Shown here piece after piece: positions 1-64,000 of a stretch of DNA of 64,000 bases. Position numbers and translations under genes: made by a program. The notes below the pieces were generated by a model. The model saw only the letters and a list, made by a program, of their open reading frames with translations, was not told the origin of the DNA and searched no databases. How positions within the stretch are numbered: position 1 is the stretch's first letter; each line of letters opens with the position of its first letter. This DNA comes from Laetmonice hystrix (taxonomy: Eukaryota), in the NCBI GenBank assembly GCA_965235115.1, contig OZ249436.1, positions 27,716,001 through 27,780,000 of the forward strand, given 5' to 3'.

Positions 1-1518
1 TCTCGAGATCAGACGTATATTGTAGAAAAGTCTGCCGTCATCAGCCTCTAAAAACAATTCAGAACATGGGTATATGACATCGGTGTTACGCATAGCGCCA
101 TCTGGCGTGCCGACAAGGCAATGATTCTCGGATGTAGGGAAATACTACACATAGAGAGGTGACAGATCCATTTTTATTCCTCCCGGGGGGTGTTTGAAAA
201 ATCAGAATAAAAACATCGTAATATATGTCCCTACGCATGGATTTGTGTTGCTCTAGGCCGATATAATAAGCCCAAGATATAGTTAGGCCCTCCCTCTGAT
301 CTATCGCAGTAAAATTTCTTCAAATGGTAAGTGTAATTCGTTCTGTCTATTTTAAATTTTCATTTAACGTATTAAATCTGGAGATTGTATGTGCTCATAT
401 TGCATTAAGTATGAGAATGATAGTGTCTATTACAGAGTTTGGGTGCGATTTCTATGAGTGCATGGATTCCACTAGGAGACGTTCTTTAGCCATTGTGCAC
501 ACACACAAATTATACACAAACGTAGGGGCGCGTCTTGTCGTGCCTCACATGCTTGTCGTGTCGATAGAAAAACGTGTAGTGTGAGGCAGGCTTTATGTGA
601 CGATTGAAAAACTCCTCCGACTCAGCATATGAATGCCAAGAATAACAAACCAGATTTACACAATTCTAACTGGACAGCAGGTCGATAGCGGTACAGATGG
701 GGCTGGTCATCCTCCCGGACAATAAAAGGGGGAAGGGGCGCACTGGGCAGAGGGCCGCCAACTGTTCTCGATGGAAGAAGACAAAATATGGATTTCACTC
801 CACAGCTTCAAACGAAGTTACAGAAGAAGTGTTTCCCTCAGGGCTCAGCTGTCTCACTGTATTATTGGAAGAAGGTGGGCCAACTTTCCTGTCATAACGC
901 TGTGGGCAAAGCAAGGGCATAATCAAATTGACGTGGTTCATCTCATCTGAAATCGGATGGTAGTCTGGCGTAAGCTGCGTGGGAAACCTACTTGCTGACG
1001 TAGGCTTAGCTAAAGATTATCACTCATTACTGACACGATCTCCGCCTCATCCATGGCCAACCACTTATAGAGCTTTCAGGGCAGAGTCGGTATGACGAAA
1101 TACAGCAAGTCGAGATACGACAAAAGCCTAGGCCAAAACGTACAACGCTGAACAACTCAGTATACAAAACACAATAAAGCTATGCCATCACGTCGAAGAA
1201 TCGTTTGATGTGTCGGTCTGGGAGCATTTGACCCAACGCGAGCTATTACAATATAGGCAACTCTTATCCGGTTCCTGTCAATGCAGTCGAGCTACCGCCA
1301 AATACTGAAGAGGCACCCGGTACGAATGTTCTCTCCTTCTTCAAGAAGAGAGAAATCTGTTTGTCTCTTCTTCTTCAAGAAGAGAGTTTTCACCGAGCAT
1401 CATCCCCCCGACCTTCGGATAGTTATATGGTGGAAAACTTCTATTTTATCATTGTTACTGTAGGTATACTGCTGAACGATTTAACTACTGAATGACTGAA
1501 ATATATTTGGTCCAAACT

Positions 1519-1756
1519 AGAGGTGTCCGAAAGGTCTGGAGTCACAGAAAATGCAGGAACTTACTATAGGAGCACCTATCCCATCTCCAAGTCTGCCAAT
1601 CCATTACAGCAGATCTGCTGCAAAACATTGAAAACAATGTTTTGTCTGTAAACAAGTCTTGTGATAGTGGTGGACATATTGAACACATTTTCACATTTTG
1701 AGAATAAATTGGTAAATAAAGTATTCCCCAAAGATTCCCGACTCTCGGACATCCTG
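1519..1756 (+). mobile_element. Internally deleted Tc1/mariner-type element with transposase C-terminal remnant
   Basis: Imperfect TIRs: left AGAGGTGTCCGAAAGGTCTGGAGTC; right reads CAGGATGTCCGAGAGTCGGGAATC on the minus strand and is followed by TA. An internal frame ends ...CDSGGHIEHIF, like the GGHFEH tail of Tc1/mariner-superfamily transposases. Confidence 0.55.
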
Positions 1757-4120
1757 TACAACTTGATAAAAACGGTTGAGCATTACGAAGTGTGATGACG
1801 GCGAGAGAGGATTCTGGGATGAGGGACCCCCAGTGGGGGATGAGGCGATTAGGGTAGCCAGGAGGCGACCTATTGTGGGAATTAAGAAAACGTGTCCGAG
1901 TTCCCTTGCATAAAATCCGTTGAACCTGCATCCCTTTAGAAGATTCGTATCGCATTTTTTTCAGCCTTGCACCCTCCCGGATCCAAGTGGACACTGTGTG
2001 ACTCATCATACTGTCAGTGTTTAAACCATCAGCACGTGTTGCCAGACTACGACCGAACGTGGACCCATGCAAAGCTCCTTCCGATCCATCAGCCAGTTCA
2101 TGAGAGACAGACCCGATTCTATCTAAGCGATACTTTCAGACGTGACCGTTCACTGTACATGTGACCAGTGGTTCCGTGGCTTTATATAGTGGGGAGGTCA
2201 AGCTGGACCTCCACATTGTTTTAGTAAGATAAAAACATTTTACAGGCGACAACCAAAGCCTTTGAGGTGTAGATTCCGTCTGGAGGACTACAAATGGGGT
2301 GGTGATCCATAGTTTCTTCCTGCAAGTCGATTTTCTTAAAAGATATTAATAAAAATGATAAAATCAGGGTAACATGGACAGTGAGGCACGTTACACCAAC
2401 GTCCTGCATACGACAGTCGTCACCCAGCATCAAGGTCCACATAGTTACAGTCAGTTATATACAAATTAGGGTCTCACCTCCAAAAACCAATTGCCTACAT
2501 GGCTGTATTTTAGTGGGTTCTTTGTCACAAAGCAATATAAGTGAACACCGACTTAAACATCAGATGGTTTTCCAGGTAGAACACTATTTTATATTAATCA
2601 AGACACCATGTCCACCGTCCTGTCTGTCCAAATTAAGTCGAGGTGCTACAGCCAAGCATGTCTGGCGGTGTCATACTGTGAACAGGTGAAACTGTAACTG
2701 ACTGAATGACGTACAGAGTTACCGGCGTGAGGTGTGACAAACAAACCTGGACAATGGCCACCACCACCTGGTATTTATAGCGTAAGAATTAACACAACTG
2801 GCATATCTTTCACCTACTCTATTTACCACACAGATCTTGCTTACATTTATACAGGAATTCAATAAATTATGCCCACTGGTTAATTAATCGCTTAATTATG
2901 GTTTGTTCATGAAGGAGTATAAGTAGCAACTAATGCAGTGTTTGCCCCTGACTGCATGGATGACTTGGTTAGACATAAATGGGCGTGAACAAACCCACGC
3001 GGTAGATTGCTCCTCTCAACTGTAATATAACTATCACTATCCCTTCTCTAACTAAAGCAAAATCCCTCAAAGAGTTTAAGTCTTGCAATATAACTAACCC
3101 TATCCATATACTTAACTCTAACTCATTTGGAGAAATTTGAGAGGGGAAACAAGGAAGAAATCTGACCACGCCAAGTCTTGAACCCTCAAGGTTCTGATTA
3201 ACGGTCGTACTCCTGACCAACTGCGCCAGAAACCACCACGGCTGAATCGGCCTGTCTGTGCAAGAGTGCTAAGAAATCTACTCCCATGGTAAGAGAGTTT
3301 TTGGGTCCTAGACTGCGTGCTCAAGATTATTTGCGGTCGCACCCATTACCCACGTTCGTCCTAGGAAAAGGAAATACGCGAACGGGGGCAGCCCATTCAC
3401 TCAGATTATAGGAGGGGGCCAGGCAAAGACGGAGCAGTTTGATGACGTATAGCTTTGCGCTATCTACATGGACCTGACAAACATGATTAGAAATTTTAAG
3501 ATTGTAGTTTAAGAAGGCAACACAACTATTAGATGACGTAACTTCCGGACAAAAAGTTCCCTGGAGGTTAACAGATTAATCGGGAAATCTTTGGCGCGTT
3601 CAAGTACGCTAGAAAAGAACTGCCTTCACTCTGTGCCAAACAAAGCCATCAAACATTCAAGGAACGTCTCGGGGGGGGGGGGGGGGTAGTCAACATCTAA
3701 CGGACGTCGACGAAAATCCGACGTCAAATGGATCTTATGTGTGGAAAGACGTCTCTAGATAGGCCTCATTAAAACTTTGATTGCCTCAGACGAAAAATGG
3801 TTATGGGAAACATTAACACTTGTTTTGGATTTATCCCTCTTTGCCTGAGGCGCTACACAATCTAGTTTAATGAAAATGACGTTTTGAGTGGATGGTTCTA
3901 TGAAGAAACGCGAAGGTGTCTCTTAGCCGAAATCCCAATGGAACGATCGGCGAGGGAAATTCTGGGAAGCCAATAATTAGTTGTGTTCTAAACTACACCA
4001 AATCGGCAGCAGTCTGTAGATTTTCAAGAGGCGGTCTTCGGTATGGTGGAATGTCAACTGTAATAAACGGCAAATCGTGTGTTTGAAGTGAAGGAAGGAC
4101 GTCAGAAGGGGTCAGATCCG

Positions 4121-4122
<2 letters not shown>

Positions 4123-4190
<68 letters not shown>
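4123..4190. repeat. (CT)n microsatellite
   Basis: About 34 perfect CT units; explains the ERERER ORF at 3993-4199. Confidence 0.95.
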
Positions 4191-4191
<1 letters not shown>

Positions 4192-7030
4192 ACACACACC
4201 CATTCATGTTATTAGTCTCCAATTCCGCACCAGCCCTGATTATGAGCGTCGCGTTTTTTGTTTTGTTTATTGAATTTCATTAGATTTCTCAATTTCTTTG
4301 GGTATACATATTGATTTATGTATTCTAAGGCTTTATCTAACTTAACATCCCGTGTCTGCATTTTGAAGTCATTGAAATGAGAGATACGCGCTGATTGCTT
4401 TAAGGAATTCAGTCCGAAATCAAAGTTGGAAAAGTGTTGAAATTCGGACCTGCATGGCATGATGGCCTCAACCTGCCAGACCGGAACTGTAATTTGATGC
4501 CCGCATTATCCCGGTAGAGGACACGTGACATTACGTTGGTTTAGTCGCTGTGCATATATTGGAAAGTTTACTTGTATTGGAAAGAAGGGTGACACTGTAG
4601 GGACCTTTATACTCTGAAACACAGCCGATCCATAGTTGACGGGCGGACAGCCTGCAGTTAGACGGCACGGATCGATATATACTGATATATATGAGGTTAT
4701 GTATGTATTCATGTTGTCGAGACCAGTCCACGATCAGCCGTCTCTTTTAGCAGCCGGAAACATCCATTGATCGGCTTGTGTTTAGATTCATGCCCCAACA
4801 TTCTGTCACCACGGCAAACCGTTCGGGTGTGGTGTCGATCGACGCCAGTCGGTTATTTCTGGGGGTCCGTGGGTGTTCGCATCTACCCGTGTCATGACAC
4901 TCCATCTCCCTATAGAGATGTGTTATAATATAATAACGCAGAACCTGCATGAATCCGTTTCGTTTACAGGATGAGTTCGCATGTGAATCTTCTTGCCGGT
5001 ATACAGGGTGTCCAATAAAAAGTGGATACAGAAAAATAGCAGTGATTTGCCAAAGTTGCGGAGTTCAGATATTTGCATAATACAGAGCGTTGACAATAAA
5101 AGAATTCTTTGGGTTCATCTTTACACCTGACATTTGTATATGCATGCCATATGCATAGGTTCACCTGAATGTGTTATTTGGGTGGGATTCCCCCCCCCCC
5201 CATTAATTTAATCTGAAGATGTATATACTTGAGAACCGGTACTGCCCTGACCGTGCGGGTAAGGCTGATCGTTGTGGTGAGTTGTAAATTATCCGTATCA
5301 CAAACTGGAGGCGCCTACTTTAGTTCTTTACAAATGTCCCCATAAATCATACATTTTACTATCATCATCCCGTCACAGATTTCAAGGCCCTCCATCTCCC
5401 TATTTGTATCTACTCCTTATCAGGACCTGAAGGCCCATTAGTAACCATAAGACAATGAAACGGTCATATTCAAGTACTATTACATAGTCATAAATCTATG
5501 AAACATTTGTCTCATCCTTGTATGAAGAATTCTCTTGAAAATTCAGCTAAAGTAAGGGTAATCTACAGAGATAGTGAGTGGTACAATAATTATTGATAGA
5601 TGTCGTAACTGTAATTTACTTTCTCAACTTTGTTCACATGGAGACAGCCAACTGTAACTCACCCCAAACATATTCCACCTGTGTTTTGTGCACGCATTGA
5701 TTGAACACGAAATGATTGATGACCGTGGACATTTAAAAAGGGCATTATTGAGATTTTCTTACTTACATGTATGCGTTCCTAGTATAACGTTGGATGCACA
5801 GGGATGTCCTCAAATCTTTCATGATGGCAAATAATGGCTGCACGGACGATAGATTAAATTATGGTTTATTGAAGGGGATTATGTTTCTATTCTCATCCAT
5901 TTTTCCCCATTAGTGATGTTATTTACGATACTATTTTTGCATAATTACTTATGTAGACAATGGCTCTCTTATGTCTAAGAGAATTAATGTCCAAGACCAT
6001 TAGGTTGATAACGGGAAGAGGTGAAAGAGGATATTCTTTCCTAACTTGTTATTCATGAAGAACTCATCCTCCCTTCCTGTAAATTAGTTTAAAAAGTGTT
6101 GTAAATATTAAACTCTGCATTTACAATCGCATGCGGCATATTATATTCATACATATCTATTCCAGGAAATTAAAAAGGTGTAGCACGTCATCACCCCCCT
6201 CCCTTCCCCGAAAAGCAGCATGAATCTCAAACCAGAACGGTACTCCATAAAACTTTCGTGACACCACATACCTTCATTACTGGCGTACCAGACGTTTACC
6301 GAACAAAGTTATGTTCCCGGTCCGAGACAATGCTTATAATAGGCACGTGAGCGGTGATAAGATTTCTACTTCCACATCAATCAATGTTTCAGGCCACATG
6401 TACGCTATCTATATGTAGATTGTGTAGTAACTGCGTTTGTTAGCTGCTGACCGCTACACCATAGGATTTACCGTGGCCAACCGTAACAAGAATGTCTTCT
6501 TCGTTTACGGGCCCACTTTACAAGAAGATATCATTATCTGAACTATCTCCCATCCATGTGTTTCCCGGCTGAATTCTGTTTCATATCCCATGGACGAACC
6601 GGCTTTAAAGAATTTCATTAGCCATATTCCTTATAGAAGGTCACTCATTCGTTTCGGTTTTATAGGTAGACTTTATGAAAGATAATGTTATTTCTGGTAA
6701 TACATTTTCACCTTTGTCAGTGTCAGTTAAAAAAAAAGTCAGTTCAAAAATCTCCTAAGTCAACAAAATACCAATTAAACTGAACGGGCCCTAACTTTTC
6801 GCGCAATAATTGTTTCATTATCTTTAATGAATAGCTTACTCGGCATTTGTGGTTTTTAAAATGGTTCACTTTCTTTTTTGAAGTTAATTCATGAAAACCA
6901 ATTTCCTCTTACTCTCCAGACAACTTCCGGTGGAGGCACGTTGAATCACAATAACATCTTCGTTCCTTCAGCACTCTAGTTGGGATATCCCCCTGTGTTC
7001 TACACAAACCCGCCCACCCTCTATACCTCC

Positions 7031-10000
7031 ATGGATACCAACGCACAGAGTGGCACGCTTCTGGTCGGCTTCTTCCTATTGGGAATCGTCAGTTCGGCCA
7101 GTCTCAACTCCGCCAACGGCAAACTGGGCTGTCAGTGTGTTCCTGACCAATGGCAGGGCATCTTGGCGTCCGAGGACAGAGAATTCGACCTGAGGGGAGG
7201 CAGATCGGGTTCCATGGACAGTCAATTGTACGTCAGCTACGATTTCAAGAACAAAATGTTTGCGATGACTGATCTCCGGACGGGAAACCGAGCCATTGCC
7301 GACTACAGGACGGTCAGTATCTTCCTAGAATATAATCAGGCATTAAAATGTCCTTTCACCCTTATTCGGTGCTTACACCCCCTTTTCATCATATTCCGAT
7401 TACTTTCAAACCTTGATGTACTTTGGCCCTTTTCTTCGTAATAAAGTACAAGAACATCACCTAACTGTTGCTAAATATATAGCTTGAGAAGGTCAAAGAT
7501 CATCTGGGCCCGAACATGAAGAAGCCTTGGCAGCAGTGGCAGTCTGGTTAAGGTGCCTCTTGGGAGTCATTGCCTCTCAAAGTGATCTGAGGCCCCAGTA
7601 GACCACCTGGCACCAGGACGGCCCAGGTGGCGGGACAGGTAAAGGGTCAATCAATCTTGCGCCCACGACCTCCATCGGAGCGTTTCTCTTGGTATACACT
7701 TGCAGAGAAAGAGGGAGAGAGATGTTCTTCAGATAGATTGCCCACAAAGACATAATATTGATTGGATCATCGCCTCCACTCCATGCTGCCGCTCCAAGCC
7801 TTGCCTTGGGACAATGTCATAATTGCTCTCCTCGTACGGCGCGGGGATTGCCCGGCCATGCCGGGGTTAGAGATGCTATCCATGTTTTCTCACCGGGATT
7901 AACTGTCAAATTGCGCCCGTCGGCAAAGGCTTGGGCTGTTCCATTACTACATGAGTACCTTAAGCAGAATTACCCAAGGGTCGAGGGTAACTCCCCCCTC
8001 AAGCCATACGTAGAGGTTTTTCTGTACCCATAATTTAAAAAAGATTCTCCCCTTTCCTTGCCAGTTAAATTGGTTTTCATAATGACGCATCACAACCCTA
8101 TACATGGCGATGGATACAGTCGTTTCCCATATTTCCAAGGGAAACACCCGTATCCGGATTGATAAAACACAAATGAAACCACTCATGGTCGGATCCGCAC
8201 AATTCCAGCCCCTTGCCATAATAAGCAAATACGTCATGTAAGACACGACACTACGTTATTGCGGCTGCAACATAACGCCAATATAACGCAACTCCCTGTG
8301 GGCAACGGGTGCACTTATCACGATTACCTGCAAACAGCGCGTTATTGAAAAATACGAGCGTGAACATGGTAAGTCGGCAGTTAAAAGCTGGTTTCGACGA
8401 TGTCTAAGTATGGGTATATACGTTCCCATTATAGTCCTGCCTCTGGTACTATCTGGAACCATTAACCTGAGCAAGGATAGAGTGGGTCCTGATGAAACTC
8501 CCGTCCTCGGGAAGGCGTGCCATCTCCAGACGCCATTGTTAAATAGTAGTCCTAATAAGTCAGCCGAAACCACCACTCCTACTGGTTACATTGTAAGTGA
8601 AGTCCCTGGCAAAAAGATTACAGTTTCCCGCCTGGAACCGCCAAGATTTGCTCATGTTTACGACGAAGTCTCCATTTAGAATGTGGTTCTCTGCGTGCAT
8701 TGGAACAATGGAAATTCCATTTCAGTTATTTAATTTTTAATACTTACTTGGTTGTCATGAACTTAAATGTACTTCAATTGACGATGGAGATTCTAGATTA
8801 AAAACGAACTTTCCTACGAACATTTTAAAGAGCATAACTGCTGTGCATAGTCTAATGAATTTCCATTTGTCCTGTCTCACTGAAGATATTTCGGTGACGC
8901 AGAAGAACTCATGACGAGCAGAGTACGTAAATCAAATTGCCTAAAGGACCGTTGAAATAACATTTGGATTGTCATTTTGTGGATTACAGGGACACAAGTA
9001 CGTCATCCGTGCGGACGGCTGTCGGGCCATCAACACGGGCGAGGAGATGAGACAAATGTGCCTTCCAGGCAAGTATTACCTTCACGTTATTGACGTAACG
9101 TTTTCACGTCATTGGCGTAACGTTTATGAATGATGTAAGATGGCTGTGCTTCGAATATCCCCATCAGTGTAAATCCACGGGATCAGAGAAAGGTGATTTT
9201 AAGGACATTTTAAGGTCACCTTAAACAGGCATAGACGCATTTGGTTCTATTCAGTGGAGACCGGTTGGAATCTGGACACCTTTCATGGCCTCTTGTCGCC
9301 TATATAATGATTAAGGTGTGATAATGTAACTATTTAGTACGAAAATGAGATTATCCAATAGCATCAACGTTAAAACAAGACTGGCCAGATTTATTTAAAA
9401 GAGAACCACCTCGTCGCATCATTTCTATCCGACTTTGACGTAGCCTGACCTTACAGAGAACGCCGACCATCTGGGCACGTTCCGACTTGGCACCGATATT
9501 CCGGTTGACATCTGGCAGTTTTCCGGGCCATTCAATGTCACCATGAAGACTGCAGTCACCCAGAAGAATTGTGTACCCATCACAGAGGAAGTCCATATGG
9601 CCAAGGAAAGTGAGTACGGCACATCAATGTACACAAAAAAGACAGTGCCCCAACTCGATTGTCTTTGGGGTGTCCAACCGATTGTAAAATTTCAAGTTGA
9701 AATCCTTTGCTTTGCCTATTATCTCTGGCTGTCCGCCTCTAATTGCTGACAAATGGCTGATATCGAGAATAATGGGTAAAGGACGTCAAAAGCAGTGCGG
9801 AAAATCGCTAGTTCATGTCGACCTGCTTCTATATTTCTTGGTGGCAGGTGCGAACCGGAATGTATAAAGAAGGCTTTGTTACAATACTAGGCTTTCAGAG
9901 AGAGCTGACTGATCAAGAGGAAAATGTACGCGCGCTTTAATATTATCTCTTTTTCCAGACATCTTGCCCAATGCAGCTGAGAGTAGAGTACATGTACTGT

Positions 10001-10907
10001 GTCCTGTTTGTTTCTAGAATTCGCCTCGCTGACAACATCTATGTACCTTGACGTAACGTTGGGAATCAAAGACAAGAAAGTGTTTGAGCCGCCAGTCACC
10101 TGTATGCTGGAAGCCATGAGGGGGCCACCACCAATGGCTGCAAGGAAGTACGCCCAGGTAAGATGTGTTGTCATGAGACGCTTTGCTCCCGAAGCAACCA
10201 CTGGGACGGCCGGTCAGTTTGACGTAATTTTCCTCTAATGGCTCGCCTGAATGCCTAGATAAAGGTGAGGTTAAGGCAACCCTATAACATTATCAACCGG
10301 ATATGTTTCATTAAACTGTATTGGAATCTATACCCTTCATTTCATGAATTTGACATGCATCCTGAGTAAGCTAATTACATGTAAATGTATTCATAATACA
10401 TGACCTGACTGACACCTTGTGGCAATAATCTTCATTACACAATGGTAGTATTACTCCACTGCAATATCGACTTCTAGGGTCCCATACAATGTAGTGTAAT
10501 CGATCGATGACATTGTGGAATGAATACTGTGGTGTTAGCATTACCGGAATAATGACTTCCGTTTAACTCGGATAATTAGCATTTGTACCATTTACTCAAT
10601 GTTATTGAGATAGATACCCCCATGGCCCAGCAATCAACACCAATACTATCCAGAAATGGCAGCCAACACTAATTATTGATTTTTCGCAAAATTGTAGAGA
10701 AAATTCATAAAGTTAACAAATCATTGGCAGCACTCCTGCACATTGAGAATACCCCCAACCCCAAACCCCCAACCCCCAACCGGGCAGAGGCGACCGTTTA
10801 AAATATAGTATTAACACATGAATCTCAATTTCTAAATTCAGAACAAACGGGCAGAGACTACCTGGAACCTGGTGAATATGCTGAAGAACGATCTGGACCA
10901 AGAGTAA
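7031..10907 (+). CDS. EPDR: Ependymin-related protein (EPDR family), secreted, ~239 aa, 5 exons
   Basis: Exons 7031-7312, 8990-9068, 9457-9609, 10018-10157, 10842-10907 join in frame (720 nt). Signal peptide MDTNAQSGTLLVGFFLLGIVSSA; family-like motifs CQCVPDQWQG, SYDFKNK, MCLPENA, KNCVPITE, LGIKDKKVFEPPVTC. Intron 2 needs a GC donor. AATAAA at ~11104. Exon 5 is less certain than exons 1-4. Confidence 0.88.
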
Positions 10908-12565
10908 AAAGACCAAAAACAGGATGTAAGGTCTGGCTCGGGGGCGTATCGTTATATCGGATAGAAAAAGGAGGGACCAGCATCTCGGAGCGTCGACCTG
11001 GAAACCTGACTCGACAGCTATTGCTGGACTGAGCGCAGATACTTTGGATACTTGAACAGCGGACCTCTTTTCGCGTGCAGTATACGTTTTGAAAAAAGGA
11101 TTTAATAAAACATTCCAACTACTAGTATTACATGGGAAATGCTTTTATTTATTCAACTGTGGTATTTGACTGCATTCTATTGACACTCTCATGTGTTGAT
11201 ACCAATTAGTGACCGAAACATTTTACCATCCGTCATTCAAGTCTATGTTAACGCAATAGGCAAGTGGGTAGGCCTTGTGGAAATTTAGTTTGTATTCCGT
11301 ACTCGAACTGTATTCATGAATGAAACATTCAAGGCGCATGATAAAACTAAAATATAAGGAACAACAGTATTGTTGGTGGAGGCGGACTTTCATCGCGATA
11401 GGCTACACATACTACATGCACGCAGTAAGGTATGCAGTAGCATCTTAAACGACCCCCGGTATATCAATGATTGATGTGAGTCTAAATTTTCCCTTAAGAT
11501 TTATTAAAGATAGGCCTGCACATCTGACGTGAATCTGTTGGTTCACGTTAAGTGTCTGACAACCAAGCGGCAAACAAAGAAGAACTAGTTGTCAGACGCG
11601 TACCGTTGTTATTTATTTGGTCATATTATTATGTATACGGTCCTAGTATCATTATGTGTGAGTAGGAGTTGTTCAAGTGCATTGTAATAATCGAGCTATA
11701 CACTTCTAGGCACCTGCATCATTTAGGAGCCGAACACAATTTTTGTTGTTGCTAAAACCTTATATAGGCAACAGCACTACTCTATTCCGAACAATCAATG
11801 AATTTCTGAAACGTCATATACGAAGTGTATTTGAAATGGCTTATTTAATGTCCCTAGAGCAGTTTTATATATCGATGTGAGTTCTACCCACAAACCTGGA
11901 GCGTTGGCCAATATTTTTGTCGCATTAAAAAGAATTCATACAATTGTTTTGTGTATTGCCTGTATTCTACAACTATGGCCCCTCCATGAAAGTTTGTACA
12001 ACGATGTATAACTCAGTCCTTAGATACTGTCGAAATTTGTTCCTTCTTAACCGGCCCTTGAAATGTCGTTTAGAAAAGAAACCAACGTAATGCCAGCTCC
12101 TTCATTGATACGTGCAAACGACGCACAAAATTACTGTTCCTCATGAACCTTTCCCTGGGCCCCCATCTCCAATAAGGGATTGACCGACTGGCTGTTTTAC
12201 GCCCTTTTTGATCTACGTGTATCTTAAACATCAAGTAGATATAGTATTTTAATTAACTCAGGGCTTTATTTGTGGTGGTTTAATTTTCTCGCGCAAAATA
12301 TCTTTGCGCAAAATTAAGAATTCAGAGAAAATGTGTCACCAGCACTAGGCTCAACACACGACGTATAGCCTACATTCGTTTCCGATATTAACTTTCTGTC
12401 AATTCGGCAGGGGATGGGTTCTTTGATTGTAGAGAGAGTTATATACAAATCAATTTAACTTAAAAGATAGAATATCATGAATTTCAAGTTATACGTGGCG
12501 TTTCGCAAAATAATGTCTGCATTGGGGTTCTACGATATGATCCAAAGCTCCCCTACTCTTCTTTA

Positions 12566-13420
12566 TACCCCCATCACACTTATTCGGAATCAGCAGGAAT
12601 CAAGCAGAACCAGCCGGAATAAAGAACTCTCAAAATTCGCGCCGCATTCGGGAGAGAATTTCAAATTGACAAAAATTCTGGTGAATGTCATTCGAATACT
12701 TAGAATGCGCTTCGAACCCGCCTCGAATGATTCTTTTACATTCCGGGTGTATTAGCTCTCGAATGCAGCTCGAATGTAGTTGGAACACAGTAGGAATATT
12801 CAGAATGCTGTTAGAATGCAGTCAGAATATTTAGAATGCACCTCGAATGCCGTACGAGTGCGGTTCGATTGCTGCCAAAATACCGCCCGATGTCTGGATG
12901 GAAGGTGCCTCGAATATGGTTCGAACGTCCAAAAATTCAAAGAGAATGCAGCTCGAATACTTAGAATGCACTTCAAATGTACTTAGAATGTAACACGAAT
13001 GTCCCGAGTATAGATTCCGGCAGTAATCGAGATGCATTAGAGGTGCATTCCGGCTAATTCGAGGGGCATTCGGGACATTCTGGCAGGATTTGAAGTGGCT
13101 TGCCGTTTCGATTCTCCCTCCAATGCGATCAGAATGTTTGGAATGCTGTTGGAATTCCGTAAGAATATTTAGAATGCTGTCAGAGTGCATTTAGAATACA
13201 CTTCGAGTGCCGTTCGATATTTTTCCACTTCGAATGCACCTGGAAAGTTTTGAGCATGAGCAAAACATTCGAGCCGGCCACAAGAATGGGCCCGAATATT
13301 TGGAATGCACTCAGAATGCAGTCAGAACTTTTAGAATGCACTTCGAATATCCAGGAATATACCAAGAATTTTCATTCCGACAGCATTCTGGCTCATTCCG
13401 CCTCTAGTGTGACTGGGGTA
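12566..13420. mobile_element. Non-autonomous PIF/Harbinger-type MITE with GAATG-rich subterminal repeats
   Basis: TIRs TACCCCCATCACACT / AGTGTGACTGGGGTA; TTA on both flanks (12563-65, 13421-23); interior made of degenerate CGAATG/CATTCG motifs. Confidence 0.75.
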
Positions 13421-13489
13421 TTAGGACTTGGCGTAAAATAAATTCTAAATCTTATTTCAGTAACTGAAAATGGCCTACTTGGCTTCCGA

Positions 13490-13951
13490 CACCCCGGGAA
13501 TTGTTTTTCATATTCCTACGCACACGGCGATGCAAATTATGGTTGTGCAAATTAAAAGCTGTTCTGTCAGTATTCACATCATTGATGCTCGATTTGTACT
13601 CGTGAAAATAGATTCGAATAATGTCAGCATTATTCTCGGGGAAATCACTCATATTTTGTTTTCACGAATTCTGGAACTGCATTCGTTGCGGACTGTTACC
13701 GAAGATGTGCTCTACACCACAACAACACAACGTTCAAATGATTGCCAATGGCGGCATTCATCGTCTTTGTGTGCAGTCCAGCTAGTGATTACAATTTTCC
13801 ACCATCAGCGAGAATTTCAAAGGCTGTTTTCTCATAGGATGTGTTAGCAGAATCAATGTGATAAACATTCAGTGCCATAAAGTACGTCAGTGGTGAGTAG
13901 GTGAACATAAATCTGAAGATTCCGGTCGATTCGGCGAATGACGTACGTCCT
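13490..13951. repeat. Interspersed repeat (second copy at ~26730-27170), probable Kolobok-type element end
   Basis: About 440 bp highly similar to 26730-27170 (ttgtttttcatattcctacgcacacggcgatgcaaattatg...ccggtcgattcg); this copy ends ACGTACGTCCT followed by TTAA. Confidence 0.65.
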
Positions 13952-15885
13952 TTAATAGTAATTCAGAAAAACAATAACAATTCATAGTGTGAAAAGTCAT
14001 TTTAATCGTAACCAAAGTTGATGAGGACTGGTATTATAAGTTGCCTTGATTTTTTGAATTCAAAATACGAGAATTTAAGAATACCACTCATGGCCTTGAA
14101 GTAAAAATGCGCGAAAATAAATCCTTGCGAAAATAGCCCAATGCACAGTATACAAGTATTTCAGACAAAGCAGCGCCAATGCTCCAACAACATTTACGAA
14201 TATTTTAATAGATTGGTAGTTTTACAGAACTACTTTGTTCACCTTCATGAAATCCCCCCTGTATTTGACATTGTTTAATGAATATAAATTCCTGGATCGA
14301 TCACTGGGTTCGACTCATGTGTCCTAAATTCGTCTCATGTGCCCTAAATTATACATGAGCCAGATTTGGTGTATCCACCATTGGTCGTGAGGCTCGCCAC
14401 GTTCGGTACAGCCTGGTGTACGTTTAAGAGAATTCTCCCCAGGTTATTGTTATTTGTCTATTATGTGTGAACGTGTTAGAGCATAAAAGTTCATGCATAC
14501 GGCTGGAGGACCATTTTCTGGCAGGTTGGCGCCAAACTAACGAAATCCAATATTTTTTAACCTTGACCTATTAAATTGCCTCACCTCCTACAATTTATTT
14601 CAACAAACATGATCATTCTAATTGACACTATCGTGAGATTGTATTCCTATCAATATTGACCAATATTCGACAAAGGTCGATCGTTTTCTACAATAATGAC
14701 CTGCAGCCTCAAGCGTTGCAATAGTCGCAGAGATTTTACTTTAAAAATCAGCAATATAGGCCTTCATGTACGACTGCAACTTTAATCATGCCATTCGCTC
14801 CGACTCTCAGATGTTTTTCAGTTTCCGGTGCACTGTCTACCCTTGTCGGATCAAGACTCGGAGAGTATGCTTACACGTGCCCCTAGAGGCCCTCGGGCTT
14901 ATCCTACCTGTAGGAGTTTACATGGTGGCAGGCAGTGGTTGGTGTCCCACCATGGGAGGATATTGATGGATGAGCTGGTGGAGGGGCCGGGTAAGCTGTT
15001 GATAGACGACGCGTATAGACGTCAGAGCAGGCATGGACCTCCGAGCGTGTTATGGATGACCTTTGAAGTTTGCCCGAGGACGGTTCATGAATATTACAGC
15101 ACTGAGGAGGACGCTACGGGTATGGATCCCAGCGTCAGGCTGGCAACGATACCGAGTCGAGAATCTGTATACGTTAGATATTATGTATTGGCAGGAACGG
15201 ATCCAGTGATGTTTCGATAAGGGTGGTGTGTGTATTGGGGCGGGGGGTGGGGTGGGGTGGGGGGTCCGGGCCCGAGAGCCGAGAGTTTGCCCCCTTGACT
15301 GCTTTCCAGGAAAGAGTAAAAGTCCCCTGGAACCGCCCCCGTATTGATGTCGACCCTATGTATATACATACATAGGGTCGACATCAATATACATGTATAT
15401 GCAGGGAAGGGTGAGGGTGTGCCTATTATGTATGCGAGTAGACCTATGTGTGGCCCTAAAGCTACTTGTGTGTATAATGATGAAACGAGACGAGATCGTT
15501 AGGCAAAAAAATGCTGTATTACAACATCATAATAAGACACATATACATATAGATCCTGTCAATCGTACCCGCAATAAAGCATTTTTAAAAATAATATGAT
15601 GTGGTGGAGTCGGCGTATAATTATGTACCGACCTAGTCTTTGTGGGCACAGATAACATTACTGTCTATTGACGTGCAAAAGGTGTGGGCGGGAGGGTAAA
15701 CGCCAATGCACGTGTAGAGTCCAGCGCGCTCAGGGTGAGAATGCGAGACGCTGGAGGGGGAACCGGAAACTCGTTGGTTAGCGGAAGTGATGATGCCGGC
15801 GAACTCAGGTCTCGCCCACCATTACGCGCAATGTTACCATTACGAATAATGTATAGATTTAAAGGATTAGGGTAAAGTCCTGCGA

Positions 15886-15997
15886 GGGGTCCGTTCCACT
15901 AACGAAAGACGTCTTTAGCAAAGACGTCTCTGGAAAGACGTCTTTGGGCTCAACGACTATTTCAACGACGTCTTTCGGGCTTAGTGGAACGCACCCC
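15886..15997. mobile_element. Short palindromic MITE
   Basis: TIRs GGGGTCCGTTCCACTAA / TTAGTGGAACGCACCCC; interior of AAAGACGTCT repeats. Confidence 0.65.
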
Positions 15998-18900
15998 AGT
16001 GTTTATGCTGAATGTATATTGGACCACGTTGACTAGAATAACATGACGACACAATTACCTGTGATGTAATTTGCAATGGGTTTCTATGTCCTTGTCAAAG
16101 TCCTTGTCAAAGTTATTGTTTCCGGGGTTAACTCATCCTCCCCCGCTCGGGGTTGAACAAGCAGTTGATTCATCCCCCTCCCGCCTGCCCGTCTATTCTT
16201 AGAAACGCGTTCCTCGCAGCGCCACCTGTTCTGCCGTCTGCGGCCGCGCCATGAGATTACACACTGCCTGAGGCGCGATTCATAAAAATTAGCGTGCATT
16301 TCTAGTTAGCCAATGGGAACGTTCCCACGGTAAAGTTTTTTGTTGTCGAAGCGAAGCGTTGTCGAAGCGAAGCCAACGATAGCAGCAACGGGTAGGCATT
16401 TAATCCCGACACTATAGTGACAGTGAGAGGAACAACTTTGAGTTGACAGGGCTGCAAGAACACACACTATAACTAACTGTATTGTTAGGGAGCGACACAT
16501 TTGTTTATCAGCCACCTGGGCAAGGCTATCAGGCATTTTTGCGAGAAGTAAGCCTTCGGTGTGGACCGCTTGTGCAGGTGGAGCGCCGATGACAGGTCCT
16601 ATTAATATTCATAAGGTTGACCTCAGGGTCAACTGCCGCCCGGTTAGCATGGGCTGCGCTCAAGGGGTAGAATGCAGGATGCGCGATGCCCCTTGACAAC
16701 TCAAGATGGGGTTAACTTAGCGGCGGGGAACTAGAAACCGCTCCTCCCATCACATGGTTGTAAGCAATGGGAGAGTGGTTAATAAATGCCTACGGACCCA
16801 GGCAAACTTTTCTCACAATCACGCTGTCCATGTCCTATACTCCTCACATAATTCTGACAATAAGTGGTGCGCCTTAGGCCGCACTGAAGTCAGCCCCCCC
16901 CCCCTTGGCAACCAATTCCCCCTCTAGAACTTTCTGAATTGAACATGCTGGCCCCCCTCCCTTAGCAAATTCTACCCCTAAACTGCCCCTTACCAATGCA
17001 TGCAATGCCTTCATCAAATAGGCATCAGCAGGTAAACTTTGATACTTTATATTTTACACTGCCACTGAATAAGACATCATAATAATGCTTGGAATCCCTT
17101 CGAATCCAAAATAAGCTAAATATTCCCCCCGTGTCAAGCATCCAGAAGCCTCTGTGACTTTCCTTTTCCTGATTTTTGGTCTCCTGGCAGTGGCATATAT
17201 CATTATTAAAATATAACTGGCAAATAGGGTGGGACTACACTATTGCCCCCAACATTAAAGTTGGGCGGAGGGGGGGGGGGGCAATAGCCCCCTTGCACCC
17301 CCCTCCGGTTTCCAAGCCTATGGTAGAGAAACCGGACCTTTACTCAGGCAAGAACATACAGTCAACACCACGTTTTTCAGAAATAAAGACAGAACGGTCA
17401 CGACCATCTTGTCTGGGTATGACTTATGACCTATCACGGTCGGAATTAGTGCAAGCGACATCCGCTCGCAAATACCGCCAATCCGACCTAGTATTGCCAG
17501 CTCTCGTAGAAGCCATTCGGCTGGGGCTATCTCCTTTCATTAGTCGTAAGCTTACCTTTACTGACGTCCAACCTCTCGGACGAGATAGCTGATGCCCCGG
17601 CAGAACTGCCATACCTGACCCCACCACTCACTACCAGCCGCTGATCAACCACACTCAACGACCTGGTTAAGTAGTTGGAATCTCCGCGACCAGCGCAATG
17701 TCCAGACGACATCTTCCTTCAATTCTCCAGCGGGAATGCCAATTATTGCTGTTTACCACGACGACCTTTCATGAACGTGACCTTTTCTCCCGTCTCCGTA
17801 TTTATCGGAATGCTCCCCTTGAAGCACATGAATGAATATTTTCTTTTCACAAAGCTGATAACTTTCATCAGCGAACCTACTCCAGCGGGTACTTTCCCCA
17901 GGGAGGACAATCCTCTAACGATTTAAAATGATTGGCCTTATTCACCATGTTGTATAATCTGATAGCTTTCTTGTGTTTTAAGGGAGATAAGGCGGCAAGT
18001 CCTCATGAAATGAGATTATGGAGGAAGGATGATCAACATTTTAAAGTCTCCACATGGATTTGTTAAAGTTTATTACGAGTATTAGAATGCATATCGATAT
18101 AGGTTATATGCACAACCGTTATCTATTCAAATCTGGCTGTGTTTTTCTCAATTCTTCACATTCTTATTTGAGATATTTTAAGGGTTCTTCCAGATTTGAT
18201 TACTTCCTTTCCTACATCTTTAATTAATCACCGAAGCCACTTCCGAAATCCACTTCAAGCACTTATTCCCCAGCAATCAACCGTTCTTGGTCGTCCGCGT
18301 TTGATTTTGTTCATTTCCCTCATTACCCACGCCTAACCTCGCCGCACGCCTTAAATCTATACATATCCATATTAAAGTGTAGATAAAGATTGAACAAGTT
18401 CCAAAATTGACATTCTGAAGATATACCTGTGTGATACTTGGAGTCTAGTCAATGACACCACTAGTTACCTCATTTTGTGTCGATTTTAACAGCAGACAAA
18501 ATCACCTCCTATTGAAAAACTACAGTCTTTTCCCCTAATTTTGACATATCTGCACTGGAAAGATTGAGTGAGTAGTTGGTGTTTCGCGCTGGAAAGATGA
18601 TCGGAGCGTGAGAACCAACACATAGCTCGATCTGATGTCGATCTGATTTTCGTGTACACGTTAGCTAATACTACGAATTCGATCCTATAAACATAGGATC
18701 GTATCTGCATCATGTTATAATTGTCAGGTTGTCATTTCATAATACTAGTATGGGCATGATTATTCTGTTACGCATACCTCCGCTTTAAATCAAACTTCTC
18801 GGTTACATTAGCAGGTAGGGGATTGGGCTTACTTAACGGCAAGTGGATGTTACTACTAATGAAGAGTAGTCATCCGGGCGGAATAGGAACCGACACTTTA

Positions 18901-19091
18901 TCCCTGAGTAAACTACGGCGTGTCTCTCGTTGTGGGTTGTCTTCTAATGCCGCTATCTATCATGTAAAACTACCGCTAACATGTAACAATAGCCATAATT
19001 ACTAATTAATTGTACCAGTAATTTAGATCCATCGTGTGCTCCAGGGGGAAGTAGCGCTGATGTAATCCCACCGTTGACGTCGAATGTGAAA

Positions 19092-19394
19092 GCGTCAAAA
19101 AATGATAAGAGTCTCAGTCTGGCGGTAGCAGAGAACAGTTCGACGGCAGTATGCGTCAAAAAATGATAAGAGTCTCAGTCTGGCAGTAGCAGAGAACAGT
19201 TCGACGGCAGTATGCGTCAAAAAATGATAAGAGTCTCAGTCTGGCAGTAGCAGAGAACAGTTCGACGGCAGTATGCGTCAAAAAATGATAAGAGTCTCAG
19301 TCTGGCAGTAGCAGAGAACAGTTCGACGGCAGTATGCGTCAAAAAATGATAAGAGTCTCAGTCTGGCAGTAGCAGAGAACAGTTCGACGGCAGT
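19092..19394. repeat. 61-bp minisatellite, ~5 copies
   Basis: Unit gcgtcaaaaaatgataagagtctcagtctggcagtagcagagaacagttcgacggcagtat at 19092, 19153, 19214, 19275, 19336; near-identical, no spacers. Confidence 0.95.
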
Positions 19395-20288
19395 GAGATC
19401 AGACGGCACAACATGCAGTTAATGGATCCAAACTGACAGCTAAAATATTCCAACATCATTCGTCATCCTTCTGTGCATTGTCTTGAGAAGACGTCGATCT
19501 TCTCTCCCTGTGGGGTTTCTCGGCCGACCACTTCAGTAAAACTTTCTCTTCATTGTCGCCTCGCCCATACCCGGTAAACTGTTTGGTGGCAGCAGTGAAA
19601 CCGTCTGGTAATACTTTGGACCGAAACATCTTCCTCTCTGAGGCAGACGATTTGATAGGGCACGGTTGAATGTGCGCCTCTACCAGTCCTGCATGAGCAC
19701 CCGCGACGCGGCTGTCCAACTCCAGGGTATATAAAAAAAATCACACAGACATGATCATGATGTTAATAAAAGCGTGAAACCTTGGTCTACCAATATGTCT
19801 GGACGGAGTCGCTGAAAATAAGGTTGTTTCTGGTTCATTTCTTTTTGGTCGTCGAGAGGTCTTCATCAAAATTGTCCCCTGTGTACTGAGGTCTATGTTC
19901 TTAAAACTTTCCAAGATTTCTTGGCGACCATGAATTCACTAAATATGAAGCTTAAACGTCTCTCAAAGTGCCTACGAGGGGGGGGGGGTGGTTTATACCC
20001 TTATAGTGGATTCGCAGCACGCCTCCAGGGTGTCTGTGTTCTTTGCCCAATACAACGAAGAGTAGGCTATATCCGATGGCCAGCCCTAGGGCGTAACCGG
20101 GGGGGGGGGGGGGGGGGGCGCCCCCTCACACGGTTGGGTTTCCACTTCGCGCTACGAATTTAATTCGCCACCTTTTCAACTCTGCCCCCCCCAAGCATGG
20201 TATTCGGTATCCCGACATAGCTCATTGGCTTCTATGAGAAACATCTATAGATGCTACAGGTATAGGCCTACTGGGATGCATCAGCGGT

Positions 20289-22009
20289 GGGCCCGTTTCA
20301 TATCTAAGTTTGTGCGCTCGTTAAGGTGTCAAACATGTTAATGAACGAAGAACGCGTTAAACCCGTTGCATAACTCGTAAACCGGGCGTTAACATACGGA
20401 ATTTTGCGTAATTGACGCGTTAAATGGAACTTTTTAGCGCGGATAAAAAATCTTCGCTAACTGATCTATCGCTAATTAACGATAGTATCGTTAATTAACA
20501 CATTATTGACATTGAGCATATCAACAAATATGGCGGCTAGGACAGTGCCATACCCGCATAATGCCATCCCAAAATATTTCCGTTAGGTTTGTCTGACTCT
20601 CCGCTATTATGCTATTGTATTCACTGATTGGTGATTCCCAGAATAACGTCCAAATCAACAGTTTGCAGGGCTGTACTGTCAGTCACGGAATTCCTTGCCG
20701 AAAACCATGAAACGTATGTATCCAGTTACCACGTGAAGACCAATACGCCGACTTGGCCTATGAATTTTACATGATGCATCGAATGCTAGGAACAACAGAA
20801 TGCATTGACTGGTGCCATGCTCCAATCAAATCGCCAACCACTGAATGATGAATACTTGTATATTAACAGGAAAGGGTATCATTCTTTGAACGCGATTGTA
20901 TGTATCCCGATTTTAAGTATGACATTAATTTTAATGAATGTGTACGTCTATGTAACGAATGTACATAATTATAAACAATAGTGAAACTATTGTAATTTGG
21001 GTCCCATATGCTTAAATACATAGATCTATCTGTACCTGTATCTTTTAAGCGGTATTCTATCCTTAATTTGTACATTTTTTAAATGTAAGGGAATATTGAA
21101 ATAAATTTTCTTAGATCATGTGCTATTATTTTTATTCCCTTTACAGTGTGATCATAAGTTCCGCCATGTCGCCTCTTTTTTAGCGTTGGTTCCATCTGGA
21201 CCCATATGATTGGAACGCAGGAGTCTCACTTTTAAGGCATTTTCCACCAAAGTGTGCACTGCATAAGGTTTCCACCGTTGACGTCGATTCTTTTTTCCTC
21301 TTCTTTGGACTTCACTCTCTTGTTGGCCCTCTTCTTCGTCGTCCTCCAGGACCTCTTTCATAAATTCATTATCCTGTGCATCTGGGCCTGTGTAAAAGTC
21401 CTCATCGCACGGGTCACCCCTGTCGTCTTCATGGCGACGGCTGCGCTAAATATATATGATAAATACATGTATATAGTTAACATACAGCTTCTTATAGGGG
21501 CACAACGAATATGACAGGTATACTGCGTTAGGTTGGGATGTCTGGGTGATAATAGGGGTATATGTGATATATTTCTGGAGTCGCATTATCTATTTATTCC
21601 AATTATGAAATGTACATGTAGATTAACTGTCATTACTTACTTTCACCGCTTGAGACATTTCCTTCCTTCCGTATCACACGAGGGCCTACTGGTATACTAT
21701 TGATGGATGTGCTACCCGTAATTAACGAAAGGTGGTGGCAGTGTAGATCAGATTCATGAACGCTCGCTGTTGGAGTCTCTCTCTATTAGCGTTAATTAGC
21801 TAGCGCTTGATTCCAGACCGGCGTAAAGTACCGGTAACGCAGGTTTGGCGTCCTCGTAAATTAACTATAACCCGTCGGTCATCTTTTAGCGCGCGGTCAT
21901 TTTATGAGTTATGAAACGGCGTAACGCAAAATGCGTTAAGCTTCGCGCTAGTATATTAAGTAGCGCGCATTAATTAACGCATTTTCTTAACGAGTTATGA
22001 AACGAGCCC
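20289..22009. mobile_element. Defective PIF/Harbinger transposon with transposase remnant (+) and Myb/SANT-like ORF remnant (-)
   Basis: TIRs GGGCCCGTTTCATA / TATGAAACGAGCCC. Broken + frames at ~20590-20900 read LTLRYYA..IGDS..SKSTVCRAVLSVTEFL..ECIDWCHAPIKSP..YINRKGYHSLN (HARBI1-type DDE motifs). Minus ORF 21152-21361 RWK..LVENALKVRLL..GTNAKKEATWRNL resembles the Myb-like second protein. Confidence 0.8.
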
Positions 22010-23109
22010 CAGTGGTGTTTTTTTCTTATTGGTTAAAATTGTGTCAAAATACATAACTGATTTGGCTCTCAAAATTCTGACGTAACATTTCGGCCTATAT
22101 GGCACTGCTACTGAGGTCGTGTTCTCATTGCAGGGTTCTTGTGGGTAATCAAAATCTTTAATGTAAGTAGGTAAGTAAGTAAGTAAGTAATCTTTTTATT
22201 TCAGTGACATATGTCATACAGGATTGGTCATGGTTGTCATTTGCAAGGTTTGACATCAAACCCATATTGGGTTTCAAGGGCACTACATGTATATCGGTTT
22301 GTATTAGAATATTCACATGGATGTTCTGCAGGGTGTCCAAATTAAACTATATTATATATAAGGTTGCGTCTCCTGAGATAACGGTATATTTTGCTGTGTA
22401 CTTTAAAACCGATTTTTGTTCCATCAACATCAGAAGTTTTGACTCTTTGGGTACTGTCTCAAAAATGCCCCGTCTCTGAGACGTTTTGACTGGCCGCATG
22501 GCGGCTATCATATATATGGCCTTGACAACCAGCTAACGTTCTTCTTTAGCGCCATAAAATAGCGACCCTTCAAGTGCATCAGTTCCCATCGATGTACCAG
22601 CAAGTCATGCAAGCAGCAATCGCGCAGTCTGTCGTGGTGAGCACTCAGAGCTGACAAAAGCGACGCCTGGCGATATCTCTAAGAGTCATAATGGCATCTA
22701 AGAGCATCTCTTCCTACTCTAATTTGATTTCATATGCAAAGGAGAGCACCGAATTGAAAGTGTGACGCTGTTTATTATCTAGTAATGCTTCCTGGAAACT
22801 GGTAAGTGGGTAAGAGACAATGGTAATGAAGATGATAGCCTGCTCTCCTAGTATTTCGTAAAGGGTGTCAGGTAGATTGAATAGGGAAACGAATTTATCT
22901 GACACATTTTCTCCGACAACCTAAATTTATGTCTCTTCTTCACCTGCGAGCAAACCAGATATTCTAACTCCGTAAAGTCTGAGTGGGGAGTTCTCCATTT
23001 TCGGCAAGGCGACAACGCGCGAGTTTGTTGTTGTGTATACATTCGGGCCACCCTACAACATGGCGCCCTCCGTTGTACAGCCGGGACATGACAAAGTCAG
23101 TCGACGGTG

Positions 23110-25117
23110 TATGGAATACCGGTGACGAAATTCGACTTTCACTTCAACTTACACATACACTTGCACTTCAACTTTCACTTTCACTTCAACTTAGACACTT
23201 CAACTTTCACTTACACTTCGGTTTCATCTTTCACTTGCACTTTCACTTAGCCCTTCATCATGTGACTTCGGGCCGTATTTTAGAACTATCCTTAAGGTAA
23301 AGGATTTCCTTTAGTCTATTGCAATTCAATAGACAAAAGGAAATCCTTTGCCTTAAGGATGGTTCTAAAATACGGCCCTTCGACTTCGGCATTTACGGAA
23401 ATGGCCGAGGGCTTCCGATGTATTTCTTGCACACATGCGTACAATATTAAAAGCACAGTTTTTGCGCGAAGATGGCGGCAAGGAACGTGACATGTTCATT
23501 TTACATGTTCAACATGTTCATTTTATAAGGATGTTGAACACCCGTATTGAATAAAACAAGGGTGTAAGTTGACTCCTTGGTCTTCAGTTTTCTCCAATAT
23601 TTAAAGAAGTGATTCACAAACATTAAAATGACATGTTACAGGAGAGAAAAAATATTACTGTAATCCTTCGTGTATAAGATGCACTCGTGTAGAACTTCTC
23701 GAAGAAGCACCCGAATTTTGGGGCCAAAACCCAAAGAAGAAATTACTACAGAGACCCTCGGTGTCAGCCTCACTGGCTCAGATTTAACACAGTTGGTAAT
23801 CACTGCCCCCATCACGTCTCAACAGATGTGTGAAGATACCTTGGTCACTTGAAAGGTGTGACAGTAACTGAATATATTCTGACCATCAGGATATATTTAG
23901 TTCTTATCACCTTTTGAGGGCGTGACATTACCTGACTAATTTGACATCTTTCTGGACAGTTAACAAGCAGAGCCAGTTCCTTCTGACAATGGACTTTTAC
24001 TTAGTCTCGTGTAGAAGACGCACTGGATTTTCAGGGAGGAATTTGGGAGTGAAGAAAAGTGCGTCTTAGACTGTACATGCAAACGTATTCTGGGCAAATT
24101 AACACAAGTTCCACATTAGCGCTTTACACAGAGCCTCCCGTAGAGAAAACCAGAAGGACATTGCCATGAAAAGGCTTTATAAAAAGCGCATTTTAATATC
24201 ATTATTTACCTTATTGAAATATGATAAAAAAAGAGTTCACTTTACAATTAAAATCTTTATTATTTCCTCGATTTAGTTATTGGGTGGCCTAAAACTAACG
24301 CCGTCCACAACTGCAATCCCCCCCCCCAATACTTTTTACTTTCCGATTAATGTTTTTAGCAAAATGTCAAAAGAAGGCCTACAGTTGGGGGGGGGGCAAG
24401 CCCCCTGATTAATCCCTCACTGATTAATACATTAATCTTGAGCAAAAGGTCGGCACCGAAAGCTCTTTAGTTTGATGCTGAGAAGCCGGCAAATAGCACC
24501 GATGGCCTTTTATATTCCCAAAGTCGGAGGCCCCCCCCCCTTTCGGCGCGTCGCACCTTCTGACACCCCCCCCCCCCCCCCCCCCGCAAAGAAAATCCTG
24601 GGTCCGCCTCTTGGGGGAGGGGGTGAATACACTGTTATTTTGCAATTCTTATATACATAAATCTCGGGGGAAAAGGTCAAACACACCAAGATTGTCCCCC
24701 CCCCACTTTGAAATAGGCAGCGGCGCCCCTGTGTCCCCCAGAAAATTTTGGAATTTAAGGTGTAGTTTGGTGATATCTGGTCAATTCGGAGCACACAATA
24801 ACTGAAGTTAGGAAGATCTTGGACTGTTGGGCAGGTGGGGGGTGCAGGGTACTCCAGGAAGTGCTTGCGACCTTTTGAAATTAGGGGGAGCTTGGGCTGT
24901 GGGGGGGGGGGGGGGGGTGCGTACGCACCCTGCGCACCCCCCCTGCCCTGGATACGGGCCTGCTACCAGACACAAAGTAAAGAAGTCGAAGACAGTTGAA
25001 CTCGAATTCGAGGTTGAACTCGAAGTTAAAGTGCAAGTCGAAGTTGAAGTCGAAGTTAAAGTACAAGTCGAAGTTGAAGTCGAAGTGCAAGTGGAATTTC
25101 GTCACCGGTATTCCATA
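23110..25117. mobile_element. IS3EU-like non-autonomous DNA transposon with nested insertions
   Basis: TIRs TATGGAATACCGGTGACGAAATT / AATTTCGTCACCGGTATTCCATA (TAYGG...CCRTA); exact 6-bp TSD ACGGTG (23104-09, 25118-23); (C/A)ACTTC hexamer arrays at both ends. Confidence 0.75.
23270..23378. mobile_element. 109-bp near-perfect hairpin MITE nested in the IS3EU-like element
   Basis: GGGCCGTATTTTAGAACTATCCTTAAGG...CCTTAAGGATGGTTCTAAAATACGGCCC, flanked by TTC on both sides. Confidence 0.8.
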
Positions 25118-25855
25118 ACGGTGAGCCGAGTGTCTACCACTTGTCAATTGACGTTAGCCTATAGGTGGCACTACTAGCCTATATGCACTGACCTAGCACT
25201 GTGGCCCTCTGTGGGCGATGCAAGCAACTACAGATAACTGAAGCAACGAAAGAGCTTGCTACAGACGATATTAGATTAAATACAGCGCAGTGGCGCAATT
25301 CTGGATCTCCTACGTTTATGAGAGGGGGGGGGGACTTAGTGACGTTGTTAACTCGTTTTCGTCTTAATGACGTCACTAAGTCGCTATTACGAGATAATTA
25401 CTTTCGTTTCGTGAGCAAAATAGTGGAGATCTCGTAATAACTTAGTTACGTCATTAACTGGTTATTATTACTCGTTAGTGACGTCACTAAGTCGTTATTA
25501 CGAATTAATAACGTCGCTAAGTCGTTATTACGACATCTCCAAAAATTCTTTATCATGATAGGAACATTTTGTTTTTCTTCATGTCCCCAACCGGGCTCCG
25601 TAGATTTGCCCATTTAGTTTGCCTTGTCAGACCCAATAACTTTCTACAGTCTGGTTCTCTCCGGAGACATATTCATGGAAAGCCGTTCCCAGGTGCCGCG
25701 AATACTTTTAGTAGATAATATATAATAAATAATATTTATTCTTAGCCTACTGTTTATTCCTCACTGTCAGTGCCTCCAAGTGCTGCAGAGGTAAGCAGAA
25801 CCACTGTCATTCGTTGTCAATGAACGTCAACCATCATTGCAGGATCTCTGACACA

Positions 25856-28800
25856 ATGGCGTCGAAAGAATCGTCAGGATTCGGTCGCGTGAATCGCTTC
25901 ATACTGCTTCTTATTATATCGGCTAACATTCATGTTCCTACAGGTGGGTAACTAGGTCTATTATATCGGCTAACATTCATGTTCCTACAGGTGGGTAACT
26001 AGGTCTATTATATCGGCTAACATTCATGTTCCTACAGGTGGGTAACTAGGTCTATTATATCGGCTAAGATTCATGTTCCTACAGGTGGGTAACTAGGTCT
26101 ATTATATCGGCTAAGATTCATGTTCCTACAGGTGGGTAACTAGGTCTATTATATCGGCTAACATTCATGTTCCTACAGGTGGGTAACTAGGTCTATTATA
26201 TCGGCTAACATTCATGTCCCTACAGGTGGGTAACTAGGTCTATTATATCGGCTAACATTCATGTTCCTACAGGTGGGTAACTAGGTCTATTATATCGGCT
26301 AAGATTCATGTTCCTACAGGTGGGTAACTAGGTCTATTATATCGGCTAAGATTCATGTTCCTACAGGTGGGTAACTAGGTCTATTATATCGGCTAAGATT
26401 CATGTTCCTACAGGTGGGTAACTAGGTCTATTATATCGGCTAACATTCATGTTCCTACAGGTGGGTAACTATAGGTCTATTATATCGGCTAACATTCATG
26501 TCCCTACAGCTGGGTAACTTGGTCTACATGGTCGTCCTTAGGGGGACGCGATAGGTGCGGTCGCAGCCCCCCGTTCAAATTCTCCCCAATTTCTCTACAT
26601 AATATTAGCAGGTAATAATGGTAAGAATACAGATGTTACCGTTTTAATAGCATAATATTGTGAGTACATCAAAAATGCATGCAGTGTGTGCATACGCCAC
26701 AACACAGTCATGCAGTGCCACGAGCTATACGGGAGTTGTTTTTCATATTCCTACGCACACGGCGATGCAAATTATGTTCTGTGCAAATTAAAGGCTGTTC
26801 TGTCAGTATTCACAATATATAGATGCTCGATTTGTACTAGTGAAAATAGATTTCGAATATTGTCAGCATTATTCTCGGGAAAATAACGGATTTTTTTTTC
26901 ACGAATTCTAGAACTACATTCGTTGTGGACTGTTACCAAAGGTGTGCTCTACACCACAACAGCGCAACCTTCAAACGATGCCCGATGGCGGCACAGTCAT
27001 CGTCTTTGTGTGCACTCCAGCAGGTTTTTGTAATTTGTCCACCATCGGGGGGAATTTGACAGTTGTCTGTACTCATAGAAGGTGTTAACAGAATCAATAT
27101 ATGAAAAACATAAAGTACGTCAGTGGTGAGTAGGTGAACATAAATCTGAAGATTCCGGTCGATTCGACGAAGTATATTTTTTATGTGAGTAAAAAAAATA
27201 TTTACTTTGTGTTCACATGCTAACTCGTGTGTAAGTGGATGCCTGGCCAAAAGTGGCAAATTTTAGGTAAGACAAACTATATACTTATATCGCTAAAGTT
27301 GTGAATGGGGATTTAGCCAATTTTTGTTTGGATGACTGGAGAATACTGAATTACGACGCCGTCCAAGCATTTCAGGGGAGAGAGAGTCATGTAGGATCCG
27401 CATTACTGCCGGGCATTAAAATGTGGCGTTTAACCACAAAATCACGCCGGGGGTGTAGCCAGGGGGGCCGAGGGGGGCCATGACCATCTCCCCATCCCAA
27501 ATTTACATACCGTATAAGTATGTATTTAGCTTGGCTGTCCCCGCCCCCTCCGCATTCCAGGTCGTATAGAGAAGTCGGCATCAGTCGGCACAGGTCGTAG
27601 GGCCATCGTGGTTAATCGTAGCGGGATCGTCGAGCTTCTATCACGACCACCCGTGAATTTTGGGGCTACAATTAGTCGGGGTAGATCGTGGTCGAGATCG
27701 TGAAGGTGTGACATGGGCTGAATGGACAAACAGGCTTTAAGCTCCAATAGAGGTTTCTGACGCCGTGCAGTATAGTACAACATGCAGAAGACGCCTATCG
27801 AATCAAGCAAATAGTCTAAGCATGACGGTCCCGTTGGGGTTGTGGGAATGTAAACAGAAGCAAGTGAATCGACTCTGCCCTGATTCAGTACAGCACACAG
27901 TGAACGATGCTAAGGCCCCCCCCCCAAAAAAAAATTCCCGGTTTCTGGTCCGAAGAAAATGTCAAAATTGGTGCGGTGACGCGTTTTTTTTGGGTGATAG
28001 CTGGCTAAGATGGTAAGCCTCATAAGAATTATCATGTAAAATGAACTCATAGATAAGGACCGTGACCTTTGCTGTCATCGCTTTGAATACAAACACATTT
28101 CCGTTTCAGTGTTAATGAAATATCCATTACAACAATGGTTAGTTTTAAGCCTTACCACTAGGTGGCAGCACAATTCCCAGTCATCCAAGGTGAGGGCAAG
28201 AAAAAAAAAACACTGATGCGCGGCATCATTCGGAACACCGAGCCCTTTACGATGTAGAGAGACTCGGATACCAATCGGAGGTCGCCATATTGGGTCAGAT
28301 GGGGTCAGCGCACTATTGTCGTAGCGTCCCATGTAAACAACGGCCAGTGTCTGGGCTGTGATGCTGTCAATAGACGGCTTTCTTCGTTAATAGTTGGCAA
28401 AAAACTGAAACCGAATTTGTCACGGATTGTAGCCTTTCTTGACAATGACATTAAGCCATGAAAACGTGGACTATTCCTTAATTTAGCATGTATGATCCGT
28501 GTGATAAGAGGATCGAATCAAGGTAGCCTGTCAAACCGTTACACGCCACCGTTGAATCGTAACACCCGTTTTTCTGTGATGGTTTGAACTTTGACTTCTT
28601 TCATATTACGCCGATTGTGACGGTTCATTTTGACGACTTGACTCTGTTGAACACCCTTGTGTTGAATCCAGTCAAATCAAGGTAAATTAATACGGCAAAT
28701 CCATACTCAAAGTGGTTCCATATTATGAGCTAGCTAGGGCGACTCGGAGCCCGCGCACCGCCGGGCCGCCCTAGCTATCCCCACCGGGAGCCACCCGTGC

Positions 28801-31800
28801 GACCCTGCAGAGCTGTCGCGAAGTTGCCGGGTCATTTTATTCGATTAATCTATGTTTGGTCAAAGTTGTTAACGTAACAACAACTTTATAATGATATCTG
28901 GTCTATATGAGTTTACTAACACCATTAATAGAGGCTCTACCCACTATATATATAAGGGACTCAATTTTTGCCGGCATCTCACTACCTGTGCCAGTCTTGT
29001 GTCATTGCGCACTGGGGCGATACTAGCCTCGATCCCGTGACCCTTTGCGCGCAGAGCTTGCACATAGGGCCACGCAGTGGCCACCATTATGGATGGGGCT
29101 GGCCGAGTGTTGCCATGCAGATCGGCGGGGGGCGCGTGATGGGCCGACCTCTGACCATGGCAACTAGGCCAAGTTTTTTCCACTTTTGAGGGTAGAAGCT
29201 CAGAAGATCCTATATATTTACATCTATTAACGCGTTATTATATTTAGAAATAATGACTTTAGATTTTAGGCCTAGTTTAGTCGTTAGGCTAGAGGACGCG
29301 CATGCGCAAACCACCAGTCGCGCTTGCTGCCACCTAGCGACTAAAGAGAGTACTACTTGCTGTCTGTCAGCCCCTTGTGATAACGGGGCGGGTGTTCGGC
29401 CTAGGGCGATACATGGAATCCATGTATATCAATGCGTCGAGGGGTGTCCGAGCACAACTACAGCGAAGCGACCGGAAGTTGGGCCGAGGTTTTCCGAATG
29501 GCGCGGCATCTGAAGTGACGCGCGCGCGGACCAGAAACCGGGAATTTTTTTTTGACCTAAGATTCCGCCTGACCAATAGTAGGCCTACACTTCAGCTGCA
29601 CTGGTCAGAGATGACTTTGTACTCATTTTTGCTATGCCAAGGGTTGGCTGACCTCGAAATATGTATACGTGGGAAATCTTGCTTAAAGATAAACAAAAAT
29701 GCGAAGCATGTATAGTTTAGAGTGGCGTTCCACCTTGGCAGTTTAACACGGCAGTGGACCTTCCCTGAGACGTCTACGGTTATACCACACCAATGACACC
29801 CTCATCAAACCTGAACAACATCAGTGGGCTTTTTCGGACTCTTATTGTCTATGTCAGCATCACACCTGCGATGGGTAAGTATAAGTGTGAGGGTATCTAG
29901 GATAGCAGGGGGGAGACCCTTTATAACTAGGCCTACCATAGAACTGTGTGTGAGGTTTGATCGCGGAATCTTCAATGTCAATCGCTTTTAGAAACATTTT
30001 CTTCCAGTTTTTTCTCTTCCGCTTAGCCGACTCTTCAGGAAGTCTAGCCAAGGTATACATTGGAAACTCTCTCTAATTTTAAATTTGCACTATTTCCCTT
30101 CTTCCATTCTTTTCCTCCATGTCCTTTTGTTCTTCTTGGATCTGATTCGAATTTAGGAATCTTTAACCACGGTTCACGTGATATTTTCACACTCATGTTC
30201 AAGTGGCAACTGCTCGGAGTCTGCCAGCCGAAAGTGCCCTCTACCGCCATCTGGTGGACGGATACGACACTCGTGTCAGACCGGTGGAGAGGATGAACGA
30301 CACTTTGGTCGTCAAGGTTTCTCTCTCTGTCATGCACCTTATCAAACTGGTGAGTGCACTACTGAAGAAACTTTCTACATGCTTTCAGTTTCATACTATA
30401 TGTAGGGCCTATGCGGTGGGGAGTGTAAGTTTTTCAGGGGAAAACTCGAAAGGTCAGAATTGATCATTACTGTTCAATGGTGACCATCGACACCGGGTTC
30501 TATATTTTTAATTCTGGAATATAGGTCGCATGTTATGTAAATAGGGCCTCAGTTTGCTCTTCCGCATCGCATCTGCTTGGTTATGCCCACGGAATGGTGA
30601 TGTCTATATGTCGACGTTAAACAGATTATTTTTAAAGCCTAACATGCATTATTAAAACCACAAAGTCAACACAGGACGCACTACTTTCGGGCACACAGCG
30701 ATCGCAGTGCCATGCAGCGTTTTTGGTCGTAAAGGAGTGTGACAATAAACAATAAACAATTTAAGAATATCAAAAAAAAAAATAAAATCGGCGGTCAAAG
30801 CGTTGCATAAATAACCCCATATGGCTTAAAATAGTTTCCATTTTAATTTTCGAGTAAATGGTGGACAAAATCTAATCAAGTTAACATTGAATTCAATAGA
30901 GAATATCAGTAGGCCTATCGTGCTCAGCCACCAGATGTCATGACTGTTCCCACGCCTGTTTAACTTTTAAGCACGTATAAGTGGCTCCCACTATGTGTTC
31001 AGCACTTTGCTCCCCGGTTCCTTTTTTAAAGAACCGTCAACCAGGCCAGGGTTTCCGCCAGAAAAAAAATTAAGGTACGGACCAGAGGAGGGGTTAGGGT
31101 TAGGGTTAGCCTAACCCTAACCCTAACTGCTGTTACAGATATGTGAATTAATCAAATAAAGACTGCATATACTGTACAACATTATCTTTGATTCCTTCAA
31201 GTTCCTCAAGGCATCATCACTGACATCAGGAGGTTTTTATCACTTCATGGAAAAATGGTTACCCAACGATTTTTTGGGTACGGATCCGTACCCTGGGAAA
31301 ATTTTAGGGTACGGAATTTTACCCATTTTACCCTCTGGCGGAAACCCTGCAGGCGGATGTAAATGACGACAGCATCTGACATCGTAATGTATCAATAGGT
31401 TTATTCTGAACATTATTATCGTGTCAATAAGCTACCTGAGCGTACTGAAACAAGTCTGACGCCAAGAACCGTTTGTATCATTTTGAATGTTTGAGTGCGC
31501 CATGAAGTACACTCAACTATGTCATCATGTACTTACCACGTTCATTGCCATTCTATATGAGAAAGACAATGGCGGAAGGCAAGGGAATGTGACAGGTGAG
31601 TGTTTTGTAACAGAATAAGACAAAATGGGAAGGGTTGATCGGTATTTTTTTGGGACCTACTTTAGTGTCCTTATTTATGAAGTCAAAACTCGGAGGGCGT
31701 GGATGTTGTTATAGGTTACACAGTATTCATTGTGTTGTTTTAGGTTACACAGTCATTATTCATTGTGTTGTTACAGGTTACATTATGTATAACTTTGTGT

Positions 31801-34259
31801 CTGCTTTCAGGACGAGACTAAGGAGACGATGACGTTAATGGCGTGGCTTCCGCTGGTTGGTGAAATATGACAATATTATGTAAACCTGTAAAGTTATGTA
31901 AAAGGGTTCCTTCCGTCTATGATGGATAAGATGTCTCGGGGGAAATTGACACTTTGCAATTCTGTGGCAGATTGTATGTCAGGTTTTTTTTATACTTGTG
32001 ATACGGAACAGATCGGATTCGGTCATGTAAAAAAATGCGAGCGGAGCGTCCTTAGGGGCGACCATTAGATATTGGGGGGGGGGGGGGGGGGGGGCTGAGT
32101 GTTTTTAGAAATAAATAATTTCGGGTGGAAAATTGGTGAAATAAATAAATTCTCCCTGGCCATGCCCGAAATAAATAATGTGGAATCTGGAAATAAATAA
32201 TGAGTCTCGTGAAATAAATACAATTTTGCCATGAGGGTTGGGAAAAGAATTGACGCAGTCCACTCTGTGAAATAAAAAAATATACATGTATTCTCAAGAA
32301 CCCCCCCTAAATATCTAATGGTCGCTCCCTTACAAGTAAACAGGAATTTACTCAGCAGCAGATTAGTATGGACATTGGGAAAGGCGTTATAGTTACATCT
32401 AGTGTTACTCGTCATTATTTCAGCTTTGGAACAATCCGTTCATGAGATGGAATGAAAGTGAGTTTGGTGGAAAAAATGAAATATTTATAAAGGTCGATGA
32501 GATATGGAAACCACCAATACATCTATTAAACATGTAAGGATGTCTCAGATTACCGAGTTAAATTACTTTCTTAAATGGATACATTATAATTAAATTATGT
32601 AAAAATAATAATTTTACGTAATGCACACACATCAATCCATATGTTGAAGGATAAAAACACCATTTTAACAGTTCTCTTGTTAGGGGCCGAGTTTTGAACT
32701 CTAATTGGCATCTGGAAGTCGAATGATTTCTTTCAGTCATTTTCGGAGTCAGAACATTTCATCAGATCAACAACAGAAAAATTGGAGGTGCATGGAATGG
32801 AATATTCCACCCCCTCATGAAAGTTAAATGATCAGCCACTTAATGTATTATAATTATTATCATTAACTAGCATCGATGTGGAGGCGCCCGATGCCGAACT
32901 CTATGGAGACAGGCGATGTGGAACTGTACAGAGCAATGGAGACACCATGACAACACCAGTTTACAAACTCGTCACCTCCTGTCCCTTGAACCTCTACAAA
33001 TTCCCATTTGACGTCCAGGAGTGCCGAATTACCTTTCTGTCCTGGACATTTGGTGTCGATGAAATGAAGTTTGAGAAACTTGTAGATCCGTGGCTGGCTG
33101 CTGGATATGTCCCCGGGAAATGGTCCATCACCAAAATACAGCTTGCCAATATCAGGGTTCTGCCGGCGCAGTACCCTCCGGCCAATTACAGCATGGTGAC
33201 ATTTACTGTTACTCTAAGGAGAAACCCAATGATTGGCATGCTATCCTTGTTATTGCCGATATTTCTATTGAATATGGTTGTCATCTCGGTTTTCTTTGTC
33301 TCCGCTGAGGCTGGGGACAGACTCACACTTGCTGTAACAGCGTTTCTGTCGTTCGCCATCTTTATTCTGGTATTGGTAGAAATACTTCCAACGTCAGGCC
33401 AGGAGCTACCAGCGTCGGGTAGGTAGCAATATGATGTTTCATTGTTTGATTGCTTGCTTCATTTACACCCAATTCTGGTTTGCCCAATTTTTTTTGGGTG
33501 CGCTTGTTGTCCACAGCCCCCACACAATTTGCAGCGCCTACGACGTTGGTTATTTCCAACACCACCCTGGGTCCAGTGATATAAGATAGCATTGTTATGC
33601 CCTTCCCGAATCGGGAAATAAGTCTCAATCATGGGCAAAGGGGGGGGGGGGGGGAGTTGCCCTCCGGGATCGTCTACCACCCCCGCGTTTCTTTTGCCTT
33701 CTTAAGTTCACATATTATTTTTGTCAACCCCCCCCCCCCCCCAGTATTTCCTGCGGACGCCCATGGTCGCAATCAAAGATCTCTGACTCGCCCAGAGAAA
33801 TCGCTTGATGAGTTTAAAATGTAACATATTTCGGGGATAATCTGGCGGGAGCCTTTGTCGTTGCCCTAAATAAACAGAAATTTCTGTCCTTCCATTGTCT
33901 TGCTAACAGGCAGAACGTTCATTGCCAGTCTACTTCTGTCGTTTGTGAGTATCCTGTGGGCCGTGGTTACCCATTATGTACTCAACCATCACGGCGACCA
34001 GACGGTTCCACAGTGGATGAGCCGAGGGAAGATATTCAAAGGTGGCAGGGAGCAGACGAAGAAAACCATAGAATTTCAACTGGCAAACAAGGAACCAAAA
34101 CCTCCGGGACATAGGGCCCAAAACTCGGAACATGACCAAAGTGAATACGTCGTGTTGACGTGGAAAGACGTCATGTTCATGGCGGACAAAGGAATGTTTG
34201 TTTTATATGTTATCAGCAACGTCATACTGATCATATACATAAGTATAGCATTTATGTAA
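25856..34259 (+). CDS. Cys-loop ligand-gated ion channel subunit (nAChR/5-HT3-like, non-alpha type), ~428 aa, 6 exons
   Basis: Exons 25856-25943, 30204-30349, 31811-31855, 32424-32533, 32871-33418, 33910-34259 join in frame (1287 nt). Motifs YDTRVRPV, WNESEFGG, IWKPPIHLLN, Cys-loop CPLNLYKFPFDVQEC, loop B SWT, four hydrophobic helices, pre-M2 AGDR, pre-M4 WKDVMFMADK. The 45- and 110-nt exons are typical of nAChR genes. Exon 1 is assigned from hydrophobic segment and phase only. Confidence 0.9.
25911..26524 (+). repeat. 47-bp minisatellite (13 copies) spanning the exon-1/intron-1 boundary of the ion-channel gene
   Basis: Unit tattatatcggctaacattcatgttcctacaggtgggtaactaggtc; CAG|GTGGGT every 47 bp from 25941 to 26458; last copy has CAG|CT. 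Confidence 0.95.
27911..29558. mobile_element. Putative TIR element in intron 1 of the ion-channel gene
   Basis: Inverted pair aaaaaaaattcccggtttctggtccg (~27927-27952) / cggaccagaaaccgggaatttttttt (~29527-29553); superfamily and exact ends uncertain. Confidence 0.45.
31047..31349. mobile_element. hAT5-like MITE carrying inverted telomeric repeats
   Basis: TIRs CAGGGTTTCCGCCAGA / TCTGGCGGAAACCCTG; 5-bp TSD CAGGC; internal GGGTTAGGGTTAGGGTTAG-CCTAACCCTAACCCTAAC. Confidence 0.75.
32055..32329. mobile_element. MITE with TTA target duplication (Harbinger/Zator-like)
   Basis: TIRs GGGGCGACCATTAGATATT / AATATCTAATGGTCGCTCCC; TTA flanks; internal GAAATAAATAAT repeats. Confidence 0.7.
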
Positions 34260-36347
34260 ACCCTGGCTTAGGCCTCAATGTATGGCTGTAATAGTAAAGA
34301 TAGGGCCTACTTTAAAGACAGAAACATGTATAAGCCTAAGGACGAATTTCTCGAAACTATCCGCCAAAATATTGCACCCTATAGGCCTAGATAATTATGT
34401 AGAGGTAGGACAGGCCTACATTGTGCTGCCACGCTAAAGCATCTAAACGTCGTGTCCTGCATGGTCCTAAATGATAAATGTTCCGTTGCTGACGTAATAT
34501 CTTTACTTACTGTAAGCTAGATGGTCACCCATATTGAGTCTTCCCCGGTTTCCCCAAGCAATAAAACTTCGCCTTGGAATGAACCCAGCTGTTGAAATGA
34601 TTACAGATTTCCATGGTGACAGGAAATTGTCTCCCCCTTCCCCGGCCAAAGAAGCAACAAGTCAAGAAGTGTATCCTCATAATGCTTCATCTTTCTTTAC
34701 TATACATACACACGCACAAATATACAAGTTTCGACGAAAAATATGTTCCTCTTATATACACAACTTCTAACGCCGGATTCGGGCAACAAGGAAAACAGCT
34801 AGGATGTGAGATAGTTCAGACAACATCGGTGCCCCGTAATGGGATAGAGTATGACAGGAAACGGCTTGGTATTAAATACAGATATGACGGGAAACCACAT
34901 GCTAGAAGTAAATGGGCACTACTACACACGACTCGTTCTATATTGCACGTCGTCCCAACCTTTAGATGGCGTAAGTTGTCAGAGAATACAAACACCTGAT
35001 ATGTCACCGTCTCCCGAACTCCCCAACCCTCCTTGCAAAGTCGACATTACATTCCTCCAGGGGGCGCTTCGCGTCACTGAGGCGGGCGTGTAAGATTGTG
35101 CACATGGATTGTGTGGGCAAAGTTTGCATTTCACGACAACTCAACGCCGAGGCTACGGGCTGGCGTGCTTCGGTATGTTGAGATCTTCAGAAAACTCTGT
35201 ATTCAAAAAATCTGATTCTGACATTTAAGCTAGGAGTAAGTCTTGGAGCACCGACACACATTGTTTATCGTATAAGGAGCATCTGCGTCAATACAAACAT
35301 TTGGACTCTGCTCGGGTAAGTAGATACAAGATAGGTCCGAAAGCCTACGGGCTGCAGCGCCACCAACATTCTGAGAAAAGTGCCAAAAATTGGATAAACG
35401 ACTATAATACCGAGTTTTCAAATAATTGTGTGACCTATGCTTACCTATATAGTGCTGAGAGGTGTTAAACACTGTTCTATCACTATACTGTAAATCGTAT
35501 AAAGTGTCATCAAGTAAAGTGGAGAATGTTTTCTAAACTTCCATGGAGGTGTTCGACAGCCGTACAGTACAACAATAGACGTCCATCTTAGCAATCAAAT
35601 GTTTGCCCTTAAAAATATTCTACTTCACAGCACCACCAGCGGTTTACCTTGGCGCAATATATTTGTCCTTTAAAAAAGTTTATACCCGCATATAGGCCCG
35701 AATGATATGAAAACAACAATCTAGCTGTAGATTATTGACAAGAAAGCTGTACCTGAATTAAAAGGGCATGTATAGTTCGTATTCCTTCTACCTTACACGA
35801 GGTGTATCGAGTCTTTTACACCGTCACCATTACGGCAATTCCAAGCAAAAAGTAACTGATTTCGCTCTTTGCTTCAAATCTTACTTCTTCGGTCCAGAGT
35901 CATAATTATTAAAACTTTATTTAAAAAAACGGTTTCACCATCACAGTCATTCCTTGCATCTTCTCTACTAAACTATTTACAGAAGAAAGTAGGTGAGTTT
36001 ATGGGGATTTCGCATAATATACATCAACTCTTCCCGCTATGTGCTGATTCTATCATTATCATTATCCATGAGCCACATATTTTGAAATTATTATCTCGAC
36101 CTATACAAAAAAAAGGAATGGTACGTAAAAATTGTAGACTTCTTTTTTTGGATATCTGTTCCTTACAATATGTATACGTGATTTCTTTTTATCGTGTGGG
36201 TACATCAGTACATCAGCCGAATCGTATCTGCAACCTGGTGCAATCCTACCTCGAATCACCACCTCCTATAACATTATCACCCGACCATTGACTCTGACAA
36301 CAACATCATCATCATTATCATCCCACAATATCATGACCATCATCATC

Positions 36348-39300
36348 TCATTGCTCCACGTCCTCCAGCTGGTCGTCGCCCTCCGTCTCCTCAGGTTTGG
36401 TGAACTTCCACAGCCGAGACCTGTCGTCGTCATCGTGGACCTCGCCCACGTAGACGGCCTCGCCGTCTGGAGACACGGCCAGCGCGTGAGGTTCGTCAAA
36501 ACCCTGCAAGTCACCAACATCGTCAGTTCAACAAGAGTTCGCCAGGGGGCGCGCACACTTCTGAAGTCATACTCGGGAGGGCAAGGGCAATTTTCGGACT
36601 GGGTATTAGGACATTTCTCTATCATATATATAAATGTCCATACATAATTATGAGCAATGAATAGGGCATTCCGGGTGTTAAAGATGTGGACTTTCGCCTT
36701 ATTATTAGAATGGGCCGAGAGCGCATGAGTTGAGGGTTACTTTTACATAATTCCAAAGATTTAAAGAATATAATTAAACTTTCCTATCTAAACCCATAAG
36801 GATACCAGAAAGAGGAGAATGTTCTTGTAGGCGTTCACTTGATTATTCGTGCACGAACTAAGATTGTCTCTGTGGAATATATCTGTCTATTTGGGGACCA
36901 ACGAGCAGTATGTCCTCCTTTTTGATACCGTATACCTATCTATTTGAGCTGAGAATTTGAGCTAAGAATGAGACCTACCCATAAGAATTAATATTGTTAG
37001 GAGTCCATGAGCTAAGAATGGCCTCCCTTTTATTGCCTACCTGTTTGTTGGGGGCCCATGAACTGAGGATATCCTCCTTGTACCGACCGTCCTCCTTCAA
37101 GTCAATGGTGAACCCGGTGCCTGCACCGAAGTCATCGTCATGCCAGCCGACAGCGTACAAGAATCCATCTAAAAGTGGAACAAAAAGTCATCTTCTAGAT
37201 CCCTGCCAAAAATTAGTGCATCACTGTGTACATAATACATGTAGGCCTACCTATCGCTATGATCGGTGAACGGGGAAAGCGGGTTCCTCAAATATACACA
37301 TACCTTTAGGACTGTAGTCAATGGCGTACACCCGGCCAAGCTCAACGTCCGTGTATTCACGTTCAGGAGTTCCAAATTCGCGGTTGTCTTTCAAACCAGC
37401 ATTGAAGCACAGGATCCTTGACATAAAGAAAAGGTCCTCCATCAATTAAAAATAATTACGCAAATGATTGGAATTTTTGAGGAACTTTGTGTATGGAAAT
37501 ATCCTGAACCGGGGAAGTATATAAAAGTCAAGCAAATGTTAGCAGACAAGTTAGCAGTATTACTGTACAGCTTTGAACTGCGTCGTACCTCATATTTTCT
37601 CTATCAGCAACACACAATAGGTCAAGGTCCTCAGCCAGAGCGAGGCTATGTGGAATGTTGAACTCGTCATCTCCGAACTTCCCTAGCAGGGTGCCGTTGG
37701 TGTCAAACTTTAATATGCGACTGCGACAATATCTAGAGAAATTGAAAAGGTATTATTATTACATTATATCCATCTTTCTTTATCATGATTACATGTCAAT
37801 AAGAAAGCTTTTTAAATGTATTCATCAAATATTATTTGCATGTATCGCATTTTTTGTTTCAAAATTCCAAGTACGAAGAAGTACACTTTATTTGGCAGAA
37901 ATCTAAGTATATGATTATGCCCGTCAAGGGAGATCGCACTGTAAAGGTTGGTAGGGATATAGTAAAGGTTTGTAGGGATATAGTAAAGGTTGGTAGGGAT
38001 ATAGTAAAGGTTTGTAGGGATATAGTAAAGGTTGGTAGGGATATAGTAAAGGTTGATAAAGATAATTATTATTGACTACGATTTAACATTTACCCATCAG
38101 CCACGAAGACGTGTCCGTTTGAGGCGGTCACTACGTCCGCTGGCATACAGAAACGTTCTTTGTCGTCATTGCTCGTTGCTGGTTCAAACGGTTTACCCAG
38201 GGTGAGCTCAGGAGTGTCAAGTTTGTCTGGTGAGAATTTAAATACCTGGAAAGTACGTAATCAAATGATAGAGCATTATATTGTACACCATTCCCCGGCT
38301 CCTGTGTTTATAAACTCCTCTATCTACGCTAGATTTGTAACCAAGTCGCTGCGCATTGGAGGTTTTCTTTTCCTATAATGAATATGTTCTAAACAAGGTT
38401 CAATTTTATCTCCTCTACCATTTCTGCTCTAATCAGTCTTCATGATTATATTTATATTACATCCTAAAGTGTTACTGCTACGGCTAATTCCACAAATTTC
38501 GCGTGGGATGTGGATGGAGCACCAACCTGGTGCATGGCGACATCCGTCACCCAATAGTTGCCCTTGGAATCAATTGTGATACCGTGTGGAAGGTAGAATC
38601 TGCAATTGCCAAATACATAGAGATGTTTTAAAAGGCACGAAGAGCAACCGCTCTTCCCTACTCAAACGGGTGCTTACTCGAAGAGTAGAAATGTGATGCT
38701 TAGTAATCAACTACTTACCACTACCATCATTGCAATTTCTTTTTTAATTAAAACGCTTCAATGTTGGATATGATAATTAATTTCTGCCATTCTACAACGT
38801 TCGAATGTGCCTGATATCTAGGCGTACCGCCCAAGCACCGCTATCTATGCCCATTCCTACATTCTTACACTCAATGGGACAATTACAAGAACGCTATACC
38901 CTCACAATACACCTGCAGAGATGGCATGTTCAATATACTTACTGGTTCGCTCCCCAGGAGCTGACCTCGGCGCCACTTTCAGGATCGATAATTTTTACCG
39001 TGGGTTTGGAGATGGCCCCCGCATCCTTGTGCTTGTAGGTATGATCAGGGTTGAATCTACAACGCAAACGGTGATCCTATAATTACAGAGTTGATCTTTT
39101 CTTTCAAATATTCGTTTCCTTAGCCCTGTCATGCACCATATTTATGGCCCAGAAAAGGCGTTTGTCAGCCAAACTTTCGTTCGTTTATTCCTTCACGTTC
39201 TTTCACCCCTCCATTCCTGCCTTGACGATAACTTAGGGGGAACAATAGCTTTAGCTACCATGTATTTCCCTAAGTGAACATATCCCGAAACTCTATCCTG

Positions 39301-42300
39301 TAGCTCTATTCCTGACCATGGCCATGGAACTTAAGACATGATAACATCGACCTTTGTCCTTTCGGGAGGGATAAAATGTTATAAACACGAGCAACGTTCC
39401 TAAGGTCAGAAAGTTATAGGGCAATGGCTCAGCCCGCCACCTGATGCGAAACACCTGTGGACAAACTACCTAACCTAAACGGGGTGAGCAGGTATGCGTG
39501 ATCGACTATACCTGCAGTGACCCCCATCAACCACTCTGGAGCCTGGATAGGCAGGTAATATGTATACGTATCTACCCGTGTCTTGGGCCCGACTGCCCAA
39601 GGACGCATTAGGCCGTGGCCTATATAGAGGCTAAAAAGTTGTACAAAAAGTGGTAAAATATATACTTTCTATATCATTACCAGGGCAGGTTAGGAGATTT
39701 CTTAAAAGATATATGAATCACATGACCTAGAGCTCCGCAATATAATAAGGATTTCTTTCCTGCATAATAAGTAGGTGGGCTGATTTGTTTTCTCTTTCGG
39801 TTCACCATGACCTTGCTTTACGATCTGATGATCAGATAACTTATACATGAGGACTTTATGGAAATCGCTGATAACTGAAAGAGTTTCTTAAATGTGTAAA
39901 TAGCATAATCAGTATGAGGGCCTAGGAGGAAGCACTGGGACAAGGGTCTATAGGGGTATTATTACAAAATAATTCGTGTAAATATTTATTTGAAACTTAC
40001 TAGTGAACCACTTAAGCATATAACTGCGGTTGAAAATCTCGTGCCAAAAAGAGCTCTTATTAAAGGAATCATGGCACCTTGGTTGAGCGTTCCGGGAAGC
40101 CAGTGAGGCCTGGTTTCACGCTTACCTCGTCAGAAACTATGCACCTTCTGTCCCGAGGATACTTCATAGGTTTAATATACATTATGTATTGTAAACAGAC
40201 AGCAGCGAAATGCACTGTCACCTTCACATTTCACATTTCTTGTCGAGAACACTCGAAACCAACGCTGCCTTCCGCCATCGGGAATGTCTGACCTGCAGGC
40301 ATAGCGATTGCGGCTATAGTCTCGCGTTCTGTGAAAAGGGTGTAAAGTCGCCCGGCCAAAACTCTATCGCGTAAGTGGGCTGCAGGTCTAGAAACAGAAG
40401 CGCGTCATTTCAAATTTGCTGGTTTTTAAATATTTTTAAAAAATAGTCACGAAATCCAATCAATATAATAAGTGCCCTGATTCCTTTAATTGAAATTTCC
40501 AAATTTGCTAGAGAGCATTTTCTTGTCGATGCATCTCTCTGCAAACAACTTCTGGGTCCCGATTCCAGATTTCCAGATCTCAACCCCCAGCTGGTCCGTG
40601 TTGAGTATACTCACGTATCTGTTGTCCATCTCCTGTCGGCCCTGTGGAAGACGTTAACCAGGGAGTTGGTTGGGTGGACAGCGAGACCCCCGACCTGACC
40701 CACCGTCACTTCCTCCCGGGGCCACTCGTCCACCACCTCCAGCTTCCCGTCCTCCTCCTCCACCAGGTATCCTTTCACGTATCCCTTGCCTTTACGGGCA
40801 TAGTCGTACAGGTCTGGCAGATACTGACCAGCGTCATCGCCGGTGTCAAATAGCCCGCGCTGAGAGAAAACACACAGAGGTATAGGCTATTACTCATTGT
40901 GATTGTATACGGTAGGGCAGGACTAGAATATAGATCTAGAGTGTAGATGAAAGAGACAGCGGATCACTGATTTTAGTGCTACTGTCGGTTATACAAATAT
41001 CTGAAGGGATAAATATACAGTTTGAACAACTTTAGTAAAGAAAATATTTGGTTGTTTACACTGAGTCCAAACTATTGGACATCATGTACTATACAGGCCA
41101 AAGTAACACAATTATAAGCGGTGCCTTACACTTAGGGATGGTATTTTCTATTGATACTTTTACTTCTATGGATCTAAAAGTCTGACATGAGGACGGGGTG
41201 ATACAGGCCCCTATTGTCCGTGGAACCTCCATGGTTTATATAACACTCTCATTCTTCTCATTCTTCACCAATTCGTTGGCAGAAAGAAACCACAAACATG
41301 TTGGCCCTCGTTAGGCACGATTCTGGCTTGTTTTCCCACCCTATCCAGTCATTATCTCGCCAATACGTGATCAATACACCAATACAACTGGTGTTTCAGT
41401 GTAAGGAGTTGGTATAATGCCAACTGGCTATGGTTGTTCGTTTTACGGCCCAAGATCCAGGTTCCAAGTTAATAAACACCCACCCACTCCGATTATAAGC
41501 ATCCTTGTATTTTATGACGTAGGCCTTTATATTTTACGAAACGACATGTCACATAAGACGGAAAGATTCCCTTTTGTAATGAAAGTCAAATATAGCAGTT
41601 TGGACGGGTTATAATATAGGGGCGGTAGTGTCAGAGAGTGGGGTCGTGTCCTCGCACCATGGAAATAATTATATAATCATGACCTTATGACTGCAGGAGT
41701 CTCCTGTAATAATATCGGTGATCGATCTGTAATATTGATCCAGCCTATCGATCAGTCCATTGTTGTCGACATCAGGGGATCAGCAGGCATCGCCTGACAA
41801 TCGAGCTACCCCCCCTAGCTGTGATTTACTGTATGTACTCAGGCACGTATGTCTGCCGGAAGGGGTGGGGGTGGGGGTGGGGGTGGGGTGGGGGTGGGGT
41901 AGGCCTACATGGGTTACCTCGTAACCTGCCGACATACGTGTCAGCCTGGTCAAGATAAATATCTGAGTAATAAATTATACACAGATTTGAAAAAGACAAA
42001 ACTTACGTAGCCCTAAGATATGCATCCTTTAATTAAAAAAGGTATAGGCCTAGGTTTAGAAGGAACCCTCCAACCCTCCAACCATTTCAAGACCACAGGC
42101 CTGGTACCTGTTTATACAGGGGAATTTAGGGAATTAAAGAATGTAGGGCCTTGTCCGTGAAGGCGATTGCATAATATGCGACAGACAAGTCGCGCACCAA
42201 TGGACAAGGTCAGTTTATCCATCCATCGCGATTTCGTCGCGATTATCCCAATTTTGCTTGAAAATCCAGAATTCCGACGAAACCTTTGTGGGGATAGGAA

Positions 42301-43425
42301 AACCGCCGATTTTGACGATCTGCTTCCATGCGAACAACGAGCCCAGAAAGATATTGTTGTCAAATTCTCATAATATTTGTCATACGAGGAAAAAAATACT
42401 TGGGATATTTTTCAAAGACTGTCAAAATTGTAACCTGAAAGATTTAAATTTAGATCAAAAAGTAAATTTTGTATTAATTAAATTTGCATAAATGTCGGAC
42501 TTTATGAGCTTTAACTTGGTGAATATGTCTGAGGAATTACGAGAATTTTATTGAAATAACCTTTTATTATTGTTATGGAAAACAAGCCTAAAATGACGAG
42601 CAATTTAATTAGGGGGCTATAATATATATGATTGTGTAAGGGTGTGTGTATTGGGATATATGGATAGGTGTACCAATATAGGATTATAACGTTGAAATGG
42701 CCCCATAAAATGTCAATGGCCAAGACCTGTGTCCGGGCGGTCTAAAGACAGCGGTGAGTAAATAGCTCGGCCAGTCCGCCTCCTCACTTTACCGCTCGGC
42801 TCCACGGGACACCAATTGGACCCAGGTGAGTATAGGCCTATACAATATGTAGGAACTGCCTCCTCCCCCCCCCTCAGTTCTTTGTCTCTGAGGACTATTA
42901 TAAGCACCATGGTGCAGCGTACGTCATCAACAGAAGCAAGAACATGGCTGCATGCTGCATGGCGACCATTTAACCTCAGGGGGTTGACCAGACAGACTGT
43001 AAATCACGATGTGACAAAACAGAAATATTACAATATGGATAATGTATTTTTTTAAACCGAGATACCATTAGACCAATATGACATCATCAAAATACTAGAA
43101 TTTGTTATTACAGTTAATTTTTTTGTAGGTATAGTAGTAGCAGTCGCGAGCGCATGGAGGTGTATGTACATAATAGCATGGCGCTGCAAGGCCAACCCCA
43201 AACGGCAATATATCGACAACAGCTGGATCACATTATTCACCGTTGTACCTGGTGACTTCACCCTCAGCAGGTTAAATAACAAAGACCATGCCTTACCCTT
43301 GCCGCAGCGAGGATCTCTTTCAGTTCCTCGAAGTCCTCGTCATCGTAGGCTGGAAAACAGCGAGACACGCCTAGAAATGCGCCTAATCCTAGAAGCAGCC
43401 ATATTGTCTTGACCGGAGAGGCCAT
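36348..43425 (-). CDS. PAL: Peptidyl-alpha-hydroxyglycine alpha-amidating lyase (monofunctional PAL, NHL beta-propeller), ~417 aa, 9 exons
   Basis: Exons (minus) 43425-43297, 40859-40615, 39056-38943, 38599-38527, 38245-38094, 37732-37589, 37416-37304, 37168-37041, 36503-36348 join in frame (1254 nt) with GT-AG introns. Signal peptide MASPVKTIWLLLGLGAFLGVSRC; PAL motifs WP..[82 protein letters not shown]. Confidence 0.93.
37941..38054. repeat. 21-bp tandem repeat in a PAL intron (~5.5 copies)
   Basis: gtaaaggtt(g/t)gtagggatata, with alternating G/T variants. Confidence 0.9.
40064..40485. mobile_element. Kolobok-type MITE in PAL intron 2
   Basis: TTAA|AGGAATCATGGCAC ... GTGCCCTGATTCCT|TTAA: TTAA TSD and purine-purine termini. 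Confidence 0.7.
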
Positions 43426-43698
43426 GTTTTCCTGGAAGTACGGCCCGAGTGTGATGTGAGGAAAGGAAGGCAGATGTGGTGCCTATCGACGCACCTTCCT
43501 GGCCGGTAACGGTGAGGCGTTGGAATGAAACCGTTCGGCTTGGTTTCCGTGTACCAATATCACATCATTCTGTGTCCAGGAAACGTCGTCAGAGAATGGA
43601 TATTAACACGGCGATGGCGTACAGTTGAAGCTGCAATATGACGCCGATCTTTCAACCAGACCCCCCACGCTTCATGTTAATGTAGGCTCTACTGCGGC

Positions 43699-43743
<45 letters not shown>
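43699..43743. repeat. (GCA)n microsatellite upstream of PAL
   Basis: About 14-15 GCA units, ~270 bp upstream of the PAL ATG. Confidence 0.9.
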
Positions 43744-43744
<1 letters not shown>

Positions 43745-43959
43745 GTTACAGAATCCGTCTGCAGGCACACTCTGAGCCAAGCACTCATGAATATGTGATC
43801 AGTACTTATCATAAACCAATACCGCCATGTGTTGGCTTGCAATATCCACGGGTAAGCCTATCCGGCGTTCACTGCCTTCTTGTTACACGTGACAAGTATT
43901 ACAGCCACATATGTACGCATGTAGATTATGGAAATCCCTCGATGACATATTTCACAGCT

Positions 43960-44076
43960 CAGAGTGTCGCCACTTGTATAACAGAGTGTCGCCACTTGTA
44001 TAACAGAGTGTCGCCACTTGTATAACAGAGTGTCGCCACTTGCATAACAGAGTGTCGCCACTTGTATAACAGAGTG
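43960..44076. repeat. 22-bp tandem repeat (~5.3 copies)
   Basis: Unit cagagtgtcgccacttgtataa. Confidence 0.9.
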
Positions 44077-44237
44077 AAAGATCAAGAATGGGAAATGTCT
44101 CACTGATTACTGTAATCGCTGTTGTAGAACTGGAAAATGTATAAGTTTGAAATTTATGGCATTTAAAGTGTTCACGTCACTGTTTCTTTTTCAAGACAGT
44201 TGTGTTTTTTTACAGTGACCGTCATCAGGCCAACCAG

Positions 44238-44399
44238 CAGGGCCGTAGCCTGCAGTGGGGTGGGGTGGGGGGGGGGGGATTTCCAGTTTTTTTAAAATGG
44301 GCCTGGATCCCGTACATTGACCTTGGAATTGACACCTGGTACCTGGTCAAGAGCCACTGCCCCCCCCCCCCCGCGTATTTGAGACAAACTGCGGTCCTG
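44238..44399. mobile_element. hAT5-like MITE
   Basis: CAGGGCCGTAG ... CTGCGGTCCTG with 5-bp TSD ACCAG. Confidence 0.6.
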
Positions 44400-45132
44400 A
44401 CCAGCCAATCCTATCGCTCTACTATTAGCGCCATCGTCCGGTATGTGATCTTAGAAAAGAAACCGAGAATCGTAAACAGAAGGAGCCATGGGAATGTACG
44501 CATTCATTGTCCAGTCGTTCTATTTTTATCATTTCAAATATCTAATATAATAGTATAATATCTCTATAACATAAGAGGGTGTGCCTGGGCGTGTTTGTAC
44601 GCATAATTTGCGTAATACAGTCGGGCACCAGAAAAATATTGACTCAGCTGTCACCTTTCATAAGCGTTATGTTTGACTAGGAAGTATAATGGTCAAGAAA
44701 TTCGCCAATTTGTGACATAATCGTGTAATCACGCTTGGTTTAGAGGGGAGTTCACACTTTATTTCTGAAGTGTCGTTGTTGGCACTGAGTTGACATAACT
44801 CGTATCAAAACTGTGATTTCCGCTGAGCTGACAGGAGGCATTGCTTGGAAACATTCGACATGAATATGAACCTTTGGAAACAAAGACCTAACAATGAAGC
44901 ACAAGATCGAATTACCAATTTATTGGGAAATTGCACCAGGAATAACATTAAATGAATAAATGTTGTTCGTGCAGATAAGACAGGAAATCACACTGACAAA
45001 TAGATACGTTTCCTTTTAATAAAAATTCAAATTTTTCAAAGGGCAGCCTGAAAAACTGGTAGATGCTACTCTGATAATCTAGGAATACCATAATTATTTT
45101 AACTTGTGTCTGTTTCCAAAAGTAGAACCGCT

Positions 45133-48100
45133 CTATTGTTCAGCGTTACGGATAGCCCAGGTCATAAAGCAGGTTTTCGAGGCGTCGACGTAACTAGAAG
45201 CGATGCCACTTCCATCTCTGGTGCGCACGGCCTGTAAGAAATGTTCCATTTCCGTCATGTACGGGTCGTCATCCGGAAAGGTGAGCACTTCCTCCTCTTC
45301 ACTCCCCGACCTGCGCACGCGCACGGTACAGGCGCTCGTGTACGGATCGTCCAGAACCAATCGCATACCGTCCATTATCACCTCAACCTGGGCTTCGTAT
45401 CTGTTTAAGGGATTGTCAAACACGGCAATGGTCAGAAACTTTTGAAGAATACTTCTACCTCTTATGTGACCATCGTTTTCCAATATTATATAACAGATGA
45501 TCGCCATTCTTCTTATAATTCTAAACTAGGTACAACTCTCATACCAAGAAAGCGGGGGAAAGGCGATAGTCTTTTTCAATTCAATGGGAATTACGTGTAT
45601 TTGATTTTCCCCGCAAATTTTACAAGGAAATATTTTAACATAGAGAAGATATCACGTCGTTTTGTTAAGTGACCGTATCTATAGGCCAAACCCTTCTAAA
45701 AGTAGTCCACCAAAATTTAATATTCCACTACGAATTTGAAACTTCTAGTTCTAGGCCCCTATATATTTGCATAATTTAAAGTAGGCCTGGATATATGACC
45801 TATAGGCAAATCGGTATGTCAAATCGGAGAACGAGGGGCGGATCTATGGGTTTGATAAAGGAATTAAATCAGCAGACTGTTTCAAAAAAATTCGAGTCGT
45901 AATGTAATGTCGTAAACCAACAACTACTTCTTGTCATGTAGTGCAACAGTGTGAAGAAGACAGCCGACCCCGCCACTTGTGAACCTCCACTGTGATACGG
46001 TAACTCGGGGAGCACGGGCAGAATCGGGAAGACCCACGTCACAGCCGGCCGGAACCTTAGGAAAGACAATATCTGATCAAACCCAGCTATATATGACATT
46101 AAATGTAGTATAATACAGCTGCATTTATTTAGGCTGTATGCTTAGATTCACTCCTGTCTTTTCAGTAACGAGTTTAGAAAAAAGAAAACTAGGAAGGGGG
46201 CGCGGAGGCCTTTCAAAGGAAGCAGTTGTTAATCATGAAGATCAGCAGTGGTCTAAGACCCTAAAGGCCCGGTCCCACTGGCCGATGAACAAAACGTATG
46301 CATAAAGGACACAGCAGACGAGCAAAATTTCGGGGGTGGCTCCATCCGTTTTCATCCGCTCCAGAAATGGACAAGCTGCAGTGGATGTGAGTTGCGAGGA
46401 TGCCCAGAGGATGCAGAGAGGATACAGCGGACATTTAACGGATGATAACGGACATAGAACGTTTGTTGCTCGTATATGTCGCGGATTTACATCGTACACG
46501 GCGGAAAGTTCATCCGTTCTAGGCCCGGTCCCACTGCACTTACGGATGCAAAGAATATGTAAAACGTAAAAAGATCTTGCCATCCGTTGGAAAACGCTAT
46601 GCATCCGTTGTGTACCCATTGCATACGTGTTTCATACGGTCTATCCATCGAGCATCCGTCCACTGTGATTTCATCCGCGCAAAAGGTTTTGAGCTGCACA
46701 AAACTTTTGAACGGATGAACTTTCCGCCGTGTACGATGTAAATCCGCGACATATACGAGCAACAAACGTTCTATGTCCGTTATCATCCGTTAAATGTCCG
46801 CTGTATCCTCTCTGCATCCTCTGGGCATCCTCGCAACTCACATCCACTGCAGCTGAAAACGGAAAGAGGGAGGAAAGATAAGGTACATGGAACGTCTATA
46901 CATCGTTAGTAGCACGGAAATAGAAAGGATGTAAGCGTATGCATATCGTATATAAAGTATTCAAAACTGTCATCCACTTCCATCCGCTTTCATCCGCTAG
47001 GCTTCCGATGAACATCCGTTTAACATCCCCGCTACATACTACCCACGTCCGTTCTTTTCCATTCTGTTTTCGCCAATTTTCGCCAATTTTGTCCATTTCT
47101 GGAGCGGATGAAAACGGATGGAGCCCCGAAATTTTGCTCGTCCGCTGTGTCCTTTATGCATACGTTTTGTGTCCATCGGCCAGTGGGACCGGGCCTTAAA
47201 AGTTTTGTGCAGCTCAAAACTTTTTGCACGGATGAAATCACAGTGGACGGATGCTCGATGGATAGAGCGTATGAAACACGTATGCAATGGGTACACAACA
47301 GATGCATAGCGTTTTCCAACGGATGGCAAGATTTTGTTACGTTTTACATACTCTTTGCATCCGTAAGTGCAGTGGGACCGGGCCTTAATCAAGTACGGAG
47401 GGTGCACAGGCAGCCCTTTGCCCACATCGTCAATCGGTCACTTTACCCAGTATGATATGATGGAGATTCGGGATGCCGGCTCTACAAAACTGTTATTAAC
47501 TATTTAAAGTGATCTACTCCTGCATGGTATCCTTACCTTAGCCAAACTGCCAGCAGAACCTGCCCCTTCGTCTCGTACACAGACAGTCTGCACCGAATTA
47601 TTGACGATATCTCCTGCCAGGTAGCGTGCAACGTCACACAGGTGAGTGGCCTGTTCTACAATCGGCCCACCACTGCATCGGATGTCCCACCTTAGAAACA
47701 AGAAACGCAAAGTTTGGAATACCTCACAATCATACGGGCGGTGGGGGGACTAATTCTATCAGGTTGCCATAAATTACCAATAATGGTAAACGTGCAGAAT
47801 AGCAGACCTTCGTTGTTGCCCCTGAAAATTAGCACAAAAGAGGAGGGCGTGTCTTACGTTAGAGCAACTCTTGACTTACCAGTACGCGTTGTCTGCGTGT
47901 TCGTATGCGAAAATATAACGCGCGTTGAGAGCCATCACGTAACCACCGTGCTGGTCAATCAGCTCCTTCATCTTCCTCACGGCTGCATGATACCTAGGAA
48001 CGTAGAATTGCAACCGGTGTCACATTTTGAAACTTTCTCCATTGTAGAAGTTCCATGTTAATTTGATACTTTGATTCCCTGATGGACTGTGTAGGGTTCC

Positions 48101-49046
48101 CAGTGGATTAACGCTCACAGTGTCGTTCTGAAGGTTCTTTGGTAGACTTCGATACGTGCTCAAAGTTCCTGAAGTTATAGGGGGGGGGGGGTGTCAAAAG
48201 GACGCAGCGGGTTAAACATACCTATATGTGCAACTAACCTGAACATGTAGCCTACGGATACGATGACCCCAGTCTCTGCCTGAGCAGACATCATTGCCTC
48301 AACATACGCCTTGAAGTTGTCACCCTTGGCCAACGACAGCGGCTTCTCAACGAATACATGGACGCCCTTACGGACATATTGTAATTCGAGATCTTTTCCA
48401 TCTTCCAGCGAACCTCTGCATTGAGCATGGGTTTTTATTGTTAGTATACAACGAGGCTTCAGTATGACAGGCTAGCTAGGTCGCCAGCAGCTATAGCCAC
48501 AATTATCTAGGCCATATCACAATTGTTGGTCATGACAAAGTTGCCAGTACTGCAGTAGATAAAGTGCCACAGCCCGTATATATAGTGACCCTATTCTCAT
48601 ATATAGTGACCCTATTCTCCTCTTCCCAGCCTGAGCTTCTTAACAACGTACTAATAATAAAATCAAATGTGATAAGAAAAATTGCAATCCATCACAGAGG
48701 TTTGGCCCTTAATACCGAATGCAGTCAATGGTCAATAAGAAACTTGGAAACTTTCTGACCTTACGAACGGAGGTGTGCCGATGATAACCACATCGGGCCT
48801 GCTGTGTTGGAGCAGGTCTTTGGTTGAGCTGTACACCTGACAACCCTCATATATCCTAGCATTGACCCCGGCCCTACGTCTGGTTAGTGCCATGTGGGCG
48901 ACTTCCGTCAGAGGGTCGACGATTGCCACTATCTCCACATTGGGTAGTTGTTCTAGACGAGAGGCGTGGTCCCATGGCCCCTCACCGCCTCCAAAGTTCA
49001 CCTTCCCGGCGCCTATAAACGCGACACGGAGGCAGCGCTCGGACAT
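45133..49046 (-). CDS. Gfo/Idh/MocA-family NAD(P)-dependent oxidoreductase, copy 1 (apparently intact), ~375 aa, 6 exons
   Basis: Exons (minus) 49046-48760, 48415-48239, 47993-47880, 47690-47537, 46055-45928, 45400-45133 join in frame (1128 nt). Motifs VAFIGAGKVNFGGGEGPWDH, DVVIIGTPP, HVFVEKPLS, VGYMFRYH, SGGPIVEQATHLCDVARYL. The exon-5 donor (AA|gtagtt) is weak and was chosen by phase. Confidence 0.85.
46265..47385. mobile_element. PIF/Harbinger MITE containing an inverted copy of its own family
   Basis: Outer TIRs AGGCCCGGTCCCACTG / CAGTGGGACCGGGCCT with TAA TSD; the empty site ccc-taa-tcaagt is seen in copy 2 (~53337). Inner TIR pair at 46521 and ~47196. Confidence 0.85.
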
Positions 49047-49260
49047 CGTCGTCTTACCTCGGAGGCTGCAGTTTGTGAAATGGGACTGCGAGGGCAACAA
49101 GCACGAAGTCTAGGGGACAACTATGTCAAGTGCGTTATGCTTGAGTGATATCCGAGGTCAACAGATATGGTAAAGGTGACTTTGGCATGTAAAACCGAGT
49201 GGAAAATAAAGGGACTTCTTTTCTGAAGGATGGGAGGAGTAAATATAACATGAGGAATAT

Positions 49261-50557
49261 TATTATACAAATATGGCACTTGGTTGAGTGCAATATGAAA
49301 ATTTATGGCACGATGTTAACTGATATTGCACGACGCGAAGCCATAGTGCAATATCAGTTTCCAGAGTCCAGAGTGCCATAAATTTTCATATTGCACGATA
49401 CCAAGTGCCATATTTATTTTATTTTATGACTGCCGCACTTTTCCTGTCTGTGCCACGCCCCATCGACGACTGCACAGTCAGTTTAACTTTACTCCATAAG
49501 ATTCATCATCTAGATCTAGGCCTACCGGTACGCCGAGCCTCAGTGAGTTAGTACCCACAATTCTACCAGTAAACCATGATCAAAACCATGACCAATCTTA
49601 AAAATCAGTCACCACATAAACTTCTCATGTCGGGAAATTAGATAGGCTACAGGGATTCATCGTGTTCACGACTGCTTTATCTAGCTAGGCCTAGAGCTAG
49701 CCTAGACTAGAGGCTATACAAGATTCTGAACTCAGCCTCGCGTAGTTTCCGCTTTGCTATCAGACGCTGTCACCCCTCCAGACTGTTATATTAAACTTAA
49801 GAATGGCTAAGCGCCTATTTGCACTCGGGGGTGAGAACACTTGACGGCCATGAAAAAGTAATATTGACTGGTCAATATTACTTTTTCCGTGCAATATTAG
49901 ATTTTATCTGTGATCACGTGACAGGAAACTGACCAATCAGGACAGGGAAAGTGCGGCAGCCATAAAATAATATACAAATATGGCACTTGGTTGAGTGCAA
50001 TATGAAAATTTATGGCACGATGGCAACTGATATTGCACGACGCTAAGCGGAGTGCAATATCGGTTTCCAGAGTGCCATAAATTTTCATATTGTACGATAC
50101 CAAGTGCCATATTTGTTTTATTTTATGACTGCCGCACTTTTCCTGTCTATGCCAGGACCAATCGACGACTGAACAGTCGGTTTAACTTTACTCCATTAGA
50201 CTCATCATCTAGACATAGCGGTACCGGTACGCTGAGCCTCAGTGAGTCAGTACTCACAAATCTACCAGTAAATTCTATACCTACCATGATCAAAACCATG
50301 ATCAATCTTAACAATCAGTCACCTACCACATAAACCTCTCATGTCGGGAAATTAGATACAGGGGATCCATCGTGTTCACGACTTCTAGCTAGGCCTAGAG
50401 TCTATTTGCACGCGGGGGTTAAGACACTTGACAGCAGTAAAAAAGTAATATTGACTGGTCAATATTACTTTTTCCGTGCAATATTAGATTTTATCTGTGA
50501 TCACGTGACAGGGAGCTGACCAATCAGGACAGAGAAAGTGCGGCAGCCATAAAATAA
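49261..50557. mobile_element. Head-to-tail dimer of a Crypton-like non-autonomous element
   Basis: Two similar units (~49261-49970, ~49971-50557) start tatacaaatatggcacttggttgagtgcaatatg and end ggcagccataaaataa, with internal TATGGCAC/GTGCCATA inverted repeats. Not present at the equivalent position upstream of copy 2 (~56705). The family label comes from recalled resemblance only. Confidence 0.55.
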
Positions 50558-52699
50558 AGTCAAATATACACTGAAAACTTTAGGTCGTCAAGGATTCGTC
50601 ACATGCTTGTCAAAGTAACAAATTTAGCCTCGTCAAGGACACTGACAAACTATTGACAAGGTCATTGTCACAAACTCGTCATAAAGTCCGTTGTAACTGC
50701 TTAGAATGTCGCTTACTTGACACGTGTTTTACACTTTCGTAACGAATGCCGACAGGAGTTAGAGGACACGAAAGAAGGTATGCACTGCTTACAGTAATCT
50801 AAATAATCTGGTATAGATCTATAAATGGGGTTATATTGTGTTAGATTATCTGTTTCATAGCAGAATGTTCTTTAGGCTTGGGTGGGATGTTAATTTTTGT
50901 AAAGAATAGAAGGATGCCCCTAAAATTTATTGAGTGAAAATAGGCCTCTTGCAAAAAGCCCGACAGTAGAGGCCTTTGTCTGGCATGACAGTTTTGGCGG
51001 GACGGAATAGGGGGAGGGCCTATACACTGATTAGGCCTGGGCTAGGGTTTAGGGAATTCTTGGACCTTCACCTGGTTATGGCCTATAATATAGAGGGGGA
51101 TAATAATCGAGCCCTCCTCACATTGGGGAGGGGCATGGGCCCCCAGTTCCTCAGTTCCATCACCCCTGTTAATAAGTACCCCTGTCTTCTTTTGTTGTAA
51201 CCAGAACCTTCCCGGTCATTTTTCTGTTCTTTTAAAGTAATCTTCCAGTTTACCAAAAAATTTAGATAGCCTCCTCGAACTAACAGGGTCGGCCAAGATA
51301 AGTAAGGCCAGTTTCTTTAAATGACATGAAATTGAAGGTCCAGAACATATACCGGTATTAACATTTTACTTGTGTATTTCAGGACTGAGAAAGCCGTGGA
51401 AGAACAAGCATGAGCAAATCGTGTGAAAAAAGCTGCAGAAGATTAGTGAGAGACTGTCGATGTATTGCAGTTAAAAAGAACTATTTCTTCACATCTACTA
51501 TACAGTTAGTGAACTAATATGGACGTGTTTAACGTGCGGGAGGGTTCTTTGATTTTATATTTCATGGAAAAAAAGAGTAGTGTGAGACTGTTGATGATGT
51601 CTTAAAGTTAAAAAGACAAACCGGCTATTTTATTAGTTATAAAGTATATCCCAGCGTCAAAGCAGTGTATATGGAAAACGTGAAATATAGGCATTTTACT
51701 ATCTACATCTGTCAAGTTGTTTGTTTTGTCTTAAAAACCTTTAAATAGTTTAATTGAATGTTTTTCTTCTCAGTGTGTTGCAGACGTTTTTTTCTTTTCA
51801 GACATTGGCATAGATAACAGATCAATGATTTATGGAGTGTATCCAGTGTAGTTTTTGACATGGTAGTGTTCTTCACGAGTTTTTGACAAGGTGACGAGTT
51901 AAAACTTGTTGTTTTAGGCACCGTCAGATTGACAAGCCAAAACTTTTAAAAGTCTAAAAAAAACTGGCATATGCTACTCTTATAATCTAGCAATACCATA
52001 TTTTAACTTGTGTCTGTTTCCAAAGTAAAACGGCTCTATTTTTCAGCGTTACGGATAGCCCAGGTCATAAAGTAGGTTTTCGAGGCGTCGACGTAACTAG
52101 AAGCGATGCCACTTCCATCTCTGGTGCGCACGGCCTGTAAGAAATGTTCCACTTCCGTCATGTACGGGTCGTCATCCGGAAAGGTGAGCACTTCCTCCTC
52201 TTCACTCCCCGACCTGCGCACGCGCACGGTACAGGCGCTCGTGTACGGATCGTCCAGAACCAATCGCATACCGTCCATTATCACCTCAACCTGGGCTTCG
52301 TATCTGTTTAAAGGAAGGTCAAACACGGCAATGGTCTGAAACTTTTGAAGAATACCTCTTATGTGACCATCGTTTTCCAATATTATATAACAGTCATAAG
52401 TCTAAACTAGGTACAACTCTCATCATTTTCTTCCGAATAATGATCAAGAAAGCGGGGGAAAGGCGATAGTCTTTTTCAATTCAATGGTAATTGCGTGTAT
52501 CTGATTTTCCCCGCAAATTTTACAAGGAAATATTTTAACATAGAGAAGATATCACGTCGTTTTGTTAAGTGCCTGTATCTAGGCCGAACCCTACTAAAAG
52601 TAGTCCACAAAATATTCCACCACGAATTTGAAACTTTAAGTTCTAGGCCCCTATATATTTGCATAATTTAAAGTAGGCCTGGATATGACCTGTAGGCAA

Positions 52700-52875
52700 C
52701 AGGCGCGGATCCAGGAATTTTTGCAGGGGGGGGGGCGAAAGATGCGAGCCGCTGGAGAAGGGGGCAAAAAGTCTGGGGCCCTTCCCCGATAACATAGCAA
52801 AAACCTAAGTTGGTACTGAGCAGGGGGGGGGGGGCTGGACCCCCTGGACCACCCCCCCCCCCGGATCCGCGCCTG
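52700..52875. mobile_element. hAT5-like MITE in the last intron of copy 2
   Basis: CAGGCGCGGATCCAG ... CCGGATCCGCGCCTG; 5-bp TSD GGCAA; empty site in copy 1 (~45805); truncated remnant in copy 3 (~61562). Confidence 0.8.
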
Positions 52876-53528
52876 GGCAAATCGGTTTGTCAAATCAGAG
52901 AACGAGGGGCGGATCCATGGGTTTGATAAAGGATTTGATTAAATCAGCACACTGTTTCAAAAAAAAATTCGAGTCGTAATGTAATGTCGTAAACCAACAA
53001 CAACTTCTTGTCGTGTAGTGCAACAGTGTGAAGAAGACAGCCGACCCCGCCACTTGTGAACCTCCACTGTGATACGGTAACTCGGGGAGCACGGGCAGAA
53101 TCGGGAAGACCCACGTCACAGCCGGCCGGAACCTTAGGAAAGACAATATCTGATCAAACCCAGCTATATGGCATTAAATGTAGTATAATACAGCTGGATT
53201 TATTTAGGCTGTATGCTTAGATTCACTCCTGTCTTTTCAGTAACGAGTTTAGAAAAAAGAAAACTAGGAAGGGAGCGCGGAGGCCTTTCAAAGGAAGCAA
53301 TTGTTAATCATGAAGATCAGCAGTGGTCTAAGACCCTAATCAAGTACGGAGGGTGCACAGGCAGCCCTTTGCCCACATTCTTATTCCATTATGGGCTATA
53401 CTTTACCCAGTATTCGGTATTCGGGCTCTACCCCCACTATTCAAAGTGATCTACTCCTGCATGGTATCCTTACCTTAGCCAAACTGCCAGCAGAACCTGC
53501 CCCTTCGTCTCGTACACAGACAGTTTGC

Positions 53529-53794
53529 GGGGCCTCGGGTGGCCGAGTGGTCTAAGGTGTCGGCTCCATCATGACACCTAGGACCATCGCCTCACACCGC
53601 TGCGACCCGGGTTCGATTCCCGGCCTGGGCTGCATGTGTGAAAGGTTTGTCAGTCAGTTCCTTCCCGAAGGTCGGTGGTTTCCTCCGGGTACTCCGGTTT
53701 CCTCCACCAAGAAAAACTGACTTTCATCTCATCTTCACCGCCGTGATATGACCCTGGCTGTTGCAAGGCGTAAAACCCCAAATACCCACCCACC
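53529..53794 (+). mobile_element. tRNA-derived SINE (V-SINE-like core) inserted in a coding exon
   Basis: A box TGGCCGAGTGG, B box GGTTCGATTCC, core GGTTTCCTCCGGGTACTCCGGTTTCCTCC, (CACC)n tail; exact 12-bp TSD CAGACAGTTTGC. Confidence 0.9.
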
Positions 53795-54165
53795 CAGACA
53801 GTTTGCACCGAATTATTGACGATATCTCCTGCCAGGTAGCGCGCAACGTCACACAGGTGAGTGGCCTGTTCTACAATCGGCCCACCACTGCATCGGATGT
53901 CCCACCTTAGAAACAAGAAACACAAAGTTTGGAATACCTCACAATCATACGGGCGGTGGGGGGGGGGGGGACTAATTCTATCAGGTTGCCATAAATTACC
54001 AATAATGATAAACGTGCAGAATAGCAGACCTTCGCAGACCTTCCCGGTAAATTAGCAGAAAAGGAGAAGGGCTTGTTTTGCGTTAGGGCAAGTCTTGACT
54101 GTCAAAAAGAGGCGAAAACCATCGACCTTACCAGTAAGCCGTGTCTCCGTGTTGGTATGCAAAAT

Positions 54166-54932
54166 CCGAGCTCGTCGCCAAAGAGCCGGGATCATTTATG
54201 GAGGAGAAACGAGGGGTTTGCATAGGTATGATATTAGTATAGGTACTCGCACATAATATGTATCTAGGACCCATGTCGTGTGCTCAGTATGTATTGTCAA
54301 GGAAATGTAAACAATAGCTGTACTCCCGTTAACCACCATCTTGGTTCTCGCCTCTCGCGCGGTCTGGGTCGGAAGTGACGAAGGCGACTTGGGAGACGAT
54401 CCGGAGGGTATAAATACAACCGAGCAGAAGAGTCGAGTTCTCTACCTTTGGAAGCTTCGTGGCAATCAGACGGCCCACCTCCGCCCCGACTCCTCCATGT
54501 TTCATGTCGACTTGGGGGAATATTCTGTCTCAACGCCTTTGCCTGGGTTAAATCATGTTTTTATGTAGACCTACTGGGTTTGGCTCGGGGTCAGCATGGC
54601 TGCCCGAGTTCTTTTCTCAGTTTGGTTGGATGGGGATGTATTTGGGTTCCTGGATGTTGTGGGCATTGTCTCCACCTAATAAGGCATTACTATACCTATA
54701 TCTATGTATTTTGGACTATGTATTTCCATATAATGTATTATCGGTTATGTATTATATTACTATAGTATTGTTATGTTATGTTACATATATCAGTTACACC
54801 TTATATAGATTTATCATTTACCATATTATAATGTTTGTAGAGTCCCCCATTGCATGGGGTGATCGACGGGTTACTATGTGAATAAAATGTAACCTACAGC
54901 AAAGCGTTCCCGTTCTCCGAGTTTCACTGCAT
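54166..54932 (+). mobile_element. Unclassified ~770-bp LTR-like insertion in exon 3 of copy 2
   Basis: Absent from copy 1; flanked by AAAAT on both sides; purine tract GGAGGAGAAACGAGGGG near the left end, TATAAA at ~54408, AATAAA at ~54881. Confidence 0.65.
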
Positions 54933-56912
54933 AAAATATAACGCGCGTTGAGAGCCATCTCGTGACCACCGTGCTGGTCAATCAGCTCCTTCATCTTCCT
55001 CACGGCTGCATGATACCTAGGAACGTAGAATTGCAACCGGTGTCACATTTTGAAACTTCCACCATTGTAGAAGTTCCATGTTAATTTGGTACTTTGATTC
55101 CCGGATGGACTGTGTAGGGTTCCCAGTGGATTGACGCCCACTGTGCCGTTCTGAAAGTTCTTTGGTAGACTTTGATACGTGATCAAATTTCGGAAGTTAT
55201 ATCCGTAAAACAAAGTTTTCCTTCCGCGAGGTTAACTCCTTTTAAACTCTGGAGACTATTAGGCAAAATAGTGGTGAATGGGAGTAACTTTTACCACGAG
55301 ATGATGTTTTTAAGTTGCCTCATCCCCCCACAATAATCTTCGATCTCGAATGAAAAATGCATGTTTTCCCACACACCGTGAAAACCAAGGTCTCTTGTCC
55401 CCCATAATAATATGCGGAATTGAAGCACAGAATTGATCCCCGGACCCACACCCATTCTCATAGCGTAAAGTATCAACGTCCATACCCAGTCAGCCATCGC
55501 CACTTCCATAAACAAGGAAGCTTTGGTGGTCGAGCAGCTCAATGGACCCTCCCCCTAGACACATCTTCCGACATATGATTTCTACGGAACATTCCACTCT
55601 TACGGGGTTGTGTCAAAGGGGGTCAAAAGGACGCAGCAGGTTAAACATACCACTAGACCTATATGTGCAACTAACCTGAACATGTAGCCTACGGATACGA
55701 TGACCCCAGTCTCTGCCTGAGCAGACATCATTGCCTCAACATACGCCTTGAAGTTGTCACCCTTGGCCAACGACAGCGGCTTCTCAACGAATACATGGAC
55801 GCCCTTACGGACACATTGTAATTCGAGATCTTTTCCATCTTCCAACGAACCTCTGCATGATTGAGTTTTCCTTGTTAGTATACAAAGAGACGTCAGTATG
55901 ACAGGCTAGCCAGGTCGCCAGCAGCTATAGCCACAGTTATCTAGGCCATATCACAACTGATGGTCATGACAAAGTCGCTGGTAGATAAAGTGCCGCAGCC
56001 CGTATATATAGTGACCCTCTTCCCCTCTTCCCAACCTGAGCTTCTTAACAACGTACTAATAATAAAATCAAATGTGATAAGAAAAATTGCAATCCGTCAA
56101 AGAGGTTTGACCCTCAATACCGAATGCAGTCAATGGTCAATAAGAAACTTGGAAACTTTCTGACCTTACGAACGGAGGTGTGCCGATGATAACCACATCG
56201 GGCCTGCTGTGTTGGAGCAGGTCATTGGTTGAGCTGTACACCTGACAACCCTCATATATCCTAGCATGGACCCCGGCCCTACGTCTGGTTAGTGCCGTGT
56301 GGGCGACTTCCGGCAGAGGGTCGACGATTGCCACTATCTCCACATTGGGTATTTGTTCTAGACGAGAGGCGTGGTCCCAAGGCCCCTCACCGCCTCCAAA
56401 GTTCACCTTCCCGGCGCCTATAAACGCGACACGGAGGCAGCGCTCGGACATCGTCGTCTTCGTCGTCTTACCTCGGAGGCTGCAGTTTGTGAAATGGGAC
56501 TGCGCGGGCAACAGGCGTGAAGTCTTAGGGACAACTGTGTCAAGTGCGTTATTCTTGGGTGATATCCGAGGTCCACAGATATGGTAAAGGTGACTTTGGC
56601 AGTTAAAAACGAGTGGAAAATAAAGGGACTTCTTTTCTGAAGGCTGGAAGGAGTATACCTTTTTAAAAGTATCAACTTTCTGCATTATATGTTATATGAG
56701 GAATATTATTAAACTATATTGAAGAGTGGCGGATCTTTGTCAGTTTGTGTCTCCCTAAAAACAGCCCGCTCCAGCCCGCTGACCAAGGACTTCGCCAAGG
56801 ATAAGACACGTGGCTATGAGTAATTGATTGTCGTGCACCAGAATCACGGGCGCTGCTGAGAGTGACAGTGCTGCCGCCTGCTGGAGACCTCATACATTGC
56901 ATGAGGATTAAA

Positions 56913-57260
56913 GTGAGTGAGTGAGTGAGTAGTTGGTGTTTAACGCCCAGTCAGCAGTATTTCAGCTATTTCAGGGCGAGAACAAGGTAACTAACTCAGT
57001 CGGTGAAATCCATTGGGTGATAATGAGATGATAGGAGGAAACCTGGCATCAGGGCGAACCCCTACTCTTATCGATAGGTGCCAAGGGATCTTTAACGTGC
57101 CCCTCCACATAGACGTATCGTGACACGGCCGGCCTTTGATAAAGCAGTCGGCAGCACTGCTTATGCAGGAAAGTCCGGCGCGGCCGCGGATCGAACCCAG
57201 AACCCTTGGATCAAAGGTCCCGTGCTCTAACCACTGCGCCACCCTGGCCCCCCCCCCCCC
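56913..57260 (-). mobile_element. tRNA-derived SINE, second family
   Basis: Minus strand: A box TGGCGCAGTGG, B box GGTTCGATCC, central GGCACGTTAAAGATCCC, (ACTC)n tail; TSD ATGAG(G/C)ATTAAA (56901-12, 57261-72). Confidence 0.88.
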
Positions 57261-57902
57261 ATGAGCATTAAACGACGACCGAACAGTTTCAGTGAAAACT
57301 GAATAACTGAAGTCTGATCTTGTTTGAATGCATAATAAAGAAACGTAAGTGCCTAACTTTCCATTGCGGAACTATCATCTATACTGTACATGAATAGTGT
57401 TGAATGAATTGTGTAGGGAAATTCTTCTACATCACTGCTGTTTACTTATACACTGAAAACTTTAGGTCGTCAAGGATTCGTCACATGCTTGTCAAAGTAA
57501 CAAATTTAGCCTCGTCAAGGACACTGACACACTATTGACAAGGTCATTGTCACAAACTCGTCATAAAGTGCGTTTTAACTGCTTATAGAATGTCGCTTAC
57601 TTGACACGTGTTTTACACTTTCGTAACGGATGCCGACAGGAGTTAGGACACAAAAGAAGGTAAGCACTGCTTGCAGTAATCTAAATAATCTGGTATATAA
57701 ATGGTGTTATATTGTGTCAGATTATCTGTATATCGTAGCAGAATGTTCTTTAGACTTGGGTGGGATGTTAATTTTTGTAAAGAATAGAAGGATGCCCCTA
57801 AAATTTATTGATTGAAAATAGGCCTCTTGCAAAAAAACCCGACAGTAGAGGCCTTTGTCTGGTATGACAGTTTTGGCGGGACGGAATAGGGGGAGGGCCT
57901 AA

Positions 57903-59907
57903 AGTGGTGTTTCCATTAACGCAGCTGCGGCGCGGCTGCGGCCCGGCGGGCACGGGTACGGCTGATATGGCACGTCGTTGTTTTTAAAGATCATATTCCA
58001 AGCTTTTCTCATTATTTTAGGGTTTTCAGCATGCTGGCGATTAGGTATCCATGTATTATTACTGTTTTATCAGTTGCAAGCTCGGATAAATTGTTTTTAT
58101 GTGATTTCTGAAAATATAACGCGTTCCGAAGAGGCCCGCATCGCAGCTGATTTTCACATGTACACCGCAATGTGGCAGTGTGACGTCAAAAGTGCCTGGG
58201 CTTGTTGTTGGAGCTGGAAACACACCCTGACACAGCTCGGAAAATGTCGAGTAACGATGAGACAGGCCTAGACGGTACGGTTGATCTGAGCTTACATCTT
58301 CAGGGATATATGTATGGGCCAGGTAGGCCCCACAATCATGTACAAGAAGAGAACAATTTTTCTGAATCGAGTCATTCGACTGAGGACTCGACTGAAGAAG
58401 AGCCAGCACCCGATGCCCAAGCAGAAGATGCTGGGTCGGAGCTCGGGGAAGCTGGTGTCTCGGCTGCTGCTATAAAGGCAGAGTAACCATAGAGGACTAC
58501 CAACTGTATTTCGATTATCTTGGATACTACAGGTTATTCTATAAGCTAGTCTAGTGCTTTTATCAGGTCTACGAGTACCAGGGAATCTCCCCTGGGACAG
58601 GGACGGGTGTGACACACTGACCCCGCCGAGGGCTCAGCAGGCAGCAGTGACTGCTCGGTCCCCCGCTGACTGCTCCGTCCCACTACACACACAGGTGGTA
58701 CGGGTGCCCTTCCCGGGCAGAAAACATGGGTGCATCCGCGCGGTATTTAATTCTAATATACATCAACAAATAACATTCCATCCTCATAATATGTTTACTG
58801 GTATGTAGTTTTCGGGGCCCTGCCTAAATAATTTACTATTGACCAGGCAAACGCCATGCAACCTGACAGACTGCGACAGCTGCATCCTGTATGATGATAA
58901 GCTCTTACCTCGAGATTCTGGCGCTTTTGTTGGGCCAGACTTCGTCTGGGTTTCGGATTCTTCTGTGCAAACGTCAAGATGGTTGGCACAGCATCCTTTT
59001 TCAAGTAGATTTTTTCAGGCTTGAAGCCAACTGACTTTAGAACTTGTGGATCAACTGAGAATGCATCCGCTGGAGTAAGATGTTGGTGTCCATGCCGCAC
59101 GCTTACATTTCTCTATCCACACTTTGCGGAGCTTTGGATCCTCAGGAAATTTGAAAAAAACTTCTTCCAGGGGACGACCTATTGCTGCAGCCAATTGCAG
59201 CACAACAAACCATCGCGGTAAACTCAAAAGTTTGTGGTAGAACGAAAAATAAACGAGGTAAGCGGGTGACAGCCAAGTAGAGCCAAGCATAAAGCCTATA
59301 GAGAACTAACTGATGCCAGGGCGGCTGCTGCTGCTGGTGGCACATTTGACGTCATGACCCAGTTGCAATCTGAAACCCCCCAGATGGAGGTTGGAGGAAT
59401 TTTTATGGCCCTGCTGGGTTATAAAAGTCGCTTTTACAGGAAACTTCTAAATGTAGCCAGACTGAAACAATCGGGGACTGTTACAATCAGGGTCAGAGTT
59501 TATAGTCATCTAGGTTTTAAAAGCTTGGAATATGATCTTTAAAGGTGCGGCCCGGCTGCGTCTCAATGCGGTTGGTATAGAGTCATAGGACAGCCACGTG
59601 CCGAATCGATAAGTTTTTCATTAAGTTTTTGGATATCTTGCTTGCTGATCACGTGAGGCATGGTGCCATCCATTTTTTGAGTGAAGAACATACACGTGAC
59701 CACCTAGGATCAAGGGGATCCCTCATGCGGGTCATCTGCGGCTGTGCTCGAATCGCTCCATGACGCGATCGGGAACAGCCGCATGCGACGCCCGTACGGG
59801 TCCCGTACGGAGATCGCATTAATGGAAACACCTACATTAAAAACAACGACGTGCGATATCAGCCGTACCCGTGCCCGGACCGCAGCCGCGTTAATGGAAA
59901 CACCGCT
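57903..59907. mobile_element. Harbinger-type MITE hosting a nested Kolobok element
   Basis: TIRs AGTGGTGTTTCCATTAACGC / GCGTTAATGGAAACACCGCT, flanks TAA/TCA; empty site in the paralogous block at ~51020. Confidence 0.78.
57988..59538. mobile_element. Kolobok transposon derivative with frameshifted THAP domain
   Basis: Perfect 20-bp TIR AGATCATATTCCAAGCTTTT and TTAA TSD. Minus strand 59213-58909 encodes MVCCAAIGCSNR../FFKFPEDPKLRKVWIEKCKR..WTP../F....LKKDAVPTI across three frames. Confidence 0.85.
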
Positions 59908-60897
59908 TCACACTGATTAGGCCTGGGCTAGGGTTTATGGAATTCTTGGATCCGCACCTGGTTATGGCCTAATGTAGGGAGGGGGGATAATAATCGAGCC
60001 CTCCTCACATTTCAGTTCCATCACCCCTGTTAATAAGTCCCCTGTCTCCTTTTCTTGTAACCAGAACCTTCCCGGTCATTTTTTCTGTTCTTTTAAAGTA
60101 ATCTTCCAGTTTACCAAAAAATTAGATAGCCTCCTCGAATTAACAGGGTCGGCCAAGATAAGTAAGGCCAGTTTCTTTAAATGACATGAAAATTGAAGGT
60201 CCAGAACATATGCCGGTATTAACATTTTACTTGTGTATTTCAGGACTGAGAAAGCCGTGGAAGAACAAGCATGAGCAAATCGTGTGAAAAAAGCTGCAGA
60301 AGATCAGTGAGAGACTGTCGATGTATTGCAGTAAAAAAGAACTATTTCTTCACATCTACTATACAGTTAGTGAACTAATATGGACGTGTTTAACGTGGGA
60401 GGAGGGTTCTTTGATTTTATATTTCATGGAAAAAAAGAGTAGTGTGAGACTGTTGATGATGTCTTAAAGTTAAAAAGACAAACTGGCTATTTTATTAGTT
60501 ATAAAGTATATCCCAGCGTCAAAGCAGTGTATATAGAAAACGTGAAATATAGGCATTTTACTATCTACATCTGTCAAGTTGTTTGTTTTGTCTTAAAAAC
60601 CTTTAAATAGTTTATTTGAATGTTTTTCTTCTCAGTGTGTTGCAGACGTTTTTTTCTTTTCAGACATTGGCATAGATAACAGGTCAATGATTTATGGAGT
60701 GTATCCAGTGTAGTTTTTGACATGGTAGTGTTCTTGACGAGTTTTTGACAAGGTGACGAGTTAAAACTTGTTGTTTTAGGCACCGTCAGATTGACAAGCC
60801 AAAACTTCTAAAAGTCTAAAAAAAACTGGCATATGCTACTCTGATAATCTAGCAATACCATATTTTAACTTGTGTCTGTTTCCAAAGTAAAACCGCT

Positions 60898-63800
60898 CTA
60901 TTTTTCAGCGTTACGGATAGCCCAGGTCATAAAGTAGGTTTTCAAGGCGTCGACGTAACTAGAACCGATGCCACTTCCATCTCTGGTGCGCACGGCCTGT
61001 AAGAAATGTTCCACTTCCGTCATGTACGGGTCGTCATCCGGAAAGGTGAGCACTTCCTCCTCTTCACTCCCCGACCTGCGCACGCGCACGGTACAGGCGC
61101 TCGTGTACGGATCGTCCAGAACCAATCGCATACCGTCCATTATCACCTCAACCTGGGCTTCGTATCTGTTTAAAGGAAGGTCAAACACGGCAATGGTCAG
61201 AAACTTTTGAAGAATACCTCTTTTGTGACCATCGTTTTCCAATATTATATAACAGTCATAAGTCTAAACTAGGTACAACTCTCATCATTTTCTTCCGAAT
61301 AATGATCAAGAAAGCGGGGGAAAGGCGATAGTCTTTTTCAATTCAATGGTAATTGCGTGTATCTGATTTTCCCCGCAAATTTTACAAGGAAATATTTTAA
61401 CATAGAGAAGATATCACGTAGTTTTGTTAAGTGCATGTATCTAGGCCGAACCCTTCTAAAAGTAGTTCACCAAATATTCCACCACGAATTTGAAACTTTA
61501 AGTTCTAGGCCCCTATATATTTGCATAATTTAAAGTAGGCCTGGATATGACCTGTAGGCAACAGGCGCGGATCCAGGAATTTTTCCAGCACACTGTTTCA
61601 AAAAAAAATTCGAGTCGTAATGTAATGTCGTAAACCAACAACTACTTCTTGTCGTGTAGTGCAACAGTGTGAAGAAGACAGCCGACCCCGCCACTTGTGA
61701 ACTTCCACTGTGATACGGTAACTCGGGGAGCACGGGCAGAATCGGGAAGACCCACGTCACAGCCGGCCGGAACCTTAGGAAAGACAATATCTGATCAAAC
61801 CCAGCTATATATGACATTAAATGTAGTATAATACAGCTGCATTTATTTAGGCTGTATGCTTAGATTCACTCCTGTCTTTTCAGTAACGAGTTTAGAAAAA
61901 AGAAAACTAGGAAGGGGGCGCGGAGGCCTTTCAAAGGAAGCAATTGTTAATCATGAAGATCAGCGGTGGTCTAAGACCCTACTCAAGTACGGAGGGTGCA
62001 CAGGCAGCCCTTTGCCCACATTCTTATTCCATTATGGGCCATATACTTTACCCAGTATTCGGTATTCGGGCTCTACCCCCACTATTCAAAGTGATCTACT
62101 CCTGCATGGTATCCTTACCTTAGCCAAACTGCCAGCAGAACCTCCCTTCGTCTCGTACACAGACAGTTTGCACCGAATTATTGACGATATCTCCTGCCAG
62201 GTAGCGCGCAACGTCACACAGGTGAGTGGCCTGTTCTACAATCGGCCCACCACTGCATCGGATGTCCCACCTTAGAAACAAGAAACACAAAGTTTGGAAT
62301 ACCTCACAATCATACGGGCGGTGGGGGGGGGGGGGGACTAATTCTATCAGGTTGCCATAAATTACCAATAATGATAAACGTGCAGAATAGCAGACCTTCG
62401 CAGACCTTCCCGGTAAATTAGCAGAAAAGGAGAAGGGCTTGTTTTGCGTTAGGGCAAGTCTTGACTGTCAAAAAGAGGCGAAAACCATCGACCTTACCAG
62501 TAAGCCGTGTCTCCGTGTTCGTATGCAAAATCCGAGCTCGGCGCCAAAGAGCCGGGATCATTTATGGAGGAGAAACGAGGGGTTTGCGTAGGTATGATAT
62601 TAGTATAGGTACTCGCACATAATATGTATCTAGGACCCATGTCGTGTGCTCAGTATGTATTGTCAAGGAAATGTAAACAATAGCTGTACTCCCGTTAACC
62701 ACCATCTTGGTTCTCGCCTCTCGCGCGGTCTGGGTCGGAAGTGACGAAGGCGACTTGGGAGACGATCCGGAGGGTATAAATACAACCGAGCAGAAGAGTC
62801 GAGTTCTCTACCTTTGGAAGCTTCGTGGCAATCAGACGGCCCACCTCCGCCCCGACTCCTCCATGTTTCATGTCGACTTGGGGGAATATTCTGTCTCAAC
62901 GCCTTTGCCTGGGTTAAATTATGTTTTTATGTAGACCTACTGGGTTTGGCTCGGGGTCAGCATGGCTGCCCGAGTTCTTTTCTCAGTTTGGTTGGATGGG
63001 GATGTATTTGGGTTCCTGGATGTTGTGGGCATTGTCTCCACCTAATAAGGCATTACTATACCTATATCTATGTATTTTGGACTATGTATTTCCATATAAT
63101 GTATTATCGGTTATGTATTATATTACTATAGTATTTTATGTTATGTTACATATATCAGTTACACCTTATATAGATTTATCATTTACCATATTATAATGTT
63201 TGTAGAGTCCCCCATTGCATGGGGTGATCGACGGGTTACTATGTGAATAAAATGTAACCTACAGCAAAGCATTCCCGTTCTCCGAGTTTGACTGCATAAA
63301 ATATAACGCGCGTTGAGAGCCATCACGTGACCACCGTGCTGGTCAATCAGCTCCTTCATCTTCCTCACGGCTGCATGATACCTAGGAACGTAGAATTGCA
63401 ACCGGTGTCACATTTTGAAACTTCCACCATTGTAGAAGTTCCATGTTAATTTGGTACTTTGATTCCCGGATGGACTGTGTAGGGTTCCCAGTGGATTGAC
63501 GCCCACTGTGCCGTTCTGAAAGTTCTTTGGTAGACTTTGATACGTGATCAAATTTCGGAAGTTATATCCGTAAAACAAAGTTTTCCTTCCGCGAGGTTAA
63601 CTCCTTTTAAACTCTGGAGACTATTAGGCAAAATAGTGGTGAATGGGAGTAACTTTTACCACGAGATGATGTTTTTAAGTTGCCTCTTCCCCCCACAATA
63701 ATCTTCGATCTCGAATGAAAAATGCATGTTTTCCCACACACCGTGAAAACCAAGGTCTCTTGTCCCCCATAATAATATGCGGAATTGAAGCACAGAATTG

Positions 63801-64000
63801 ATCCCCGGACCCACACCCATTCTCATAGCGTAAAGTATCAACGTCCATACCCAGTCAGCCATCGCCACTTCCATAAACAAGGAAGCTTTGGTGGTCGAGC
63901 AGCTCAATGGACCCTCCCCCTAGACACATCTTCCGACATATGATTTCTACGGAACATTCCACTCTTACGGGGTTGTGTCAAAGGGGGTCAAAAGGACGCA
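60898..64000 (-). pseudogene. Gfo/Idh/MocA oxidoreductase copy 3 (exons 3-6 in window), disrupted
   Basis: Near-identical to copy 2; shares the exon-3 insertion, lacks the exon-4 SINE, and has a 2-bp deletion in exon 4 (gaacctcccttcg at ~62140 vs gaacctgccccttcg). The 5' exons lie beyond the window. Confidence 0.8.
62532..63297 (+). mobile_element. Second copy of the LTR-like exon-3 insertion
   Basis: Near-identical to 54166-54932, at the same exon position. Confidence 0.65.

Follow-up and report, generated by a model that had tools for sequence, protein, structure and literature searches.

A 13-copy minisatellite across the probable exon 1/intron 1 boundary of a nicotinic-type receptor gene in Laetmonice hystrix, most likely spliced from its first donor

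Genes and features at the locus

The window analysed here is a stretch of 64,000 nucleotides of Laetmonice hystrix DNA; positions are counted from its first letter, and a slash within a motif marks the splice point. Analysis of the window revealed a six-exon gene model with AG/GT ends that joins into an open protein of 428 amino acids (Table 1), in which the phase-1 first exon joins exon 2 at 30204 in frame. In addition to the PF02931 matches listed in Table 1, exon 5 matched PF02932 with an E-value of 3.5e-05, a match below the curated cut-off of PF02932. The best PDB match of exon 5 was nAChR alpha-7 (E 7e-23), and 5-HT3A was also among the best. Exon 6 matched no channel family in Pfam. Nicotinic receptor genes typically have exons of 45 and 110 nt and a first intron in phase 1. 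Judged by its predicted protein, the host gene is an intact nicotinic-type Cys-loop receptor gene, that is, a gene for a Cys-loop ligand-gated ion channel. The best 150 representative homologues show 24-36% identity and hold no close orthologue, so that there is no orthologous exon 1 for comparison; the search with exon 5 among longer proteins came to 0 of 1515 candidates.

Table 1. Positions of the features found or considered at the locus (numbering of the window)
Feature	Position	Strand	Details
Probable first coding exon (exon 1), signal peptide	25856..25943	+	88 nt, phase 1 (29 codons + 1 nt)
Minisatellite, 13 x 47 bp	25912..26526	+	unit = 32 nt of exon 1 end + 15 nt of intron start
First (authentic) donor CAG/GTGGGT, in unit 1	25941..25949	+	consensus match 8/9
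In-frame TAA if donor 1 is passed	25949..25951	+	31-aa product
Units 2-12, eleven spare donors	25959..26477	+	donors identical to donor 1 in sequence
Terminal unit 13	26478..26526	+	donor lost (CAG/CT); AG and CTAAC retained; acceptor score the lowest in the array
Hypothetical stop-carrying exon	26510..26620	+	unit 13 AG if paired with a donor-like site following 26611 or 26620
Rival or alternative first exon	29793..29874	+	phase 1 (27 codons + 1 nt); donor strong, hydrophobic core weaker
Exon 2, start of ligand-binding domain	30204..30349	+	146 nt; PF02931 positions 1-39, E 4.3e-06
Exon 3	31811..31855	+	45 nt; open frame, AG/GT ends
Exon 4	32424..32533	+	110 nt; six-exon model
Exon 5: Cys loop, M1, M2	32871..33418	+	548 nt; PF02931, E 5.9e-15
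Exon 6, probable M3 to M4	33910..34259	+	350 nt to stop codon

Three other acceptors for exon 2 (30157, 30220 and 30235) were rejected, being out of frame or across a stop, and 30228 is an in-frame alternative. Three sequencing runs, from one sample and none of them recorded as RNA, match 30100-34500. Over 26478-31000 the contigs of these runs cross the edges of exon 2 uninterrupted, as DNA does, and the matches listed there include neither an intron-type joint nor anything of unit 13 of the minisatellite described below. Four differences in exon 2 were found on one contig, and most of 26630-29650 is high-copy repeat by the same contigs. Contig depth in the first bin, from 26478, lies above that of the single-copy bins, depth not being copy number.

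A total of 185 ATG-to-phase-1-GT candidates in 15000-30130 were ranked by hydrophobic core plus donor match, and exon 1 ranked first. Its score was reached by 2 of 1000 Markov simulations (best-score null). The start codon has A at -3 and G at +4, and the donor matches the consensus at least as closely as the other four donors of the gene do (8 of 9 positions against 6.5-8). An in-frame ATG is also present upstream of exon 1, at 25820. A message that passes donor 1 would read ACA GGT GGG TAA, and an identical 31-aa product results from all 12 of the 12 sites downstream of donor 1. An earlier, sequence-only reading of this DNA had proposed an ion-channel gene with a signal-peptide exon, as well as this read-through and its product from any downstream donor; the open model, the PF02931 matches and the exon 1 score above its null agree with the former, and the site count agrees with the latter.

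Structure of the minisatellite

Analysis of the boundary region by Tandem Repeats Finder revealed a minisatellite at 25912-26526 with a period of 47 bp, 13.0 copies and 97% matches, as expected from the 13-fold amplification of the exon 1 donor that the sequence-only reading had described. The reported set of 12 CAG/GTGGGT donors and a 13th mutated to CT was found exactly so: the last exonic bases lie at 25943 + 47n, the final one at 26460, and the donor position of unit 13 reads CAG/CTGGGT, at 26509. Other details needed correction. The array starts at 25912 and not at 25856; the first unit does hold the exon end and its donor, but the exonic part counts 32 nt instead of about 33 nt; and CTAAC, which had been ascribed to each unit, is present in only 8 of the 13 units, 7 of which have a GT following it.

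The remaining five units (4, 5, 9, 10 and 11) carry CTAAG in place of CTAAC. The eleven spare donors are accordingly preceded by CTAAC in units 2, 3, 6, 7, 8 and 12 or by CTAAG, and in units 2-12 either motif is followed by a stretch with 9 pyrimidines in 13 positions and then by CAG. GTCC occurs instead of GTTC in units 7 and 13; unit 12, with an insertion of 2 nt, is 49 nt long; and divergence is greatest in unit 13. At the three variable positions, units 1 to 13 read CTG CTG CTG GTG GTG CTG CCG CTG GTG GTG GTG CTG CCC. The order of variants in units 3-7 repeats in units 8-13 with one unit added, which suggests a block duplication. There are five distinct variants, one of which changes the branch motif (now in 5 of 13 units) and another of which destroys the last donor. 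Given this order of the variants, an assembly artefact is unlikely. Beyond unit 1, GT is retained at the donor in 11 of 12 units, and only unit 1 sits in coding context.

A 26-nt unit probe gave 13 matches in the 64-kb window, all 13 within the array (mean of 100 shuffles, 0.00); no copy of the unit lies elsewhere in the window, and metagenome contigs held no exact match to the probe. The chance that one of the four larger arrays of the window spans a junction is about 0.13, a rough value for which 59 junctions were assumed. Two other placements of the array were rejected: it does not serve as coding sequence, having stops in all three frames, and by inspection an insertion into the exon would leave no credible donor.

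Acceptor-like character of the repeat unit

The donor consensus is MAG/guragu (PMC1557585, as given in that source). An AG before GT belongs to this consensus, and AG/GT alone is therefore no sign of a ratchet point, here taken as YAG/GT with a pyrimidine tract and a branch point 10-60 nt upstream. The earlier proposal that each unit has the layout of a ratchet site thus loses its AG/GT argument and keeps the acceptor-like score described below.

Comparison of acceptors was based on a matrix of the 19 acceptors inferred in the window by frame and homology. The pyrimidine tract of the unit (9 of 13) lies within the range of the five acceptors of the gene itself (8-10), and a branch-like A occurs at -18 in 8 units. 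The unit scores 5.5; unit 13 scores 3.4, against 4.7-5.5 elsewhere in the array. In leave-one-out comparison the unit score is above 7 of the 19 inferred acceptors, including that of exon 2 (1.9). Scores at least as high as that of the unit were found for 6.7% of the 7,187 AGs and for 42 of the 230 YAG/GT sites elsewhere in the window, and for 15 AGs in the rest of intron 1. The combination of CTRAY with at least 9 of 13 pyrimidines is rarer, occurring at 1 of the 230 background YAG/GT sites, or at 8 with the looser YTNAY. By its score, the unit is a passable, middling acceptor on this matrix of predicted sites.

When synonymous codons of the exon tail were redrawn 100,000 times, CTRAY plus tract appeared in 2.1% of the draws, and the matrix score of the unit was obtained in 0.15%. 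Codon choice therefore does not fully explain the acceptor look. This is a post hoc test, made on a locus chosen for that look and with a matrix from 19 putative sites, and the excess is accordingly taken as unexplained and not as proof. The altered branch motif in 5 of 13 units, together with the dead last donor, appears unlike a maintained ratchet ladder.

Most likely explanation

Our analysis suggests that the locus probably carries a boundary-spanning minisatellite of the F7 or 'mirage' type that is spliced from its first donor, and that the array has most likely arisen as a by-product of repeat turnover and is tolerated. In place, 47 bp spanning the boundary of exon 1 and intron 1 would have been duplicated and then expanded to 13 units by ordinary minisatellite turnover, presumably through unequal crossing-over or slippage. 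Every later copy follows the first GT, which leaves the coding sequence unaffected. On the precedents of F7 and the lancelet, the spliceosome would commit to the most upstream donor and join 25943 to 30204, and the 12 further copies would be discarded along with the 4.26-kb intron. The branch-point and AG look would have been inherited from the last codons of the exon (Ala-Asn-Ile-His-Val-Pro-Thr) plus the AG of the donor, and would not be maintained. Any leakage to donor 2 or 3, or by way of internal AGs, is expected to be slight. Against this explanation stand the use of two pseudo-donors in IFI6 and CBS, the acceptor score above 7 of the 19 inferred acceptors, the rarity of CTRAY plus tract at background sites and in the codon redraws, and the setting of F7 exon 7, which is an internal mammalian exon.

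As it most likely stands, the locus adds one more tolerated boundary-spanning minisatellite. It also offers a clean test case for the choice that the spliceosome makes between donors of identical sequence; at this probable first coding exon any wrong choice would give the 31-aa product.

Alternative explanations

A leaky donor that dampens expression is unlikely but has precedents. Under this explanation the nearest spare donors would compete with donor 1, a fraction of the transcripts would contain a stop at codon 32, and expression would fall with the number of units. The eleven spare donors are the same as donor 1 in sequence and each yields the 31-aa product. Two pseudo-donors are reported to be in use in IFI6 and CBS (PMC1557585), the 31-bp VNTR at CBS exon 13/intron 13 is tabulated with lower enzyme activity (PMC1395315), and repeat length is reported to shift splicing at thousands of human loci (PMC10078293). 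Given the CBS VNTR and the CBS and IFI6 pseudo-donors, the idea is not new in kind. Against it, downstream donors in F7, whether identical or stronger, are described as not competing (PMC1557585). Furthermore, the leak, where it is known, goes to the two nearest sites, and these exist from three units onwards, so that 13 units need add little. The part of the idea that relies on nonsense-mediated decay (NMD) is weakened because a stop this close to the start codon can, as reported, escape NMD (PMC9661723). Masking of the spare donors by RNA structure was considered and rejected: local folding found donors 1-11 similarly paired (mean unpaired 0.33-0.40), and hence no structural switch.

That exon 1 is not used at all is distinctly unlikely. 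In that case the gene would start at 29793-29874 or be barely expressed, and the array would lie outside the spliced transcript. The rival exon ranks second among the 185 candidates, shares phase 1 and an equally strong donor with exon 1, and would leave an intron of 329 nt, similar to the other introns of the gene. The mostly high-copy content of 26630-29650 and the leader of 38 residues in our model, compared with a median of 26 in nine full-length homologues, also favour it, although one of the nine has a leader of 40 residues. Its score, however, is within chance, being reached by 172 of 1000 simulations as against 2 of 1000 for exon 1, and exon 1 has the better start context. A cruder null with two fixed thresholds put the rival at 1 of 150 simulations; the fairer best-score null was preferred. 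Because exon 1 beats its null and the rival exon does not, the array very probably lies on a real exon boundary, as far as gene prediction can place it.

The middling acceptor score keeps in view recursive hops over two or more units, from donor 1 to the AG of units 3-12, which would be traceless in the mRNA; we regard them as very unlikely. The length of the removed segment is too short for steps of one unit and is sufficient for hops of at least two, and since the unit is a passable acceptor, hops of at least 94 nt would be possible. From donor 1 to units 3-12 the introns would measure 94-517 nt and would rebuild CAG/GTGGGT exactly, with at least 77 nt between donor and branch A, a workable geometry from unit 3 onwards. 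The acceptor score is within the range of the inferred real ones, and rarer than codon choice predicts. A duplicated AG/GT is reported to yield a working intron with 6-16% efficiency (PMC3265369), and recursive splicing is described over a broad range of intron sizes, in smaller introns probably as a stochastic minor route (PMC10156609). On the other side stand the changed branch motif in 5 of 13 units and the loss of the last donor, a loss that would come at a cost were the AGs in frequent use. Assembly should be crowded by the donors, one of them lying 15 nt into the unit of each AG and others every 47 nt, and 15 equally good AGs are present elsewhere in intron 1.

A hop to unit 13 would remove 566 nt and rebuild CAG/CT. 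As predicted from the letters, it would be a dead end that needs a new donor, opening a stop-carrying exon of 102 or 111 nt with an immediate stop. That the AG of unit 13 opens a genuine coding exon was rejected, the frames being short and stop-ended. The array as a self-made ratchet ladder from donor 1 to any of units 3-12, with unit 13 as a poison-exon trap, is likewise very improbable. If it were true, the amplified exon end would by chance be a usable 3' splice site, and unit number and the order of CTAAC and CTAAG would set the amount of surviving receptor mRNA. If hops through internal AGs were true, recursive sites and a poison exon would arise in one step from repeat turnover, and splice-site choice would be testable by unit number and unit type. 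In the literature searched by title and abstract start, no recursive splicing through a minisatellite was found.

Stepwise removal of the array as 47-nt introns with zero-length exons, as the sequence-only reading had offered, is extremely improbable and that proposal is not supported: although each 47-nt step begins with GT and ends in AG, 8 units have a branch-like A at -18, and human introns of 43 and 49 nt do get spliced (PMC4463651), donor and branch point are only 30 nt apart, where about 50 nt is reported to be needed in human in vitro splicing (PMC6692369), those short human introns are described as requiring a G-rich enhancer (PMC4463651) while the unit has a single GGG within the donor, the 17 introns inferred in the window measure 135 to 4,260 nt, and the steps into units 4, 5, 9, 10 and 11 lack CTAAC in a ladder that terminates in CT.

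Comparison with known systems

The first-donor reading preferred here can be compared with five kinds of known systems. In the Rogers model of intron birth, as described by Hellsten et al. 2011 (PMC3265369), duplication of AG/GT puts an acceptor downstream of a donor, as in the array, and can create a removable segment. The model concerns a duplication within an exon, which has to be removed by splicing, whereas the copies here follow a donor that is already present; at 47 nt, one unit is also shorter than the minimal functional intron, which the same source puts at roughly 60 nt (PMC3265369).

The units resemble ratchet points in part, in having YAG/GT, a branch-like motif and pyrimidines upstream, and a donor that splicing to the site would rebuild (PMC10156609, PMC13196383). 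Recursive sites defined by a sawtooth pattern are described as conserved and as lying in very long introns, with medians of about 550 kb in two human studies (PMC10156609, PMC13196383). Unlike these, the sites here follow one another every 47 nt within an intron of 4.3 kb, are copies of an exon end, and have a drifting branch motif.

Boundary-spanning donor arrays are also reported as the 31-bp VNTR of CBS intron 13 and the minisatellite of IFI6 (6-16) intron 2; for the CBS/IFI6 arrays, 15-20 units and 25 pseudo-sites are given (PMC1557585, PMC1395315).

The 'mirage' minisatellites of the lancelet, reported for Adh3 and for the globins BflGb6 and BflGb9, combine normal splicing with length polymorphism, and are described as evolving in concert, with the boundary units excluded from it (PMC3087553). 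As in the mirages, exon/intron boundary copies stand in tandem in an invertebrate, with a unit inside the reported range of 10-160 bp; many units keep AG/GT, and inner units are homogenised and a boundary unit diverged (PMC3087553). In the mirages a polymorphic length and normal splicing are established, whereas for the Laetmonice hystrix array, from a different animal, normal splicing is a prediction.

Human F7 intron 7 (IVS7) carries 5-9 copies of a 37-bp unit across the exon boundary, with the donor UGG/gugggu; the first donor alone is reported to be used, without competition from downstream copies even when these are strengthened, and first-donor use is also given for LMNB2 and PDGF (PMC1557585). 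Shared with F7 are a first unit across the exon/intron boundary, a series of identical donors that continues into the intron, and the intron bases from +1 to +6 (GUGGGU). The unit make-up differs, being 4 nt of exon and 33 nt of intron in F7 as compared with 32 nt exonic and 15 nt intronic sequence here, and so does the setting: 5-9 copies at an internal mammalian exon in F7, 13 copies here in an invertebrate, probably at a first coding exon. Unlike F7, the exonic part is acceptor-like, and 6 nt beyond the donor there is a stop in frame. For F7 the use of the first donor is proven, and CBS and IFI6 are the reported precedent for a nearest-donor leak and a copy-number effect; for the present array first-donor use is proposed by analogy with F7 and the lancelet. 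In the F7 and lancelet arrays, as described, the spare signals are mostly ignored.

Acceptor region of exon 2 and the array unit

Comparison of the 47-bp array unit with the exon 2 acceptor region of the Cys-loop receptor gene revealed that the unit tract (25925-25936, +) and the authentic acceptor tract (30189-30200, +) are identical at 11 of 12 bases. The first AG past the long pyrimidine tract preceding exon 2 lies at 30157 (+), exactly 47 nt, one array unit length, upstream of the in-frame acceptor at 30204. This match in length is probably a coincidence, and the AG at 30157 is unable to rescue a downstream donor because the stop codon is met earlier.

Upstream and alternative first-exon candidates

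The features identified in the window are listed in the table. The putative 5' UTR intron lies just 5' of the exon-1 ATG; if it is real, short introns are functional in Laetmonice hystrix and an in-frame ATG at 25820 is spliced away. The second signal-peptide-like exon candidate, whose score was reached in 172 of 1000 simulations and is within chance, could on its sequence be an alternative first exon of the receptor gene. Among the allelic differences listed, one falls in this candidate and is synonymous.

Features identified in the window (window positions)
Feature	Position	Strand	Remarks
Secreted-protein gene	~7030-10230	+	
Minisatellite, 61 bp x 5	19092-19394		clean
Putative 5' UTR intron, 52 nt	25791-25842	+	donor-like site after 25790, acceptor-like site before 25843
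Second signal-peptide-like exon candidate	29793-29874	+	phase 1; strong donor; 329 nt upstream of exon 2
Short inverted telomere-type repeat	~31093-31128		receptor gene intron 2
Multi-exon gene	~36350-43425	-	signal-peptide first exon
Minisatellite, 21 bp x 5.5	37941-38055		clean
Minisatellite, 22 bp x 5.3	43960-44076		clean
Gfo/Idh/MocA-type oxidoreductase gene, three near-identical tandem copies	45136-49046	-	intron-containing
	52039-56448	-	intron-containing
	60901-63392	-	intron-containing; incomplete, cut by the window end

Other repeats and genes

None of the three clean minisatellites other than the 47-bp array lies across any exon junction inferred in the window; the 21-bp array starts about 40 nt into an intron of the minus-strand multi-exon gene. 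That gene, in which an inferred acceptor at 38245 itself reads CAG|GT, presumably resembles peptide-amidating lyase, and the secreted-protein gene is one that we take to resemble ependymin-related proteins. In the telomere-type repeat, three copies of GGGTTA are immediately succeeded by three copies of its reverse complement. The best match of the oxidoreductase is from krill. An oomycete and a bacterium are among the sources of the other named matches, and the majority are without a name or labelled 'predicted dehydrogenase'; the distribution is patchy.

Alleles and subunit type of the receptor

In exon 2 (30204-30349, +) four differences (30231, 30301, 30305 and 30307) were found on one contig of one sequencing run. 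One replaces Glu by Gly, another replaces Asp by Glu, and the remaining two fall within a single Leu codon and jointly still encode Leu; such differences could serve as markers for allele-specific expression. An adjacent cysteine pair sorts alpha from non-alpha subunits in this family. The receptor model (25856-34259, +) lacks this pair and on that ground looks like a divergent non-alpha subunit, one whose M3-M4 loop is short.
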